A stretch of 64,000 bases of DNA from Chloroflexota bacterium (GTDB taxonomy: Bacteria > Chloroflexota > Dehalococcoidia > Dehalococcoidales > JACQON01). Numbering within the stretch: the first letter of the stretch is position 1; each line of letters begins with the position of its first letter. The DNA lies in the NCBI GenBank assembly GCA_016202545.1, contig JACQON010000028.1:56476-120475 (forward strand), given 5' to 3'. This document shows, piece after piece, positions 1 to 64,000 of this stretch. The translations under genes and the position numbers were made by a program. The notes below the pieces were generated by a model. The model had not been told where the DNA came from, ran no database searches, and saw only the letters and a program-made list of their open reading frames with translations.

Positions 1-41
1 AAGGTGAGATTAAAAACTTAAGCCCTGACGAAGGACACAGA

Positions 42-617
42 GTGGGCGAGGTTGTCGAAGCCAGCACCGCCGATTTCGTGGCGCAGTGCTACGAGCTTTA
101 CCAGTTGCCGCCTTTAGGCAGCCTGGTGAAGACCAGGGACCAGGAGGTAGAGCTGTATGGCGTGGTCTGTAATGCCACCACCGCTGGCCTGGAGCCCGGG
201 CGGCGCCCCATTGCCAGAGGCAGGGATGAGGCGACTGAAGAGGCGGTCTATCAGTCCAGCCCCCAGCTTATGAAGCTGCTGCGCAGCGAGTTCAGCGTCC
301 TGGTGGCGGCGCACAGGCAGGAGGGCAAGCTGTATCACTATCTCCCGCCAAAGCCGGCCCGGATTCATAGCTTTGTTTACCAGTGCCCCCCGGCTGAGGT
401 CAAGGAGCTCAGCCAGTCCCTTGACTTCCTCACCGTGCTGCTCAATGCCCGCCTGCCGGTCTCGCCCGAAGAGCTTATCGCCGCCTGCCTCCGTCACATG
501 GGCCAGGCGCAGGAGGACCGGCGCGCTTTCCTGGTGGCAGCCGGCAAAGAGCTAGCCGTCCTGCTCGGCGACGAGCCCAACAGGCTCAGGGCGGTGCTGG
601 GGAGGATTAAGCCGTGA
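42..617 (+). CDS. HAS-barrel-like protein, partner of the HerA ATPase
   Basis: N-terminal 'GEVVEAST..FVAQC...PPLGSLVK' beta-barrel-like pattern; overlaps the HerA start (translational coupling). Confidence 0.65.
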   Translation: MGEVVEASTADFVAQCYELYQLPPLGSLVKTRDQEVELYGVVCNATTAGLEPGRRPIARGRDEATEEAVYQSSPQLMKLLRSEFSVLVAAHRQEGKLYHYLPPKPARIHSFVYQCPPAEVKELSQSLDFLTVLLNARLPVSPEELIAACLRHMGQAQEDRRAFLVAAGKELAVLLGDEPNRLRAVLGRIKP

Positions 618-2245
618 CTCAAGAAGATAACCGGCTGGGGATTGTCGTCTCCGGCTCGCTGAGCAAGGGCATAGAGGTCAGGCTGGACGGCGCGGCCTCG
701 GTTGAGGATGTGGTGGTGGGGCGGTATGTGACCATGGAAGGGCAGAGACGGCGCTTCTTCGGCATGATAACCGATGTCGGCCTGGGGGTGACCGACCAGA
801 GGCTCGCCCTGAACCCGCCTGACGTTTCCGACCCCTTTGTCGCCCAGGTGCTGGCCGGCACCAGCACCTATGGCATCTTCCACGTCACCCCTTATCTCAC
901 CATCGGCGGCGACGTCGCCAGCCTGCTCGAAGGGCCGCAGCCGGTAAAAACTGTTCCCAGCCATTTCTCCGCGGTAAATCTGGCCTCAGACCAGGATATA
1001 GAGCTGGTATTCGGCAAGGAAGACAGCGAGAGGTTCTGGATTGGCAACCCCCTGGACATGGAGACCAAGATTTGCCTCAACCTGGAGGAGCTTGTCAAGC
1101 GCTCCAACGGCATCTTCGGCAAGAGCGGCACGGGCAAGACCTTCCTCACCAGGATACTGCTCTGCGGCATGCTGCAGAAGAGCAAGGCGGTGAACCTGGT
1201 CTTCGATATGCACAACGAGTACGGCTGGGCGGGCACCAGGGAAGGCGGTCCACCGGTCAAGGCGCTGAAGCAGCTTTTCCAGTCGAAAGTGGCCATATTC
1301 ACCCTGGACGAGGCCAACTCACGGCGGCGGGGGGTCAGCACCGACTTCGTGGTCAGGATTGGCTATGACGAGATTGAGCCGGAGGACATGGCGTTGCTCC
1401 GCCAGACTCTGAATCTCACCGAGCTTGCCATCGGGGCCGTTTACGAGCTGCACCGCAAGTTTGGCCGCGACTGGCTTCAGGCCGCTCTTGACCTGAAGGA
1501 CTCCGACGAGACTGGGGCGCTGCTGGAGGAGCTAAAGATACACGAGAGCACCTTTCAGAACCTGAAGCGCGGGCTGGCCAATATCCGGCGGCTGCCTTTC
1601 ATCGAGCCGCATGCCCCGGACGACGTGGTCAACCGCATCCTCGACCACCTTGACCGGGGCATAAATGTGGTGCTGGAGTTTGGCAGGTACAGAGATGTTA
1701 CCGCCTATGTCCTGGTGGCCAATATGCTCACCCGCCGCATATACGCCCAGTACCAGGCGAGGACGGAAAAGGCGGATGCTGACGGCAGCGCCAAGCCTCA
1801 GCCACTGGTCATCACCATTGAAGAGGCGCACAAGTTCCTCAATTCTGAGGTAGCCGGACAGACCACCTTTGGCATGATTGCCCGCGAGATGCGCAAGTAT
1901 AACGTCACCCTGCTGGTGATTGACCAGCGCCCCAGTGGCATCGACGAGGAGGTCATGTCCCAGCTCGGGACGAAGATAACCTGTCTCCTGGACAACGAGC
2001 GGGACATTGATAGCGTGCTGGCCGGTGTATCGGGCCGGAGCGAGCTTAAAGCGGTGCTGGCCAAGCTGTCATCCCGGCAGCAGGCGCTTATCTTCGGCCA
2101 CGCCGTGCCCATGCCGGTGGCGTTCCAGCCGCGGGAGTACGGCTCAGCCGCATCCTACAGCGAGTTTTCCGGAAGCGCTCTCGAAGCCGGGAAGCAGGCG
2201 GAAAAGGACATTGAAGAGCTATGGGGTGACTCAGGCGCCAGCTAG
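614..2245 (+). CDS. herA: HerA/FtsK-family ATPase (DUF87 type) with N-terminal HAS barrel
   Basis: Walker A GKSGTGKT, 'VFDMHNEY', Walker B 'ITIEEAHKF', 'AREMRKY', 'DQRPS'. Confidence 0.85.
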   Translation: MTQEDNRLGIVVSGSLSKGIEVRLDGAASVEDVVVGRYVTMEGQRRRFFGMITDVGLGVTDQRLALNPPDVSDPFVAQVLAGTSTYGIFHVTPYLTIGGDVASLLEGPQPVKTVPSHFSAVNLASDQDIELVFGKEDSERFWIGNPLDMETKICLNLEELVKRSNGIFGKSGTGKTFLTRILLCGMLQKSKAVNLVFDMHNEYGWAGTREGGPPVKALKQLFQSKVAIFTLDEANSRRRGVSTDFVVRIGYDEIEPEDMALLRQTLNLTELAIGAVYELHRKFGRDWLQAALDLKDSDETGALLEELKIHESTFQNLKRGLANIRRLPFIEPHAPDDVVNRILDHLDRGINVVLEFGRYRDVTAYVLVANMLTRRIYAQYQARTEKADADGSAKPQPLVITIEEAHKFLNSEVAGQTTFGMIAREMRKYNVTLLVIDQRPSGIDEEVMSQLGTKITCLLDNERDIDSVLAGVSGRSELKAVLAKLSSRQQALIFGHAVPMPVAFQPREYGSAASYSEFSGSALEAGKQAEKDIEELWGDSGAS

Positions 2246-2537
2246 GCCAAAGGTGGGGCTGGCCCATATCGGTGTGCTGCAAGTCCTGGAAAGGGAAGGC
2301 ATTCCCATCGATATGATTGCCGGCGCCAGCAGCGAGCTACTCCTGGACTTGACACGAAAGCGGCTGGTCCCTTTGATTGACCTGGCTCTGCCCAGGACCG
2401 GTTTCATCGCTGGAAGGAAGCTGATGGAGCTGCTTGCGGACGGTTGTCCGGGACGATACGCCCATGAGTGCATCTTGCAGGGGGAAATCGCCGCTCAAAG
2501 CGCCATCCCCGAGATAAAAAGGCGGCTAGCTCTTTGA
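2226..2537 (+). pseudogene. Internally deleted patatin-like phospholipase remnant
   Basis: 'KVGLAHIGVLQVLEREGIPIDMIAG' is the patatin N-terminus without the GGGxxG loop; about 100 aa versus about 300 expected. Confidence 0.7.
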
Positions 2538-3503
2538 GCTCATGACGAAGGTCGTTCTGGCCCGCTCTTTGAGCGTCATTTCCTGGACTTCCACCTGCGG
2601 CAGCAGCATTTCCACATCGGTGCGGCGGCCCAGTTCGGTGCCGGGCGTCATCACCGCCGCCGAGCCCATGGCCACTGCCAGCCGGCAGGCTTCCGCCAGC
2701 GACTCTCCGTCAGCCAGCTTCAGGACCAGGCCGGCCACGGCGCTATCGCCAGCGCCTACGTCGCTGAGCACCCCTACCGGAGGCGAGACTGCCTTCACAA
2801 TACGTTCCTTGCTGGCGGCGATGATTCCGTCTTTGCCTCTGGAGATGGCGGCTATCTCGATACCCATGTCCAGCATGTCGAGCGCTGCCCGGATGATGTC
2901 CTCTTCGGTAGGTAGTGCCCTGCCGAACAAGCCTTCCGCTTCCCGGATATTGGGTTTGACCAGGTAAGGCCTGGCCTTTATGCCCTTCTTCAACCACTGG
3001 CCTTCGGCATCCAGGGCGGTCTTTATACCGTGTTCCCTGGCTTCAGCGATAAGGGTGTAATATATGTGGGCGGAAAGGCCGGGCGGTACGCTGCCGCTGG
3101 CCACCATAAAAGCTGGCGGGGGGCTGATTTTCCTTATCTTATTGAGAAACCTTTCCAGCTCACTCTGCGAGATACGTGGGCCGGGGGCGCCGATTCTCGT
3201 CTGCTGTGATGTGCTGGCGTCAGTGATGATGAAGTTGGAGCGGGTTTCGCGCCCAACGGGGGTGAAGCTGTAGGGCACGCCGTCTTCATCGAGCAGTATT
3301 TCCATGGTTCTGCCAGCCGCGCCGCCGATGAACCCGTAAGCCATAGTGGTGCCGCCCATCTCGTAAACGGCCCGCGACACGTCTATGCCTTTCCCTCCCG
3401 CATACACGTGCCGTTGAGTCCATCGGTTAGTCCCGCCTACTACCAGCTTGTGTACGGTAATATGCTCATCGAGGCTGGGGTTAAGGGTGATGGTGGCAAT
3501 CAT
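2526..3503 (-). CDS. 1-phosphofructokinase-family (PfkB) carbohydrate kinase
   Basis: 'TITLNPSLD', 'GGKGIDVS', 'VKPN..E', 'VGAGDS' motifs. Confidence 0.9.
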   Translation of the reverse strand: MIATITLNPSLDEHITVHKLVVGGTNRWTQRHVYAGGKGIDVSRAVYEMGGTTMAYGFIGGAAGRTMEILLDEDGVPYSFTPVGRETRSNFIITDASTSQQTRIGAPGPRISQSELERFLNKIRKISPPPAFMVASGSVPPGLSAHIYYTLIAEAREHGIKTALDAEGQWLKKGIKARPYLVKPNIREAEGLFGRALPTEEDIIRAALDMLDMGIEIAAISRGKDGIIAASKERIVKAVSPPVGVLSDVGAGDSAVAGLVLKLADGESLAEACRLAVAMGSAAVMTPGTELGRRTDVEMLLPQVEVQEMTLKERARTTFVMSSKS

Positions 3504-3595
3504 ACCAGCTTACCTGCGCTCAGCTTTATCATGGTTTTCCTCCTCGGGAATTATAAGGCAGAGGGCAGTTCTTAATCAAGCTCCGTGCCTGAGGG

Positions 3596-3624
3596 TTGAC
3601 AATCAAGGGGTTTGGGTCTATCAT
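3596..3624 (+). promoter_or_regulatory. Putative sigma70 promoter of the stress cluster
   Basis: TTGACA-17 bp-TATCAT. Confidence 0.5.
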
Positions 3625-3922
3625 AATATTTACGGCAGCTTGTTCCAGCACGTTACAAACTTCATATGTCAATAGCCCGGTTGAGCCGGTGATGACCAGC
3701 GCGCCGCATGATGAGGATAGGCTTCATAGCGTAGATACTGCGGCGGTGGATTTCAGGGTCGGGGGAATCGTGTTGCAGGTGGATTCCGTCTTGGCCGGCA
3801 CTGGTACTACAGATTAGCATCATTGGCCGTATTGCCGAGTAGGGTCTTTAAAGGGTGCCAGCCAAAACATAGGCTGGCATCCGTTCTTTGGAAAGGGATA
3901 CAGGTTGCCTTAGGAGAGTGCG

Positions 3923-4453
3923 ATGGTAACTGAACAGGACAGGATTTTGGCAGCGCTTCGCGTTGCTATCGAGATGGAAACGGAGGGCAGGGAATGCTAC
4001 CTGCAGGCCAGCCAGGAAAGCGGAAATGAGCTGGGCAGGAAACTGCTGCAGTCGCTGGCCTATGAGGAAGACCTCCATCAGAAGAAGTTTGAGGAGATAT
4101 ATAGGGCTATCAGCGGCAAAGAGGCGTGGCCCAAGGTTGAGTTCCGCCCTGACGCGGGTAAGGGGCTCAGAGACCTGTTCGACCGGACGTGTCATGCGAT
4201 AGGTATCAACATAAAGCCGGAGACTACTGAGTTGGACGCTGTACAAACGGCGATTGGCAAGGAAGGCAAGAGCTATGATTTCTACAAGCGCCAGAGCAAA
4301 AACGCGGTCTATGAGGCGGAGAGGGAGTTCTACGAGGCGCTGGCCGCTGAGGAAAGGGAGCATGAGCTGGTTCTCCTGGATTATTACGAGTATTTCACCG
4401 ACCCGGTAGGGTGGTTCGTCAAGAAAGAGCGTTCTGCCGTGGATGGGGGCTGA
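3923..4453 (+). CDS. Ferritin-like / rubrerythrin-family diiron protein
   Basis: Repeated 'AI..E..G...Y' and 'LA.EE..H' helices. Confidence 0.85.
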   Translation: MVTEQDRILAALRVAIEMETEGRECYLQASQESGNELGRKLLQSLAYEEDLHQKKFEEIYRAISGKEAWPKVEFRPDAGKGLRDLFDRTCHAIGINIKPETTELDAVQTAIGKEGKSYDFYKRQSKNAVYEAEREFYEALAAEEREHELVLLDYYEYFTDPVGWFVKKERSAVDGG

Positions 4454-4497
4454 GCTAACGCTGGCCCATCTGTGTGAAAATACGTCAGGAGTGAAGA

Positions 4498-5187
4498 GTG
4501 GACCACAGGGCTTTGCATAAGCTGAGCTACGGCCTGTACATCATAGGCTCAAGGAAGGATGACAGGCTTAATGCGCAGGTTGCCAACACTGTGTTCCAGG
4601 TTACCGCTGAGCCGCCCGTGATTGCCGTCAGCATCAACAAAGGCAACCTGACTCATGAGTTTATCACCGCCAGCGGTGTGTTCAGCGCCTCTACTTTGTG
4701 CTCTGATACGCCTCTCTCCTTTATTGGCAATTTCGGCTTCAAGTCAGGCCGGGAGATGAATAAGCTTGACGGGATTGCCTATAAAATAGGCGAGACAGGG
4801 GCTCCGGTGATTACGGAGAATGCCGTGGCTTATCTGGAAGCCAGGGTAATCCAGCAGGTGGATGTGGGAACTCACACCCTCTTCATTGGAGAGGTGGTCA
4901 GCGCTGAGGTGATGAGTGAAAAGGCATGCATGACCTATGATTACTACCGCCAGGTTAAGCGGGGCACTGCTCCTGCGGCAGCCCCCAGCTATACTGCGGA
5001 GGAAAGAAAAGCGGGGCCCAGGATGGCAAAATATCGGTGCACCGTGTGCGGCTACATCTATGACACGGAGATGGGCGACCCTGAGAGCAATATAAAGCCG
5101 GGGACGCCGTTTGAGCAACTGCCTGACGACTGGACGTGTCCGGTCTGCGGGGCGAGCAAGGGCCAGTTTGAAAAGATGGAGGAGTGA
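4498..5187 (+). CDS. hrb: Flavin reductase-rubredoxin fusion (high-molecular-weight rubredoxin)
   Basis: Flavin reductase 'GTHTLFIG' plus C-terminal CTVC...CPVC rubredoxin domain. Confidence 0.88.
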
Positions 5188-5304
5188 ATGCGGGCGCTTT
5201 CTTGGCGCTGACAGGTTGGCGGATGTCAGCAAGGCGAGAGACCGCCGAAGTACGAGGGAACTGGCGGGGAGGAAGACCGGCGGAACGGCGAGGAGGAAAG
5301 CGAG

Positions 5305-6489
5305 ATGATACCAAGGGAGATAAGACCCACTGTCTACTCTGTAGGGGCCGTTGATTGGGAGAGACGGCTGTTCGATGCCATCGTCCCGCTTCCTGATGGC
5401 ACGAGCTATAATTGCTACCTGGTTAAGGGGAGCAACGGGACGGCTCTTATTGATACCGTGGACCCGAGCAAGGAAGACGTGCTGATAGATAACCTGAATC
5501 ACCTCGGGATTGAGGATTTGGACTATGTGGTGGCCAATCATGCCGAGCAAGACCATTCCGGTACCCTGCACAGGATTCTTGAAAGATACCCCCGTGCAAG
5601 AATCGTGAGTACACCCAAGTGTAAGGGGATGCTCCTCGACCTGCTCACGCTTCCAGAGGGACGCATTACGACAGTGAACGATAAAGAGACCGTTTCGCTG
5701 GGAGATAGAACTCTGGAGTTTATCTATACCCCGTGGGTCCACTGGCCGGAGACAATGTGCACTTATTTAAAGGAGGAAAGGATACTTTTCTCCTGTGATT
5801 TCTTCGGGGCGCACCTTGGCACCAGCGACCTGTATGTTACTGATGAAGGGCGGGCTTATGAGGCGGCTAAACGCTACTATGCGGAAATCATGATGCCCTA
5901 CCGGACGAATATCCAGAAAGACCTGGAGAAACTAAAAGACTACTCCATTGACATCATCGCCACCAGCCACGGGCCTATCTATGACAAGCCAGAGTTTATC
6001 TTGAAAGCCTATCATAGCTGGGTATTTGACGAGCCGGGAAACATCGTGGTGTTGCCCTATGTCTCGATGCACGGCAGCACTCGCAGGATGGTTGAGTATC
6101 TCACCGATGCCCTGGTCCAGAGAGGCGTCACCGTAAAGCAGTTCGACCTCACCAGGACCGACATTGGCAAGCTGGCCATCGCCCTGGTGGACGCAGCTAC
6201 CATTGTCATCGGAGCGCCTACCATGCTCGCCAGCGCCCATCCAAATACCGTTCCCGCTGCCTTCCTGGCCAATATCCTGAGACCTAAACTGAAGTTTGCC
6301 TCTATCATCGGCTCCTATGGTTGGGGGGGTAGAGCTGTTGAGCAGCTCACCGGTCTGCTCTCCGGCCTGAAGCTAGAGCTACTGGAGCCGGTGATTTGCC
6401 GGGGCTTTCCCAAGGGCGAAGATTTCGAGGCCCTGGACCGCCTGGCTGAGGCTATTGCCCAAAAACATAAAGAGAGCCAGTTCGTCTAG
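5305..6489 (+). CDS. fprA: Flavodiiron protein (FprA/NorV family)
   Basis: 'NHAEQDHSG', 'HWPET', 'SCDFFG', flavodoxin 'SMHGST' and 'GSYGW'. Confidence 0.92.
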   Translation: MIPREIRPTVYSVGAVDWERRLFDAIVPLPDGTSYNCYLVKGSNGTALIDTVDPSKEDVLIDNLNHLGIEDLDYVVANHAEQDHSGTLHRILERYPRARIVSTPKCKGMLLDLLTLPEGRITTVNDKETVSLGDRTLEFIYTPWVHWPETMCTYLKEERILFSCDFFGAHLGTSDLYVTDEGRAYEAAKRYYAEIMMPYRTNIQKDLEKLKDYSIDIIATSHGPIYDKPEFILKAYHSWVFDEPGNIVVLPYVSMHGSTRRMVEYLTDALVQRGVTVKQFDLTRTDIGKLAIALVDAATIVIGAPTMLASAHPNTVPAAFLANILRPKLKFASIIGSYGWGGRAVEQLTGLLSGLKLELLEPVICRGFPKGEDFEALDRLAEAIAQKHKESQFV

Positions 6490-6623
6490 CGCCCTTGCTG
6501 AGGCGGCAGAACGGCGCAGGGTGTTAAGACAGAAAGGAGGTGATAGACAGGGTTAGAAACAGTTCCTCGTTCAGACATCGTATTCAAGTTCAACCTATTA
6601 AAGTATAAGCGGAGGTATAGAAA

Positions 6624-7070
6624 ATGGCAGAGAAAAGAGCGGCAGCTACCAAGGTATCAAAGGCCTTACTGGACTTACTGAATCAGTCAATAGCCAGGGA
6701 AGTACAGGTCTCCATACAGTACATGTGGCAGCACGTCCAGTGGAGCGGGGTCAAAGGATTTGCCGTTCAGGGCGAGCTTAAGTCGATAGCCATGGCTGAA
6801 ATGAAGCACGCCGAGGCCATCGCCGAGAGGCTTTACTATCTGGGTGGAATACCGACTACCAAGCCTACGCCTATCTTCGTCGGTGAGACTCTTAAACAAA
6901 TGATAGAGCAGGATGTAAAGGACGAAGAGGGCGCCATTAAGCTTTACAAGCAGGTGGTAGAGCTGGCGCGGAAAGAGGGTGACGAGACTACCAACAGGCT
7001 GTTCAGGCAAATCTTGCAGGACGAAGAAGGCCATCACGATACCTTCACCACCCTGCTGGAGGAAATATAA
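6624..7070 (+). CDS. Bacterioferritin/DPSL-like ferritin protein
   Basis: 'ARE...QY..QH', 'EMKHAE', 'DEEGH' ferroxidase ligands. Confidence 0.82.
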   Translation: MAEKRAAATKVSKALLDLLNQSIAREVQVSIQYMWQHVQWSGVKGFAVQGELKSIAMAEMKHAEAIAERLYYLGGIPTTKPTPIFVGETLKQMIEQDVKDEEGAIKLYKQVVELARKEGDETTNRLFRQILQDEEGHHDTFTTLLEEI

Positions 7071-7135
7071 GGACTGCCGGATGACAGAGGGCGAACCGCC
7101 TTTTGCCGGGGCAGGAAAAGCGAAGGAGGTGCACG

Positions 7136-7708
7136 GTGACTTACGCTGCTAAAGATTATAGCCGTCTTATCGGTATGGAGGGTTTCAGCGAGACCTTGCT
7201 TAAGAACCACTTTACCCTTTATCAGGGGTATGTGACCAATACCAACAAGCTGAGCGACCTTTTGGCCGGCAAGGCCAAGGATGCCGCCAACCCGGAATTC
7301 GCTGAGCTGAAGCGGCGGTTCGGCTTTGAGTTCAACGGCATGCGACTCCATGAGTACTATTTTGAAAATCTGGGCGGGAAAACACCTCTCAACAGGTCAG
7401 GCAGCCTGGCCAAAAAGCTGGCCGATGCCTACGGCAGCTATGATGCCTGGGAGCAGGATTTCAGGGCCACCGGCGCCATGCGGGGCATTGGCTGGGCGGT
7501 ACTTTACCGGGATAACGTGACCGGCAGCCTGTTCAACCAGTGGATTAACGAGCACGAGATAGGGCATCTTGCCGGCTGCGCGCCAGTCCTGGTGATGGAT
7601 GTCTTTGAGCATGCCTTCATGACCGATTACGGGCTGAAACGGGCAGACTATATAGCTGCCTTCTTTAAGAACATCAACTGGAGCGCCGTGGAAGTCCGCT
7701 TAAAGTAG
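7136..7708 (+). CDS. Fe/Mn superoxide dismutase (ChrC-like)
   Basis: 'HFTLYQGYV', 'LHEYYFEN', 'MDVFEHAF'; GTG start after AGGAGG. Confidence 0.88.
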   Translation: MTYAAKDYSRLIGMEGFSETLLKNHFTLYQGYVTNTNKLSDLLAGKAKDAANPEFAELKRRFGFEFNGMRLHEYYFENLGGKTPLNRSGSLAKKLADAYGSYDAWEQDFRATGAMRGIGWAVLYRDNVTGSLFNQWINEHEIGHLAGCAPVLVMDVFEHAFMTDYGLKRADYIAAFFKNINWSAVEVRLK

Positions 7709-7803
7709 GGACGGCGGACTGGACTGGCGCGGCGATTTGTCATGTCCCGGTGGCATCACCAGCCTTGATGACCGGGTAGCGTACCTGAAAAGGAGGTGGT
7801 CAC

Positions 7804-8238
7804 ATGGCTTTCGGGCATGGTCCCCAGATGCCGGCGGGCGCAGCCAGGTGGCTGGCCGGTGGGGCTACGGTGGTCTTGACCTTGCTTGTAATCTTCGGCG
7901 CGGCGTGTCAACCTTATGGGGCGCCGTCTCCCACGGCTACGCACACACCCGCGCCGTCTTCAACTGCACCACAACCCACACCCGGCCAGGCTCCCGTTGA
8001 GGTGGAGATTTCCGGCTTTGCCTTCGTTCCGGCAACTATTACCGTGGCTGTAGGTTCAACTGTCACCTGGACTAACCAGGACTCCGTTCCTCATACCGTT
8101 ACCAGCGATGCCGGCATTTTTGATAGCGTGAGGCTAGGGCGCGATGGTTCCTTTAGCTATTCTTTTGCTGAGCGTGGCACCTTCAGCTACCACTGCGCCG
8201 TCCACCCCTACATGAAGGCCAAGGTCGTTGTGGAGTAA
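7804..8238 (+). CDS. Cupredoxin (plastocyanin/amicyanin-like) lipoprotein
   Basis: Hydrophobic segment with lipobox-like GAAC, Pro/Thr linker, type-1 Cu ligands 'PHTV...YHCAVHPYM'. Confidence 0.85.
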   Translation: MAFGHGPQMPAGAARWLAGGATVVLTLLVIFGAACQPYGAPSPTATHTPAPSSTAPQPTPGQAPVEVEISGFAFVPATITVAVGSTVTWTNQDSVPHTVTSDAGIFDSVRLGRDGSFSYSFAERGTFSYHCAVHPYMKAKVVVE

Positions 8239-8283
8239 GTGGCGGATTGAAGCTAGCATGGTATAGAGATAAGGAGGAGAAAG

Positions 8284-8580
8284 ATGACCAGGGAAGTAGG
8301 GCTGATGGTCAATGACAAGACTGTGCCAGCCGATTATTTTGTCCAGGGGTTCATTGACCATGTCGTCAGCAGTATGATAGAGGCTCTTGAGGGTGTGTGC
8401 GAAATTAAAAGCGTGGCCCTTTCCGCCGAAGGAGAAAAGGTGACCATCAACATGAATGGCGCCGAACTTGACATAAACCCCTTCGTCGCCAGGATTGTCC
8501 GCAGCACTGTTACCGGCATGGTCTCTCCATTGAAGGGAGTAGGCGAAATAAGAAAAGTTAACATCTCCATCAAAAGGTGA
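8284..8580 (+). CDS. Small protein made of two repeats resembling the MobB C-terminal domain
   Basis: 'DYFVQGFI..VVSSMIEALEGV' and 'NPFVARIV..TVTGMVSPLKGV'; strong RBS. Confidence 0.6.
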   Translation: MTREVGLMVNDKTVPADYFVQGFIDHVVSSMIEALEGVCEIKSVALSAEGEKVTINMNGAELDINPFVARIVRSTVTGMVSPLKGVGEIRKVNISIKR

Positions 8581-9116
8581 CCATCGAGATGACCGGCCTC
8601 CATGAGGGGCGCTTTGGGCCGGCGCAGTTTCTGGTGGAGAACGTGTCGCTGCTGCCGAAGGGGCGGGTCCTGGATGTGGCCATGGGCGCCGGGAGAAATG
8701 CCATCTATCTTGCCAGGCTGGGGTTTGAGGTGGAAGGTGTTGATATTTCCCCGGAGGCGGTAAACACTGCCCTGGAGCTGGCGCGGCAGGCTGGAGTCAT
8801 CATAAAGGCACAGGTTGCTGACCTGGAGCGTGCCTATTCCATCGAGAAGGGCGCCTATGATGTGGTTATCTGTTTCAACTACCTGCAGCGCTCCCTCATA
8901 TCGCAAATCAAGGACGGGCTGCGAAAAGGCGGCATGGTCGTTTATGAGACCTTCATAGTTGACCAGGAGCAGTTCGGCAAGCCCAAGAACCCAGACTATC
9001 TGCTAAAGCACAACGAACTTCTCGACATGTTCCGCGGTTTCCGCTGCCTTCGCTATCGCGAGGGAATCATGGAAGGCCCGGTGGCTGTGGCCAGCATAGT
9101 GGCCTGCAAGTTATAG
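8577..9116 (+). CDS. Class I SAM-dependent methyltransferase (TehB-like)
   Basis: 'VLDVAMGAGRNAIYLA', 'LRKGG'. Confidence 0.85.
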   Translation: MTIEMTGLHEGRFGPAQFLVENVSLLPKGRVLDVAMGAGRNAIYLARLGFEVEGVDISPEAVNTALELARQAGVIIKAQVADLERAYSIEKGAYDVVICFNYLQRSLISQIKDGLRKGGMVVYETFIVDQEQFGKPKNPDYLLKHNELLDMFRGFRCLRYREGIMEGPVAVASIVACKL

Positions 9117-9149
9117 TCAGGCAGTCGGCAAGGAGATGGAAGTCGGGAA

Positions 9150-9359
9150 GTGGGCGAGGAAGTATCCCGTAAGTCAGCCTTCGAGTCCATGCAGGCAAAA
9201 GGATGGACTCCGGCCGATGCCGGCTGTCATCCCCTGGTCATACTTCAGGGGAAGAGGCTCGACGCCTACAGCTTAGCCGTGCTGCTGGGGACGAAGAACA
9301 AGGTTGGCGCTGGCTATTTCCAGGTATTCTTGCGGGATGCCCCTGGCGAAGTAGAATAG
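9150..9359 (+). pseudogene. Short ORF, possibly a truncated gene fragment (recalls the DUF1122 N-terminus)
   Basis: Protein-like 69 aa that ends abruptly before the convergent ATPase; family resemblance from memory only. Confidence 0.3.
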
Positions 9360-9399
9360 TCACCTATTTACCTGACGATACATTGGAACACCGCCGCGG

Positions 9400-12096
9400 T
9401 CACAGAGGCTGCCATTTCCCCAGGGAAAAGAGCCTGGGAAAGAGGGCTTTGCGGGCTTCCTCGATGGTAAACAGCGCGCCGCTGGCGAGAAGTACAATGC
9501 CCCATTCGGCGATGCTCAGAGGCGCGGTGCGGAACGCTATTTGAAGGAAGGGCACATAGATGACTGCCATTTGCAGCGAGATGGCCAGCGTGATAGAGCC
9601 TATCAGCCAGCGGTTGCGGAAAACGCCCAGCTTAAAGACGGTGTGCTCATCGGAGCGGGCGTTAAAGGCGCGGAACCACTCAAAGGCGACCATGGAGCAA
9701 AAGGCGAGGGTGCGGGCCTCATCCAGGTCCATCCTCGGCTGCGCCCAGTTAAACACCGTGTATACGCCGACGCCCATCAATGTGGCCATGAAGACAATGC
9801 GAATAGTCAGACCGGGAAAGATGAGGCCTACCCTGGGGTGGCGGGGAGGCTGCTTGAGTTCAGCGCCGGATTTCGGCTCAAGGCCGAGGGGGATTCCGCA
9901 AGCCGTATCCGTGACCAGGTTGACCCAGATAATCTGGACCGCCAGCAGCGGTGCGCTACCAACGAACAGGATGGCAAAGATTAGCGCCAGCAGCTCTCCC
10001 AGGTTGGTGCTCAGCAGGAAGAAGATGACATTGCGCAGCCGGTTAAAAATCGCCCTGCCTTCATCCACCGCTGTCACCACGGAGGCGAAATTATCATCGG
10101 CCAGGACCATATCACTGGCCTCCTTGGCCACGTCAGTGCCGGTGATGCCCATGGCAATGCCGATGTTGGCCGCTTTAAGTGCCGGGGCGTCATTAACTCC
10201 GTCCCCGGTCATGGCGACGATGTGCCCGCGCTTCTTGAAGGCGTCAACTATTCTCAACTTGTGCAATGGCTCAATGCGAGCGAAAACGGATATATCTTCA
10301 ATCTGGCGCGATAACTCCTCATCGCTCATCGCTTGAAGCTCGCCGCCGGTTACGGCCTTGCCTGGTGGTAGACCTAGCTGTCTGGCAATAGATTCGGCTG
10401 TCGCCTGGTGGTCGCCGGTAATCATGGCTACTCTTATACCGGCCTGCTGGCACAGCTTTATTGCTTCCTTAGCATCTTCACGGGGCGGGTCTTCCATTCC
10501 TGCCAGACCGACAAAGACCAGATTGCCCCTGATATGCTCGTCTTCCAGGTCTTCCATATCGGCTGGAAGTTCAGCGTAGGCGGTGGCGATGACTCTCATT
10601 GCCTCTTTGGCGATTGAGGCATTAGCTTGCAGGATGTCATCGAAGTCAGTTCGCTCCATCAGGGCGGGGCCGCTTCCTTTGAGGATGTACCTGCTCAGCG
10701 CCAGCAACCGCTCAGTTGCTCCCTTGACATAAACAACTCTTCCACCGCCGTCTCCGGGGTGAAGGGTGGCCATATATTGCTTTTCGCTCTGGAAGGGGAT
10801 TTCGTCCAGGCGGGGGAAGGTTTTCTCCAGGCTCTCCTTGTTCATGCCTGCCTTGGCGGCGGCCACCACCAGCGCGCCTTCTGTGGGGTCTCCGTATATG
10901 CTGCAGAAGTCGTCCTCGCAGGAGAGCAGGGCATCATTGCACAGGGCGCCTATTCTCAAGTGCAGTCTCAGCAGGTGGTCAGCATCGGGGTGCAGCGCCT
11001 GGCCGTTGAGGTGGAATTTGCCTTCAGGATGATAGCCTTCGCCGGTGACATCGATGAACTGTCCATCCACATAGAGCCGCCGCACCGTCATCTGGTTCAA
11101 GGTCAGCGTGCCGGTCTTATCCGAGCATATGACGGTGGCTGACCCCAGTGTCTCTACTGCCGCCAGCTTGCGAATGATAGCGTTATGGCGGGCCATTATC
11201 TGCATGCCTATGGCCAGGACCACGGTAACCACCGCCGGCAGCCCCTCAGGTATGGCAGATGCTGAAGCGGCTACCGCCACCAGGAATATCTCCAGCCAGT
11301 CCAGTTCTCTAATAAGCCCGACGGCTATCATGGCGCTGACCACGCTGAGGACAGCGATAATGATATAGCGGCTCAGCCTGGCGATACTTTTCTGGAGGGG
11401 CGTCCTTTCCGGCTTTACCGTTTGTATGGCGGTGGCGATTTTGCCTATCTCGGTCGACATGCCAGTGCTTACCGTCATGGCCGCAGCCTTGCCATAAGTG
11501 ACCACCGTTCCCATGTAGACCATGTTCTTACGCTCTGCCACGGGCAGCTCACCGCTGATAGATTTGGTGTGCTTGTCTACCGGGACGGATTCACCGGTGA
11601 GAGAGGCTTCATTCACCTTGAGGTTGGATTCTTCCATCAGCCTGGCATCCGCCGGCACCTTGTCTCCGGTTTCCAGGAGAAATATATCGCCGGGCACAAT
11701 TTCTTTTGACGGGAACAGCTTCACTTTTCCGTTGCGTCTCACCCTTGCCCTGGGTGCCGCCATCTGCATCAGCGCTTCCATGGCTGTCTCGGCCCGGGTT
11801 TCCTGGATAAACCCGATGGCGGCGTTGAGCAGGAGCACCCCGAATATCACCCCGGCGTCAATAAAGTGCTTCAAGACGAGTGAAATCGTGGCGGCGGCGA
11901 GGAGCACGTATATCAGGGGGCTGAGAAACTGTTTGAAGAAGACCAGCGCCGGCGGCGTCTTTTTCTGGCGCTTCAGCTCATTGGGGCCGTACTGAGCCAG
12001 CCTTGCCCTGGCTTCGCTCTCGGTCAGTCCGGAGCGCTGTGAGTTGAGGATGCGCACGGCTTCATCCTGGCTGAGATTGTAGAACTGGCTTTCCAT
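9400..12096 (-). CDS. P-type (P2A, Ca2+-like) cation-transporting ATPase
   Basis: TGES, PEGL, DKTGT, TGDGVNDAPAL motifs. Confidence 0.95.
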   Translation of the reverse strand: MESQFYNLSQDEAVRILNSQRSGLTESEARARLAQYGPNELKRQKKTPPALVFFKQFLSPLIYVLLAAATISLVLKHFIDAGVIFGVLLLNAAIGFIQETRAETAMEALMQMAAPRARVRRNGKVKLFPSKEIVPGDIFLLETGDKVPADARLMEESNLKVNEASLTGESVPVDKHTKSISGELPVAERKNMVYMGTVVTYGKAAAMTVSTGMSTEIGKIATAIQTVKPERTPLQKSIARLSRYIIIAVLSVVSAMIAVGLIRELDWLEIFLVAVAASASAIPEGLPAVVTVVLAIGMQIMARHNAIIRKLAAVETLGSATVICSDKTGTLTLNQMTVRRLYVDGQFIDVTGEGYHPEGKFHLNGQALHPDADHLLRLHLRIGALCNDALLSCEDDFCSIYGDPTEGALVVAAAKAGMNKESLEKTFPRLDEIPFQSEKQYMATLHPGDGGGRVVYVKGATERLLALSRYILKGSGPALMERTDFDDILQANASIAKEAMRVIATAYAELPADMEDLEDEHIRGNLVFVGLAGMEDPPREDAKEAIKLCQQAGIRVAMITGDHQATAESIARQLGLPPGKAVTGGELQAMSDEELSRQIEDISVFARIEPLHKLRIVDAFKKRGHIVAMTGDGVNDAPALKAANIGIAMGITGTDVAKEASDMVLADDNFASVVTAVDEGRAIFNRLRNVIFFLLSTNLGELLALIFAILFVGSAPLLAVQIIWVNLVTDTACGIPLGLEPKSGAELKQPPRHPRVGLIFPGLTIRIVFMATLMGVGVYTVFNWAQPRMDLDEARTLAFCSMVAFEWFRAFNARSDEHTVFKLGVFRNRWLIGSITLAISLQMAVIYVPFLQIAFRTAPLSIAEWGIVLLASGALFTIEEARKALFPRLFSLGKWQPL

Positions 12097-12170
12097 GTCT
12101 TCTTCTTAGAGTATAGCATAGTGTTTTACAGGGAAAACCGCTAGATAGAGGCTATCCCGAAATGTCCTTT

Positions 12171-12320
12171 GAGATTGTTTACGAACGCTGGTCATTGCGA
12201 GGGCTTCAGCCTTCAGGCCGAGCTTCAGTCCGAGGCCCGAGTTCAGCGTTCGACTGAGCTCACGCCGAAGTCCCGAGGGCGAAAGCCCGAAGCAATGACA
12301 GAGTGTTACTAAACGACCAC
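12171..12320. mobile_element. MITE/REP-like composite element, family A (internally deleted copy)
   Basis: About 125 bp near-identical to 39362-39486; right end matches 57042-57070. Confidence 0.8.
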
Positions 12321-12332
12321 TACCGCACGTGT

Positions 12333-12362
12333 TTGACCTGCTTCGTGGTGGTTCTCTATAAT
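12333..12362 (+). promoter_or_regulatory. Putative sigma70 promoter of mnmA
   Basis: TTGACC-18 bp-TATAAT. Confidence 0.55.
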
Positions 12363-12415
12363 GCTGATGAGAACATGGCTATTTCAGGGAATGTGAGCCT
12401 ATCGGGGGGAGGACT

Positions 12416-13492
12416 ATGGCCAGGGTGATGGTAGGTATGAGTGGTGGGGTGGATTCATCGGTGGCTGCCGCCATGCTCCAGGAGGAGGGCCATCAGGTCA
12501 TCGGGGTGACGATGAGGATATGGAATGGCGCAGGCTCGTTAAAGGAAGGAGTGCGTCACGGTTGCTGTGGGCCAGGCGAAGAGGAGGATGTGGAGGATGC
12601 CCGGGTGGTAGCCCGGGCACTGGGCATTGACTTCCATGTCCTCGACCTCAGGCAGGAGTACCTGGCCGAAGTCCTGGACTACCTTCGCCGTGAATATGTA
12701 TCGGGCAGGACGCCTAACCCGTGCGTCAGGTGCAACCGCACCGTTAAGTTTGGAGCGCTGCTCAGGAAAGCTCGTGATAGCGGAATCGATTTCGACTATT
12801 TTGCTACCGGGCATTATGCCAGGGTGGAGTATGACCGGGCCCGTGGGCGCTACTTGCTTAAGAGGGCCAGGGACTTCGGCAAAGACCAGACCTATTTCCT
12901 CTACGCGCTGTCGCAGGAGCAGCTTGGATGCCTGCTCTTTCCCCTCGGAGATTATACCAAGGAAGAGGTGCGGCGGATGGCTTCTGAGTTCGGGCTAAGC
13001 GTTGCCGCCAAGCTGGAGAGCCAGGACTTCATCGCCGGAGGCTATTCTTTGCTCATGGGGACGGCGCCGGCCGGGCCGATACTGGACAGGCGTGGGGAAG
13101 TCCTGGGAGAGCACCGTGGGATTCCATTTTATACCATCGGGCAGCGCCGAGGCCTGGGCATTTCAGCCGGGGGGCCGGCGTATGTCGTCGCCATTGACCG
13201 TGACAGGAACGCCATCGTCGTAGGCGGCAAGGAAGACCTGTACCAGGACGAGCTTACTGCGTCTGACTTAAACTGGATAGCCATAGAGGAGGTAAGTCAC
13301 CCCATCAAGGTCAGTGCCAGGATAAGATACCGCCACAGGGAGGACGAGGCGATGGTAGTGCCCCTGGGCGATGGCAAAGTACGGGTGAAGTTCGCCCAGC
13401 CGCAGATGGCAATCGCCCCGGGCCAGTCGATAGTCTTTTACGATGGGGCAATCGTGGTTGGCGGCGGGACGATAGAGCGGGCGGGGCAGTGA
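12416..13492 (+). CDS. mnmA: tRNA 2-thiouridine(34) synthase
   Basis: SGGVDS, TPNPCVRCN, ATGHYA, KDQTYFL, TIGQRRG, APGQ. Confidence 0.95.
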   Translation: MARVMVGMSGGVDSSVAAAMLQEEGHQVIGVTMRIWNGAGSLKEGVRHGCCGPGEEEDVEDARVVARALGIDFHVLDLRQEYLAEVLDYLRREYVSGRTPNPCVRCNRTVKFGALLRKARDSGIDFDYFATGHYARVEYDRARGRYLLKRARDFGKDQTYFLYALSQEQLGCLLFPLGDYTKEEVRRMASEFGLSVAAKLESQDFIAGGYSLLMGTAPAGPILDRRGEVLGEHRGIPFYTIGQRRGLGISAGGPAYVVAIDRDRNAIVVGGKEDLYQDELTASDLNWIAIEEVSHPIKVSARIRYRHREDEAMVVPLGDGKVRVKFAQPQMAIAPGQSIVFYDGAIVVGGGTIERAGQ

Positions 13493-13584
13493 TAGCAGGT
13501 GGCGGCTTCTTTTATTTGCGCGGCGATTTTGCTATTATAGTGGCAATTGCTCCGGACAATCGCAGTCTTTTTCGGATTTGAAAG

Positions 13585-14937
13585 ATGGTATTGAGCCAGG
13601 TCCTTGCCGTTGCGATTTTCGCCATAATGTTCGTTAGCATCATAATCGGCAAGGTGCACCGCTACATTCCGGCAGTCATCGGCGGCGCCCTTTCCCTGAT
13701 AGTCGTCTTTATCATCGTCTTGAGAAGCCCGGCTATGGTCCTCGATGTTTTGAACCTGGAGCAGCTCGGGCAACTTACGTTCTGGATACCGGGAGAGGAG
13801 CACATAAACTCCTACGGGGTGAACTGGCAGACCATCATATTTATCGGCGGCATGATGGTCATGGTAGAGGGCCTGGGTGAGGTGGGGTTCTTCCGCTGGA
13901 TGTGCTATCTGGCGGCTAAAATGGTCAGGTACCGGGTTATCCCTATCCTGTTCACCTTTATGTTGCTCTCCGGCTTCCTGTCCATGTTTATCGATAGTAT
14001 CACCGTATTGTTGTTTCTCACCTCGGTGATTATTGAGCTGGCCAGACTGCTCAAGTTTGACCCGGTGCCGATGATAATCGCCATGATATTCGCCGCCAAT
14101 ACCGGCGGCGCCGCTACCATGAGCGGTGACCCGCCCAACATAATCATCGGCACCGCCCTGGGCTACACCTTTGTTGACTTCGCTGCTAATACCGGTCCCA
14201 TCGCCTGGGCGGGGATGCTGTTGACCCTGGGATTCTTTTATCTGGTGTTCCGCAAGAGCCTGGCCTCTCCACGTGGCGAAGCGGTGACCAATCACTACCC
14301 TGAACCGAAAGAGGCCATTACCAATCCCCGCCTGTTTAAGATAAATACCGCTATCTTCATCCTGGTGATAATACTGCTGGTCACCCATGCCGAGACCGGC
14401 ATTTCGGTAGCTTTGATAGGCGTTATCGCCGCCGCACTCACTCTGGCTGTTGCCTGGAAGGGGGCGACGGGTCTTCTCAACAGGGTGGACTGGCGCACCC
14501 TGCTCTTCTTTCTTGGGCTGTTCGTCTCCGTGGCCGGGTTGGAGGGGACCGGGGTGCTGGAGATACTGGCAAGGTATATCGCCGAGGTGTCCGGCGGGAA
14601 CATGGCGGTGGTGATACCCCTGATTTTATGGGTTTCCGCCTTTTCCTCGGCTATAGTGGACAACATCCCCTTTGCCGCCACCATGATTCCAGTGATAAAG
14701 AGCCTGTCTGAGATGGCCGGGTTGCCGCTGTCGCCGCTGGCGTGGACGCTGGCCCTGGGCACCGATATCGGCGGTAACGCTACGCCCATCGGGGCCTCGG
14801 CCAACGTGGTGGGCACGGCCATCGCCGAGAGAGAGGGCTACCCTATCGGCTGGGGGAAGTTCTTGAAGTATGCTTTGCCGGCTATGATTATGGTGGTCGC
14901 CTTGTGCTGGCTGCTGCTGGTGCTGAGATATGCTTGA
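13585..14937 (+). CDS. ArsB/NhaD/SLC13-family anion transporter
   Basis: Multiple TM helices, 'ANTGGAATMSGDPPN', 'GGNATPIGASAN'. Confidence 0.88.
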   Translation: MVLSQVLAVAIFAIMFVSIIIGKVHRYIPAVIGGALSLIVVFIIVLRSPAMVLDVLNLEQLGQLTFWIPGEEHINSYGVNWQTIIFIGGMMVMVEGLGEVGFFRWMCYLAAKMVRYRVIPILFTFMLLSGFLSMFIDSITVLLFLTSVIIELARLLKFDPVPMIIAMIFAANTGGAATMSGDPPNIIIGTALGYTFVDFAANTGPIAWAGMLLTLGFFYLVFRKSLASPRGEAVTNHYPEPKEAITNPRLFKINTAIFILVIILLVTHAETGISVALIGVIAAALTLAVAWKGATGLLNRVDWRTLLFFLGLFVSVAGLEGTGVLEILARYIAEVSGGNMAVVIPLILWVSAFSSAIVDNIPFAATMIPVIKSLSEMAGLPLSPLAWTLALGTDIGGNATPIGASANVVGTAIAEREGYPIGWGKFLKYALPAMIMVVALCWLLLVLRYA

Positions 14938-14984
14938 CCGATGCCGGACCTGGGTGAGTTGTCCCCAGGCAGGGAGGTGGGAAG

Positions 14985-15857
14985 ATGTTTGAAACAATCC
15001 TGGTGCCTCTGGATGGTTCAGAGCCGGCCAGGCAGGTCATTCCCTACGTGATTGAGATGGCCAGGTCTTTTGGCTCCGAAGTAGTCCTGCTTGGGGTCTG
15101 TGAGTTAGACAAAATTGACGATATGCAGGCCTATAAGCGGTACCTGGAGAACGAGGCGGAGCGGCTGAGGAAGCAACTGAAAGGTACCGGCGGTGTCAGG
15201 GTGGTTGAGGTGGTGGGTGGGGCCGCCGAGCAAATACTGGACTGTGCCAGGAAGTATAGCGTCAATCTCATTATGCTCTCGTCTCACGGGTGCTCCGGCA
15301 TCGCTCCCTGGGCGCTTGGCAGCACCGCGCAGCGGGTGCTCCAGAAGACTGCCATCCCGCTGATGATTATCAGGGCCAGGGAAACCCTGCCGAAGACAGG
15401 CAGAGCCCGGCTGTTCCGCCGCATCCTGGCGCCGTTAGACGGCTCGGAGAGGGGAGAGGCGGTGTTGCCCTACGTGACAGAGCTGGCCAGGAAGCTGAAG
15501 TCCGAGCTTATCCTCATGCAGGTGGCGGAGCCGGGGCGGTATGTTCATTCCATCCGCGGGCTGGAGTACGTTCCCTTCAAAGACCGGGATACGGACGAGA
15601 TGAAGGCGCGTGCCCAAAGGTATCTTGACGGGGTGGGCTCCACAGTGGCCGGCACCGGTGTGGCGGTGAGGTCAGAGGTCAGGTCTGGTGACTGTGCCAG
15701 GGAGATAATCAAATTTGCCGGCGAAATGGACTGCTGTCTTATCGCCATGGCCAGCCACGGGCATTCGGGAGTTTATGCCTGGGTTTATGGCAGCGTCACC
15801 TGTAAGGTGTTGGAGGCTAGCAAGCAACCGCTGCTGGTGGTTAAGCCAGCGCAGTGA
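14985..15857 (+). CDS. Tandem universal stress protein
   Basis: Two USP domains ('ILVPLDGS', 'SHG.SG...GS'). Confidence 0.9.
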   Translation: MFETILVPLDGSEPARQVIPYVIEMARSFGSEVVLLGVCELDKIDDMQAYKRYLENEAERLRKQLKGTGGVRVVEVVGGAAEQILDCARKYSVNLIMLSSHGCSGIAPWALGSTAQRVLQKTAIPLMIIRARETLPKTGRARLFRRILAPLDGSERGEAVLPYVTELARKLKSELILMQVAEPGRYVHSIRGLEYVPFKDRDTDEMKARAQRYLDGVGSTVAGTGVAVRSEVRSGDCAREIIKFAGEMDCCLIAMASHGHSGVYAWVYGSVTCKVLEASKQPLLVVKPAQ

Positions 15858-15959
15858 AGGTACCACAGTGCTATTTGCATCGTGGCTGAGGACAAGGTAT
15901 CATGTTAAGCATAGGCAGGTCTGTTCAGATAAGCCAACGGGCGAGAAGGCGAAGGTGAC

Positions 15960-16598
15960 ATGTTAATAAGGGACATCATGACCACGAAGGTGGTCACAGC
16001 GCCGAGTCATACTCCCATCAACGATGCCAGGAAAATCATGAAGGAAGGTAATTTTCGCCGTCTGCCGGTGGTGGACAACGGTAAGCTGGTAGGCGTGGTC
16101 ACCGAGGACAGGCTGGAGCGGGTTGCCCCGAAGACCGGTGCCCCGGTCCTGTGGCAGATTAGTTATCTGGTATCCCATACCACGTTGAGGGATGTCATGG
16201 CCAAGAAGGTGGTGACCATCAAGCCCGACGCCACAGTTGAGCAGGGTGTTGCCCTGGCTCAGCGTACCAGGGTGGGGTCGCTGGTGGTAGTGGAGAAGGG
16301 CAAGGTGGTGGGGATTGTCACCACCAACGATTTTTTCTACCGGATTGTAAACCCTACCCTGGGTGTGGGGGAGCCTGGCATCAGGCTTATCGTGGTTGGG
16401 GGAGGAGATGGTAAGGACGCGGAAGCGGTCATCGGCTGTATCAACCGGCTGGGCATCGGGATAAAGCTGATATGGACGTTGCCTCCTTCCGGTGCCAGCA
16501 AGAAAGATATCATCGTCCAACTGGATACTGAAGATGCCACCGCAATCATCGGCGCACTGGAGAAGCTGGGTTACTCAGTCGGGATAAGGGCCCGCTAG
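15960..16598 (+). CDS. CBS-pair plus ACT domain protein (AcuB-like)
   Basis: Two CBS repeats and a C-terminal ACT-like fold. Confidence 0.85.
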   Translation: MLIRDIMTTKVVTAPSHTPINDARKIMKEGNFRRLPVVDNGKLVGVVTEDRLERVAPKTGAPVLWQISYLVSHTTLRDVMAKKVVTIKPDATVEQGVALAQRTRVGSLVVVEKGKVVGIVTTNDFFYRIVNPTLGVGEPGIRLIVVGGGDGKDAEAVIGCINRLGIGIKLIWTLPPSGASKKDIIVQLDTEDATAIIGALEKLGYSVGIRAR

Positions 16599-16676
16599 TG
16601 ACCATGGTTCCCCGGCGCGCCGGTTCAAATTGCTCAACTGGTGGTCACTTTTTCGCCACAACGTGTCCAATCTGGT

Positions 16677-16706
16677 TTGCCTTGCAGCTTGAGGATAGGT
16701 TATAAT
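16677..16706 (+). promoter_or_regulatory. Putative sigma70 promoter of tRNA-Arg/por
   Basis: TTGCCT-18 bp-TATAAT, 6 bp before the tRNA. Confidence 0.55.
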
Positions 16707-16712
16707 TAATTG

Positions 16713-16785
16713 GCCCCTGTAGCTCAGGCGGATAGAGCACCAGCCTCCGAAGCTGGTTGCGAGCGTTCGAGTCGCTCCAGGGGCG
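16713..16785 (+). tRNA. tRNA-Arg(CCG), CCA not encoded
   Basis: Acceptor GCCCCTG/CAGGGGC, anticodon arm CCAGC-CTCCGAA-GCTGG, T-loop GTTCGAG. Confidence 0.95.
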
Positions 16786-16807
16786 CTAAGTGTGGTTGGA
16801 GGCCAGG

Positions 16808-17377
16808 ATGATTGGCATGGATGCTCTTATTGAGATTAGATGGCATGGCCGTGGTGGGCAGGGAGCGGTAACCTCCGCTGAACTGCTGGCACAGGCGGCA
16901 ATAAGCGAGGGCAAGTACGCTCACGCCTTCCCCAGCTTTGGGCCGGAACGGAGAGGGGCCCCCGTTTTGGCCTTCGTCCGGGTGAGCAAGAACGAGCCTA
17001 TCAGGATAAGGGCTGAAATAACCCAGCCTGATGTGGTGGTGGTGCTCGACCCGGGACTGCTGAGCATTATCAAGGTCACCGCGGGGCTTAAGCCGGGTGG
17101 CATAGCGGTGTTCAACACCAGGAAGTCGGCAGGGCAGCTCAGGCAGGAGCTGGGCATCAGCACGGCGCTGGCAACCGTGGATGCTACCAGAATTGCCCGA
17201 GAAGTGCTGGGCGTGCCGATTACCAATACCACCATGGTGGGTGCTCTGATAAGAGCTACCGGGGTGGTCGACCTGGAGTCCCTGACAGCACCGATAACGC
17301 GGCGCTTCGGCCGGCTGGCGGAAAGGAACATCAACGCTATGAAGAGGGCCTACGAAGAGACTGTGATAGAGGGGTGA
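16808..17377 (+). CDS. porC: Pyruvate/2-oxoacid:ferredoxin oxidoreductase gamma subunit
   Basis: 'EIRWHGRGGQG', 'FGPERRGAP'. Confidence 0.92.
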   Translation: MIGMDALIEIRWHGRGGQGAVTSAELLAQAAISEGKYAHAFPSFGPERRGAPVLAFVRVSKNEPIRIRAEITQPDVVVVLDPGLLSIIKVTAGLKPGGIAVFNTRKSAGQLRQELGISTALATVDATRIAREVLGVPITNTTMVGALIRATGVVDLESLTAPITRRFGRLAERNINAMKRAYEETVIEG

Positions 17378-17382
17378 GATAG

Positions 17383-17676
17383 TTGGTCAAATCGGAAAGT
17401 GAAATGACCTGGAAAGACCTTGAAGTCGGCTGTATAGCCACTGAGCCGGGGAGTGCCCGCCGGTATCGCACCGGCGACTGGCGTTCCCAGCGGCCGACCT
17501 ATGAGTTCAGAAAGTGCATAAAGTGCGCCCTGTGCCAGATATTCTGCCCCGAGGGGTGCATCAACCAGAATGCCGAGGGGTATTTTGAAGCTGATTTATA
17601 TTACTGCAAGGGCTGCGGTATTTGCGCCAGGGAGTGCCCGACAGGGGTGATAACCATGGTTGAGGAGAAAGAATAA
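17383..17676 (+). CDS. porD: Pyruvate/2-oxoacid:ferredoxin oxidoreductase delta subunit
   Basis: 'TGDWR', two CxxCxxCxxxCP motifs. Confidence 0.92.
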   Translation: MVKSESEMTWKDLEVGCIATEPGSARRYRTGDWRSQRPTYEFRKCIKCALCQIFCPEGCINQNAEGYFEADLYYCKGCGICARECPTGVITMVEEKE

Positions 17677-18851
17677 TGGCAATCAAGGTGGGAATGGAGG
17701 TGTCGGTGGCAATGGGCGAGATGGTCAAGCTGGCCAGCGCCGATGTTATTGCCGCCTATCCCATTACGCCGCAGACCCATATCGTTGAGCATCTGGCAGA
17801 GCTGGTGGCTGATGGCGAGTTGGACGCCGAATTTATCGCCGTTGAGTCTGAGCATTCGGCCATGAGCGCCTGCCTGGGCTCGGCTGCGGTGGGCGCACGG
17901 ACCTTTACCGCTTCCGCCGGCCAGGGGCTGGAGCTAATGCATGAGGTGCTCTATGTCGCCTCGGCTATGCGGCTGCCTATAGTGATGGCAGTAGCCAACC
18001 GGGCGCTGTCAGCGCCGCTCAGCGTCTGGGGAGACCACTCAGATGTCATGGCGGTCCGCGATACCGGCTGGATTCAGATGTTCACCGAAAACGGCCAGGA
18101 GGTAGTGGACAACACCCTGTGCGCCTTTCGAATTGCTGAGCACCCCAGGGTATTGCTCCCGCTGATGGTCCATCTGGACGGATTTCATCTGTCGCATATG
18201 ATTGAGCCGCTGCTTTTGCCTGAGCAGAGCGAGGTTGACAGGTTTCTGCCGCCTAATAGTTATCCCCTGTCCCTGGACCCCGCCAGGCCGGTGACCATGG
18301 GGGACTTCGCTCCGCCGGTCATCTATACAGAGACAAAATGGGCACAGGAAGTCAACTTGAGGGCGTCCAAGGAAGTCATCCTTGACTGCTGGAAGGAGTT
18401 TGGTGACGCCTTCGGGCGGTATTACTCTCCGGTTGAGAGCTATCACTCTGAGGGTGCCAGGGTGCTCCTGCTGACCATGGGAAGCTTCAGCGAGACCGCC
18501 ATGCTGGCCGTAGACAGCTTGAGAAGCCAGGGCGTGGATGTGGGGCTGGTCAGGCTCCGGTTGTGGCGTCCGTTCCCCTTTGATGAACTGCGCCAGGCGG
18601 TCAAAGAGGCAGAGGTCCTCATTGTGCTGGATAGGGCTCTCTCCGTTGGTGGACCGGGTGGGCCGGTGTGCTCCGAGGTTAAGGCGGCCTTATACCAGGT
18701 TGAACCGAGGCCAAAGGTGGTCAGCTTTGTCGGCGGTCTGGGCGGCAGGGACATAACCGTGAGCGGGTTTGAAGAGATAATAAAGCGGGGCATGGATATT
18801 GCTGAGAAAGGCAGCGCCTCCGAGTTTGAAATGTTTGGGGTGAGAGAGTAA
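17676..18851 (+). CDS. porA: Pyruvate/2-oxoacid:ferredoxin oxidoreductase alpha subunit
   Basis: 'AYPITPQT', 'ESEHSA', 'NRALSAP'. Confidence 0.93.
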   Translation: MAIKVGMEVSVAMGEMVKLASADVIAAYPITPQTHIVEHLAELVADGELDAEFIAVESEHSAMSACLGSAAVGARTFTASAGQGLELMHEVLYVASAMRLPIVMAVANRALSAPLSVWGDHSDVMAVRDTGWIQMFTENGQEVVDNTLCAFRIAEHPRVLLPLMVHLDGFHLSHMIEPLLLPEQSEVDRFLPPNSYPLSLDPARPVTMGDFAPPVIYTETKWAQEVNLRASKEVILDCWKEFGDAFGRYYSPVESYHSEGARVLLLTMGSFSETAMLAVDSLRSQGVDVGLVRLRLWRPFPFDELRQAVKEAEVLIVLDRALSVGGPGGPVCSEVKAALYQVEPRPKVVSFVGGLGGRDITVSGFEEIIKRGMDIAEKGSASEFEMFGVRE

Positions 18852-19772
18852 GTGGACAAGCAGACGGTATATATTCCCAGGTTGGCGTCCACCAAGGAGC
18901 GATTCGCCCCGGGACACCGGGCTTGTATCGGCTGCGGCGAGGCGCTGGCGGTAAGGCTGGTGTGCAAGGCGTTGGGAGATAACGTGATTATCGCCAATGC
19001 TACCGGCTGCATGGAGATAGTCTCATCGCAGCTACCATATACCTCATGGACGGTTCCCTGGATTCACACCCTGTTTGAGAATACGGCCGCGGTGGCTTCC
19101 GGCATGGAGTCTGGACTGAAGGCGATGAACCGCAAGGGGGTAAAATCGCTGCCCGGTGTTAAGGTGGTGGCTATGGCCGGTGACGGCGGGACTTCTGATA
19201 TCGGGCTTCAGGCGCTATCGGGGGCGCTGGAGAGGGGGCATAATTTCCTTTACGTCTGTTTTGACAACGAGGCCTATATGAATACCGGGATTCAGAGGTC
19301 ATCTTCTACTCCCTACGGGGCTTCTACAACCACTTCCCCTGCCGGCAAGGTGAGCGTGGGGAAGTTCAGCTGGAAGAAGAACATGCCCGCCATTGCCGTA
19401 GCCCATAACGTCCCCTATGTCGCTACCGCCAGCCCGAGCTACTTTAAGGACCTGTTCAGCAAGGTGAAAAAGGCGGTGGCCGTCAATGGCCCGGCCTATC
19501 TCCATGTGCTATCGGTGTGCCCGGTCGGCTGGCGTTCTGCTCCTGAGCTAAGCGTCAGGATGGGCCGGCTGGCGGTGCAGACGGGGATGTTCCCGCTGTA
19601 TGAGGTGGAGAACGGCAAATATAAGCTGAGCATGGACCTGCCCAAGCTGAGGCCGGTGGCTGACTATCTCAAGCTGCAGGGAAGGTTCAGGCATCTGACT
19701 CAGGACATGATACAGGAGATTCAGCGCCGTGTAAATGAAGAATACGCCAAGCTCAAGGAGAAGGCAGCATGA
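18852..19772 (+). CDS. porB: Pyruvate/2-oxoacid:ferredoxin oxidoreductase beta subunit
   Basis: 'GHRACIGCG', TPP motif 'GDGG...DNEAYMNTG'. Confidence 0.93.
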   Translation: MDKQTVYIPRLASTKERFAPGHRACIGCGEALAVRLVCKALGDNVIIANATGCMEIVSSQLPYTSWTVPWIHTLFENTAAVASGMESGLKAMNRKGVKSLPGVKVVAMAGDGGTSDIGLQALSGALERGHNFLYVCFDNEAYMNTGIQRSSSTPYGASTTTSPAGKVSVGKFSWKKNMPAIAVAHNVPYVATASPSYFKDLFSKVKKAVAVNGPAYLHVLSVCPVGWRSAPELSVRMGRLAVQTGMFPLYEVENGKYKLSMDLPKLRPVADYLKLQGRFRHLTQDMIQEIQRRVNEEYAKLKEKAA

Positions 19773-20239
19773 GCGAGCAAGCGACCCGGATATCGGAGAA
19801 GGTGTCGGCCATACTGGACAAGTACCGTCATGAGGAAGGCATGCTGGTATCCATCCTGCAGGACATACAGGCGGAATACAATCATCTGCCCAAGGATGCC
19901 CTGGTTGAAGTCAGCCGGAGACTGGGGATTCCGCTGACCCAGGTCTACAGCGTGGCCACTTTCTTTAAGGCTTTTAGTTTGACGCCCAGAGGGCGTCACT
20001 CCATCCATGTCTGCCTGGGTACTGCCTGCCATGTCCGGGGCGCGGTGCGAGTCCTGGATGAGGTTGAGCGGGAGCTGGGCATCAAGGCGGGGGAGACTAC
20101 GGCCGACCTGAAGTATACCCTGGAGCGGGTCAACTGTGTGGGCGCTTGCGCCCTGGGGCCCATAGTCATAGTTGATGACCAGTTTTCGGGTGAAATGACC
20201 ATAGACAAGGTCAAGCCGATGTTGACCAGCTACGATTAA
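19769..20239 (+). CDS. NuoE/HydC-like [2Fe-2S] subunit
   Basis: 'CLGTAC...CVGAC'. Confidence 0.92.
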
Positions 20240-20241
20240 GC

Positions 20242-22116
20242 GTGGAGAAGGAGCAGGGATTGAGCAGGGTAAATTCTGCCAAGGAACTGGAGACACTGAG
20301 AAAGGCGATAATCGCCATCAGGGATTCCAGCCGGTCTTCGATAGTAGTCTGTGGCGGGACCGGTTGTGTGGCCCTGGGGGCCGAGGGCGTTATTGACGGC
20401 CTGCGCCGTGAGATAGAGATGCGTGGGCTGAACGACAGGGTGGAGCTGAGGGTAACCGGATGCCCCGGTTTCTGTGAGAGAGGGACGCTGGTGGTGGTTG
20501 AGCCGGGGAATATCTTCTATCAGGGGGTGAAGAGCAAGGACGTTGCCGAGATAGTCTCCCGGACGGTGGAGAAGGGCGAGATAATGGAAAGGCTGCTCTA
20601 CCGCGACCCGAACAACGGCAGCCAGGCCGTTCAGGAGAGTGAGATACCCTTCTATAAGAAGCAGATGCGTCTTCTGCTGGGCAACAATTCCAGGATTGAC
20701 CCCACCAAGATAGATGACTACCTGGCCCTGGGCGGCTACGCAGCCCTGGTCAAGGCACTTTTTCAGATGCAACCGGAGAAGATAATCGGCGAGATAAAGA
20801 AGTCCGGGCTGCGGGGGCGCGGCGGCGGCGGCTTCCCTACCGGCGTCAAGTGGGAGTCATGTCGCCGGGCACATGACGACACCAAGTACGTCATCTGCAA
20901 CTGTGACGAGGGCGACCCCGGCGCTTTCATGGACCGGAGCCTGATGGAGGGGAATCCTCACAGCGTGCTGGAAGGGATGCTCATCGGTGCGTACGCCATT
21001 GGCGCCCATGAAGGATACATCTATGTTCGGAATGAGTACCCTCTGGCAGTCAAAAACGCCGGTATAGCTATCAAGCAGGCCGAGGAGTACGGCCTCTTGG
21101 GCAAGAATATCCTTGGCTCGGGGTTCGACTTTACCGTCAAGATAAACCGGGGAGGCGGTGCCTTCATCTGCGGCGAGTCAACGGCGCTGATGGCCTCGTT
21201 GGAGGGCAAGGTGGGCGAGCCCAGGGCGAAATACGTTCATACCGTGGATAAGGGGCTGTGGGAGCGGCCCACCAACCTCAATAACGTAGAGACCTGGGCT
21301 AATGTCCCGCTGATAGTGAACCGGGGTGCCGGATGGTATTCCAAGATAGGCACCAAGGGCAGCAAAGGCACCAAGATATTCTCGCTGGTGGGCAAGATAA
21401 ATAACACCGGCCTGGTTGAGGTGCCCATGGGGATGACCCTGAGGGAAATCATCTATGATATCGGCGGCGGGGTCGGCAAGGGCAAAAAGTTCAAGGCGGT
21501 CCAGACCGGCGGCCCCTCGGGTGGCTGCATCCCTGAGAGCCTGCTCGACCTCCCGGTGGACTTCGACGAGCTGACCAAGGTGGGCTCAATGATGGGCTCA
21601 GGCGGGATGATAGTCATGGACGAGGACACCTGCATGGTGGATATCGCCCGCTACTTCATCAATTTCCTCGAAGGCGAATCATGTGGTAAGTGCGTGCCCT
21701 GCCGCGAGGGACTGAAGAGGATGGGCCAGATATTCACCGGCATCGTCGAGGGGCGCGGTAATGAAGGTGACATAGAACTCCTGGAAGAGATGTCGGCGGC
21801 GCTCACCGACGGCTCGCTATGCGGGTTGGGGCAGACGGCGCCCAATCCGGTGCTGAGCACCATTCGCTATTTCAGGGACGAGTACGAGGCGCATATCAGG
21901 GACAAGACATGCCCCGCCGGGGTCTGCAAGGAGCTGATTACCTATTGTATTGATGATAAGAAGTGCCCCGGCTGCGGTCTGTGCGTCAAGGCTTGCCCAG
22001 TGCAGGCCATAACCTTCAAGGGGAAGAAGGAGCCGGTTATCCTCGACCAGGAGAAATGCGTCAAGTGTGGCATCTGCTATGATGTATGCCGACTTTGTGC
22101 CGTGAAAGTACGCTAG
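20242..22116 (+). CDS. NuoF/HydB-like FMN/NADH-binding subunit of bifurcating architecture
   Basis: N-terminal 2Fe-2S domain, [37 protein letters not shown]-terminal 2x[4Fe-4S]. Confidence 0.93.
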
Positions 22117-22123
22117 AGGACAG

Positions 22124-22855
22124 GTGAAGATGGTCACGTTAACAATCGATGGGCGAGAGGTCAGGGCGGAAGAAGGCAAAGTGCTCCTTGAGGTGGCCAG
22201 AGACAATCGAATTGACATACCCGCCCTGTGCCAGCATGATTCGGTGGCGGCTTACGGGGCTTGCCGCCTGTGCATGGTGGAGATTTCCAGAAAGGGCAGG
22301 GAGAAGCTGGTAGCTTCATGCTTGTATCCGGCGGAAGAAGGCCTGGTGGTCAAGACTGACTCCCCCAGGGTAATCCACGTCCGCCGCACGGTAACCGAGC
22401 TGCTGCTGGCCAGGTGCCCTGATTCGGAAGTATTGCAGGACCTGGCCAGGAAGCTGGGCATTGAGAGGCCCCGGTTCTCGCTGGAAGAGGGCAACCACAA
22501 GTGCATCCTGTGCGCCTTATGCACCCGTGCCTGCGAGCAGGTGGTTGGCGCCTCGGCCATCAGCCTGGCCAACCGCGGCACCGCGCGGCAGATGGCTACT
22601 CCCTTCCATGCCTTTTCCGAAGCTTGCATTGCCTGTGGTACCTGCGCTGAGATATGTCCCACCAGGGCGATTGATATTAATGACGTTGGGGACACCAGGA
22701 TAATCGTCATGCCCAACGTGACCATGGAGTTCAAACTGAAGCAGTGCAGCGTCTGTGGCAGCTACTGGGCTCCGGAGAGGCAGCTCGAGCATATTATCAG
22801 GCAGGCAGGCTTGCCTGATAATGCCTTTGATAAGTGCCCTGACTGCCGGGACTAA
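22124..22855 (+). CDS. NuoG/HydA N-terminal-like Fe-S protein with no catalytic domain
   Basis: 2Fe-2S 'GACRLC..E...ASC', two 4Fe-4S motifs, C-terminal CxxC..CxxC; only 243 aa. Confidence 0.85.
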   Translation: MKMVTLTIDGREVRAEEGKVLLEVARDNRIDIPALCQHDSVAAYGACRLCMVEISRKGREKLVASCLYPAEEGLVVKTDSPRVIHVRRTVTELLLARCPDSEVLQDLARKLGIERPRFSLEEGNHKCILCALCTRACEQVVGASAISLANRGTARQMATPFHAFSEACIACGTCAEICPTRAIDINDVGDTRIIVMPNVTMEFKLKQCSVCGSYWAPERQLEHIIRQAGLPDNAFDKCPDCRD

Positions 22856-22902
22856 CCCCCTTTCATGTCACCAGTTAAGGCGTTGTGGTATAATAGTCTG
22901 GG

Positions 22903-24816
22903 ATGAAACAGAGTCATATGCGCAACAGTCTGATATTCATTGCCATACTTATCGGGGCCATGGCCCTTTTTGCTTTTCTTTTGCCGGCGGCCAACAAACC
23001 GCTCGAAATTCCCTTGAGCGAAGCCGTGGCCATGTCCCAGGACAAGGAAGTCAAGGCAATTGAAGTGAAGGGTGATACTCTGACCATCACCAGGATTGAT
23101 GGCACCAAGCTAAAGACCTTTAAGGAGAGTTCCGCCACTATATATGACATCCGTGGCCTCGACCTTGAGGGAGTGGTGATTGACATAACGGACTCCTCCG
23201 GTTTCAACTGGGGTGGGCTACTGCTCAACTTTCTGCCTCTACTCTTATTTGGCGGCTTGCTTTTTTTCCTGTTCAGCCGTGCCCGTGGCGTCAATAACCA
23301 GGCCATGAGCTTCGGGCGCAGCCGGGCCCGGATATCGTCCGCGGATAAGCCTACGGTGACCTTTGATGATGTCGCCGGGGTTGAGGAGGCCAAACAGGAG
23401 CTGCATGAGGTGGTGGAATTCCTTAAGTCGCGCGAGAAGTTCCAGACCCTGGGCGCGCGCGTTCCCAAAGGCGTCTTGCTGGTGGGCCCGCCGGGCACAG
23501 GCAAGACATTGCTGGCGCGGGCGGTGGCCGGTGAGGCCGGGGTACCCTTCTTTTCCATAAGCGGTAGCGAGTTTGTCGAGATGTTCGTCGGCGTTGGCGC
23601 TTCCAGAGTGCGCGACCTGTTTGACCAGGCCAAGCGCAGCGCCCCCTGTATCGTCTTTATTGATGAGATTGACGCCGTCGGTCGCCATCGTGGCTCCGGA
23701 CTCGGCGGCAGCCATGATGAAAGAGAGCAGACATTGAACCAGATTCTGGTGGAGATGGACGGCTTTGATACCAACACCAGCGTAATCGTCCTGGCGGCGA
23801 CTAACCGTCCCGATATACTGGACCCGGCCCTGCTCCGCCCCGGTCGCTTTGACCGGCGTGTTGTCCTGGACAGGCCGGATGTCACTGGCCGGATTGCTAT
23901 TCTCAAAGTCCATATCAAAGGCAAGCCTCTGGACCCCTCGGTCGACCTGGAAGTGCTGGCCAAGCAGACCGCCGGCTTCAGCGGCGCTGACCTGGCCAAC
24001 CTGGTCAATGAGTCCGCTATCCTGGCTGCCAGGCGGGGCAAGAAGGTCATCGGCATGGAGGAGATGGAGGAGTCCATCGACCGGGTGATTGCCGGCCCGG
24101 AGAGGAAGAGCCGCCGCATCAGCGTCAGGGAGAAGGAGATTACTGCCTACCATGAGGCGGGACATGCCCTGACGGCCAAGAAATTGCCCAATGCTGACCC
24201 TCCGCGTAAGATTACCATAATCCCCCGCGGCATGGCGCTGGGCTATACCAAGCCCCTTATCGATGACAAGTACATAAAGACGCGCTCTCATTATAACGAC
24301 GAGCTGGCGATGTTGCTCGGTGGCCGGGCTGCTGAGGAAATCATCTTTCATGAGATATCAACCGGCGCCCACAGCGATATTAAGGAAGCCACCGCTCTTG
24401 CCCGCAGGATGGTGACCGAGTTTGGTATGAGCGATAAGCTGGGCCCCCGTACTTTCGGGGATAAGCAGGAGATGATATTCCTCGGTCGTGAGATTTCCGA
24501 GCAAAAGGACTACGGCGAAAAGATAGCTGACCTGATTGATGAAGAAATCGACCAGCTTATTGAGAATGCCTATGAAGTTGCCAGGAAGGTACTGACCGAA
24601 AACAAGGCAAAACTGGTGCAGATTGGGGAAGCGCTTATCGCCAGGGAGACCCTGGAGGGTGACGCGCTTGAGGCAATCTTTGCCGAACCGGCACCTTCGC
24701 CGGAAACCGCACCGGCAGCGCCCGCCGCCGTATCAGCGGCGAAACCGGACAAGGCTGCGGCTAAGGCCAAGACCAAGGTCAGGACCGAGCTCAATCAAGC
24801 CCCGGCTGCGCCGTAA
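22903..24816 (+). CDS. ftsH: ATP-dependent zinc metalloprotease FtsH
   Basis: Two TM segments, [11 protein letters not shown] 'LLRPGRFDR', HEAGH. Confidence 0.97.
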
Positions 24817-25000
24817 TTCTGTCAACGTAGCCGGTCACATCCGGCGACCCCCGACCGATACCACGATTAAGGTTGCGCAAAGCTATTCTCTTTGGGTATT
24901 ATTGTTGCACAAGGTGTGCGGATAAACAACCGGATTCCGTGTGCACCGCGGGTGAAACGGTATACCTTCGCCTGGCGACAGGTCTGAAGAAGGAGACGCC

Positions 25001-26218
25001 ATGGACGGGCCTCTATCGGGAACCAGGGTGCTGGCTATATCGCAGTTCATCGCCGGGCCCTTCGGCTCCATGCTCCTGGGGGACATGGGGGCCGAGGTCA
25101 TCAAGGTTGAGCCGCCGGAGCCGGTGGCCAACCGGGCCCTTTTCGGTCCCGGCTGCAATGGCGAGAGCTTTTATCATCTGGCCTTTAACCGCAGCAAGAA
25201 GAGCATAACCCTCAACCTGTGGACAGAAGCCGGCCGCCAGGCTTTCTGTGAACTGGTTAGCGTCTCGGACGTGGTCTGGAGCAATCTCCGTCCTCAAGCC
25301 ATAAAAAATATCGGGGCTGACTACGCTACGGTGAGCAGGATAAACCCCAGGATTATCGGTTGCTACGTTACCGGCTACGGGCTTTCCGGGCCGTATCGGG
25401 ACCGTCCCTCCTTTGACATCTGCGGGCTTGCCATGAGCGGCGTCATGAGCGTCACCGGAGTTCCTGGCGGGCCGCCGCTCAAGCCGGGCGCTCCCATTGG
25501 CGACATCATGGCTGGCACGCTGAGTGCCATGGGGGTCTGCGCCGCCCTTCATCAGCGTGAGCGGACTGGCCAGGGGCAGCTTGTAGACACATCCCTCCTT
25601 GATAGCTGTATGGCCACCCTGGTCTATGAATTCGCCTACTATTTCTGCTGTGGAATCGTCCCCGGTCCTCTGGGTTCCGGCCATCTTGCCCTGGTCCCCT
25701 ATAATGCCTACCATACCAAGGAGGGGTGGATGGTTGTCGGCCCGTCCTGGCCCAGGCTGGCCCGGGTGCTGGGGCTTGACTGGATGATTGACGACTCCAG
25801 GTTTTCCACCCCGCAGGCAAGGCTTCAAAACCGGGAGGAACTTGACCGGATTATCCAGGAAAAGCTGATGGAGGCCACGGCACAGGACTGGTTGGGGCTG
25901 ATGTATATTGAAGATGTAGCCGCTGCCCCGGTAAACACTCTGGACAAGACGGCTGCTGACCCCCAGGTGAAGCACCGCAACATGGTGCTGGAGCTTGACC
26001 ATCCCCTGGGTGGAAAGGTAAAGCTGGTGGGGAACCCGGTAAAGATGCCGGGCAGCATTGATGATTCCAGCTACTCTCCGCCGCCTACCCTCGGTCAGCA
26101 CAACGATGAGGTACTGGGTGGCGTTCTTGGCTATTCCAGGGAGAAAATTGACCGCGTCCTTGAAGAGGGCAAGGCCCATATAGACGAGCTGAGAGAGCAC
26201 CTGTACAAGCGGCTCTAG
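25001..26218 (+). CDS. Class III CoA-transferase (CaiB/BaiF family)
   Basis: 'AGPF..MLLGDMGAEVIKVE', 'NRSKKSI', catalytic Asp in 'PIGD'. Confidence 0.92.
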   Translation: MDGPLSGTRVLAISQFIAGPFGSMLLGDMGAEVIKVEPPEPVANRALFGPGCNGESFYHLAFNRSKKSITLNLWTEAGRQAFCELVSVSDVVWSNLRPQAIKNIGADYATVSRINPRIIGCYVTGYGLSGPYRDRPSFDICGLAMSGVMSVTGVPGGPPLKPGAPIGDIMAGTLSAMGVCAALHQRERTGQGQLVDTSLLDSCMATLVYEFAYYFCCGIVPGPLGSGHLALVPYNAYHTKEGWMVVGPSWPRLARVLGLDWMIDDSRFSTPQARLQNREELDRIIQEKLMEATAQDWLGLMYIEDVAAAPVNTLDKTAADPQVKHRNMVLELDHPLGGKVKLVGNPVKMPGSIDDSSYSPPPTLGQHNDEVLGGVLGYSREKIDRVLEEGKAHIDELREHLYKRL

Positions 26219-26247
26219 TTCGGGGTTTGTGTCCCGGAATCTTGTCT

Positions 26248-27117
26248 TTAATGGCTGTCTTCTGCCGTCGTTGAGGTTGGTTCTATGGCTTTCAGGGTGC
26301 GTGCTTGCATGCAGACGGGGCAATTGATAAGGCACCAGCCGCACTGGCCGAAGACGGCTCCCGAGGTAATCGCTGCCATGTTCAGCCGGGAAGAGCTCCC
26401 CAGGAATATGTTTTTTCTCACCCCGGGGTCAGGTTCGTTGGCTGCTTCCAGCAGCGTTCGCAGCCACGAGCTGGCGGACTCGGTCTGCGCCCTGGTAGTG
26501 CATATCCTGCGGTCATACCTCATCCATTTTATCCTCTCACCTTCTATTTCCCCGGAGAGGCATTCCGGGCAGATGTCAAGGCAGGGAGTGGTGCGGTGCT
26601 TTTCCCATAGCTTGACGCAGGACGGGTGGGGGCAGACCGGCTCCGTCATGGGGCCATCTGCCTTGAGCGGCATGGTGGTGATGCAGATGGAAAAGCTTGG
26701 CATGCCGAGCTTTGGGTTGAGCACCATGGCAGCCGCCAGTGAGCGGGTGCCCAGGCCGGCCATCTCGGCGCACAGCTTGTGGCTCAGGCAGGGGTTAAAG
26801 CCCAGCGATGGCGGTGTCTCCGCCAGGGAATAATAGCCGTAGCGGGACTCGATCAACCGGGATACGGCTGCGGCGGCGCTGAGCCGGATGCGAGGAAAAT
26901 CTCTGTTATAGTAGTGGGTGCGGTGGTCTGGGCTGTGCCAGGCTCCCTGAAAGGCAGAATACCCGGCCAGGACGACCACGCTTTTGGCCCCGATAAGGAT
27001 GTCATCGGGACGGTGACCCGGTGGGGCATAGTGGTTTATGTCCGCCACCGAGGCGATGCCGGCGGCGTCAGCCCCTTTCTGCAGGGCAAACTGCTTTATT
27101 TCCTCCTCTGCGTTCAT
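26248..27117 (-). CDS. QueG/reductive-dehalogenase-like Fe-S protein (probably cobalamin-binding), paralogue 2
   Basis: 'GAD..GIA', 'AKSVVV', 'SHKLCAEMAGLG', 'ITTMPL..D', Cys clusters ending CGWCLINCP. Confidence 0.75.
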   Translation of the reverse strand: MNAEEEIKQFALQKGADAAGIASVADINHYAPPGHRPDDILIGAKSVVVLAGYSAFQGAWHSPDHRTHYYNRDFPRIRLSAAAAVSRLIESRYGYYSLAETPPSLGFNPCLSHKLCAEMAGLGTRSLAAAMVLNPKLGMPSFSICITTMPLKADGPMTEPVCPHPSCVKLWEKHRTTPCLDICPECLSGEIEGERIKWMRYDRRICTTRAQTESASSWLRTLLEAANEPDPGVRKNIFLGSSSRLNMAAITSGAVFGQCGWCLINCPVCMQARTLKAIEPTSTTAEDSH

Positions 27118-27122
27118 AATGT

Positions 27123-27401
27123 TCAGCCTTTCTTGAAGTGCTTGCGGGCCTTCTCCCGCTTCCAGTTATCAGACTCCAGCCAGGCATCGGCGGGCAGGAG
27201 GTCAATCTCGGCTATACACCGGATTTCAGTAACGTCCTCTACATCCAGACCAAGCCGGTCGGCTATCTCCTGGTCGGAGAGGCTGCTGGTTTCCCTTACT
27301 GCCGTGGTGCCCTCGTAGCACTGGATGGCCAGCCCCATCTCCAGGATTTGGCGCGCGTATTTGTTGTACAGTTCGGGCGAAACGTATTTAGCCATTGGCA
27401 T
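27123..27401 (-). CDS. Small hypothetical protein with an HTH-like segment
   Basis: GGAGG RBS; coupled to flanking genes; 'LSDQEIADRLGLDVEDV'. Confidence 0.7.
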   Translation of the reverse strand: MPMAKYVSPELYNKYARQILEMGLAIQCYEGTTAVRETSSLSDQEIADRLGLDVEDVTEIRCIAEIDLLPADAWLESDNWKREKARKHFKKG

Positions 27402-28269
27402 CCACCTCCTTGGGCGCGTCTACCGTAGCCTGGACCGTATTTTTCACTCTGATGGTGCGGGCCTCGATGCATACGGGGCAATTTCTGGTGCATTCAAAGC
27501 ATTGGGCATAGTAAGTGCTGGCGGCGACCATCTCAAACACGCGCTGGGTGAAGCTTCCCAGGAGGATGCTCCGCCTCATGCCGGCATCGGGTTCGTTAGC
27601 CGCCTCCCGCAATGCCCTCAGCAGTGCGGACGGACCTTCGGTCATCGCCCGGGTGGCGCATATCCTGCGGTCATACCGCATCCATTTTATCCGTCCCTCT
27701 GCTATCTCTCCGGAAAGGCACTGATGGCAGGCATCCAGGCAAGGAGTGGTGTGGCGCTTTTCCCACAGCTTGACGCAGGACGGGTGGGGACAGACCGGCT
27801 CCGTCATCGGGCCATCGGCTTTGAGCGGCATGGTGGTGATGCAGGCGCCGATGCTGAGCATGCCCACTTTGGGATTGAGGATGATGCCGGCGGCCATGGA
27901 CCGGGTGCCCAGGCCGGCCATCTCGGCGCACAGCTTCAGGCTCAGGCTGGGGTTCAGGCCGATGTCCGGTATCTGGTAGACTGAATAGTAGCCGTACTCG
28001 GACTCGATGAACTGGGCGACGGCGGTGGCAATGCCGGGAAGGATGCCCCAGACGTTATTGTAGTACGGGGTGCGGTAATCGGAGCTATACCAGGCACCCT
28101 TGACCAGGCGCGTCTTGGAGAAGGTAATCACGCTCTTGGCGCCGGTAAGGATGTCATCGGGACGGTGGCCCGGTGGAGCATACCGGTTTATGTCCGCTAC
28201 CGAGGCAATGCCAACCAGGTCAGCTCCTTGCTGCACGGCAAACTGCTTGACCTCTTCCTCCAGTGTCAT
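27388..28269 (-). CDS. QueG/reductive-dehalogenase-like Fe-S protein (probably cobalamin-binding), paralogue 1
   Basis: Same motifs as 26248-27117; CFECTRNCPVC. Confidence 0.75.
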   Translation of the reverse strand: MTLEEEVKQFAVQQGADLVGIASVADINRYAPPGHRPDDILTGAKSVITFSKTRLVKGAWYSSDYRTPYYNNVWGILPGIATAVAQFIESEYGYYSVYQIPDIGLNPSLSLKLCAEMAGLGTRSMAAGIILNPKVGMLSIGACITTMPLKADGPMTEPVCPHPSCVKLWEKRHTTPCLDACHQCLSGEIAEGRIKWMRYDRRICATRAMTEGPSALLRALREAANEPDAGMRRSILLGSFTQRVFEMVAASTYYAQCFECTRNCPVCIEARTIRVKNTVQATVDAPKEVDANG

Positions 28270-28293
28270 CTTCAACCCCCTCTGGCAATTATA

Positions 28294-29262
28294 TCACGTT
28301 TTCCGGCTGATGACGAAATCAACCAGATGTTCCAGCGCCCGCCGGATATCGTTGTCCGGCAGCAGGCGCAAGCTCTCACAGGCTTTGCCGCCGTATTGTG
28401 AGGCGGCCTGGTAGCATTCCTCAATTATCGATGAACTCTGAATCATGTCTATCGCCAGCTTTATGTCCCTTTGCCTATCCTCGTTGCAGAATATGTGCTT
28501 TACCGGGTTGTCCTGCGGGTGGCGTTCCACGAGTATTATCGCCGGCAGGGTGAGGGTGCCCTGGGCCAGGTCTGAGCCGATTGGCTTGCCCATTTCCCTT
28601 TCCGTCCCGATGAAATCCAGGATGTCGTCTACGATTTGAAAGGCGATGCCAAGATTATAGCCATATTCTCTCAAAACGTCAATCGCCTGCTCCGGAGCCT
28701 GGCTCAGGATTGCTCCGGTCTCGGTGGCCATGGTGAACAAAGAAGCTGTCTTACGGGAAATCCTCTTCATATAGTCGTCACGGGTCTGCTCCAGCTTGAA
28801 GGCGTCGAAGCTCTGCTTCATCTCTCCGCTGGAAATAGTGGCCAGCGTCTGGGTGAACAGCCTTACCGCGCGCACGTTCTCGGTAGCCGCGCTGAACTCC
28901 CCCGCCTTGGCGAACAGGTAGTCGCCGAGAAGGATGGCTTTGTCCGCTCCCCAGAGCTTGTTGACCGTCTGTCGCCAGCGGCGCACTTCGGATTTGTCAA
29001 TGGCGTCATCGTGGACCAGGGTGGCGATGTGCAATAGCTCGCTGGCGGTAGCCATGTGGAGAAGCTTGGCCGGGTCATAGCTATAGAACTTGCCCGCCAG
29101 TAAGTTGAGCGCAGGCCGGATTACCTTACCGCCGGTCAAGACATGCCTCAGCATCTCATACAGGTTGGGAAAGCCACGCTCGCTCTCGATAATCAGCTTG
29201 AACTGCTTCTCGACCTCACGCAACTCTTGGTGGACCGGCTGATAAATTGCGGCTATGTCCAA
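28294..29262 (-). CDS. Polyprenyl diphosphate synthase
   Basis: 'GGK.IRP', 'LVHDDAID', 'FQIVDDILD'. Confidence 0.93.
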   Translation of the reverse strand: MDIAAIYQPVHQELREVEKQFKLIIESERGFPNLYEMLRHVLTGGKVIRPALNLLAGKFYSYDPAKLLHMATASELLHIATLVHDDAIDKSEVRRWRQTVNKLWGADKAILLGDYLFAKAGEFSAATENVRAVRLFTQTLATISSGEMKQSFDAFKLEQTRDDYMKRISRKTASLFTMATETGAILSQAPEQAIDVLREYGYNLGIAFQIVDDILDFIGTEREMGKPIGSDLAQGTLTLPAIILVERHPQDNPVKHIFCNEDRQRDIKLAIDMIQSSSIIEECYQAASQYGGKACESLRLLPDNDIRRALEHLVDFVISRKT

Positions 29263-29313
29263 AAATTTGCCTCCCTTCGGCTGGCACTAAGTCATAACGG
29301 GCATGACAGTATG

Positions 29314-31044
29314 CTAAGGGACCTGTCCCAGACGGCTGGTCTCTTCATCAATAATACTCTCATCCAGCTTGGGAAATAATGGCTCTGGTGGCATCATCTC
29401 CTGGCCCGGGGCTGGCCAGGTTATCTGCCAGCCGTAATCCTCCACCCTGCCGCTGAAGCCCAGGTACTGGTGCAGCTTTTGAGAGCTAAAGGGTAAAAAT
29501 GGGTATAACATCGTTCTCAGACAGGAAATTACATAAAGAGCTACATACAGTGAGTCAACGGCATCCTGTCTGTCCTCTTTAATCACCTTCCAGGGCGACT
29601 TTTTATCGAGATATTGGTTGGTCTCTTGGGCTAAATGCATAGCCCACATTACTGCCTGTTTGAACTGGCACTTTGAAAGATTATCATCAACGTTTTGAAA
29701 AAAGCTTTTGGCATCTTCTATCATGTTTAAACTAGGTTCATCTAAGTCTACGTAGTCTGCACTCATATCTGTGCTGAGGTCGTCCAGATATCTATGTATG
29801 ATTTCATATTTACTGTGCTTTGGCACACATCCATCGAAGTTACGGTAAACGAAGGTGAGCACCCGGTGGACAAGGTTACCATAAGTAGCCACTAGCTCAT
29901 TGTTATTGCGGCGGACGAACTCGCGCCAGGAGAAGTCGGTATCCGCGGTCTCGGGCATGTTTATGGACAGCACATAGCGCAGCGGGTCAGGCTCGTAGCG
30001 GGACAGGTAATCAGGCAGCCAGACCGCCCAGTTGCGGCTGGTGGAAAGCTTCTTTCCCTCCAGGGTCAGAAACTCGTTGGCCGGCACATCGTAGGGGAGG
30101 TTCAGGCCGCCGTAGCCCATGAGCATCGCCGGCCAGATGATAGTGTGGAAGGGAATGTTATCCTTGCCGATGAAGTAGTAGCTTTTCGTATCCCCCTGCC
30201 AGAAAGGGCGCCACCGGTCAGCGTCGCCGGTGGACTTGGCCCACTCCTTGGTGGCCGACAGGTAGCCAATCACCGCCTCGAACCAGACGTAGATACGCTT
30301 GGTCTGGTAGCCGTCAACCGGCACCGGTATGCCCCAGTCTATGTCACGGGTGATGGCCCTATCTTTCAGCCCCTCCTCAAGGTATTGCAGGGTGAAATTG
30401 AGGACGTTGGGCCGCCAGTGACTTTGCTGTCTCACCCACGATAGAAGACTGTCCCTGAAGGCGCTCAACTTGAAGAAGAAATGCTCCGAGTCCTTAAACT
30501 GGGGAGCGGTGCCGCACAGGTGGCAGCGAGGCTCAACCAGCTCGATGGGATTAAGGGGCTTGCCGCACTGGTCGCACTGGTCCCCCCTGGCTCCGGGGAA
30601 CTTGCAGTGCGGGCAGGTGCCGTCAACGTAGCGGTCGGGCAGAAAACGCTGACAGCGGGGGCAAAAAGGCTGTGACGTTACATCCCGGTAGATATAGCCC
30701 TTTTTGAGCAGGGTCAGGAAGATATCATGTGTCACCTCAGCGTGGTTGGCTGTTTCGGTGCTGGTGTAAAGGTCAAAGGAGATGCCCAGCTTCTGCCATG
30801 ATTCGAGGAACTCCTGGTGATACCGGCCGGCGATATCGGCAGGCTTCTTCCCTTCCTGCTCGGCCTTGATGGTTATCGGCGTGCCATGCTGGTCTGAGCC
30901 TGACACCATCAGGACTTCGTTTCCCTTGGCACGGTGGTAGCGGGCAAATATATCCGGCGGCAGATAAGCTCCGGCTATTTGCCCCAGGTGCAGCGAGCCG
31001 TTAGCGTAAGGCCAGGCGACACCGATGAAGATTCTTTCCCCCAT
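29314..31044 (-). CDS. metG: Methionine--tRNA ligase
   Basis: 'PYANG.LHLG', Zn knuckle, 'KLSTS'. Confidence 0.96.
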   Translation of the reverse strand: MGERIFIGVAWPYANGSLHLGQIAGAYLPPDIFARYHRAKGNEVLMVSGSDQHGTPITIKAEQEGKKPADIAGRYHQEFLESWQKLGISFDLYTSTETANHAEVTHDIFLTLLKKGYIYRDVTSQPFCPRCQRFLPDRYVDGTCPHCKFPGARGDQCDQCGKPLNPIELVEPRCHLCGTAPQFKDSEHFFFKLSAFRDSLLSWVRQQSHWRPNVLNFTLQYLEEGLKDRAITRDIDWGIPVPVDGYQTKRIYVWFEAVIGYLSATKEWAKSTGDADRWRPFWQGDTKSYYFIGKDNIPFHTIIWPAMLMGYGGLNLPYDVPANEFLTLEGKKLSTSRNWAVWLPDYLSRYEPDPLRYVLSINMPETADTDFSWREFVRRNNNELVATYGNLVHRVLTFVYRNFDGCVPKHSKYEIIHRYLDDLSTDMSADYVDLDEPSLNMIEDAKSFFQNVDDNLSKCQFKQAVMWAMHLAQETNQYLDKKSPWKVIKEDRQDAVDSLYVALYVISCLRTMLYPFLPFSSQKLHQYLGFSGRVEDYGWQITWPAPGQEMMPPEPLFPKLDESIIDEETSRLGQVP

Positions 31045-31056
31045 GATTTCCTTTCC

Positions 31057-31872
31057 TTAAGATAAGCTGAGCCAGGTGCGGTACAGCTCCCTCCGGGAGA
31101 GGCCGGTTTCCTTAGCTATCCTGGCCACCGCCTCCCTGGCGGCTGTCCCTGACAGGCGCATCTTCCGTAGCTGCTGCTCAACTTCTTCCGTCAGCCGTGG
31201 CTCGCTTTTCACCTTCTTGCCTTCGATTACCAGGGTGAACTCTCCTCTGGGCTCGACGAAATGCGCTCCAGCCTGGCTTATTGGCCCCCTGAAGATTTCC
31301 TCATGGACTTTGGTAAGCTCACGGCAAACGGCCGCCTTTCTGTCTCCCAGAATAAGCAATATATCATCGAGCGTAGCTAGCAGGCGGTGCGGCGATTCCA
31401 GGATGACGATGGTGCCGTATTCGTCGACCACGGATTCCAGCAGCCGCCGGCGGTCGCCCAGCCGGTGAGGCGGGAAGCCGAGGTAGACAAACTTGTCGGT
31501 GGGCAGTCCGGAGACAGCCAGCGCGGTGACGATGGCCGACGGTCCGGGGACGGGCACCACCGGGATGCCTTGCTGGATGGCGGCCGAGATGAGCTCGTAG
31601 CCGGGGTCAGACATGCCCGGCGTCCCGGCTTCGGAGACAATGGCCACGTCCTCCTCCTTAAGCCGTCCCAGGAGATAGCCCAGTTTGGCCCATTTATTGT
31701 GCTCATGATAGCTCGTCATCGGCGTCTTGATGTCATAAGCATTGAGAAGCCGCCTGGTTTTGCGCGTGTCCTCGGCGGCGATGAGCTTTGCCTGGCGCAG
31801 GATGCGAATAGCTCGCAGGGAGATATCCTCTAAGTTGCCGATGGGAGTAGCCACCACGTAAAGAACAGGCAT
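31057..31872 (-). CDS. rsmI: 16S rRNA C1402 2'-O-methyltransferase
   Basis: 'LYVVATPIGNLEDI', 'AEDTR', 'RELTK.HEE'. Confidence 0.95.
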   Translation of the reverse strand: MPVLYVVATPIGNLEDISLRAIRILRQAKLIAAEDTRKTRRLLNAYDIKTPMTSYHEHNKWAKLGYLLGRLKEEDVAIVSEAGTPGMSDPGYELISAAIQQGIPVVPVPGPSAIVTALAVSGLPTDKFVYLGFPPHRLGDRRRLLESVVDEYGTIVILESPHRLLATLDDILLILGDRKAAVCRELTKVHEEIFRGPISQAGAHFVEPRGEFTLVIEGKKVKSEPRLTEEVEQQLRKMRLSGTAAREAVARIAKETGLSRRELYRTWLSLS

Positions 31873-31948
31873 GCTTTTATCTTCTTTTAGATTATAGCTC
31901 ACATTCTTATCGTCCGTCTACCTGAACCTGCCAGGCTTTCTGGTAGAC

Positions 31949-31980
31949 GAGATTGCTTCGGGCTTTCGCCGTCGCATGAC
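31949..31980. repeat. Degenerate single arm of the REP-like hairpin found in family A elements
   Basis: Reverse complement GTCATGCGACGGCGAAAGCCCGAAGCAATCTC matches the 12.2 kb and 39.4 kb copies. Confidence 0.6.
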
Positions 31981-31990
31981 CGGTTCGTCC

Positions 31991-32020
31991 TTGACTTTAA
32001 GTTGCCATTTCTGGTATAGT
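31991..32020 (+). promoter_or_regulatory. Putative sigma70 promoter of the guaB-like gene
   Basis: TTGACT-18 bp-TATAGT with extended TG. Confidence 0.55.
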
Positions 32021-32044
32021 GTGTGTTTAAAGGAGGACGGCCTT

Positions 32045-33184
32045 ATGTCGGTTCCCGAATATAAGCAGCTCCGTCGTTCCTATGGGTTTGACGAAGTTGC
32101 CATAGTCCCTGGAGATGTGACCATCAATCCTGACCAGACCAATATTGAGCTTAAAGTAGACAGCTTCACCTGCTCCATCCCGATTATTGCCTCGGCAATG
32201 GACGCGGTGACCGATGTCAATTTCGCCATCCTGATGAGCAAGATGGGCGGAGTTGCCGTCCTCAATCTGGAGGGAGTACAGACGCGGTATGACGACCCCG
32301 GCGAGGTGCTGGCCGATATTGCCCGGGCTTCCAATGCCGAGGCTACTCCGCTGCTTCAGAAGGTCTATTCCCAGCCAATTAAGGAAAGCCTTATCGCCGA
32401 GCGAATCCAGGCCATCAAAAAGGCGGGGGCTACCTGCGCGGTCTCGGTAGCGCCGGCCAATGCCAAGCGCTTTGCCCCCATAGTTGCCGAAGCTGGAGCG
32501 GATATTTTCGTGGTGCAGTCCACCGTTACCAGCGCCCGGCATATTTCCAAAAGCTATCGAGGGCTGAGCTTCTCCGAGCTTCGTCAGTTGGTAGGCATAC
32601 CCATCATTGTCGGCAATTGCGTCAGCTATACTGCTTGCCTGGAGCTTGCGAGGACGGGGGTCTCCGGCGTCCTCGTCGGTGTGGGGCCGGGCGCTGCCTG
32701 TACCTCCAGAGAGGTTCTGGGCATAGGTGTGCCCCAGATAACAGCCACTATGGACTGTGCCGCTGCCAGGGACCAGTACTTGGCTGAGTCAGGAAGGTAT
32801 GTGCCGGTCATCACCGACGGCGGCTTTCGCAAGGGCGGTGACCTGTGCAAGGCTTTCGCCGCTGGCGCCGATGCGGTAATGCTCGGCTCCATCTTTGCCC
32901 AGGCTAAAGAGGCGCCTGGACTGGGCTATCATTGGGGCATGGCCAATCCCCACCCTGTGCTGCCCAGGGGAACGCGGATAAAGGTTGGCACTGCCGGCAC
33001 GCTGGAGCAGATTCTCTACGGCCCGACTTCGGTGACCGATGGCAGTCAGAACCTGGTCGGGGCCCTCCGTACCGCCATGGGTATCTGCGGGGCATTTAAC
33101 GTTGCGGAGATGCATAAGGCCGAGATGGTGTTCGCCCCGGCCATTACCACCGAGGGGAAGTCCTGGCAACTAATGCGCGCCTAG
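32045..33184 (+). CDS. IMP dehydrogenase family protein (GuaB3 type, no CBS domains)
   Basis: 'YGFDEVAIVP', 'ASAMD', 'GPGAACTSR', 'TDGG'. Confidence 0.9.
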   Translation: MSVPEYKQLRRSYGFDEVAIVPGDVTINPDQTNIELKVDSFTCSIPIIASAMDAVTDVNFAILMSKMGGVAVLNLEGVQTRYDDPGEVLADIARASNAEATPLLQKVYSQPIKESLIAERIQAIKKAGATCAVSVAPANAKRFAPIVAEAGADIFVVQSTVTSARHISKSYRGLSFSELRQLVGIPIIVGNCVSYTACLELARTGVSGVLVGVGPGAACTSREVLGIGVPQITATMDCAAARDQYLAESGRYVPVITDGGFRKGGDLCKAFAAGADAVMLGSIFAQAKEAPGLGYHWGMANPHPVLPRGTRIKVGTAGTLEQILYGPTSVTDGSQNLVGALRTAMGICGAFNVAEMHKAEMVFAPAITTEGKSWQLMRA

Positions 33185-33196
33185 CCTGACCAGGCT

Positions 33197-33982
33197 TCAG
33201 TGCCCGGTGTGGAGATGTTCCTCTTCTTCCTCTTCCTCCGCCACTTGCGGCTCTGCCACGGTTTGAGGTAGCAGGGTAACCTCGTGCTTCGGGGGCGGCG
33301 AGAAGGTCAGGCTGTCAATTATCTGGCGCAGTTTCTTTAGCTCGGCGGCGGGCTGTCTGGGCTCCGCCTTTACCAGCACGCCCCTCACCCCGGCCTGCCA
33401 CAGTGCCTGTAGCTCATCAGCGGTTGCCTGTGGCGTAGCGGTGGCCAGCAGCGGCTTGGTCACCAGGTTAGAGAAACGCTGAAAGACCATTAGCTGGCGC
33501 CAGGTAAGGAAGTCGTCTCCTCCCTCCTCGCCGGTAACCAGTACCGCGTCTACAGGCAGGGCATTGATTGCCCTCAGTAGCCCGTCATCGCTTGACGCCT
33601 CCACCTGCAAGACCCGGCCGGCTTTACCGTCTTGAGGCATGGCTGAGAATGCGCTATCCGCGGGAAAGACCACGAAATCGCCAGCCTTGGCTACCTGCTC
33701 TATGTCTCCCCGGCGGGCTTTCGTCAGCCAGCCGCCCCAGGGTATGCCGGGCGCCTCCCCGGTCATCCTGTCAAGGGCTGCGGCTGCTGCTGATGGCTCG
33801 CCTATGGAGAGCACACCGGCATCGGCCGCGGAGGCGTAATCGGCCGGGGCCTCAGTATCGCCGTCCAGCCAGGATAGCAGCAGCAACCCGGGCTTTTGAG
33901 GCGAGGGCCCGGATTTCCTGAATCCCATAGACTGTGGCGCGCCATGCGACATCTGTTTCAGCTTGCCTATAAACTGGCTCAT
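33197..33982 (-). CDS. Hypothetical protein, possibly TIM-barrel-like, with a poly-Glu tail
   Basis: 261 aa ORF with host-like codon usage. Confidence 0.65.
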   Translation of the reverse strand: MSQFIGKLKQMSHGAPQSMGFRKSGPSPQKPGLLLLSWLDGDTEAPADYASAADAGVLSIGEPSAAAAALDRMTGEAPGIPWGGWLTKARRGDIEQVAKAGDFVVFPADSAFSAMPQDGKAGRVLQVEASSDDGLLRAINALPVDAVLVTGEEGGDDFLTWRQLMVFQRFSNLVTKPLLATATPQATADELQALWQAGVRGVLVKAEPRQPAAELKKLRQIIDSLTFSPPPKHEVTLLPQTVAEPQVAEEEEEEEHLHTGH

Positions 33983-33995
33983 CTGCGTCCCTCCC

Positions 33996-34036
33996 AGCCA
34001 GCGGAGGATTCGAATCCACGGCCGGCGGTTTATGAA
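33996..34036 (-). repeat. Degenerate duplicate of the tRNA-Thr 3' half (att-site scar)
   Basis: TTCATAAACCGCCGGCCGTGGATTCGAATCCTCCGCTGGCT versus tRNA TTCGTAAAGCGCGGGTCGGGGGTTCGAGTCCTCTCGCTGGCT. Confidence 0.75.
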
Positions 34037-34058
34037 TTATCAGGTGAAGAACCCGGTC

Positions 34059-34131
34059 AGCCAGCGAGAGGACTCGAACCCCCGACCCGCGCTTTACGAA
34101 AGCGCTGCTCTACCAACTGAGCTACGCTGGC
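34059..34131 (-). tRNA. tRNA-Thr(CGT), CCA not encoded
   Basis: GCCAGCG/CGCTGGC acceptor, GCGCT-TTCGTAA-AGCGC anticodon arm, GTTCGAG. Confidence 0.95.
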
Positions 34132-34316
34132 CCGAATAAAGTATAGCATAAACCAGCCCGGTAGTTGAAAGTTCTGCCGCGTGTTCTCCTGTCGGTCAGG
34201 CTTGCCCTTTGCGGCAACACGCGGTAAACTACATTGTTAGACCACGGCGGCAGACGTGCCTGCACGCTGAAGTGTGTTACGGCACGCAGGCGTGCCGAGG
34301 GCTGGAAAGGAAAGGC

Positions 34317-35636
34317 TTGGCTGAGCTTCGCCCGTTCCGCGGCATACGTTATAACCAAACGCTGGTCGGCGACCTGGCGGCGGTTATCTGCCCCCCTTAT
34401 GACATCATCAGTCCCCAGTTGCAGCAAGAGCTGCACCGCAGGAGTAAGTATAACTTCGTCCGGGTGGAGTACGGCCGTGAGCTGCCGCAGGACACGGCCG
34501 CAGACAACAAATATACCCGGGCCGCGGCCACAATTGAGCAATGGCTGGAGCAGGGCGTTCTGGCCATCGACAAGACACCGGCCATCTATCTCCACGACCA
34601 CTATTTCATCCATGAGGGAAGACGGCGCCGGCGCCGCGGCATAGCCGCCTGTATCAGGCTGGAGGAGTGGGACAGGATGGTCGTCCGTCCTCACGAGGGC
34701 ACCCTCGCCCGGCCCAAAAGCGACCGGATGAGCCTGTTACGGGCATGCCAGGCCAATATCAGCCCCATCCTGGCCCTGTTTGAAGACCGGGAAGGGACGG
34801 TATCATCGCTGCTGTCGACACAGGGCAAGAAGCATCCCGTGCTCAACCCGGACAATGCTGACGGAGATAGTCATCAAGTCCGGGCAATCACCGAGCCCGG
34901 GGCTGTCGAGGAGATATGCCGCTGCTTTGCTGACCGGCCGGTTTACATCGCCGACGGGCATCACCGCTACGAGAGCGCCCTCGCCTACCGGCGTGAGCGG
35001 CTCAGCAGTTCACCGGCGGCATCGCCGGATGAGGGCTTCAACTTTGTCATGATGACGCTGGTGGACTTCTCTGACCCCGGGCTGGTCATCCTGCCGCCCC
35101 ACCGGCTGGTCCGGGGCATATCAAAATCAACCCTTAGCGGCTTGATGGGCCGGTTAAAGTCCTTCTTTGAGATGGAGGAGCTGCCGCTCGATAAGCCTGA
35201 TGTCTGGCGGGAGTTTGACGACCTGCTGACTGGCGTGAGACCCGGCGATACGGGGCAGGTCAGGCTGGGGCTTTTCGGCCCGGCAGCGGAGCGAGTTTTC
35301 GTGCTACGGCTGCTTGACTTCGCCAGCGCCAGGCAGCTAATGCCCCAGTTCCACTCCGAGCTGTACCAGAAGCTGGATGTCAGCATTCTCGACCACCTGA
35401 TACTGGAGAAGCTGCTGGGAGTAGAAGGCGAGGAAATGGCCATCGGCTACAGCTATGACAAGCGGGATGCCGTACGCCGGGTGCTCGACCAGGAATACCA
35501 GCTTGCCTTTCTGTTGAGCCCGGTCAGGCCGGAGGTAATCAAGGCTATCGCCGACGCCGGCGACAGGATGCCGCGAAAGTCGACCTATTTTTATCCCAAG
35601 CTCCCGGCGGGGCTGGTCTTCCGGCGGCTGGTATAA
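34317..35636 (+). CDS. DUF1015 family protein
   Basis: 'PFRG.RY', 'PPYD', 'PHE.T', 'IADGHHRY', 'MPRKSTYFYPK'. Confidence 0.92.
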   Translation: MAELRPFRGIRYNQTLVGDLAAVICPPYDIISPQLQQELHRRSKYNFVRVEYGRELPQDTAADNKYTRAAATIEQWLEQGVLAIDKTPAIYLHDHYFIHEGRRRRRRGIAACIRLEEWDRMVVRPHEGTLARPKSDRMSLLRACQANISPILALFEDREGTVSSLLSTQGKKHPVLNPDNADGDSHQVRAITEPGAVEEICRCFADRPVYIADGHHRYESALAYRRERLSSSPAASPDEGFNFVMMTLVDFSDPGLVILPPHRLVRGISKSTLSGLMGRLKSFFEMEELPLDKPDVWREFDDLLTGVRPGDTGQVRLGLFGPAAERVFVLRLLDFASARQLMPQFHSELYQKLDVSILDHLILEKLLGVEGEEMAIGYSYDKRDAVRRVLDQEYQLAFLLSPVRPEVIKAIADAGDRMPRKSTYFYPKLPAGLVFRRLV

Positions 35637-35648
35637 GCCTGCCGGCCT

Positions 35649-36746
35649 TTAGCTTCCGCCAACCTTGAATCCAGCCTGCGGCAGGGTTACCTTGAGGGCT
35701 GACATAACCGTCTTGATGTCCTCCCCGGTCACCCAGCCCATGTGGCCGATGCGAAATATCTTGCCGTCCAGCCTTGACTGTCCGCCGGCGAGCACCACGT
35801 GCTGCTCCTCCCTCATCAGCTTGAGCAGCTTCTTGGTGTCCAGGCCGTCGGGGGCGGCTATGGCAGTGACCACGTTGGAGGCATGGCTTTCCTGGGCGAA
35901 AAGGGACAGCCCCAGCGACTTCACCCCATCGCGGGCGGCCCTGGCCAGCCGGGCGTGACGGGCAAGGATGTTGGGCAATCCCTCTTTGAGCATCATATCC
36001 AGCGCCACCGACAGAGCGAACACGACCGAAACGGCCGGCGTCCATGGCGTTTGCTTCTTCTCCAGGGAGCTCCTGGCCCTGGTGAAATCCCAGTAGACAC
36101 GCGGCATCTTCGCCTGCGCCTGCGCCCGCCATCCCTCCTCACTGACGCTGACCATGGCCAGGCCGGGCGGTGCCATCCACGCCTTCTGGGAGCCGGTAAC
36201 GGTGACATCGCAGCGCCATTTGTCTACCGGCAGGTCAATCGAGCCGAGGCTGCTAATAGCGTCAACCAGCAGTAGCTTGCCAAACTCCTTCACCACCGAG
36301 CTGAGCGCGGCTAGGTCATTGGTGACGCCGGTGGAGGTCTCGTTGTGAGTGACCAGCACCGCCTTTATCTTCGGGTCGGCGTGAAGGGCACGGCGCACGG
36401 CATCCGGCTCAGCCGGCTTGCCCCACTCAAATCGGAGCGGCGTCACCTCGGCGCCGAACTGCTCGGCGATAGCGGCAAACCGGTCGCCGAAGACGCCATT
36501 GGATACTGCCAGCACCTTGTCACCGGGAGACAGGGTATTGACTATGGCCGCCTCCAGGCCGCCCGTGCCTGAGCTGGTGAGCAGGAGGATGTCCCCTTTG
36601 GTCTGGAACAGTTGCTTCAGCTTGACCGTTACTCCCTCCAGTATCCGGCCGAACTCCTCACCGCGGTGATTTATCATCTGCCGGGACATCGCCTGGCGGA
36701 CCTCGTCAGGGAGGGGAGTAGGCCCTGGGATTCTTAGATTTTCCAT
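35649..36746 (-). CDS. Class V PLP aminotransferase (serine-pyruvate/alanine-glyoxylate family)
   Basis: 'IPGPT', 'HNETSTG', 'DAISS', 'GSQKA', 'FRIGHMG'. Confidence 0.92.
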   Translation of the reverse strand: MENLRIPGPTPLPDEVRQAMSRQMINHRGEEFGRILEGVTVKLKQLFQTKGDILLLTSSGTGGLEAAIVNTLSPGDKVLAVSNGVFGDRFAAIAEQFGAEVTPLRFEWGKPAEPDAVRRALHADPKIKAVLVTHNETSTGVTNDLAALSSVVKEFGKLLLVDAISSLGSIDLPVDKWRCDVTVTGSQKAWMAPPGLAMVSVSEEGWRAQAQAKMPRVYWDFTRARSSLEKKQTPWTPAVSVVFALSVALDMMLKEGLPNILARHARLARAARDGVKSLGLSLFAQESHASNVVTAIAAPDGLDTKKLLKLMREEQHVVLAGGQSRLDGKIFRIGHMGWVTGEDIKTVMSALKVTLPQAGFKVGGS

Positions 36747-36767
36747 TTTACTCCTTTACTGCTACTG

Positions 36768-36960
36768 CTAGTGTCTTGTCAGGTTAATTACTGTACCAAT
36801 TACTGTTTCAGCACATAGTCCTACTTACGACGACCTCATCCCCTTTATCCCCTTCTCCTTCAAGGAGAAGGGGAAGAGATTTTAGAGAGGGGGCTGTGCC
36901 CCCTCTCTTTTCTTAACTCCCTCTTCCCAATGGGAAGGGGGTCAGGGGGATAGGTCACTG
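36768..36960. repeat. Palindrome-rich intergenic element, family B, copy 1
   Basis: Starts CTAGTGT..TGTCAGGTTAA like 41603; hairpins CCCCTTCTCC/GGAGAAGGGG and GAGAGGGGG/CCCCCTCTC. Confidence 0.8.
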
Positions 36961-36979
36961 AAACCTCGTCAATGTATTT

Positions 36980-38290
36980 TTAATCACCACTAACTAGCTT
37001 TACCCAGCGCCGCTTGCCTACCTTGATGACGCTGCCTAGCTTAATAGTCTCGTGTTCCTCATAGTCTTTATAAATTGTCCTGTTATCTATGCGAACAGCC
37101 TCTTGTGCTATAAGACGCCTAGCATCACTACGGCTTTTAGCTAAGCCTATCTCACATAACAGCAGAGGAACTGATACATCCCACTCTTCAGTCTCAGGCT
37201 TGCCGACCTCTCTACCGCTAACCACAAATCCCTTCTCTTTAAATGTGCTAGCCGTTACTTTTTTTAGCAACTCTGGAGTTATCTTTACTTGCTGTATTTT
37301 TTCCGGCATCTCCTTCTTCTGAACTACTCTCTCAAACTGTTCCTCAGCCTCAGCCGCCTGCTCTTGGTCATAGAGCTGAGCCACAATCTCCCTGGCCAGT
37401 CGCTTTTTGAGTGTCATAGGATTAACTGTGTCATCGGTAAGTGCTTGTCTGAATTCCTCCAGTTCCTCATCCGGCACATCGGTCACCAGCTCGAAGTATT
37501 GCAGGATAAGGCTATCGGGGATGGACATTATCTTGCCGAACATCTGGTTGGGCGGCTCACTGATGCCGATGTAGTTGCCCAGGCTCTTGCTCATCTTCTG
37601 TGCGCCATCAGTGCCGATGAGAAGCGGGGTCATCAGGCATTGCTGGGGGCGCTGGCCCATCGTGGACTGTAGCTCTCTGCCTACCAGGAGGTTGAATTTC
37701 TGGTCAATGCCGCCGAACTCAACGTCAGCTTGCACCGCCACCGAGTCATAAGCCTGGAGCAGCGGATAGAGCAGCTCCGTCACGGCGATGGGCCGCCCGG
37801 CGCTGTACCGGCTGGCGAAGTCCTCTCGCGCCAGCATCTGGGCTACGGTGAACTTGCTGGTGAGCCTGATGACCTCGCTCAGGTCAAACCGGTCGAACCA
37901 CTCGCTTTGCCACTTTACCTCTGTCCGGTCGCGGTCAACCACCTTGAAGAACTGCTCCATGTAGGTGGCAGCGTTGGCCCGGACTTGCTCCGCGGATAGC
38001 ATGGGCCGGGTGATGGAGGCGCCGCTGGGGTCGCCAATGCGGGCCGTCCAATCGCCAACGATGAGCACAATCTGGTGTCCCATCTCCTGGAACTGGCGCA
38101 GCTTTCTCAGCGCCACCATATGCCCCAGGTGAATATCAGGGAAGCTGGGGTCGAAGCCCTCTTTCAGGCGCAGTCGCCTGCCCGAGCGCAACAACTCCAC
38201 CAGTTCGTCTTTGACTATGATTTCAGCCACCCCGCGCCCCAGCAGGCGGTCAATATCCGGGCTGAGGGTGACTTTCCGTTGAGCCTTCAT
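36980..38290 (-). CDS. tyrS: Tyrosine--tRNA ligase
   Basis: 'GFDPS..DIHLGH', 'YPLLQAYD', KMSKS, C-terminal S4 domain. Confidence 0.96.
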   Translation of the reverse strand: MKAQRKVTLSPDIDRLLGRGVAEIIVKDELVELLRSGRRLRLKEGFDPSFPDIHLGHMVALRKLRQFQEMGHQIVLIVGDWTARIGDPSGASITRPMLSAEQVRANAATYMEQFFKVVDRDRTEVKWQSEWFDRFDLSEVIRLTSKFTVAQMLAREDFASRYSAGRPIAVTELLYPLLQAYDSVAVQADVEFGGIDQKFNLLVGRELQSTMGQRPQQCLMTPLLIGTDGAQKMSKSLGNYIGISEPPNQMFGKIMSIPDSLILQYFELVTDVPDEELEEFRQALTDDTVNPMTLKKRLAREIVAQLYDQEQAAEAEEQFERVVQKKEMPEKIQQVKITPELLKKVTASTFKEKGFVVSGREVGKPETEEWDVSVPLLLCEIGLAKSRSDARRLIAQEAVRIDNRTIYKDYEEHETIKLGSVIKVGKRRWVKLVSGD

Positions 38291-38294
38291 GTCT

Positions 38295-39227
38295 CTAACT
38301 ACCACCGTAGGAGTCCAGTATGCTTTTGCCCCGCTTCACATCATCCGCCATCTGTTTCTTGAGCGCCTCCACGTTGTCAAACCGTTTCTCGCTGCGAAGC
38401 CGTTCCACGATGTCAATCCTCATATCACGTCCGTACAGGTTGCCATCGAAGTCGAGGAGATAAACCTCCACAGTGCGCTGGCTGCCATTGAAAGTCGGGC
38501 GCTTGCCGATGTTGGTCACCGACTGGTATACCTTGTCGTCGACATGGGCCCAGGTGGCATAAATGCCATCGGCGGGAAGAGCCTGTTTCCGGTCTGTATC
38601 GAGATTGGCGGTGGGGAAGCCCAGCTTCATGCCGCGGCCCTCCCCGGCGACGACCCGCCCGTGCAGGCTGAAGGGACGGCCGGTCAGGGCAATCACCTTC
38701 TTCATATTTCCTTCGGCCAGGGCACGCCTGATGGCGGTGCTGCTGACTACCTCACCGCCCATGATTACGGGCGGGACCACGGTAACGCTGAAGTCCATCT
38801 CCTGCCCCAGTTTTCGCAGCGTATTGATATCTCCTTCTCTGCCCTGGCCCAGGGCAAAGTCAGGCCCAACCACCAGCCCGCGCATTCTGAGGTGCTTCCT
38901 GAGGAGAGTGATAAACTGGCGAACGCCGAGCTGTGCCAGCTCAGGGGTAAACGACAGAACAACCACAACTTCAACGCCTTCGTTTTGAAGAAGTCTGGCC
39001 CTCTGGTCGAGGTCGCTCAGAAATGACAGCCTGGTTTGCGGTGATAGCACCTCCTGAGGGTGCTGCCGGAAGGTCACCACGCCGCTGAGCAGGTCCCGTT
39101 GCCTGGCAAGCTCTTTCAGTTGTGACAGCAGGTGCTTGTGACCGAGGTGGACGCCATCGAAAACGCCGACAGTCAGCAATGTGTCCCTGTCAGGAGATAC
39201 GGCGGCCAACTCTTCCTCTACCTGCAC
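38295..39227 (-). CDS. ribF: Bifunctional riboflavin kinase/FAD synthetase
   Basis: 'GVFDGVHLGH', 'VSSTAIR', 'GFPTAN'; true start is likely the GTG at 39227. Confidence 0.94.
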   Translation of the reverse strand: MQVEEELAAVSPDRDTLLTVGVFDGVHLGHKHLLSQLKELARQRDLLSGVVTFRQHPQEVLSPQTRLSFLSDLDQRARLLQNEGVEVVVVLSFTPELAQLGVRQFITLLRKHLRMRGLVVGPDFALGQGREGDINTLRKLGQEMDFSVTVVPPVIMGGEVVSSTAIRRALAEGNMKKVIALTGRPFSLHGRVVAGEGRGMKLGFPTANLDTDRKQALPADGIYATWAHVDDKVYQSVTNIGKRPTFNGSQRTVEVYLLDFDGNLYGRDMRIDIVERLRSEKRFDNVEALKKQMADDVKRGKSILDSYGGS

Positions 39228-39361
39228 GAAGTTTCCCTCATCAAGCCTGAAGCGCGGCAACGGACGGCCAAGAAAAACAGAGCCTGAGACCCCGTCAAAC
39301 ATGTCGGCGAATTTGTTTTTAATATTAACATAAGTCTGTCTGAGCGTCAAACAGCGCGCTA

Positions 39362-39578
39362 GAGATTGTTTACGAACAGTGGTCATTGCGAGGGCTTCAG
39401 CCTTCAGACCGAGCTTCAGTCCGAGGCCCGAGTTCAGCGTTCGACTGAGCTCACGCCGAAGTCCCGAGGGCGAAGCCCGAAGCAATCTCAACCGCTCCTC
39501 TGTGCCGATTCAGAGATTGCTTCGCTACGCTTGCAATGACAGACTGAACCTCTGCCTGGTGAATTGCTAAACAATCTC
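39362..39578. mobile_element. MITE-like element, family A, full copy with nested REP-like hairpins
   Basis: Terminal IR GAGATTGTTT/AAACAATCTC; inner IR GTCATTGCGAG/CTTGCAATGAC; flanks GCGCTA/GTGCTA. Confidence 0.82.
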
Positions 39579-39632
39579 GTGCTACTGATTGGGCGGAGAA
39601 GTCCGAGATATGGAGCTAAATCTAGACTCTTG

Positions 39633-39660
39633 AAAAACTAAACGCCCTCGATAAAGGGCG
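39633..39660 (-). terminator. Rho-independent terminator after the DUF4445 gene
   Basis: Minus strand reads CGCCCT-TTATCG-AGGGCG then TTTAGTTTTT. Confidence 0.6.
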
Positions 39661-39679
39661 GGAGGTGGATGAACAGTCC

Positions 39680-41593
39680 CTAGTAATGTACCGAGGGAAA
39701 GAGCTTGCTGTCGGTGTGGGGCAGGAAGAGTGCGGCGATGAATTCGCTCATGAACGGCGGGTAGTTGGAAAGCTCGATGTTGGTCATTCTCCGGGATATG
39801 CTTTTGGCCGCTTCAAAGGCGGCGCTGGACAGCAGGGCCATGCGGGCGCCGGCGACGGAGCTATTACCGATGAAATGTATCTTATGAAGGTCTATATCGG
39901 GCAGCAGGCCGATAGCGATGGCCTTCCTGGCATCCAGAGAGCTGCCGAAGCCGCCGGCGAGGTAAATCGCCTCCAGTTGATTGAAGCTCATGCCGATGTA
40001 GTCCATCAGGGACTTCAGAGCGGCGAAGACGGCGCCCTTGGACTTGATGAGGTTGCTGATGTCCGTCTCAGCGATGGTAACCGCCTGTCCTGTCTCTGTT
40101 TGTTCGGGGTAGACCAGTATGAACTCGGTGTCGCCATCACCAGTAACTATTCGCTCGTTACTGGTGATGGGGTTGAATTTCCCATCCTGGTCTATTATCC
40201 TGTTCCTGGCCAACTCATAGATGACGTCAATCAGGCCGGAGCCGCAGATTCCTCTCGGCTTGGATTTGGAGATGGTCTTGTATGTGACCTGACCGTCCTT
40301 TATCTCTATCTTCTCTATCGCCCCCCTGGTGGCGTGCATACCCCACTTGATGCCGCCGCCTTCGAAGGCCGGGCCGGCGGAGGCCGAGCAGCAGACAATC
40401 CATTCGTTATTGCCCACGGCGATTTCCCCGTTGGTGCCGACGTCAATCAGGCAGGTAACCTCCGTCCTATCGGCTAGGCCGCAGGTGAGGATGCCGGCCA
40501 CGATATCGCCGCCCATGTAGCTGGCCACGCTGGGCATTATCTCTACAGCGCCATTGGGATTTATGTTGATGCCGATTTCCCTGGCCAGTATCTGGGGATA
40601 GATGGCGGCGGTGGGCACGTATGGCTCCATCCTGATAGAGCACGGCGTCAGGTTCAACAGGAAGTGGCTCATGGTGGTATTCCCGGCGCAAACAGCGCAG
40701 TTGATGTCTTCCAGTTTGACGCCGTTTTCTCTGGCCAGTGCCCGGGTGAGGGCATTGATATTGGCTACTACTGCCTCATTGAGGGTCTTGAGGGAGCCGC
40801 GGGTGCAGGCAAAGACCATCCGGGATATAACGTCCTCTCCGTAGCGGGCCTGGAGGTTGTGGCTAGCCTCTACGCCCAGCACTTTACCTGTTTTAAGGTG
40901 GACTAGCTGTACTACTACCGTGGTCGTACCGATGTCAATGGCCAGGCCGTAGTTTTGCTCGCTGGTGTCGCCACCTTCTATCTGGAGCAGACGGCCGATG
41001 CTGTCGTGCCTGGCCACGGTGGCGGTGACTTTCCATTGATGCTGGCGCAGGTTGTCTGACAGGTTTTGCAGGCAGCCCAGGGATATCTCGAATGATGAGA
41101 AAGCGAGCTTCTTTTTCAGCTCCCTGGTAATCCGGTCTATATCGGAGATATTGTCTTTCATGGTTGGCGGCGGCAGCTCGAGGTATACCTTGGTGACCGG
41201 TGGCTCGAATGGGTACATTGGCTGGCGTGATGTCCTGTGGACGGAGACCTTCTCCGGCTCACTATAGGCCAGAGTGCCTTCGGTGATGATTTTTTCCATC
41301 TCCAGGCGTGACCTGGCAGGCACCATCACTTCGAGGTTGTCTTCCACTTTGGTCTGACAGGCGAGGACGTAACCCTTCTGTATTTCCTCAACCGAGAAGA
41401 AGCCAATGGCGTATTTATCAGCCTTGGCGTTTCCGCTGAGCACCTGAAGGCGGCACTCTCCGCACAGACCCTGTCCGCCGCACATGCTGTTAATGTATAC
41501 TTCCGCTTTTTCAGCGGCATCAAACAGGGTAGTGCCTTCCTCTACTTTTACTTCCTTTCGGTCAGGTAAAAAGGTAACTTTATATTCCCGCAT
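39680..41593 (-). CDS. ATP-dependent reductive activator of corrinoid proteins (RACo/AcsV, DUF4445)
   Basis: N-terminal CGGQGLCGEC 2Fe-2S, ASKHA 'DIGTT', 'DVGTNGE', 'AGPAFEG', 'GICGSG'. Confidence 0.92.
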   Translation of the reverse strand: MREYKVTFLPDRKEVKVEEGTTLFDAAEKAEVYINSMCGGQGLCGECRLQVLSGNAKADKYAIGFFSVEEIQKGYVLACQTKVEDNLEVMVPARSRLEMEKIITEGTLAYSEPEKVSVHRTSRQPMYPFEPPVTKVYLELPPPTMKDNISDIDRITRELKKKLAFSSFEISLGCLQNLSDNLRQHQWKVTATVARHDSIGRLLQIEGGDTSEQNYGLAIDIGTTTVVVQLVHLKTGKVLGVEASHNLQARYGEDVISRMVFACTRGSLKTLNEAVVANINALTRALARENGVKLEDINCAVCAGNTTMSHFLLNLTPCSIRMEPYVPTAAIYPQILAREIGININPNGAVEIMPSVASYMGGDIVAGILTCGLADRTEVTCLIDVGTNGEIAVGNNEWIVCCSASAGPAFEGGGIKWGMHATRGAIEKIEIKDGQVTYKTISKSKPRGICGSGLIDVIYELARNRIIDQDGKFNPITSNERIVTGDGDTEFILVYPEQTETGQAVTIAETDISNLIKSKGAVFAALKSLMDYIGMSFNQLEAIYLAGGFGSSLDARKAIAIGLLPDIDLHKIHFIGNSSVAGARMALLSSAAFEAAKSISRRMTNIELSNYPPFMSEFIAALFLPHTDSKLFPSVHY

Positions 41594-41602
41594 ACCGTTT
41601 CC

Positions 41603-41898
41603 CTAGTGTACTGTCAGGTTAACTACTGAATCGATTACTGCTTCAGCACACATTGCCCTTTACTGACGACCTCATCCCCTTTTCACTCTGACGATTCACT
41701 CTGACGAGTAATCGGAACGAGTATCTCCTTCTCCTACTCAGGAGAAGGAGATGAGATTATAGAGAGGGGGCGCAGCCCCCTCTCTTCTACTTAACACATG
41801 TCTAACCCGTTCATGCTGAGCTTGTTGAAGCATGTTGTCCTTCGACTGGCTCAGGGCGAGCGGGCATTGTAAACCCGTTATTGGGACACTACACTGGC
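41603..41898. repeat. Family B element, copy 2, with an extra REP-like hairpin at 41806-41864
   Basis: Similar to 36768-36915; short duplication TTCACTCTGACGA x2; CCCGTTCATGCTGAGC...GCTCAGGGCGAGCGGG. Confidence 0.75.
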
Positions 41899-41963
41899 TA
41901 CGGTGCCGCCAGTTGTCTGTAATATATTTCCAGCATTGCCCGGTCCCCGAAGCGTTCGACACT

Positions 41964-42197
41964 TTACTTATGTGTCTTCTTGACGTAGACCTTGATTTCC
42001 TTATCCGCCTCTTCTATGCCCAGGAACTGGTGTCCGGTGGCCTTGCACCACGCAGGCATGTCCTGCTTTATCCCTTTGTCATCAGCCACTATCTCCAGCA
42101 CCTCTCCCACCTCTAAGTCCTTGACCTTTTCAGCCGTTTTCACGATGGGCATCGGGCAATACAGGCCCATGCAATCCAAGCTGTAATCTGACTTCAT
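41964..42197 (-). CDS. tusA: TusA-family sulfur carrier
   Basis: 'LDCMGLYCPMP'. Confidence 0.92.
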   Translation of the reverse strand: MKSDYSLDCMGLYCPMPIVKTAEKVKDLEVGEVLEIVADDKGIKQDMPAWCKATGHQFLGIEEADKEIKVYVKKTHK

Positions 42198-42233
42198 ATT
42201 CCTCTCCTCGGTCTGTCAATGGCAAAAATTTGC

Positions 42234-42722
42234 TCAGATAAAAAGCACCACCTTCGATTCACTCGCCTCACCGAGAAAGTAAGCAGCGCCGGCTAAAGTT
42301 GTTACTTCACTGCGGAAAGTCTCCAGCTCCGGGGCAATCCCCATAACGCCGCAGGTGGTAGTGCAGGCGATGATATTTACCCCCATCTGGTTAGCCAGCG
42401 CGATGAACTCATCGATTGAGGGCATGTTAGTCTTCTTCATCAGCTTTTTCATCATCCAGGTACCCAGCCCAAACATGTTAAACCGGGAAAGCTTTAGCCT
42501 CTTGGAGCCGCCGCGGTTCATCATATTGAGCATCTTCTGCATCAGCCCGCTGCTCTTGATGCCGCCCTGGTTCTTCTTGATGATGTCCAGTCCCCAGAAG
42601 GTGAAGAACATGTTCACCTGCATTCCCATGCTGGCTCCAGTAGTAGCCAGCATAAAGGCGGCCAGGGCCCGCTCCAAGTCCCCACTCAAGATGGCCATGG
42701 TCAGCTTTTCTTTCTCTGCCAT
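42234..42722 (-). CDS. DsrE/DsrF/DrsH-like (DsrE2) sulfur relay protein
   Basis: 'MFFTFWGL', 'IACTTT..VMG'. Confidence 0.88.
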   Translation of the reverse strand: MAEKEKLTMAILSGDLERALAAFMLATTGASMGMQVNMFFTFWGLDIIKKNQGGIKSSGLMQKMLNMMNRGGSKRLKLSRFNMFGLGTWMMKKLMKKTNMPSIDEFIALANQMGVNIIACTTTCGVMGIAPELETFRSEVTTLAGAAYFLGEASESKVVLFI

Positions 42723-42744
42723 TTCGTGTTACCTCCTCGCCGTG

Positions 42745-42936
42745 TCAGCCCTTGATTTTGGCCCCGCAGTTGGGACACGTCTTCTTATCCCTGGGAATGG
42801 GCTTACGGCACTTGGGACAGTAGAATATGGTCACCTCGCAGGCATCACAGTAGGGCCATGATTCCTTTTCTATCTCTTCATCACAATAAGGGCAGAAAAG
42901 GGACTTCTCTTCTATTTCATGCTTGATTTTCCCCAT
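42745..42936 (-). CDS. Double zinc-ribbon protein
   Basis: Four CxxC pairs in 63 aa; GGAG RBS. Confidence 0.75.
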   Translation of the reverse strand: MGKIKHEIEEKSLFCPYCDEEIEKESWPYCDACEVTIFYCPKCRKPIPRDKKTCPNCGAKIKG

Positions 42937-43325
42937 TATTTATCTCCTCCCGCCTTCTTCTTGCCCAGGTAGTCTTTTATGGCTCTGGTCAGAGCCTGAG
43001 CACCCAGATTGGAGCAGTGGAACTTGTTCTTGGGCAGACCTCCCAATTCCTCGGCCACTATTTTGGGAGTAATCTTCAGCGCCTCTTCCAGCGTCTTGCC
43101 CTTGGCCATTTCGCTGACCATGCTGGAGACGGCAATAGCGGCGCCGCAACCAAAGGTCTTGAACTTGACATCTTCAAGGCGGTTATCCTTGACCTTGATA
43201 TAGAAGGTCATCATATCTCCGCAGACCGGGTTGCCCTCTTCCCCGATGCCATCCGGGTTCTCAATCTCCCCCACGTTGCGGGGGTTCATGAAATGGTCCA
43301 TTACCTGCTGGCTATAAACCGGCAT
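42936..43325 (-). CDS. iscU: Fe-S scaffold protein IscU/NifU-N
   Basis: '[10 protein letters not shown]', 'CGD', 'FGCG', 'KFHCSNL'. Confidence 0.94.
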
Positions 43326-44526
43326 GCTTGCCTCCTTTGCTGGTTCGAGTGAATTTGGAGTATAGTGGTGACATCTGCCGCAGTCGGTCCACAATCGAGG
43401 GCATCGCATCAACGACATAGTCAATCTCTTCATCGGTATTGGCAATGCCGACGCTGAACAGGATTGAGCCCTGGGCCAGCTCATGGGGTAGCCCCATGGC
43501 GAGAAGGACATGGGACGCCTTGAGCGCCTTTGAGGTGCAGGCCGAGCCGCTGGTGACGGCTATCCCCCGGCTGTTCAGCATCATCAGTACCGATTCGCCT
43601 TCAATAAACTCCACGCAGAAGCTGGCATTTCCGGGTAAACGATGCTCAGTATGCCCGGTGACCACCATGCGCTCAACCCTGGCTGGCAATTCTATTAGCA
43701 GCCGGTCACGCAGATGATTGACGTGTTCAATCCTGGTGACCATATGCCTGGCGGCCAGCTCGGCTGCCTTGCCCAGGCCGACTATGCCGGGGACATTTTC
43801 AGTGCCGGCGCGGCGACCTCCCTCTTGCACCCCACCGTCAAGGAGGGGGATGAGGCGCACTCCCTTTCGCACCCAGAGAGCGCCTACTCCCTTGGGGCCG
43901 TAAAACTGGTTTCCCGCCAGGCTCAGGCTATCTACCCCCAGCTCCCTGACATCCACGGGTATAGTTCCGGCGGTGGCCACGGCGTCAGTGTGGAAGACCA
44001 CGCCCTTTTCCCTGGTGACTCTGGCTATCTCCGCTATCGGCTCTATGGTGCCCACTTCACTATTGGCGTGCATTACGGATACCAGCACGGTGTCTTTCCT
44101 GATGCTGCGCCGCACATCTTCCGGGTCAACCACTCCGTACCTGTCCACCGGCACCTCGGTCAGCTCAAAGCCCCACTTCTCCAGGGTCCTGGCTGAGTGC
44201 AGCACAGAGAAATGCTCGATGGCAGATGTCACCACGTGCTTGCCCTTGTTCTGCTGCGCCAGCGCCAGCCCTTTGATGGCCAGGTTGTTGCTTTCGGTAC
44301 CGCTCCCGGTAAACATTATCTCCTCTGGAGCGGCGCCGATAAGCTGGGCCACCTGGTCGCGGGCAGCATCTATCGCTTCCCGTGCTCTGTCTCCCCAGTC
44401 ATGAAGACAGGAAGGATTGCCGAAGGCTTCGCCAAAATAGGGAAGCATCGCCTCAAGTACCTCGGGGAGGAGAGGCGTGGTAGCGGCATTGTCCAGATAT
44501 ACTTTTGTTATGGTGCTATCCCCCAT
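43312..44526 (-). CDS. iscS: Cysteine desulfurase (IscS/NifS), copy 2
   Basis: 'YLDNAATT', 'SGSACTS'; the PLP-lysine motif reads '[10 protein letters not shown]'. Confidence 0.88.
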
Positions 44527-44607
44527 AACCCCCTCCTTTAGCTGGTTCAGTCAGCCAGGCTAATTTTAGGCCTGGAGACCGTTCCTGTCTGTGACTTTAG
44601 TCGCACT

Positions 44608-45201
44608 TCAGCCTGCGCCCTGGCGCTTTCCGGTGCGTTTCTGGCTGTGCCCCTGTGACGGGGCCTCTGCTGCCTGTTTCCTCATCTTTTTGCTCAGCTC
44701 GCTTCGCAGCGTCCGCAGGAGTTTCTGCTCACTTTGGGCATGGATAGTAAACAGCTTGTGGGTGTGGGTTATATAGGCTCGAATGTCATGTGCGCTGGCA
44801 TCCCAGACAGGGCGGGACAGTTTGCCACCCATCAGCTCGGCTACTTGCCTTTTGGCATGGGTAAAGCGCTTTCTAATTGCCTCGTGGTCAGCGAGCAGGG
44901 TGCGCAGGGCTGCAATTAGAGCCCGACCTCCATGCTTTTCAAAAGCGGCCAGGAGTGCCGTCTCCTCACGGTTGAAGTGCGCCTCAACTCCATGGTCAAT
45001 GACCTCCAGTGCCCCTTCCAGCTTTTCCAGACCCTTTCCTTGGTCAAACCTTCCCGGCATGAAGGTTTCTTTGGCGGTATCCAGGGCCATCAGGGCGCTG
45101 GCGTCATTGGCTATCTGTCCCGCGGAACGAAGCTGGCCAAGGATTATCTTGTGCTCCTGTATGATTTTGTCTATCAGGTCGATAACCTCTTGCATGTTCA
45201 C
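44608..45201 (-). CDS. Hemerythrin/HHE-domain protein
   Basis: 'EH', 'HFNREE', 'DHE', 'HAQSE' motifs. Confidence 0.7.
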   Translation of the reverse strand: MNMQEVIDLIDKIIQEHKIILGQLRSAGQIANDASALMALDTAKETFMPGRFDQGKGLEKLEGALEVIDHGVEAHFNREETALLAAFEKHGGRALIAALRTLLADHEAIRKRFTHAKRQVAELMGGKLSRPVWDASAHDIRAYITHTHKLFTIHAQSEQKLLRTLRSELSKKMRKQAAEAPSQGHSQKRTGKRQGAG

Positions 45202-45230
45202 CTCAATATGCTGGCGGCTTCTGTGCCTGC

Positions 45231-45440
45231 TCAGGGGTATTGCTGATTTCCCTCATCATCCTCGATGATTATGGCATTATACGGGCAGCTTTCGGCGGCC
45301 TCCATCAGAGTCTGGTCGTTAGCCGGGGCAGGCTCCAGGACGATGGCCTTATTTTCGTCGTCAAGCGCGAAAACGGTCGGCGCTATAGCCACGCAGTTGC
45401 CCAGCCCCTGGCACAATCCTCTATCCACCTTCGCTTTCAA
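45231..45440 (-). CDS. Monocluster ferredoxin ([3Fe-4S] type)
   Basis: CQGLGNC...CP. Confidence 0.88.
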   Translation of the reverse strand: MKAKVDRGLCQGLGNCVAIAPTVFALDDENKAIVLEPAPANDQTLMEAAESCPYNAIIIEDDEGNQQYP

Positions 45441-45479
45441 GCCAACCTCGCTGCTGAGCTGTCTTCCATATGTATTTTA

Positions 45480-46433
45480 TCACAAAGCTACTCTCCTGCT
45501 CATATCGGGCGGTTGTCCCATCCCCACCTCCAGCATTTTGTCCACGGCCGCCTTTGCATTGAGGCGAATTGCCTCCGGCACCTTGACCTCGGTGGCCATG
45601 TCTTCCAGCGCCCACAGCACCTTTTCCAGGGTGATTAGCTTCATGTTGGGACAGACGGCACGCTTGGAAGCCGGGAAGAATTTCTTACCCGGGTTCTCTT
45701 TGCTCAGGCGGTGGAGGATACCGATTTCAGTGCCGATGATAAGCTCTGTGGCCTCGGTCTGCCTGGCGAAGCGGCACATACCCCCGGTGCCCATTACTTC
45801 GTCGGCGATGGCGGTTACCTCTGGCCGGCATTCGGGGTGGACGACCACCTTGGCCGCCGGATGCTCCTTTTTCACCGCCATGATATCTTCAGGGCGTATC
45901 TTGACATGGGTAGGGCAAAATCCAGGCCATAATGTCAGTTTCCTGTTGGTCTTGCTGGCCACCCAGTGGCCGAGATACTGGTCGGGAATGAACAGGATGT
46001 CGTCGCTGTCCAGGCTTTGCACGATTTTGACGGCATTAGCCGAGGTACAGCAAATGTCTGATTCCGCCTTTACCTCGGCCAGAGAGTTGACATAACAGAC
46101 AACAGCGGCGCCCGGCATCTCCGCCTTTTTCCTCCTCAGCTCCTCGCCGGTGATCATATTGGCCATGGGGCAGCCGGCGTTTTTATCTGGAAGCAGGACT
46201 TTTTTATCCGGGCAGAGGATGGAGGCGGTCTCAGCCATGAAGTGCACCCCGCAAAATACGATGACCTCGGCATCTGTTTTGGCGGCACTCTGGCTCAGCT
46301 CGAGAGAATCACCGACAAAATCGGCAATATCCTGGACCTCGGCTATCTGGTAGTTGTGCGCCAGGATAACCGCCTTTCTTTCCTGTTTCAGGCGCAGGAC
46401 CCGCTCATTTAGCTCGGCGTCATTGGGCGTCAT
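45480..46433 (-). CDS. nadA: Quinolinate synthase
   Basis: 'LAHNYQ', 'FCGVHFMAE', 'YVNS', 'HPEC'. Confidence 0.96.
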   Translation of the reverse strand: MTPNDAELNERVLRLKQERKAVILAHNYQIAEVQDIADFVGDSLELSQSAAKTDAEVIVFCGVHFMAETASILCPDKKVLLPDKNAGCPMANMITGEELRRKKAEMPGAAVVCYVNSLAEVKAESDICCTSANAVKIVQSLDSDDILFIPDQYLGHWVASKTNRKLTLWPGFCPTHVKIRPEDIMAVKKEHPAAKVVVHPECRPEVTAIADEVMGTGGMCRFARQTEATELIIGTEIGILHRLSKENPGKKFFPASKRAVCPNMKLITLEKVLWALEDMATEVKVPEAIRLNAKAAVDKMLEVGMGQPPDMSRRVAL

Positions 46434-46458
46434 CAGCTATCCTCATGTATCAATGTGA

Positions 46459-47625
46459 CTATTTCTGGCTCTTGATAAGCGGTGACATGGCTCTAAGCTT
46501 GGCCACCACCTTTGGCAATACCTCCAGCACCCGGCTGACGTCCTCGTCGGTAGTCCACTTCCCCAGGGTGAACCTGAGCGAACCGAAGGCCTGCTCGCGG
46601 TGCGTGCCTATCGCTACCAGGACGTGGGAAGGCTCATTGCTGGCCAGGCTGCAGGCGGAGCCGGTGGAAACATAGATGCCCTCCAGGTCGAGGTTGAGGC
46701 ACATGGATTCTCCCTCAATGAAGCTGAAGCTGACGTTGACGTTCCCGGGCAGGCGCTGTGTGGGGTGGCCGTTCAGGCTAGCGTCGGGGGCCGTTTCCAG
46801 GATGCCTCTGGCGAGCCTGTCGCGGAGCCGGGTCAGCCGGGTTGCTTCCTCCGCCATCTCCTGGCGGGCAATTTCGGCGGCCTTGCCCAAGCCGACGATG
46901 CCGGGCACGTTCTCGGTGCCCGCCCGCCGCCGTCTCTCTTGCTCTCCTCCATGCATGAAGGGGGCCAGCTTTGTCCCTCTCCGGATGTAAAGCGCACCCA
47001 CTCCCTTGGGACCGTATAGCTTGTGTGCTGACATGGCGACCAGCTCCACACCCAGTTGGTTCACGTTCACCGGGATGTGGCCGGCGGTCTGCACGGCATC
47101 GGTGTGGAAGCAGATTCCCGCTTCCCTGGTTATCTTGCCTATCTCAGCGATGGGCTGTATGGTGCCTATCTCGTTATTAGCGTGCATGATTGAGACCAGG
47201 ATTGTCTGCCTGGTGATGGCCTTTTTAACGTCATCTGGGTCAACCAGTCCGTTGCTGTCTACCGGCAGGTAGGTTACCTTGAACCCCCGTGTCTTCAGAA
47301 ACCTGGCGGTCTCCAGCACCGCATGGTGCTCGATGGCACTGGTGATAATGTGGTCTCCCTGTTCCCGGTTGGCCAGGGCCACTCCTATCAAGGCGAAGTT
47401 GTCCGCTTCAGTGCCGCCGCTGGTAAAGACGACCTCCTCATCACGCGCGCCGATGAGGCCGGCTACTTTGCCTCTGGCCTCCTCAACCGCTGCCCTTGCT
47501 TCCTGGCCGAGGGCGTAAATGGCGGAGGGATTGCCGTACATCTCACTGAAGTAGGGTAGCATGGTATTAACCACTTCGGGGTGTGCCGGCGTGGTGGCTG
47601 CGTAGTCAAGATATATCTGCTTCAT
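46459..47625 (-). CDS. iscS: Cysteine desulfurase (IscS/NifS), copy 1
   Basis: 'YLDYAATTP', '[10 protein letters not shown]', 'STGSACS'. Confidence 0.94.
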
Positions 47626-47647
47626 GGTTGTCCTCCGTAAAATCGTC

Positions 47648-48649
47648 TCACTCCGTGCCCGGCTTTATCGTCGCTATCCCCCTGACCAGCACTATTCCGC
47701 GCGAGGTAGCCGCCAGGACCTGCTCGGTCACGTTGCTGAATACCCAGCGACTGATGGGCAGCCCGGATAGCCAGTTGGGCGCAGCGCTATAGCCGCGCGT
47801 GGTCATGGCTACCAGGTCGCAGCGATTATCCCGTATGTAGCTGATAATCTGCTCGGAGGCGTTGCCCAGCATGGCCTCACAGGTGACCTTCACTCCCTGT
47901 CCTTCGAGACGTTTTTTTACCGTTCCCAGGTAGAGGCTGCACTGGGCCTGATAGTGGGTATTCATGCGCTTCAAGTGCTCGTCCCAGCTTACCGCCATCT
48001 TTGACTCCGGATAGTCGGCAGTGACCAGTGGCTGCTCGCAGACCCGCAGCAGGACCAGCTCGGCATCAAATAGCCTGGCATATGCCACGGCATAGGGCAG
48101 CACTTTCTCGGCTCTCTCGGAGCCGCCCAGGGGGACGAGCACCCTCTTTGGTGGCCATTCGGCGCACCTTATTTCATCGGGACCAAGGGTTCTTATCAGC
48201 CAGACCGGGATGAGTGAGTTCCTCACCACCCGGTTGGCTATGTCACTCATGACCGGATGCACCAGGCCGGTTCGGCCGTGGCTGGCCATAAGGATTATGC
48301 TGACCTTTTTATCTGCGGCGTAGCGCACAATCTCTTCCGCCGGCTCGCCTTTGACCAGCGCCGGCATGGCGGTGGCGCTTACGCCTTCAAAGCGGCACTG
48401 CACCGTTTCGCATATCCGGGAAATATCATGCTGGACGGACTGGGCCGCCTGCTGGATATAAGCAGCGTGCAGCCGTTCGTGCTCGGATTCTTCAGGCCGG
48501 TACACGTGGAGCAGCGTCAGCGCCGCTCCCGACCTCACGGCGAGGTTTTTGGCCAGCTCAAGTACGCTCTCGGCTGCCTCTGACCCGTCCAGCGGCACCA
48601 GTATTGTGCGATAGACCCTCTCCTCTTTGCTGCGTATCCTGTCGTTCAC
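47648..48649 (-). CDS. Tandem universal stress protein
   Basis: Two USP domains; GTG start after AGGAG. Confidence 0.85.
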
Positions 48650-48668
48650 TGCCTGACTCCTTGTCCTG

Positions 48669-48911
48669 TCATCCCTCCACGATATCGCCGACAACCGGGT
48701 CCACCCGTACTCCTTTGCCGGTCACCCAGGCGATGCTTCGCTCGATTTCACTTTCGTCCCCCTCCAGCTCCAGCACCACCCAGCCCTTGTTTTCCGAAAT
48801 ATCAGCCCGGCGGATATTGGTCACCACTTTGAACCGCTGGCTGAGGTTGTAGATGATGGGCTCCGTAATCAGGTCCTGGGGGAAGGTGAACATTATTTGT
48901 TTCTTGGCCAT
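48669..48911 (-). CDS. NIL-domain protein
   Basis: 'EPIIY', 'TNIRRA', 'GWVVLELEG'. Confidence 0.85.
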   Translation of the reverse strand: MAKKQIMFTFPQDLITEPIIYNLSQRFKVVTNIRRADISENKGWVVLELEGDESEIERSIAWVTGKGVRVDPVVGDIVEG

Positions 48912-48965
48912 GGTGTCCTCCCTGTATCTTCCTAGTATCGGCATAGCCGGGAAGGCTCGCCAGCT

Positions 48966-50189
48966 TCAGGCGACCACGCCGAGCGCTTCCTCAAGTGACT
49001 GTAGGTTGGGCTGCACCGTGATGGGCTGGACTACGCTCGATAGTATCTCTTGAGTCCTTGGCCCGGCCCCGGTGATGAGGGCCACGGTAACCGCGTCTCT
49101 TTTGATTACCTCCGCGGCTGCCAGCTTCTTCAGTACGCCTATGACCACCCCGCCGGCTGCCTCGGCGAAGATGCCCTCGGTCTGGGCCAGCAGCTTGACA
49201 CCGGCGATGGCCTCCTCGTCGGTGACCGTGCCGGCCCCTCCGCCTGACTGCCTGGCTACTCTCAGGGCATAGTAGCCATCAGCGGGGTTGCCTATGGCAA
49301 TAGACCTGACCAGTGTATCGGGCTTCACCGGGTGTATGTGCTGGCTGCCAGCCAGGAAGGCGTTAGCTATCGGGGCGCTGCCGGCCGCCTGGCTCACGAA
49401 CAGGCGGGTATTGACCGGGTCGGTAAGGCCGAGCATGGAGAACTCATCCAGCGCTTTCCCTACCCTGGTGAAGAGAAGGCCGGAAGCGGCAGGGCAAACG
49501 ATGCAGTCCGGGGCACGCCATCCCAGTTGCTCGACCACCTCATACCCCAGCGTCTTGCTCCCTTCGGCATAATATGGCCTCAAGTTGATATTTATGAACC
49601 CCCATTTGTACCTCCGCGCCACCTCAGCGCAGAGGCGGTTGACGTCATCATAGTTCCCGTTTACCGAGACCAGCACCGGTTTGTAGATGGCTGCCCCGAT
49701 TAGTTTACCCGGTTCGACATCGGCGGGGACGAAGACATAGGCCTTCATATCCGCCTTGGCGGCGTGGGCGGCCGCGCTGGCAGCCAGGTTGCCGGTTGAG
49801 GCACAGGCTATGGTATCAAGCCCGAATTCCCTGGCCTTGGCGATGGCCACCGCCACTGCCCTGTCCTTGAACGAGTAGCTGGGGTTGAGGCAGTCGTTCT
49901 TGATGTAGAGCTGGTCCAGCCCCAGTTCGCGTCCCAGGTTGTCGGCTTTGACCAGCGGGGTCAGGCCGGCGCCGATGTCTACCGCTTCGCTTTCCACCGG
50001 CAGCAAGTCCCGGTATCGCCACATGCTGCGCGGCCCCCCGGCAATCTTGTCGCGGGTTACCGCTTTGGCCATGGCCTGATAGTCATAGGTGACCTCCAGC
50101 GGGCTGAGGCAGAAGTTGCACAAGCTCTGCGGCTGGAGTGGATATTCCTGTCCGCATTTGCGACAACGCAGTGCTGTGGCGAAAGACAT
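48966..50189 (-). CDS. thrC: Threonine synthase-like PLP enzyme
   Basis: N-terminal CxxC..CxxC, 'SFKDR', 'ASTGN'. Confidence 0.85.
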   Translation of the reverse strand: MSFATALRCRKCGQEYPLQPQSLCNFCLSPLEVTYDYQAMAKAVTRDKIAGGPRSMWRYRDLLPVESEAVDIGAGLTPLVKADNLGRELGLDQLYIKNDCLNPSYSFKDRAVAVAIAKAREFGLDTIACASTGNLAASAAAHAAKADMKAYVFVPADVEPGKLIGAAIYKPVLVSVNGNYDDVNRLCAEVARRYKWGFININLRPYYAEGSKTLGYEVVEQLGWRAPDCIVCPAASGLLFTRVGKALDEFSMLGLTDPVNTRLFVSQAAGSAPIANAFLAGSQHIHPVKPDTLVRSIAIGNPADGYYALRVARQSGGGAGTVTDEEAIAGVKLLAQTEGIFAEAAGGVVIGVLKKLAAAEVIKRDAVTVALITGAGPRTQEILSSVVQPITVQPNLQSLEEALGVVA

Positions 50190-50201
50190 ATCTGTGCTCC
50201 T

Positions 50202-51344
50202 TCAGCTAGGCTGTAGCGCCTGCCGAATATCATCAATCAGGTCATCAACGTTTTCCAGGCCGATGGACAGCCTGACAAGGGCATCGGTGATGCCGACTTT
50301 TTCCCTGAACTCCCTGGGCATGGAGGCATGGCTCATGGTTGCCGGATGCTCGGCGAGAGAGGCGGCGCCGCCCAGTGACTCCGCCAGGGCGAATATCTGC
50401 ATTTTCTTCAGAAAGCTGTTGACTGCCTGGAGTCCACCCTTTAGTTCAAAGGAGACCATGCCGCCAAAGCCCTTCATCTGCCTTCTGGCGATATCGTGTC
50501 CTGGATGGGAGCTAAGTCCGGGATAGTATACCCTGGTCACCGCCGGCTGCTGGCTGAGATAGTCGGCTACGGCGGCGGCGTTCTGCTCGTGCTGCCTCAT
50601 CCTCAGCGGCAGGGTCTCGATGCCTCGAAGCACCAGCCAGCAGTCGAAGGGCGAGGCACAGGTGCCCATGGCGTTGAGCAGGAAGTGCACCTGTCCGGCG
50701 AACTTCTCCGTGGTCACCACAGCTCCGCCAACCACATCACAGTGGCCGTTCAGGTACTTGGTGGTGGAATGGACAACCAGGTCAACCCCGTATTCGAGGG
50801 GCTTCAGTAAATAGGGGGTGGCGAAGGTATTGTCCATGGCCGTTATCAGGTTGTGCCGTTTGGCGATGTCAACCGCCATCTCGATGTCAACGATGTTCAG
50901 CAGCGGGTTGGACGGGGTTTCCAGCCACAGCATCCTGGTGTTCGGCTTTATCGCCTGCTCGATGGCCCGCCTGCTATTCATCCTGATAAAGGTGAACTCC
51001 AGGCCGAGATTAGACATCACGTTCTGGAACAGCCGGTAGGTTCCCCCGTATACATCGTCGCCGCAGACCACATGGTCGCCAGCCTTAAGCAGGTGGATGA
51101 CCGTGGTCTCTGCCGCCATGCCGGTGCCGAAGGCGAACCCCGCCTTTCCCCCCTCAAGCTGGGCGATGGTATCCTCCAGTACCTTGCGGGTGGGGTTGGC
51201 GGTGCGGGAGTAATCGTAGCCGCCTCTTGGCTTGCCCACGTCCTCGAAAGCAAAGGTGGAGGTCTGGTAGATGGGCACAGATATGGCGCCGAACCTTCGC
51301 TCCGGCCTCTCCCCGGCATGGATGGCCAACGTCTCAAATCTCAT
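50202..51344 (-). CDS. Cystathionine gamma-synthase/lyase family enzyme
   Basis: 'YSRTANPT', 'ETPSNP', 'DNTF', 'HSTTKY', 'ESLGG'. Confidence 0.92.
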
Positions 51345-52057
51345 ATGCCGCCTCCTTGGCTGAACTCTCTTTCAATTCTCCTCCTCCGGGCTTTTGAGTA
51401 GTCTCTGTGGACCGCCATTCCCGTTGAGCTCTCAAGCTTGGCCAGCCGCTTCTCAAGCTCATCCTGGTTCTTCAGAACGACCCGTATGGCTTCTGCTATG
51501 GGGTCGGGCAGTTGGCCGTGGTCCAGCTCAGCAAAGTGCTGATGACGGTCTTCTATTGACCGCCCCGGTACTCCGATAACGGTGGCTTCGGGCGGGACTG
51601 ACTTTATCACCACCGAGCCGGAACCAATCCTGGCTCCGTCACCTATGGTGATGGCACCCAGAGCTATTGCCCCGGCCCCGATTACCACGTTGTTGCCCAC
51701 AGTGGGGTGCCGTTTCTTCTTTTCCATGCTCGTGCCGCCAAGCACAGCTCCCTGGTACATCAGGACTCCGTCGCCTATCTCAGCGGTCTCGCCGATAACT
51801 ATCCCCGCACCGTGGTCGATGAAGAACCGCCTGCCGACCCTGGCGCCGGGGTGAATTTCGATATTGGTCAAGAACCGGTTGGTATGGGAGACGAGCCGGG
51901 CCAGAAACGGGAGCTTGTGCCGCCACAGGTAATGGGCCAGCCGGTGGAACCAGAGAGCGTGTAATCCTGGGTAGCAGAAGAGCACTTCGGCTACGCTTCT
52001 GGCGGCCGGGTCCCTGGCAAATACAGTCTGGATATCTTCCTTTATGTGCTTGAACAA
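51341..52057 (-). CDS. cysE: Serine O-acetyltransferase
   Basis: 'RDPAA', 'IEIHPGA', 'FIDHG', 'KRHPT'. Confidence 0.95.
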
Positions 52058-52094
52058 GGCGGGTGTCCTTTTCCCTCTCTAATATACCCTAAAC

Positions 52095-53108
52095 CTATAT
52101 GCCTTGGGTAGTCTGATAAAGCCCCTGGAAAATCCAGGTGGAGAGATAGCGCTCGCCGGTATCCGGTAGAACGACTACTATGAGCTTGTCCTTGTTTTCC
52201 GGCCTCCTGGCCACCTGCATCGCCGCCCAGGTGGCTGCGCCCGAAGATATACCGGCCAGTATGCCCTCTTCCCTGGCCAGCCTCCTGGTCATTATGCCGG
52301 CGTCTTCATTGGTAACCTTGATGATTTCATCAATCAGGTCTAGCCTCAGCACATCGGGAACAAAGCCGGCGCCGATGCCTTGAATCTTATGGGGTCCCGC
52401 CTTCCCGCCAGAAAGCACCGGCGAATCAGCCGGCTCGACGGCGATGGCTTTGAACTTCGGCTTCTTCTTTTTTATCACTTCGGCTACGCCGGTGATAGTG
52501 CCACCGGTGCCCACCCCGGCGACCAGGATATCAACCCTGCCTTCGGTGTCCCTCCAAATTTCCTCGGCGGTGGTTATCCGGTGTACCTCCGGGTTGGCCG
52601 GGTTTTTAAACTGCTGGGGGATGAAGTAGTTGGGATTTTCCGCCGCCAGTTGCTCCGCCCTCCGCACCGCTCCGGGCATGCCTTCGGCTCCCGGGGTCAG
52701 CACCAGCTCGGCGCCAAAGATGGACAGGAGCTGCCTCCGCTCCAGGGACATGGTGTCCGGCATGGTGAGGATGAGACGGTATCCACGGGCGGCGCAGACG
52801 AAGGCAAGGGCGATGCCGGTGTTGCCGCTGGTGGGCTCAACGATGACGGTGTCCCTGGTGATAAGGCCCTTCTCTTCGGCATCCAGTATCATTGAAGCCC
52901 CTATCCTGTCCTTTACGCTCCCCAGCGGGTTGAAGGACTCAAGCTTGGCGACTACCTCCGCTTTCGCCCCGTCATTCACCCGGTTCAACCTCACCAGGGG
53001 CGTATTCCCCACCAGCTCGGTGGAGTCCGAGGCTATGCCCCTGGTCAGCTTCGGTATTTGTATCCCCTTGTATAGCAGCTTCCCCACACCTTGCTTTGTT
53101 TCTGGCAT
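52095..53108 (-). CDS. cysK: Cysteine synthase A
   Basis: 'SVKDRI', 'PTSGNTG', 'GTGGT', 'ERYLST'. Confidence 0.96.
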
Positions 53109-53157
53109 GTCACACTTCCTCTCTTCATTTTTAATATTACGCTCTGCCACGGCAGGG

Positions 53158-54174
53158 CTATGTGCCGATATATTTGGCGTACAGCCCCCGCGCCAGCGGT
53201 AAATCATTGGTATTCTTGACGATAGCTCGCCCGTCAGGGAAAACCACCATTTCATGGTTGTCCACTTTCACCTGCAGCATAAAATCGTTGTAGCTGACCT
53301 TCGCCACTGGCTTAAGGCGCGCTGCCAGCTCCGGGAAAGAGACTCCACCCGCGCTCGTATTCAATACCTGCACTGCGTTCTGGCCGCACAGTGAAACTGC
53401 CTTCAGGCCGGCCTTGCCGTTGAGAAACTGGTATTTGCCCTGGCAGGCGGGGCAATCAGGGTGAGAGCTGATGCTGATGCGGACAAAAGTCCCTTCCCAG
53501 ACATCAACACAGATTAAGTCCCGGTTGATGCTCCGCCTAGCCCCGACCAGGAGCTTCAGCGCTTCGGCGGTCTGCAGCGAGCCGACAACGAAGGGCGCCG
53601 GGCTGATAACCCCTGCCGTGTCACAGGTCAGGATTGCCCCGCTCGCCTCGCTGGCGGAGATAGAGATACAGCGAAAGCAGGGGGTGTCATGGGGAATTAC
53701 GGTCATGGTCATGCCGGAGGAGGAAATGGCACTGCCGTATACCCACGGGATGCCCAGCTTCAAGCAGGCGTCGTTGACCAGGCCGCGGGTCTCCAGGTTG
53801 TCCAGGCCGTCCATGACCACATCGGCGCCGCTGATAAGTCCTTCCACATTGGTGTAGTTGACATCGGCGACTATTCCTTCGATTTCTATTGAGGAGTTCA
53901 CCTTCTTCAGGTGCCGCTCGGCAGCCGTGGCTTTGGGCAATTCATGCCTGATATCGTCCTCGTCAAAGAGGACCTGCCGTTGCAGATTATGGTACTCGAT
54001 GAAGTCACGGTCTATGATTCTAACCTTGCCTGCGCCGGCACGTACCAGGGCAGTGGCGATGACGGTTCCCAGCGCCCCGCAGCCAACGATAACGGCGAAG
54101 CTGTTGGCCAGCTTTGCCTGTCCCTCTTCGCCGATGCCGGGGAAAATAAGCTGCCTCGAATATCTGTCAATCAT
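53158..54174 (-). CDS. ThiF/MoeB-family adenylyltransferase
   Basis: 'RYSRQ', GCGALG, 'NLQRQ', CFRC/CPAC. Confidence 0.92.
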
Positions 54175-54215
54175 GGTTGGGACGCCCTCCACTATCTTCA
54201 GGAAGGGAGGAAGGT

Positions 54216-54659
54216 CTAAATGTAGTACATCGCCTCGCCGAGCCGCTCTTTGGTCTTGTGTCGCTCAATCAGGTCCTGGAGGGTGGTCGACTCCAGGACT
54301 CCAACGACGGCCTCTTTAAGCTCGGTCCAGACATCCCTGGTGACACATAGCCGGGAGCGGTTGCACACTCCCGGATTGTTAACGCACTCCACGGGGGCGA
54401 TAGGACCTTCAAGCAACTGGATGACTTCATTTAGCCTTATTTCCCGGGGAGACCTGGCCAGTGAGACCCCTCCCCTGGCGCCACGGGTGCTCCGCACCAG
54501 CCTTCCGGCGATGAGGGGAGTAATCAGGCGTTCCAGGTAGGACAATGGAATTTGCTGCCTTCGGGAGATAGCCTTTAATAGCACCGGGCCTTCTCCTTGA
54601 TGAAGGCCCAGGTCAAGGAGTATCCTGGTTCCATATTGTCCCCTGGTGGAAAGCTTCAT
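54216..54659 (-). CDS. Rrf2-family regulator (IscR-like, three Cys)
   Basis: 'MKLSTRGQYG', 'RGARGG', C-x6-C-x5-C. Confidence 0.92.
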   Translation of the reverse strand: MKLSTRGQYGTRILLDLGLHQGEGPVLLKAISRRQQIPLSYLERLITPLIAGRLVRSTRGARGGVSLARSPREIRLNEVIQLLEGPIAPVECVNNPGVCNRSRLCVTRDVWTELKEAVVGVLESTTLQDLIERHKTKERLGEAMYYI

Positions 54660-54672
54660 CGCCTTTTGACTT

Positions 54673-54724
54673 TTCTTGACTAAGACTATCAGTTTACTAT
54701 ACAATGCGATGTGGTTATTGTCAA
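54673..54724 (-). promoter_or_regulatory. sigma70 promoter with an overlapping IscR/Rrf2-like operator
   Basis: Minus strand TTGACA-17 bp-TATAGT, then AAACTGATAGTCTTAGTCAAGAA, an imperfect palindrome resembling the IscR type-1 box. Confidence 0.7.
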
Positions 54725-54779
54725 CATGTCCGCTTATCAGCCACCCCTCCCTGCGAGCCGATAAAAGGCAGGCCGGGCT

Positions 54780-55925
54780 ATGAAAATAACACGCTACGGC
54801 GGCTACCTCCAGGCGATTGTCAACAGCCTCGACGATGAAGTGCTGGTCATTGATAGGGACCACCGCATTCTGCTGGCCAATGAGGCGGTATTGGCAGGTC
54901 AGGGAAAAAGCGCGGCGGAAATCATAGGAAAAGGTTGCTATCTTTGCCACGGCCTGACGGCGCCCTGCCGCTCACCCCGTCACAGGTGTCCTGCCGGGTC
55001 AGTATGGCGGACGGGCAAACCGGCGCGGGTCACCCATCTGCATGTGCACCATGTCAATGGCGAGCGGCAGGAGCGATACTTTGATATTGTCTTATCCCCG
55101 ATTCGCGATGGCTGTGGCAAAGTCACTGCGCTGGCGGAGCTTATGTGCGATGTCACCGGGGTGAAGGAACTGGAGTCAAAGCTGGCCGGGTTGGACCGGG
55201 AGATGCAGCGACAGGATGCCGTCCGCGGTGAGCTACTGCGTGAGGTGCTTTCCATCCAGGAGGAGGAAAGAAGACGGATTGCCAGAGAGCTTCACGATGA
55301 GACCAGCCAGATGCTTGCCAGCCTGACAGTTAACGTTGAAGCCGTGATTGCCATGCTGCCCGCCAGTGCTGACGAAGCCAGGGCCAGGTTGAGGAAAGTG
55401 GCGCAGCAGTCAGTCCGGATGCTTGACGAGATAACCAGGGTCATTTATGAACTGCGTCCCACCTTGCTTGATGACCTCGGGCTGGTGGCGGCGGCGCGGT
55501 GGCTGGTGGACAACAAACTGACCCCGGCTGGCATTGCCGTTAGCTTCAATATAGTGGGGCGGGAGAGGAGATTGCCCTCCGACCTGGAGGCGGGCCTGTT
55601 CAGAGTCATTCAGGAGGCGGTCGGCAATATCGCCAGGCACGCCGGGGCCCGAAATGCCTTCATCGCCTTTCATTTCAAGAGAAACGCCATCAGGGTCGGT
55701 ATCAGAGACGACGGGAGGGGCTTTGATGTTGAAGAGGCCATAACTTCAAAGGACAGGCCGCGGGGGCTGGGCCTGGTGGGCATGAAGGAAAGGGCGGAAC
55801 TTATGAACGGCAGCTTGAGCCTTCGCTCATATCCCGGCCGTGGCACAGAAATCGATATCGAAGTCCCTACACGCTGTGAAAAGGCCTCCCGCCGTCTCAA
55901 AAAGGATGTAAAGGCTAAAGCCTGA
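54780..55925 (+). CDS. PAS-domain sensor histidine kinase (HisKA_3)
   Basis: 'ERRRIARELHDE', 'QEAVGNIARHA', 'DDGRGF', 'GLGLVGM.ER'. Confidence 0.92.
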   Translation: MKITRYGGYLQAIVNSLDDEVLVIDRDHRILLANEAVLAGQGKSAAEIIGKGCYLCHGLTAPCRSPRHRCPAGSVWRTGKPARVTHLHVHHVNGERQERYFDIVLSPIRDGCGKVTALAELMCDVTGVKELESKLAGLDREMQRQDAVRGELLREVLSIQEEERRRIARELHDETSQMLASLTVNVEAVIAMLPASADEARARLRKVAQQSVRMLDEITRVIYELRPTLLDDLGLVAAARWLVDNKLTPAGIAVSFNIVGRERRLPSDLEAGLFRVIQEAVGNIARHAGARNAFIAFHFKRNAIRVGIRDDGRGFDVEEAITSKDRPRGLGLVGMKERAELMNGSLSLRSYPGRGTEIDIEVPTRCEKASRRLKKDVKAKA

Positions 55926-55948
55926 AGTCATAAGCCAGGAGGTCTAAA

Positions 55949-56182
55949 ATGTGGTTCGGAGGTATGGGCTGGTGGATGCTGTTGGCAGGCATCTTGACGG
56001 TGCTGTTCTGGGGCGGGCTTATCGTGCTCATTGTGTGGGCAGTGAAAAGGATGACGGAGCGTGGAAGCCCCGGAATAGGTGGCGGCGAAAGTCGCCGGGC
56101 GCTGGACATCGCCAGGGAGCGCTACGCCAGGGGTGAAATCTCCAGAGAGGAGTTCGAGCAGCTCAAGAAAGACCTCTCCTGA
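55949..56182 (+). CDS. SHOCT-domain membrane protein
   Basis: TM helix plus 'ERYARGEISREEFE'. Confidence 0.88.
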   Translation: MWFGGMGWWMLLAGILTVLFWGGLIVLIVWAVKRMTERGSPGIGGGESRRALDIARERYARGEISREEFEQLKKDLS

Positions 56183-56185
56183 GCC

Positions 56186-56818
56186 GTGGCGATGGACATC
56201 AACAAGGCCACCGAGGCTGCCAGAAGACGGTATGACCGGATTGCCCCGTTGTATGACATCATGGTGGGCCTGGTCGAGAAGCGCTTCCGTAAATGGCGGC
56301 AGATGATGTGGAGCAAGGTGGAGGGCAGGCATATCCTTGAGGTTGGCGTTGGCACGGGCAAAAACCTGCCTTACTATCCGTCCCATGCTGAAGTGGTCGC
56401 CGTTGACTTCAGCGGCGGGATGTTGAAGCGCGCCCGCAGCCTGGCTGCCAGGGGTAAGGCCAGTGTCAGCTTGCGGCAGATGGATATACAGAAGCTTGAG
56501 TTTGAGGACAACGCCTTTGACACCGTGGCGGCCTCATTTGTCTTTTGCTCCGTTCCCGACCCCGTCCGTGGCCTGATGGAGATTGAGCGGGTGTGCAAAC
56601 CCGGAGGCAAGGTGGTCCTGCTGGAGCACGTCATCAGCGCCAACCCCGTCCTTGCCTGGCTGATGAACCTGGTCAATCCGGTGGCGGTGTGGTTTGGCGG
56701 TGAGAACATAAACCGGCGCACCGCGGACAATGTAAGGAAAAGCGGACTGGTGGTAGAGCGGGTCACCGACCTTGCCGGCGGCATAGTCAAGCTGATTGAG
56801 GCCAGAAAAAAGCGGTAG
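56186..56818 (+). CDS. Class I SAM-dependent methyltransferase
   Basis: 'ILEVGVGTG', 'FCSVPDP', 'KPGG'. Confidence 0.9.
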   Translation: MAMDINKATEAARRRYDRIAPLYDIMVGLVEKRFRKWRQMMWSKVEGRHILEVGVGTGKNLPYYPSHAEVVAVDFSGGMLKRARSLAARGKASVSLRQMDIQKLEFEDNAFDTVAASFVFCSVPDPVRGLMEIERVCKPGGKVVLLEHVISANPVLAWLMNLVNPVAVWFGGENINRRTADNVRKSGLVVERVTDLAGGIVKLIEARKKR

Positions 56819-56829
56819 CCAATCTCCGT

Positions 56830-57070
56830 GAGGGTGTTTAATGACTACTTGGCAGATGACTCCGTATGTCATAGCTACGAAATAAGATATTTTGGTGAAC
56901 CCATCCCCCTTTGTCCCCTTTCCTTTGGGGAATTGGTGAAGGGAAGGGGGAGTCAGTATAAAGAGGGGGCGAAGCCCCCTCTTTCCAAATCTCCCCTTCT
57001 CCTGCTCAGGAGAAGGGGACAAAGGGGATGAGGTCACACTTGCAATGACAGAGTGTTACTAAATGGTCTC
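56830..57070. mobile_element. MITE with an 8-bp target-site duplication, carrying a family B hairpin cassette
   Basis: ATCTCCGT at 56822-56829 and 57071-57078; imperfect TIRs GAGGGTGTTTAATGAC / GTTACTAAATGGTCTC. Confidence 0.82.
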
Positions 57071-57186
57071 ATCTCCGTGCGGCTTGACAAAAACCCGGCT
57101 GGCGGCTTAAAGTTCCATTACAGGTGTACTATCAGGTAGTGGTGGGGAGGCGGAAGACTGAAGTCCGAGAAAGGGGAGAGCCAGAC

Positions 57187-58377
57187 ATGGCAGACTTGCG
57201 GGTAAAATTCGCCGGCGTGGAGTTTAAGAACCCCATAGTGGCTTCGGCGGGGCATATAACCCACAGCCCTTACACTATGAAAAGGTGCATTGAGGCCGGA
57301 GTCGGCGCCATATGCACCAAGAGCATCAGCGTTGACGCCGAGTCGTGGAAGAGGCCGCACCCGGCCAACTGGTTCCTGGACAAGCAGGGCGACCCTGGCA
57401 GCGTGCTGACCTGCGAGGTGGGGTTCTGGCCGCCGGAGCTGGCCGTGCAGTATATACAGGAGATGAGACCGCTGGCCGATGAAGAAAACGTCAGGCTCAT
57501 CGCCAATATCGATGTGCCGCCTTTCACCGAAGACGAGCTTGCCGGAGTAGCCCGAAGATTGGAGGAAGCGGGAGCCGACATGATTGAGGCCACCTGTCCC
57601 TGTCCTATCATGATGCCCAGCAGGGAAGACGTTAATGCATGGTACAGGGAGCAGGTCTCCAGGTTCCTGAAGGCTTTGAAGCGGGCAGTGAGCATCCCGG
57701 TGTTCCCCAAGATGTCTTCGGAGTTTCTCACCGATGAGAATATCAAGATTATCGAAGACTCCGGCGCCGACGCCCACTGTTTCTGGGTGGGGTTGCCGGG
57801 TACCGCTGTTGACGTGGAGACGGGAAGGCCGGTGATGCCCTCTACCAGCCTGTATTTCGGCCGGGCCCTCAAAGGATTGGGCTGCTACATGTCCTCTATG
57901 CTGGCGATAAAAGGCAATTTGCCTATAATGAGCAGCGGCGGCATCTCCACGTGGAGAGATGCCGTGGAAAGCCTGATGTGCGGCACTACGCTGGTCGGCG
58001 TCCAGACGGCGGTGATGTACCGCGGCTACAAAGTGCTTGTGGACATGACCAGGGGACTGGGCAGCTTCATGGACAGCAAGGGCTACCGGCGGGTGGATGA
58101 TATAATCGGCATCGCCGCCCGCCACATAGAGAACAGCGCCGAGTTCGAGCAGTTTGTCAGCCAGAAGCAGGTCGACAGGGAAGCGGTAATGATAACCGTT
58201 GACCCGGTATTATGCAACGGCTGCGGTAGATGTCTCACCTGCTGTCACGGTGCAATTACCATGGAAGAGGGCCTCGCCCGGATAGACCTGGAGCGCTGCG
58301 AGCGCTGCGGCATATGCCAGTCAATCTGCCCGGTGAGGGCGATAGCCATCGGGGCGATTGAAGAGGTGCGGCGTTAG
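57187..58377 (+). CDS. PreA/dihydroorotate-dehydrogenase-like FMN enzyme with C-terminal 2x[4Fe-4S]
   Basis: 'FKNPIVASAG', 'TKS', 'CPCP', 'PKM', 'SSGGI', two CxxCxxCxxxC motifs. Confidence 0.82.
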   Translation: MADLRVKFAGVEFKNPIVASAGHITHSPYTMKRCIEAGVGAICTKSISVDAESWKRPHPANWFLDKQGDPGSVLTCEVGFWPPELAVQYIQEMRPLADEENVRLIANIDVPPFTEDELAGVARRLEEAGADMIEATCPCPIMMPSREDVNAWYREQVSRFLKALKRAVSIPVFPKMSSEFLTDENIKIIEDSGADAHCFWVGLPGTAVDVETGRPVMPSTSLYFGRALKGLGCYMSSMLAIKGNLPIMSSGGISTWRDAVESLMCGTTLVGVQTAVMYRGYKVLVDMTRGLGSFMDSKGYRRVDDIIGIAARHIENSAEFEQFVSQKQVDREAVMITVDPVLCNGCGRCLTCCHGAITMEEGLARIDLERCERCGICQSICPVRAIAIGAIEEVRR

Positions 58378-58501
58378 CGATGCGGCAATCTCCGCAGTCA
58401 AGATGTGAAACTCGAAATCTCAGATTATACGAGGCTGTCCCGCCTGGCCAAATGACGGCGGGGTTTGCCGGCCTCGCCTTACGGAAAGGAGGCAGGGGAA
58501 T

Positions 58502-58816
58502 ATGGCAGAGCAGCACCGGGTTATCTATGAAGTGGAGGAGGTGAGAGGAAGCTGCCCGGTCTACAAGGTTGGTGACAAGGTGGTAATAGACTCCAGGCAT
58601 CCGGTGGAAGTACTGAACCTTGAAAAAACTGACGCGCTGTGCATGAGGATAATCGACAATATGTGGTCGCAGAAGGTGTGGCAGGCGGGGGGCAATGCCA
58701 CCGTGGAGCATCTCACCGGCATATCCGGCGAATGCCGCATAGGGTGCTCCATGCCGGGCAAGCCATATACGCCCTGCGGATTCATCATCTTCAAAATCAG
58801 AAGAGAAAAACTATAG
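58502..58816 (+). CDS. TIGR04076-like Cys protein
   Basis: 'VEEVRGSCPVYKVGD', conserved Cys, C-terminal 'IIFKIRR'; strong RBS. Confidence 0.7.
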   Translation: MAEQHRVIYEVEEVRGSCPVYKVGDKVVIDSRHPVEVLNLEKTDALCMRIIDNMWSQKVWQAGGNATVEHLTGISGECRIGCSMPGKPYTPCGFIIFKIRREKL

Positions 58817-58861
58817 CTGCTGGCCGTGGGCTATCAGCTATAGCAGCGGAGGTGAGAGACA

Positions 58862-59509
58862 ATGGCATGGGAGACCAAATTTCCTGAGGATTCCGATACT
58901 CAGTATCCGCCTGAGGAGTACCGCCCGGATAAATTTCACTATCCCTGGCCGGGACATAAGGTGCTGGTAACCGTGGAAAGGGTATACGGTTGCTGCCCGG
59001 TAACCGTTGAAGGCGACAGGATGATGTTCAGCGATGTCGCCAGCCCGGTGTTTGACGAATGTGACATATCCAGCGATTCGCCGCTGTTTCTGGGCAGCAC
59101 GGTCAAGGGCACCAGAACGGGCACCCTTTGTACCGTGGCCCTGAAGGCGATATACCCTTATATCATAGCCATGGACTACGGGGTAAGCGCCGTAGACCTG
59201 GGCATCGCTGAGAGCGGTGAGGACGGTTTTATTGTCTGCGCCGCCTGGGGGCCTCCCAACTGCGAGGCGCAGGTCATCTTCAGGCTGCACCCCATCCCGG
59301 TGGAGAAATGCGGCACCGACATGCTGTACGAGTACCTGGCCCAGGCCGGGCACGTGGGTGTGCCATCGTATTATCTGGAGACCTTTGCCAGCGACGCCAC
59401 CAAGGAGGAGCGGAAGCGTAAGATAGAGGAGTGGAAGAAGGCCGGCAAGCCCAAATTCTGGGAGGGCTGGAGGAATCCGCCGTGTCAGCCCAGGCGAAAG
59501 GATGCCTAG
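58862..59509 (+). CDS. Extended TIGR04076-like Cys protein
   Basis: 'VTVERVYGCCPVTVEGD', 'LCTVAL..IYPY', 'C....PPNC..VIF'. Confidence 0.65.
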   Translation: MAWETKFPEDSDTQYPPEEYRPDKFHYPWPGHKVLVTVERVYGCCPVTVEGDRMMFSDVASPVFDECDISSDSPLFLGSTVKGTRTGTLCTVALKAIYPYIIAMDYGVSAVDLGIAESGEDGFIVCAAWGPPNCEAQVIFRLHPIPVEKCGTDMLYEYLAQAGHVGVPSYYLETFASDATKEERKRKIEEWKKAGKPKFWEGWRNPPCQPRRKDA

Positions 59510-60766
59510 TTGTCACAGGAGGGAAACGTGAAGCTGGAAAACGAATTTGCCCTGGTCGGAGCTACCCTGATTGACGGAAATGGCGGCCCTCCGCGCCGGG
59601 ACGTCACCATCATGGTGAAGGACGGCGTGATTCAGAAGGTAGCCGCCGGCAAAAGGGGGGTAAAGTCGGGGCCGCGGCTGCAGCGGGTTGACCTGGACGG
59701 ACGCTTTGTCATGCCCGGGTTGATAGACAGTCATCTCCACTTTACCGGCACCGCCAGCGACGACCCCGTAACCTGGCTCAGTGAGCCGAACTACCTGAGG
59801 GCGATAAGGACGGTGGCCCAGGCCCACAAGGTGCTCGATTTCGGCTTCACCACGGTAAGGTGCTGCGGCTCAAGATGCGACGTCTATTTGAGGCAGGCCA
59901 TCGAGGAGGGAACGGTAGCCGGCCCCAGGATAGTGGCCTGCGGACTGGGCATTTGCCGGACGGGGGGACACGGGGATATACGCCGGGACATCTACCAGGT
60001 TTCCGATGAGGTGCTCAACGAGACCCATCCCTGGGCGCAGCGGTGCGATGGAGTGGAAGAGATTCGCAAGGCGGTGCGGCGGCTGATAAACCAGGGGGTT
60101 GATTTTATCAAGTTCTGGATGTCAGGCGGCGATGCCTGGGAGAAGGACAGGAACGATGACGTGCACTTCACCCCGGAAGAGGCCGGCGCCATAGTGCAGG
60201 AGGCGCACATGTGCCGGCTGAAAGTCGCCGCTCACTGTGAGAATATCCGGGCCATTAAAGCCGCCATCGAGGTCGGAGTGGACACCATTGAGCATGCCGA
60301 TATGATTGCCGGTGCGCCGGGGCTGGACGAGGAAACTTGCCGACGTCTGGTAAAGAAAAATATCATCATCGTGCCCACGCTCTCCGTCTATTTTGTCGGC
60401 GCCTGGGCGGTAAAGGCCCTGCCGCAGAACGTTGTTGATAGCTACAAGCTGGCAATCAAGAGCGGAGTGAAGCTTGCCCTGGGGACGGACGCCTTTGCCG
60501 ACCGCGTTACACCCTATGGCCAATACAATGCCGGAGAGCTAAAGCTGATGACGGATATTCTGGGATTGACACCCATGCAGGCCATCGTGTCGGCGACCAA
60601 AGTAGGCGCAGAGGCAGTCGGCCTTCAGGACAGGGTTGGCACGGTAGAGGAAGGCAAGCTGGCAGACCTGCTTGTCCTCAAAGGAAATCCGGCGGAGGAC
60701 ATCGCCGTGCTCCTGGACCGGGACAACATTGAGCACGTAATAAAGCAGGGGAAACTGGTCAGATAA
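59510..60766 (+). CDS. Metal-dependent amidohydrolase (prolidase-like subgroup)
   Basis: 'PGLIDSHLH', 'IK', 'AAH', 'IEHA', 'GTD'. Confidence 0.9.
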   Translation: MSQEGNVKLENEFALVGATLIDGNGGPPRRDVTIMVKDGVIQKVAAGKRGVKSGPRLQRVDLDGRFVMPGLIDSHLHFTGTASDDPVTWLSEPNYLRAIRTVAQAHKVLDFGFTTVRCCGSRCDVYLRQAIEEGTVAGPRIVACGLGICRTGGHGDIRRDIYQVSDEVLNETHPWAQRCDGVEEIRKAVRRLINQGVDFIKFWMSGGDAWEKDRNDDVHFTPEEAGAIVQEAHMCRLKVAAHCENIRAIKAAIEVGVDTIEHADMIAGAPGLDEETCRRLVKKNIIIVPTLSVYFVGAWAVKALPQNVVDSYKLAIKSGVKLALGTDAFADRVTPYGQYNAGELKLMTDILGLTPMQAIVSATKVGAEAVGLQDRVGTVEEGKLADLLVLKGNPAEDIAVLLDRDNIEHVIKQGKLVR

Positions 60767-60826
60767 GAAGACCGGGGACATGCGTACAGAGAAGCCCGAC
60801 CGGAGACAAAGGAGGAGGTGTGACGT

Positions 60827-62314
60827 ATGGCGCTTCTTGAAGAGCCGATAAAAGAGGTAATGCAGCTTAAGAACTTCATCGCCGGTGAATGGGTTGAGTC
60901 CAAAGGCGAGCTTCAGGACGTGGTGAACCCGGCCACCTGTCAGCCGCTGGCCAGGGTGCCGATGTCAACCAGGGACGAGGTCAATGCCGCAGTGCAGGCG
61001 GCCAGGGAGGCTTTCCCTGACTGGAGGCGGACGACCCCGCTGGCCAGGGTGAGGTGCCTGTTCAGGCTCAAAGAGCTGCTGGAGGAGCATTTTGAGGAGC
61101 TGAGCCGGGTCCAGACACAGGAGCATGGCAAGACCATTGATGAATCGAGAGGGGAGACCAGGCGCGGCGCCGAAATGGTTGAGGTCGCTACCGGGATTCC
61201 CTCCCTGATGATGGGATATAACCTGGAGGACATCGCCAGCGGCATCGACGAGTATGTCATATACCAGCCGCTGGGTGTCTTCTGTCATATCGCGCCTTTC
61301 AATTTTCCGTTCATGGTGCCGCTGTGGTTCTCGCCTTTCGCCGTGGCCACCGGAAACACCTTCGTGGTGAAACCCTCTCCCAGGGACCCTATCAGCCAGG
61401 TGAAGCTGGCCGAGCTGATAGATGAGTCTGGCTTTCCGCCCGGCGTGTACAATCTTGTCCAGGGGGGCGCGGAGGCGGCGCTGGCCTTGCTGGAGCACCC
61501 GGATGTCAAAGGGGCCACTTTTGTTGGCACCACCGGGATAGGGAAGGACGTCTACCGGAAGTGCGGCGAAACGGGCAAGAGGGCGATTGTCCAGGCCAGC
61601 GCCAAAAACTTTTTGCTGGTGATGCCGGATGCCAGCGTGCAGGGGACAATGCCAGCCCTGATGACGTCCTTCTTCGGCAACACCGGCCAGAGATGTCTCT
61701 CCGGGGCCAACCTGGTCATCGTGGGCGATGATGACGCCTTCTACCGGAAGTTCCTGGACGCCTTTGTTAATACCGCCTCCAGGATAAGGGTGGGCTACGG
61801 CCTTGACGAGTCCATCCAGATGGGGCCGATGCAGTCACTGGACGGCAAAAAGAGGGTGCTGGGATACATAGAAAAGGGGATAGCGGAAGGGGCCAGGCTT
61901 GTCCTGGATGGCAGGAAGCCGGCGGTCATCGGCGGTTATCCTGACGACCATTTCCTCAATCCCACCGTCTTCGTGGATGTCATGCCTGACATGGCTATCG
62001 CCACGGAGGAAATCTTCGGCCCGGTGGCCTGCGTGTTGCGGGTCAAGAATCTCGACGAAGCCATAGAGATGGTGAACAGCAGCAATTTTGGCAATGCTAG
62101 CTCCATTTTCACCTCGAGTGGCAAGGCGGCCAGGGAATTCCAGTACCGGGTTGAGACCGGCAATGTGGGCATAAACCTGGGCATAGTCGCTCCCATGGCC
62201 TTCTTCCCCTTCAGCGGCATGAAGGACTCCTTCTTCGGTACCCTACACGGGCAGGGCCGGGATGCCGTCCGCTTCTTCACCGAGAGCAAGGTCGTCGTTC
62301 AGAGGTGGCTATAG
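60827..62314 (+). CDS. mmsA: CoA-acylating (methyl)malonate-semialdehyde dehydrogenase
   Basis: 'PFNFP.MVPLW', 'AKN', 'GQRCL', 'EEIFGPV', 'FFPFSG'. Confidence 0.92.
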   Translation: MALLEEPIKEVMQLKNFIAGEWVESKGELQDVVNPATCQPLARVPMSTRDEVNAAVQAAREAFPDWRRTTPLARVRCLFRLKELLEEHFEELSRVQTQEHGKTIDESRGETRRGAEMVEVATGIPSLMMGYNLEDIASGIDEYVIYQPLGVFCHIAPFNFPFMVPLWFSPFAVATGNTFVVKPSPRDPISQVKLAELIDESGFPPGVYNLVQGGAEAALALLEHPDVKGATFVGTTGIGKDVYRKCGETGKRAIVQASAKNFLLVMPDASVQGTMPALMTSFFGNTGQRCLSGANLVIVGDDDAFYRKFLDAFVNTASRIRVGYGLDESIQMGPMQSLDGKKRVLGYIEKGIAEGARLVLDGRKPAVIGGYPDDHFLNPTVFVDVMPDMAIATEEIFGPVACVLRVKNLDEAIEMVNSSNFGNASSIFTSSGKAAREFQYRVETGNVGINLGIVAPMAFFPFSGMKDSFFGTLHGQGRDAVRFFTESKVVVQRWL

Positions 62315-62758
62315 ATGGAGCTGAATACCACCTCCCAGGTCGTCAGCTTCGCCAGGGACCTTGAGGAGCTCGGCGCCAGGTTCTATGAAAGCCTGACCCG
62401 GCGGCATTCCGGCGACGCGGAGGTCTGGCGGCACCTTGCCAGCGAGAACAGGAAGAACGTGACACAGGTTGAGCGGGCATACTACGGGGTCATTAGTGAC
62501 GCCCTCGAGGGCTGTTTTTCCTTTGCCATAGACCCGGACAAGTACGCTATTGAGGCTGAGCCAGCCGGTGGTGCTAGCTATCATGAGACTGTGAAAAGGG
62601 CGGTCGAGATGGAGGAGAAAATCGTCAGGTTCTACCTGGAGGCGGCGGAACAATCGAAGTCTTTGATGGCGGATGTTCCCCATGCCTTCACCCTGGTGGC
62701 AAAGAAGAGGAACAGCCGCATACCAAAGCTGATGGCCCTACTGGGCAAGGAGGGCTGA
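62315..62758 (+). CDS. Ferritin-like four-helix protein with degenerate metal ligands
   Basis: 'LEE....FYE', 'AVEMEE....FY' repeats; His ligands absent. Confidence 0.6.
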   Translation: MELNTTSQVVSFARDLEELGARFYESLTRRHSGDAEVWRHLASENRKNVTQVERAYYGVISDALEGCFSFAIDPDKYAIEAEPAGGASYHETVKRAVEMEEKIVRFYLEAAEQSKSLMADVPHAFTLVAKKRNSRIPKLMALLGKEG

Positions 62759-62953
62759 ATGGCCGACGTGGTGGAAAAACGGCGCGTTCATTGCGCCCGG
62801 AGACACGTCAGCGTCTTCGTGGTCAGGTGGGACAACGGCAGCTTCAGCATCAAGTGCAGCCTGCTCAAAGCCTGCGGCGATTCCTGTCCCTACCTGGAAA
62901 ATCCCGATTATAAGAGCGAGTTCAGGAGCTCTCCGGAGTATAAGCCCGGGTAG
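62759..62953 (+). CDS. Small four-Cys hypothetical protein
   Basis: Abuts the upstream stop; GGAGG RBS. Confidence 0.55.
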   Translation: MADVVEKRRVHCARRHVSVFVVRWDNGSFSIKCSLLKACGDSCPYLENPDYKSEFRSSPEYKPG

Positions 62954-62995
62954 CTCTGGGCTGCCTTTGTGGGTGTTCGAAAGGGGGGTGACACT

Positions 62996-64000
62996 ATGAA
63001 TACAGTGGAGAAATACCGGGAGTACGTGAATACCAGCATGCTTACGGGCGTTGTGCCGGTGGTGTTTGAGCGGGCCGAGGGGGCAACGGTATTCGGCGAG
63101 GATGGGCGTAAATACCTGGACTGCTTCGCCGGAATCTCGGTTACCAACGCCGGGCACGGTAATCCCGAGGTGCTTGATGCCGCCAGGGCCCAGCTTGGCA
63201 GGTATGTCCATTGCTGCTCCTATGTCTATTACAATAAGCCCATGGCTGACCTGGCGGAAAAGCTGGCGCGGATTACGCCGGGCCGGCTGAAGAAGTCCTT
63301 TTTCACTAGCGGCGGCGCCGAGGCCATGGAAGGCGCGATGCGGATGGCCAAGACATATACCGGGAAGCGCGAGTTCATCGCCCTCCAGGCTTCCTTTCAC
63401 GGCCGCACCTATGCCACCCTGAGCATAACCGGCAACTGCGCCCGCAAGAAGCGGGCCGGGCCGTATATGCCGGGGGTCAGCTTTGCACCGGTCCCCTACT
63501 GCTACCGGTGCGCCTTCGGCCTGGAGCCGGAGACCTGCGGGACGCGCTGCGCCGAGTATGTGGAGGACATTATCCGGTTCGATACCTACAATGACATCGC
63601 CGCCTTCGTCGCCGAGCCGGTGCTGGGTGAGGGCGGCATTATCGTCCCGCCCGAGCCGTACTTCAAGAAGGTGAAGGAGGTGCTCGACCGCCACGGCATC
63701 CTGCTCTTTATTGACGAGGTGCAGACGGGGTTTGCCAGGACGGGCAAGATGTTCGCCATAGAGCACTATGGCGTTGAGCCTGACATAATGGCTATGGCCA
63801 AGGGAATCGCCAACGGCTTCCCGCTGGGCGCTTTCATCGCTCCGGATGATATTGCCGATAGTTTCCAGCCCGGCGAGCACCTGAGCACCTTTGGCGGTAA
63901 CCCGGTCAGTTGCGCCGCGGGGCTGGCCAGCATCAACTTCCTGGAGCGGGAGAAGATGGCCGACCAGGCCACGGCGAAGGGAAACCGGTTCAAAGAAGGG
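62996..64000 (+). CDS. Class III PLP aminotransferase (omega-amino acid type), runs off the window edge
   Basis: Translated by hand: MNTVEKYREY...YLDCFAG...GHGNP...FHGRT...DEVQTGFARTG...MAKG...STFGGNP. Confidence 0.92.
   Translation, partial: MNTVEKYREYVNTSMLTGVVPVVFERAEGATVFGEDGRKYLDCFAGISVTNAGHGNPEVLDAARAQLGRYVHCCSYVYYNKPMADLAEKLARITPGRLKKSFFTSGGAEAMEGAMRMAKTYTGKREFIALQASFHGRTYATLSITGNCARKKRAGPYMPGVSFAPVPYCYRCAFGLEPETCGTRCAEYVEDIIRFDTYNDIAAFVAEPVLGEGGIIVPPEPYFKKVKEVLDRHGILLFIDEVQTGFARTGKMFAIEHYGVEPDIMAMAKGIANGFPLGAFIAPDDIADSFQPGEHLSTFGGNPVSCAAGLASINFLEREKMADQATAKGNRFKEG

Follow-up and report, generated by a model that had tools for sequence, protein, structure and literature searches.

We found that a groundwater bacterium carries a catabolic run of 11 co-directional genes, which starts in the analyzed window (the whole stretch of 64,000 nucleotides) and continues past its end. 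Tentatively, we read this run as one operon-like cluster through which an unsaturated nitrogen compound other than uracil or thymine is degraded anaerobically. Its modules are found separately elsewhere and have been assembled locally; since the stand-alone PreA homologues PydAc and UacX are already known, the cluster would represent a variant of the established "reduce then hydrolyse" scheme. Its features, in order, are:

57084-57113, + strand: putative promoter-like site (TTGACA, 18-nt spacer, TAAAGT), 73 bp upstream of the reductase start
57187-58377, + strand: PreA-like reductase, 396 aa (DHO_dh and Fer4; start taken from the database protein P0001)
58502-58816, + strand: S104, 104-aa Cys-rich protein with a TIGR04076-like domain (assigned via fused relatives)
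58862-59509, + strand: T215, divergent TIGR04076-type protein of 215 aa, extended at the C-terminus by helices
59510-60766, + strand: metal-dependent amidohydrolase of the COG1228 prolidase/carboxypeptidase clade, 418 aa (Amidohydro_1)
60827-62314, + strand: CoA-acylating (methyl)malonate-semialdehyde dehydrogenase (MMSDH), 495 aa (TIGR01722)
62315-62758, + strand: Ferr147, 147-aa ferritin-like four-helix protein (Ferritin_2, weak)
62759-62953, + strand: Cys64, open reading frame for a 64-aa four-Cys protein (Cys 12, 33, 39 and 43)
62969-64000 plus 270 bp past the window end, + strand: AT1, class III aminotransferase, 433 aa (Aminotran_3, 389.9 bits)
64313-65677 (window-equivalent), + strand: AT2, class III aminotransferase (Aminotran_3, 361.1 bits)
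65703-67448 (window-equivalent), + strand: AOR, aldehyde:ferredoxin oxidoreductase (AFOR_N and AFOR_C)
67474-68628 (window-equivalent), + strand: PK, pyruvate kinase (TIGR01064, 396.6 bits, cut-off 306.4)

The successive intergenic gaps, calculated from the coordinates, measure 124, 45, 0, 60, 0, 0, 15, 42, 25 and 25 bp (range 0-124 bp), and three junctions thus have no intervening base; Ferr147 begins on the base that follows the MMSDH stop and Cys64 on the base that follows the stop of Ferr147. An Hsp20 gene on the opposite strand follows the pyruvate kinase gene. The promoter-like site agrees with the consensus at 10 of 12 positions and is, by consensus match alone, the joint best on the stretch (L004 1560-1589). 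No riboswitch was found ahead of the cluster, and no transporter or regulator gene lies within it. The assembly across the gene junctions is corroborated by contigs from two runs of one study, one of them possibly the assembly source, which bridge the junctions without mismatch. Eight of the 11 genes had been named in an initial annotation of this DNA, and all eight were recovered on the + strand where it had placed them. Its statement that PreT, dihydropyrimidinase and ureidopropionase are absent from the window likewise held and extends downstream: beyond position 64000 we found AT2, AOR, PK and then Hsp20, and not the missing genes.

The first gene of the run encodes a flavoenzyme that resembles PreA/PydA (E. 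coli PreAT; pig DPD, 1H7X/1GT8) in that an FMN barrel (Pfam DHO_dh, 76.6 bits) is followed by a C-terminal 2x[4Fe-4S] ferredoxin domain (Fer4). PreA (NF006183) is also its best NCBIfam model, with a score of 160 bits that is less than half of the cut-off of 335. The enzyme differs from this family in its low identity to named PreA proteins (26-31%) and in the lack of both an N-terminal Fer4_20 domain and an adjacent PreT partner. Its clade is rare, stands at about 28% identity to true PreA and comprises 20 database clusters that are 41-82% identical; relatives of about 500 aa with PF14691 are only 27-30% identical to it. Invariant within the clade are K45, K175, C139-P140 and two Cys motifs (C343/346/349/352 and C371/374/377/381). 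According to two independent alignments, K45, K175 and C139 correspond to K574, K709 and C671 of pig DPD, so that the enzyme has retained the FMN lysines as well as the catalytic Cys (PCP motif). In contrast, none of the five residues (N609, N668, S670, N736 and T737) that hydrogen-bond 5-fluorouracil in structure 1H7X, as given in the available text of PMC10970046, is kept: in both alignments N668 is replaced by T and S670 by P, N736 and T737 fall into a gap, and no Asn occurs at or within two residues of the N609 position. This loss makes a different substrate likely, and judging by these residues the reductase probably acts on a compound other than uracil. A role as the biosynthetic enzyme PyrD was rejected, since the genome has a separate true PyrD (264 bits) on contig C13.

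There is precedent for a PreA homologue that works without an FAD/NADPH module. In the available text of PMC7332683, PydAc of Clostridium chromiireducens is described as reducing uracil in a ferredoxin-dependent manner without an FAD domain, which is the model of electron input proposed here. However, PydAc has two ferredoxin domains and is set in a Pyd cluster, whereas the reductase of the window has the C-terminal ferredoxin domain only and lies outside any Pyd cluster. A second parallel, by description in the available text of PMC12507026, is UacX, a PydA homologue without an FAD domain that replaces YgfK in the reductive uric acid pathway and thus acts on a non-pyrimidine N-heterocycle. 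There, UacX/YgfK is coupled both genetically and kinetically to the amidohydrolase SsnA, which pulls the unfavourable reduction, and YgfK is active only if so coupled. In contrast to that pathway, the window lacks XdhD, SsnA, HyuA, YgeY and YgeX, and transamination followed by aldehyde oxidation would take the place of ureide cleavage to diaminopropionate. The undescribed route postulated in the initial annotation is supported with regard to a probably different substrate; a stand-alone PreA homologue as such is not new, PydAc and UacX being precedents.

Both proteins encoded after the reductase had been annotated as related to TIGR04076, a family of small Cys proteins of anaerobes, and this assignment was borne out, for S104 indirectly. 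S104 gave no direct family match in HMM searches and is not detected by the TIGR04076 model; its relatives are the N-terminal domains of the fusion proteins P0124, P0133, P0135 and P0127, with which it shares 42-53% identity. In P0124, P0133 and P0135, the S104-like domain is fused to a T215-like domain, and TIGR04076 finds two matching stretches each in P0124 and P0135, at scores that exceed the cut-off (60.7 and 52.7 bits). S104 and T215 moreover have a GxCP...GD motif in common (E 6e-05). T215 itself reaches 29.8 bits against TIGR04076, below the cut-off of 33, over model positions 2-87 of 91, while the relatives P0124, P0135, P0132, P0123 and P0127 pass. These relatives come in tandem or as fused repeats, like the canonical pair on contig C24; T215 departs from the family in having an insertion and about 70 aa of helical extension. 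The T215 family, in which C90, C126 and the GxCP motif are conserved, is very rare: a search of 1.84 billion representatives yielded 18 relatives at E <= 0.001.

The amidohydrolase (Amidohydro_1, 147.8 bits) is read here from a TTG at 59510, compared to a database form of 412 aa from 59528. It aligns over nearly its full length with the COG1228 carboxypeptidases and prolidases of known structure (3FEQ/3N2C, 3MKV, 3MTW Cc2672, 3BE7) and with ochratoxinase 4C5Y (E 2.7e-52 to 1.2e-37), including the HxH, Lys, His, His and Asp metal-site motifs. The best of these are the prolidase 3feq/3n2c (E 2.7e-52), the Arg carboxypeptidase 3mtw and 4c5y. It is set apart from them by an orthologue group of its own (47-72% identical; 58 of the 119 relatives listed), in which the sole functional name among the relatives listed is "imidazolonepropionase-like amidohydrolase". 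The best NCBIfam equivalog is the Xaa-Pro dipeptidase NF051886 (257 bits, cut-off 500), and the score against SsnA (NF005540) is 27.4 bits at a cut-off of 444. The solved relatives act on linear N-acyl amino acids and dipeptides, not on rings, and the enzyme falls into the clade of the N-acyl-amino-acid/dipeptide carboxypeptidases and outside the ring-opening dihydropyrimidinases.

MMSDH passes the curated cut-off of TIGR01722 (510.5 versus 448.5 bits) and in this respect resembles MmsA/IolA, from which it differs in having a ferritin-like protein directly 3' of it. MMSDH orthologues (63-67% identity) adjoin a Ferr147 homologue in all four other related genomes as well, and we know of no described role for a ferritin-like partner of an MmsA/IolA-type MMSDH. 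Ferr147 scores just 17.4 bits against Ferritin_2, below the cut-off of 24.7; among its 1481 relatives at E <= 0.001, some carry the source name rubrerythrin and some are from Chloroflexota. Cys64 gave no family match in HMM searches, and no homologue of it lies beside Ferr147 in the four other genomes. Clusters of look-alikes of 62-64 aa, most common in Chloroflexota, were found in a protein atlas (scores 0.95, 0.93 and 0.92) and serve as a lead only. For both aminotransferases, 7vno is the best solved relative, and the solved relatives include broad amino-acid racemases and GABA/ornithine-type transaminases.

In the order of steps that we infer, the PreT-less reductase would be fed by a low-potential electron donor, probably ferredoxin, by way of its two [4Fe-4S] clusters, and FMN together with the conserved Cys would saturate a C=C bond beside a carbonyl or amidine carbon, with S104 and T215 acting alongside. 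The COG1228 amidohydrolase might then cut an amide bond made labile by the reduction. One or both class III aminotransferases would turn the released omega-amine into an aldehyde, and MMSDH would convert an aldehyde of the (methyl)malonate-semialdehyde type to acetyl- or propionyl-CoA. AOR may oxidise a second aldehyde, in which case reduced ferredoxin could return to the reductase, and all genes of the run would serve one pathway. The beta-alanine/3-aminoisobutyrate end products proposed in the initial annotation are weakened, as they rest solely on the family assignment of MMSDH.

The same genes would read differently if the pathway were the ordinary reductive one for uracil/thymine, with enzymes replaced by non-orthologous ones: the reductase would be a PydAc-like, ferredoxin-dependent dihydropyrimidine dehydrogenase, the amidohydrolase would open dihydrouracil or remove the carbamoyl group, and the aminotransferase and MMSDH would fill the roles of PydD and MmsA. 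The resemblance of the run to reductive pyrimidine degradation built from other parts had been pointed out before, and the parts are indeed non-orthologous. PreA as top model, the retained catalytic Cys and FMN lysines, the fitting downstream half (a class III aminotransferase plus an MMSDH that passes its cut-off) and the dispensability of PreT, as PydAc shows (PMC7332683), agree with such a pathway. Nevertheless, we consider it improbable in view of the absence of all five uracil contacts, a PreA score below half of the cut-off and the missing N-terminal ferredoxin domain of PydAc. Two different hydrolyses would also be required of one amidohydrolase. No dihydropyrimidinase (TIGR02033) exceeds the cut-off genome-wide (best 24.5 bits), although the genome is 88% complete and absence of this and the other missing enzymes is therefore not proven. 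No nitrilase-type or M20-type decarbamoylase lies within the cluster; the two CN_hydrolase genes of the genome are on contigs C30 and C13, and its sole Fer4_20 (PreT/GltD-type) domain is on C28, not on the cluster contig. Even less probable, in our estimate, is that S104 and T215 are not partners of the reductase but XdhC-like chaperones that insert tungsto-/molybdopterin into the AOR of the cluster. Two aligners rank 2we7 (Z 7.0, rmsd 3.0, 78 residues) and 3on5 (Z 6.4; Foldseek E 0.014, probability 0.98) first among the fold matches to the T215 model (pLDDT 79.4), with the next row at Z 4.3; we take both entries to be XdhC/CoxI-type accessory proteins, on which their titles are silent. An AOR is present in the same cluster, and in L005, a locus of an unrelated genome, a reductase relative and an AOR have an XdhC_C fragment and a MobA-like gene in their vicinity. 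However, Z values of 7-8 are typical even for models without a true match, and Foldseek returned nothing at E <= 0.001, with a TM-score of only 0.29. S104 and T215 also adjoin the reductase and are six genes away from AOR, and the canonical TIGR04076 pair of this genome adjoins seryl-tRNA synthetase, where a scan of the 17 surrounding ORFs showed no pterin enzyme.

A broader objection is that the run is a mosaic serving no single pathway, in which an anaerobe that ferments amino acids or peptides carries independent modules side by side; we regard this as rather unlikely, if less so than either of the preceding readings. The modules would be a dipeptidase-type amidohydrolase with aminotransferases, an AOR for 2-oxoacid-derived aldehydes, MMSDH with its ferritin-like partner for valine/beta-alanine carbon, and pyruvate kinase, while the PreA-like/TIGR04076 module would carry out an unrelated ferredoxin-linked reduction or oxidation. 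The MMSDH-Ferr147 pair fits this picture, as it occurs elsewhere near UbiD decarboxylases, a glycyl-radical enzyme, and ribosomal protein L9 with DnaB; given these unrelated surroundings, MMSDH may be an independent module. An amidohydrolase orthologue of at least 50% identity was found in one of 362 other genomes of the order (53%, G991), where it comes after a class III aminotransferase and a LIV-type ABC transporter and without any reductase. The prolidase and carboxypeptidase relatives of the amidohydrolase, the racemases and transaminases among those of AT1 and AT2, and the housekeeping-type pyruvate kinase at the end of the run point in the same direction, as do the varying neighbours of the closest reductase relatives (four genomes and four metagenome contigs). 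On the other hand, the very tight spacing with its 0-bp junctions, the single promoter-like site in front and the two biochemical precedents for reduction followed by hydrolysis (PMC7332683, PMC12507026) speak against a mosaic. In addition, L005 reunites a reductase relative (45%) with an amidohydrolase-family gene, an AOR (35%) and a class III aminotransferase (42%). The single-pathway reading also draws on the amidohydrolase and aminotransferase of G991, on the S104-T215 fusions, and on the C-N hydrolases near reductase relatives and the pairing of reductase and T215 described below.

The initial annotation, which the above results support in part, had looked to conservation of the gene set in other genomes. 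This expectation largely failed, since the full set was found nowhere else and sub-modules alone recur, namely the pairs MMSDH/ferritin-like protein, amidohydrolase/aminotransferase and reductase/T215. S104, T215, the amidohydrolase, Ferr147, Cys64 and PK occur in none of 26 loci with reductase relatives. No T215 match at E <= 1e-6 turned up in any of 400 other genomes of the phylum, and one of 60 genomes of the same order gave a weak one; four genomes with members of the reductase clade hold no clear relative of T215 (one match at E 0.0088). The pairing of reductase and T215 is seen in P0002 (65% identical to the reductase) and P0121 (63% identical to T215), which we place on one 21441-bp JGI metagenome contig solely by equal contig size; at 63-65% identity to the proteins of the window, they may not be independent of this lineage. 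No contig of this length appears among the best 120 listed relatives of the amidohydrolase or of Ferr147, in a list that shows the longest contig of each cluster only. Among the seven related loci long enough to judge, L006 and L088 have no C-N hydrolase within 6.5 kb, and the other five (L005, L007, L008, L086 and L087) do have one within this distance.

The PreA-like reductase gene opens a run of 11 genes on the plus strand that continues past the end of the window along the same contig (C19, of which the window is 56476-120475; locus L004). The genome that carries it is 1.74 Mb in 34 contigs and 88% complete.

Genes of the cluster in order; coordinates are those of the window unless L004 is named
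57187-58377, plus strand, PreA-like protein (the reductase), 396 aa by the database start
58502-58816, plus strand, S104, Cys protein of 104 aa
58862-59509, plus strand, T215, Cys protein of 215 aa
59510-60766, plus strand, amidohydrolase
60827-62314, plus strand, MMSDH, CoA-acylating methylmalonate-semialdehyde dehydrogenase
62315-62758, plus strand, Ferr147, ferritin-like protein of 147 aa
62759-62953, plus strand, Cys64, four-Cys ORF of 64 aa
truncated by the window end, plus strand, AT1, class III aminotransferase, 433 aa when read on along the contig
after AT1, beyond the window (L004), AT2, second class III aminotransferase, 454 aa
after AT2 (L004), AOR, aldehyde:ferredoxin oxidoreductase, 581 aa
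L004 11950-13104 (window-equivalent 67474-68628), PK, pyruvate kinase, 384 aa, last gene of the run

The 11 genes are spaced by 124, 45, 0, 60, 0, 0, 15, 42, 25 and 25 bp, and no convincing terminator was found within the run. A promoter-like site at 57084-57113 matches at 10 of 12 positions. The same-strand genes upstream encode a PAS histidine kinase and a SAM methyltransferase, and the gene that follows PK, an Hsp20, lies on the opposite strand. A search of 55900-59000 for riboswitches and other RNAs (E ≤ 1) returned only two sub-threshold matches to snoRNA models, which we took as chance. Contigs from public groundwater runs match the stretch without mismatch and jointly span the gene junctions; records of run X1 cover 1432-4472 and 4443-14000 and a record of run X2 covers 3289-5974. 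The assembly itself may derive from X1, and the four runs all belong to one study. These four, all DNA from that groundwater study, are the runs holding at least half of the sampled words of the stretch, a fifth run from a different study holds 5%, and no RNA run holding the stretch was listed.

The reductase does not reach the PreA equivalog cut-off: its best NCBIfam model is PreA NF006183, with 160.4 bits compared to a cut-off of 335. It is also distinct from the biosynthetic dihydroorotate dehydrogenase, since a separate true PyrD (264 bits) is present on contig C13. In a collection of 5.8 billion proteins, 250 proteins among 5070 candidates matched the reductase at E ≤ 1e-10; the best 120 relatives listed comprise 20 clusters that are 41-82% identical, three at 33-35%, and source-named PreA proteins at 26-31%. 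The clade is sparsely scattered. Among the best 80 loci kept from species-representative genomes, four reach at least 38% identity (titled Microgenomates group, delta proteobacterium, Actinobacteria and Thorarchaeota), and four metagenomic loci among the best 80 kept reach at least 41%.

We compared the active site with that of pig dihydropyrimidine dehydrogenase (DPD) by phmmer alignment and by a 16-sequence MAFFT alignment that included named PreA proteins and PydAc-like proteins of 500 aa. In both alignments, K574, K709 and C671 of pig DPD correspond to K45, K175 and C139, the catalytic cysteine being placed in a Pro-Cys-Pro motif. These three residues are invariant in all 16 sequences, true PreA and PydAc-like proteins included, and the two [4Fe-4S] cysteine motifs are invariant within the clade. 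The residues that hydrogen-bond 5-fluorouracil in structure 1H7X according to PMC10970046 (N609, N668, S670, N736 and T737, pig DPD numbering) show a different picture, as phmmer and MAFFT agree that none of them is kept in the reductase: N668 is replaced by Thr and S670 by Pro, and N736/T737 lie opposite a gap. At an identity of about 28%, the two alignments are offset from each other by two residues in the region of N609, and in either of them no Asn is found at this position or within two residues of it. The retention of the FMN lysines and the catalytic cysteine together with the loss of the uracil contacts suggests that the flavin chemistry is retained without the uracil pocket, and the loss of this pocket speaks against uracil or thymine being the substrate.

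The initial annotation had described a pyrimidine-like catabolic operon from which PreT, dihydropyrimidinase and ureidopropionase are missing. We can confirm that these genes are not merely located downstream, as the sequence beyond 64000 continues with AT2, AOR and PK before Hsp20 is reached. Neither a PreT partner nor a β-ureidopropionase (PydC) was found in the cluster or downstream; genome-wide, the sole match to PF14691 (Fer4_20, PreT/GltD-type) is on C28, and the two CN_hydrolase (nitrilase-family) genes are on C30 and C13. For dihydropyrimidinase (PydB, TIGR02033), the best score in the 88% complete genome is 24.5 bits compared to a cut-off of 393, and the amidohydrolase of the cluster scores 23.7 bits. 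Of the enzymes expected at the end of reductive pyrimidine degradation, MMSDH passes TIGR01722 (510.5 bits compared to 448.5). With the uracil pocket of the reductase lost, we consider ordinary pyrimidine degradation very improbable.

Stand-alone homologues of PreA are already known in PydAc (PMC7332683) and UacX (PMC12507026). PydAc works with ferredoxin, and UacX takes the place of YgfK, which was found to be active only when coupled to an amidohydrolase. PydAc combines an FMN domain with two ferredoxin domains and is encoded in a Pyd cluster, whereas the reductase described here has the C-terminal ferredoxin domain only, lacks a counterpart of the N-terminal Fer4_20 ferredoxin block of its 500-aa PydAc-like relatives in the alignment, and has no Pyd genes nearby. 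A uric-acid pathway was rejected, since its other genes are all absent. We also considered a tentative analogy to nicotinate degradation, because MMSDH could in principle accept a 2-formyl acid. In that pathway, 6-hydroxynicotinate reductase and enamidase lead to 2-formylglutarate. Comparison of the amidohydrolase with solved structures gave 20 relatives at E ≤ 1e-10, and enamidase is not one of them.

These solved relatives are COG1228 prolidases, Arg/Lys carboxypeptidases and ochratoxinase, with E values from 2.7e-52. The amidohydrolase motifs DSHLHF, IKFWMSGG, AAHCE, IEHAD and GTDAF align opposite the corresponding motifs of 3feq, which we take to provide the ligands of a binuclear metal site (HxH, carboxylated Lys, His, His and Asp). 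No named enzyme was matched at equivalog level, the best model being NF051886 with 257.4 bits compared to a cut-off of 500. The protein belongs to an orthologue group of its own, in which 58 of 119 listed relatives are 47-72% identical, one of them titled Dehalococcoidales. Matches at E ≤ 1e-60 occur in 8 of 300 other genomes of the class, all at 37-40% identity, and an orthologue (53% identity) in one of 362 other genomes of the order. There, a LIV-type ABC transporter and a class III aminotransferase precede the amidohydrolase gene, and no reductase is found near it.

The two Cys proteins encoded between the reductase and the amidohydrolase appear to be related to each other. They have an N-terminal motif in common (E 6e-05); T215 scores 29.8 bits with TIGR04076, below the cut-off of 33, and S104 has no direct family match. 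When 1.84 billion representatives were searched exhaustively with HMMER, only 18 relatives of T215 were identified at E ≤ 0.001. In three metagenomic proteins (P0124, P0133 and P0135), labelled "uncharacterized repeat protein (TIGR04076 family)" by one source, an S104-like domain is fused ahead of a T215-like domain in one polypeptide, and a fourth (P0127) carries part of an S104-like domain in front; S104 is 42-53% identical to the N-terminal domains of all four. When ten T215 relatives were scanned with the NCBIfam model TIGR04076, five passed (60.7, 52.7, 42.9, 38.9 and 35.1 bits), four remained under the cut-off and one had no match, and the fusions P0124 and P0135 match the model in two stretches each. 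Based on these sequence relationships, we read S104 and T215 as divergent TIGR04076-type domains that probably work together. A passage of PMC8667426 offers no more than a guess at the role of TIGR04076. The same genome encodes a canonical TIGR04076 tandem pair on the minus strand of another contig (G000:C24:76003-76586; 59.6 and 67.1 bits; ORFs of about 90-95 aa) just downstream of seryl-tRNA synthetase, a housekeeping context, so that the family is paired even outside the cluster. The small TIGR04076-like proteins of this contig, of C72 and C150 in genome G065 and of genome G058 have housekeeping or unrelated neighbours, which gave no functional hint.

Homologues of T215 are very rare in related genomes. 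We found one weak match in 60 genomes of the same order, no match at E ≤ 1e-6 in 400 other genomes of the phylum, and no clear match in four genomes with members of the reductase clade. Searches of T215 and S104 against solved structures gave chance-level rows only (E 0.64 and 1.4). The T215 model (pLDDT 79.4, pTM 0.73) returned nothing at E ≤ 0.001 with Foldseek, the best row being 3on5 (E 0.014). In a wide structural scan, in which Z 7-8 is typical even for models without a true match, 2we7 (Z 7.0) and 3on5 (Z 6.4) ranked ahead of the next row (Z 4.3). Both are presumably XdhC/CoxI-type accessory proteins, and we treat such a fold for T215 as a lead only. That S104 and T215 act as cofactor chaperones seems to us the most improbable of the explanations considered. 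The S104 model, built from a 5-row alignment, was too poor for a fold search (mean pLDDT 54.4). A complex prediction for the reductase with T215 scored 0.00 ("no answer"), which speaks neither for nor against binding.

Downstream, Ferr147 belongs to a large family with 1481 relatives at E ≤ 0.001, some of them source-named rubrerythrin. Homologues of Ferr147 turned up in 4 of 300 other genomes of the class, in every case directly 3' of an MMSDH orthologue of 63-67% identity.

Positions of the MMSDH and ferritin-like gene pair in this cluster and at loci (L) of four other genomes
window 60827-62758
L196 2003-3968
L197 390-2423
L198 2493-4749
L199 4345-6307

The surroundings of the pair vary and include UbiD decarboxylases, a glycyl-radical enzyme, and ribosomal protein L9 with DnaB. 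The pair is conserved in Chloroflexota and suggests that Ferr147 is an unrecognised partner of MMSDH; literature searches with a wider aim revealed no description of it. Cys64 has no recognisable homologue beside Ferr147 in the four genomes. Its look-alike clusters in a protein atlas (62-64 aa, 50-86 members each) have scores of 0.95, 0.93 and 0.92 and are commonest in Chloroflexota, so that Cys64 probably represents a real small protein family, again as a lead only. For the class III enzymes AT1 and AT2, the best relatives are 7vno, a GABA/ornithine transaminase of archaeal type, and PLP racemases that share its fold; neither the substrates nor the amine specificity of AT1 and AT2 can be read from the sequence. 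PK, at 384 aa, matches the barrel model in two stretches, the best of which begins at model position 181; part of the usual enzyme therefore seems to be missing.

Is the cluster conserved as a unit? A BLAST comparison of its 11 proteins with 26 loci carrying reductase relatives revealed S104, T215, the amidohydrolase, Ferr147, Cys64 or PK in none of them. An AOR (35% identity) and a class III aminotransferase (42%) were found in L005, AORs also in three further loci, and MMSDH fragments about 9 kb away in two. According to the Pfam annotation of 97 ORFs around the eight closest relatives, the contexts are varied. In L005, an amidohydrolase-family gene, PrpD, the AOR and the aminotransferase converge on the reductase gene. 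The neighbours in L008 include a deacetylase, an M19 dipeptidase, a proline-racemase-like gene and a DAO oxidoreductase; those in L087 a creatinase-like M24 gene, LIV-type ABC transporters, an isochorismatase and a molybdenum hydroxylase; those in L007 a Fer4 protein and an ATC hydrolase; and those in L086 an amidohydrolase. No C-N hydrolase is located near the relatives in L006 and L088. Just upstream of the relative in L005 (8048-9030; from a MAG titled Microgenomates group bacterium), a MobA-like NTP transferase and an XdhC_C fragment are encoded, and with the AOR flanking, pterin-cofactor maturation genes appear to travel with that copy of the clade. One further hint that the reductase and T215 occur together, the only one, is indirect: P0002 (65% identity to the reductase) and P0121 (63% to T215) each come from a single 21441-bp JGI contig, a length that does not recur among the listed relatives of the amidohydrolase and Ferr147, for which each cluster is represented by its longest contig only.

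We tentatively read the 11 genes as a single route, a possible though by no means assured assignment, in which reduction would be followed by hydrolysis, transamination and aldehyde oxidation. The published stand-alone homologues PydAc and UacX make the first half of such a route credible. With two aminotransferases and two enzymes that oxidise aldehydes, the cluster would likewise be compatible with a diamine, or with a compound from which two amines are released. Alternatively, the cluster may be a mosaic of independent modules lying side by side. This seems somewhat unlikely to us, and it is kept alive by the lack of conservation of the gene set and the separate occurrence of its modules. 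A bolder version of the single route, which we regard as distinctly unlikely, would have the reductase form a new three-part class with S104 and T215, in which the TIGR04076-type Cys proteins replace PreT for electron input or substrate presentation. The cluster would then be the first pathway of groundwater Chloroflexota that reductively opens an unrecognised N-heterocycle or cyclic amidine and converts it via an omega-amine to an acyl-CoA, with AOR recycling ferredoxin. Candidate substrates would be a mono-oxo pyrimidine, an ectoine-type tetrahydropyrimidine or a pyridone. Our literature searches revealed no TIGR04076 partner of a PreA homologue and no description of the reductase clade, which the supplementary networks of PMC7332683 and PMC12507026 may include.

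PreA/PydA homologues are emerging as a toolkit for the anaerobic dearomatisation of N-heterocycles, with PydAc acting on uracil and UacX on 2,8-dioxopurine. The clade described here keeps the chemistry with the whole substrate pocket replaced, and thereby marks at least one substrate class beyond those known so far, for the identification of which the cluster provides a testable set of enzymes. For TIGR04076, the adjacency to a flavin/Fe-S reductase and the fusion of paralogues offer a first genomic handle on function, and the family would obtain its first function if the three-part reductase proved true. Should the cluster prove to be no more than a mosaic, what is left of the finding is a rare reductase clade without an assigned function.

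Two further features lie upstream of the run. A divergent cysteine/sulfur cluster on the minus strand (window 48966-54950), upstream of the kinase and methyltransferase genes, encodes an Rrf2 regulator, a ThiF-family protein, two PALP enzymes, a hexapeptide transferase and a Cys/Met-metabolism PLP enzyme; Usp, two class V aminotransferase, NadA, NifU, DsrE-like and RACo genes are found further along. Immediately upstream of the promoter-like site, an intergenic repeat, about 170 bp long and containing palindromes, occupies window positions of about 56875-57040. Copies with 88-98% identity over 93-175 bp are present on C24 (two copies), C16, C32, C23 and C22, a 72 bp piece (94%) on C6, and many shorter pieces at other places. 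Read depth over the repeat is up about two- to tenfold in three of four runs, and run contigs end there. The repeat resembles a small dispersed element of intergenic DNA.
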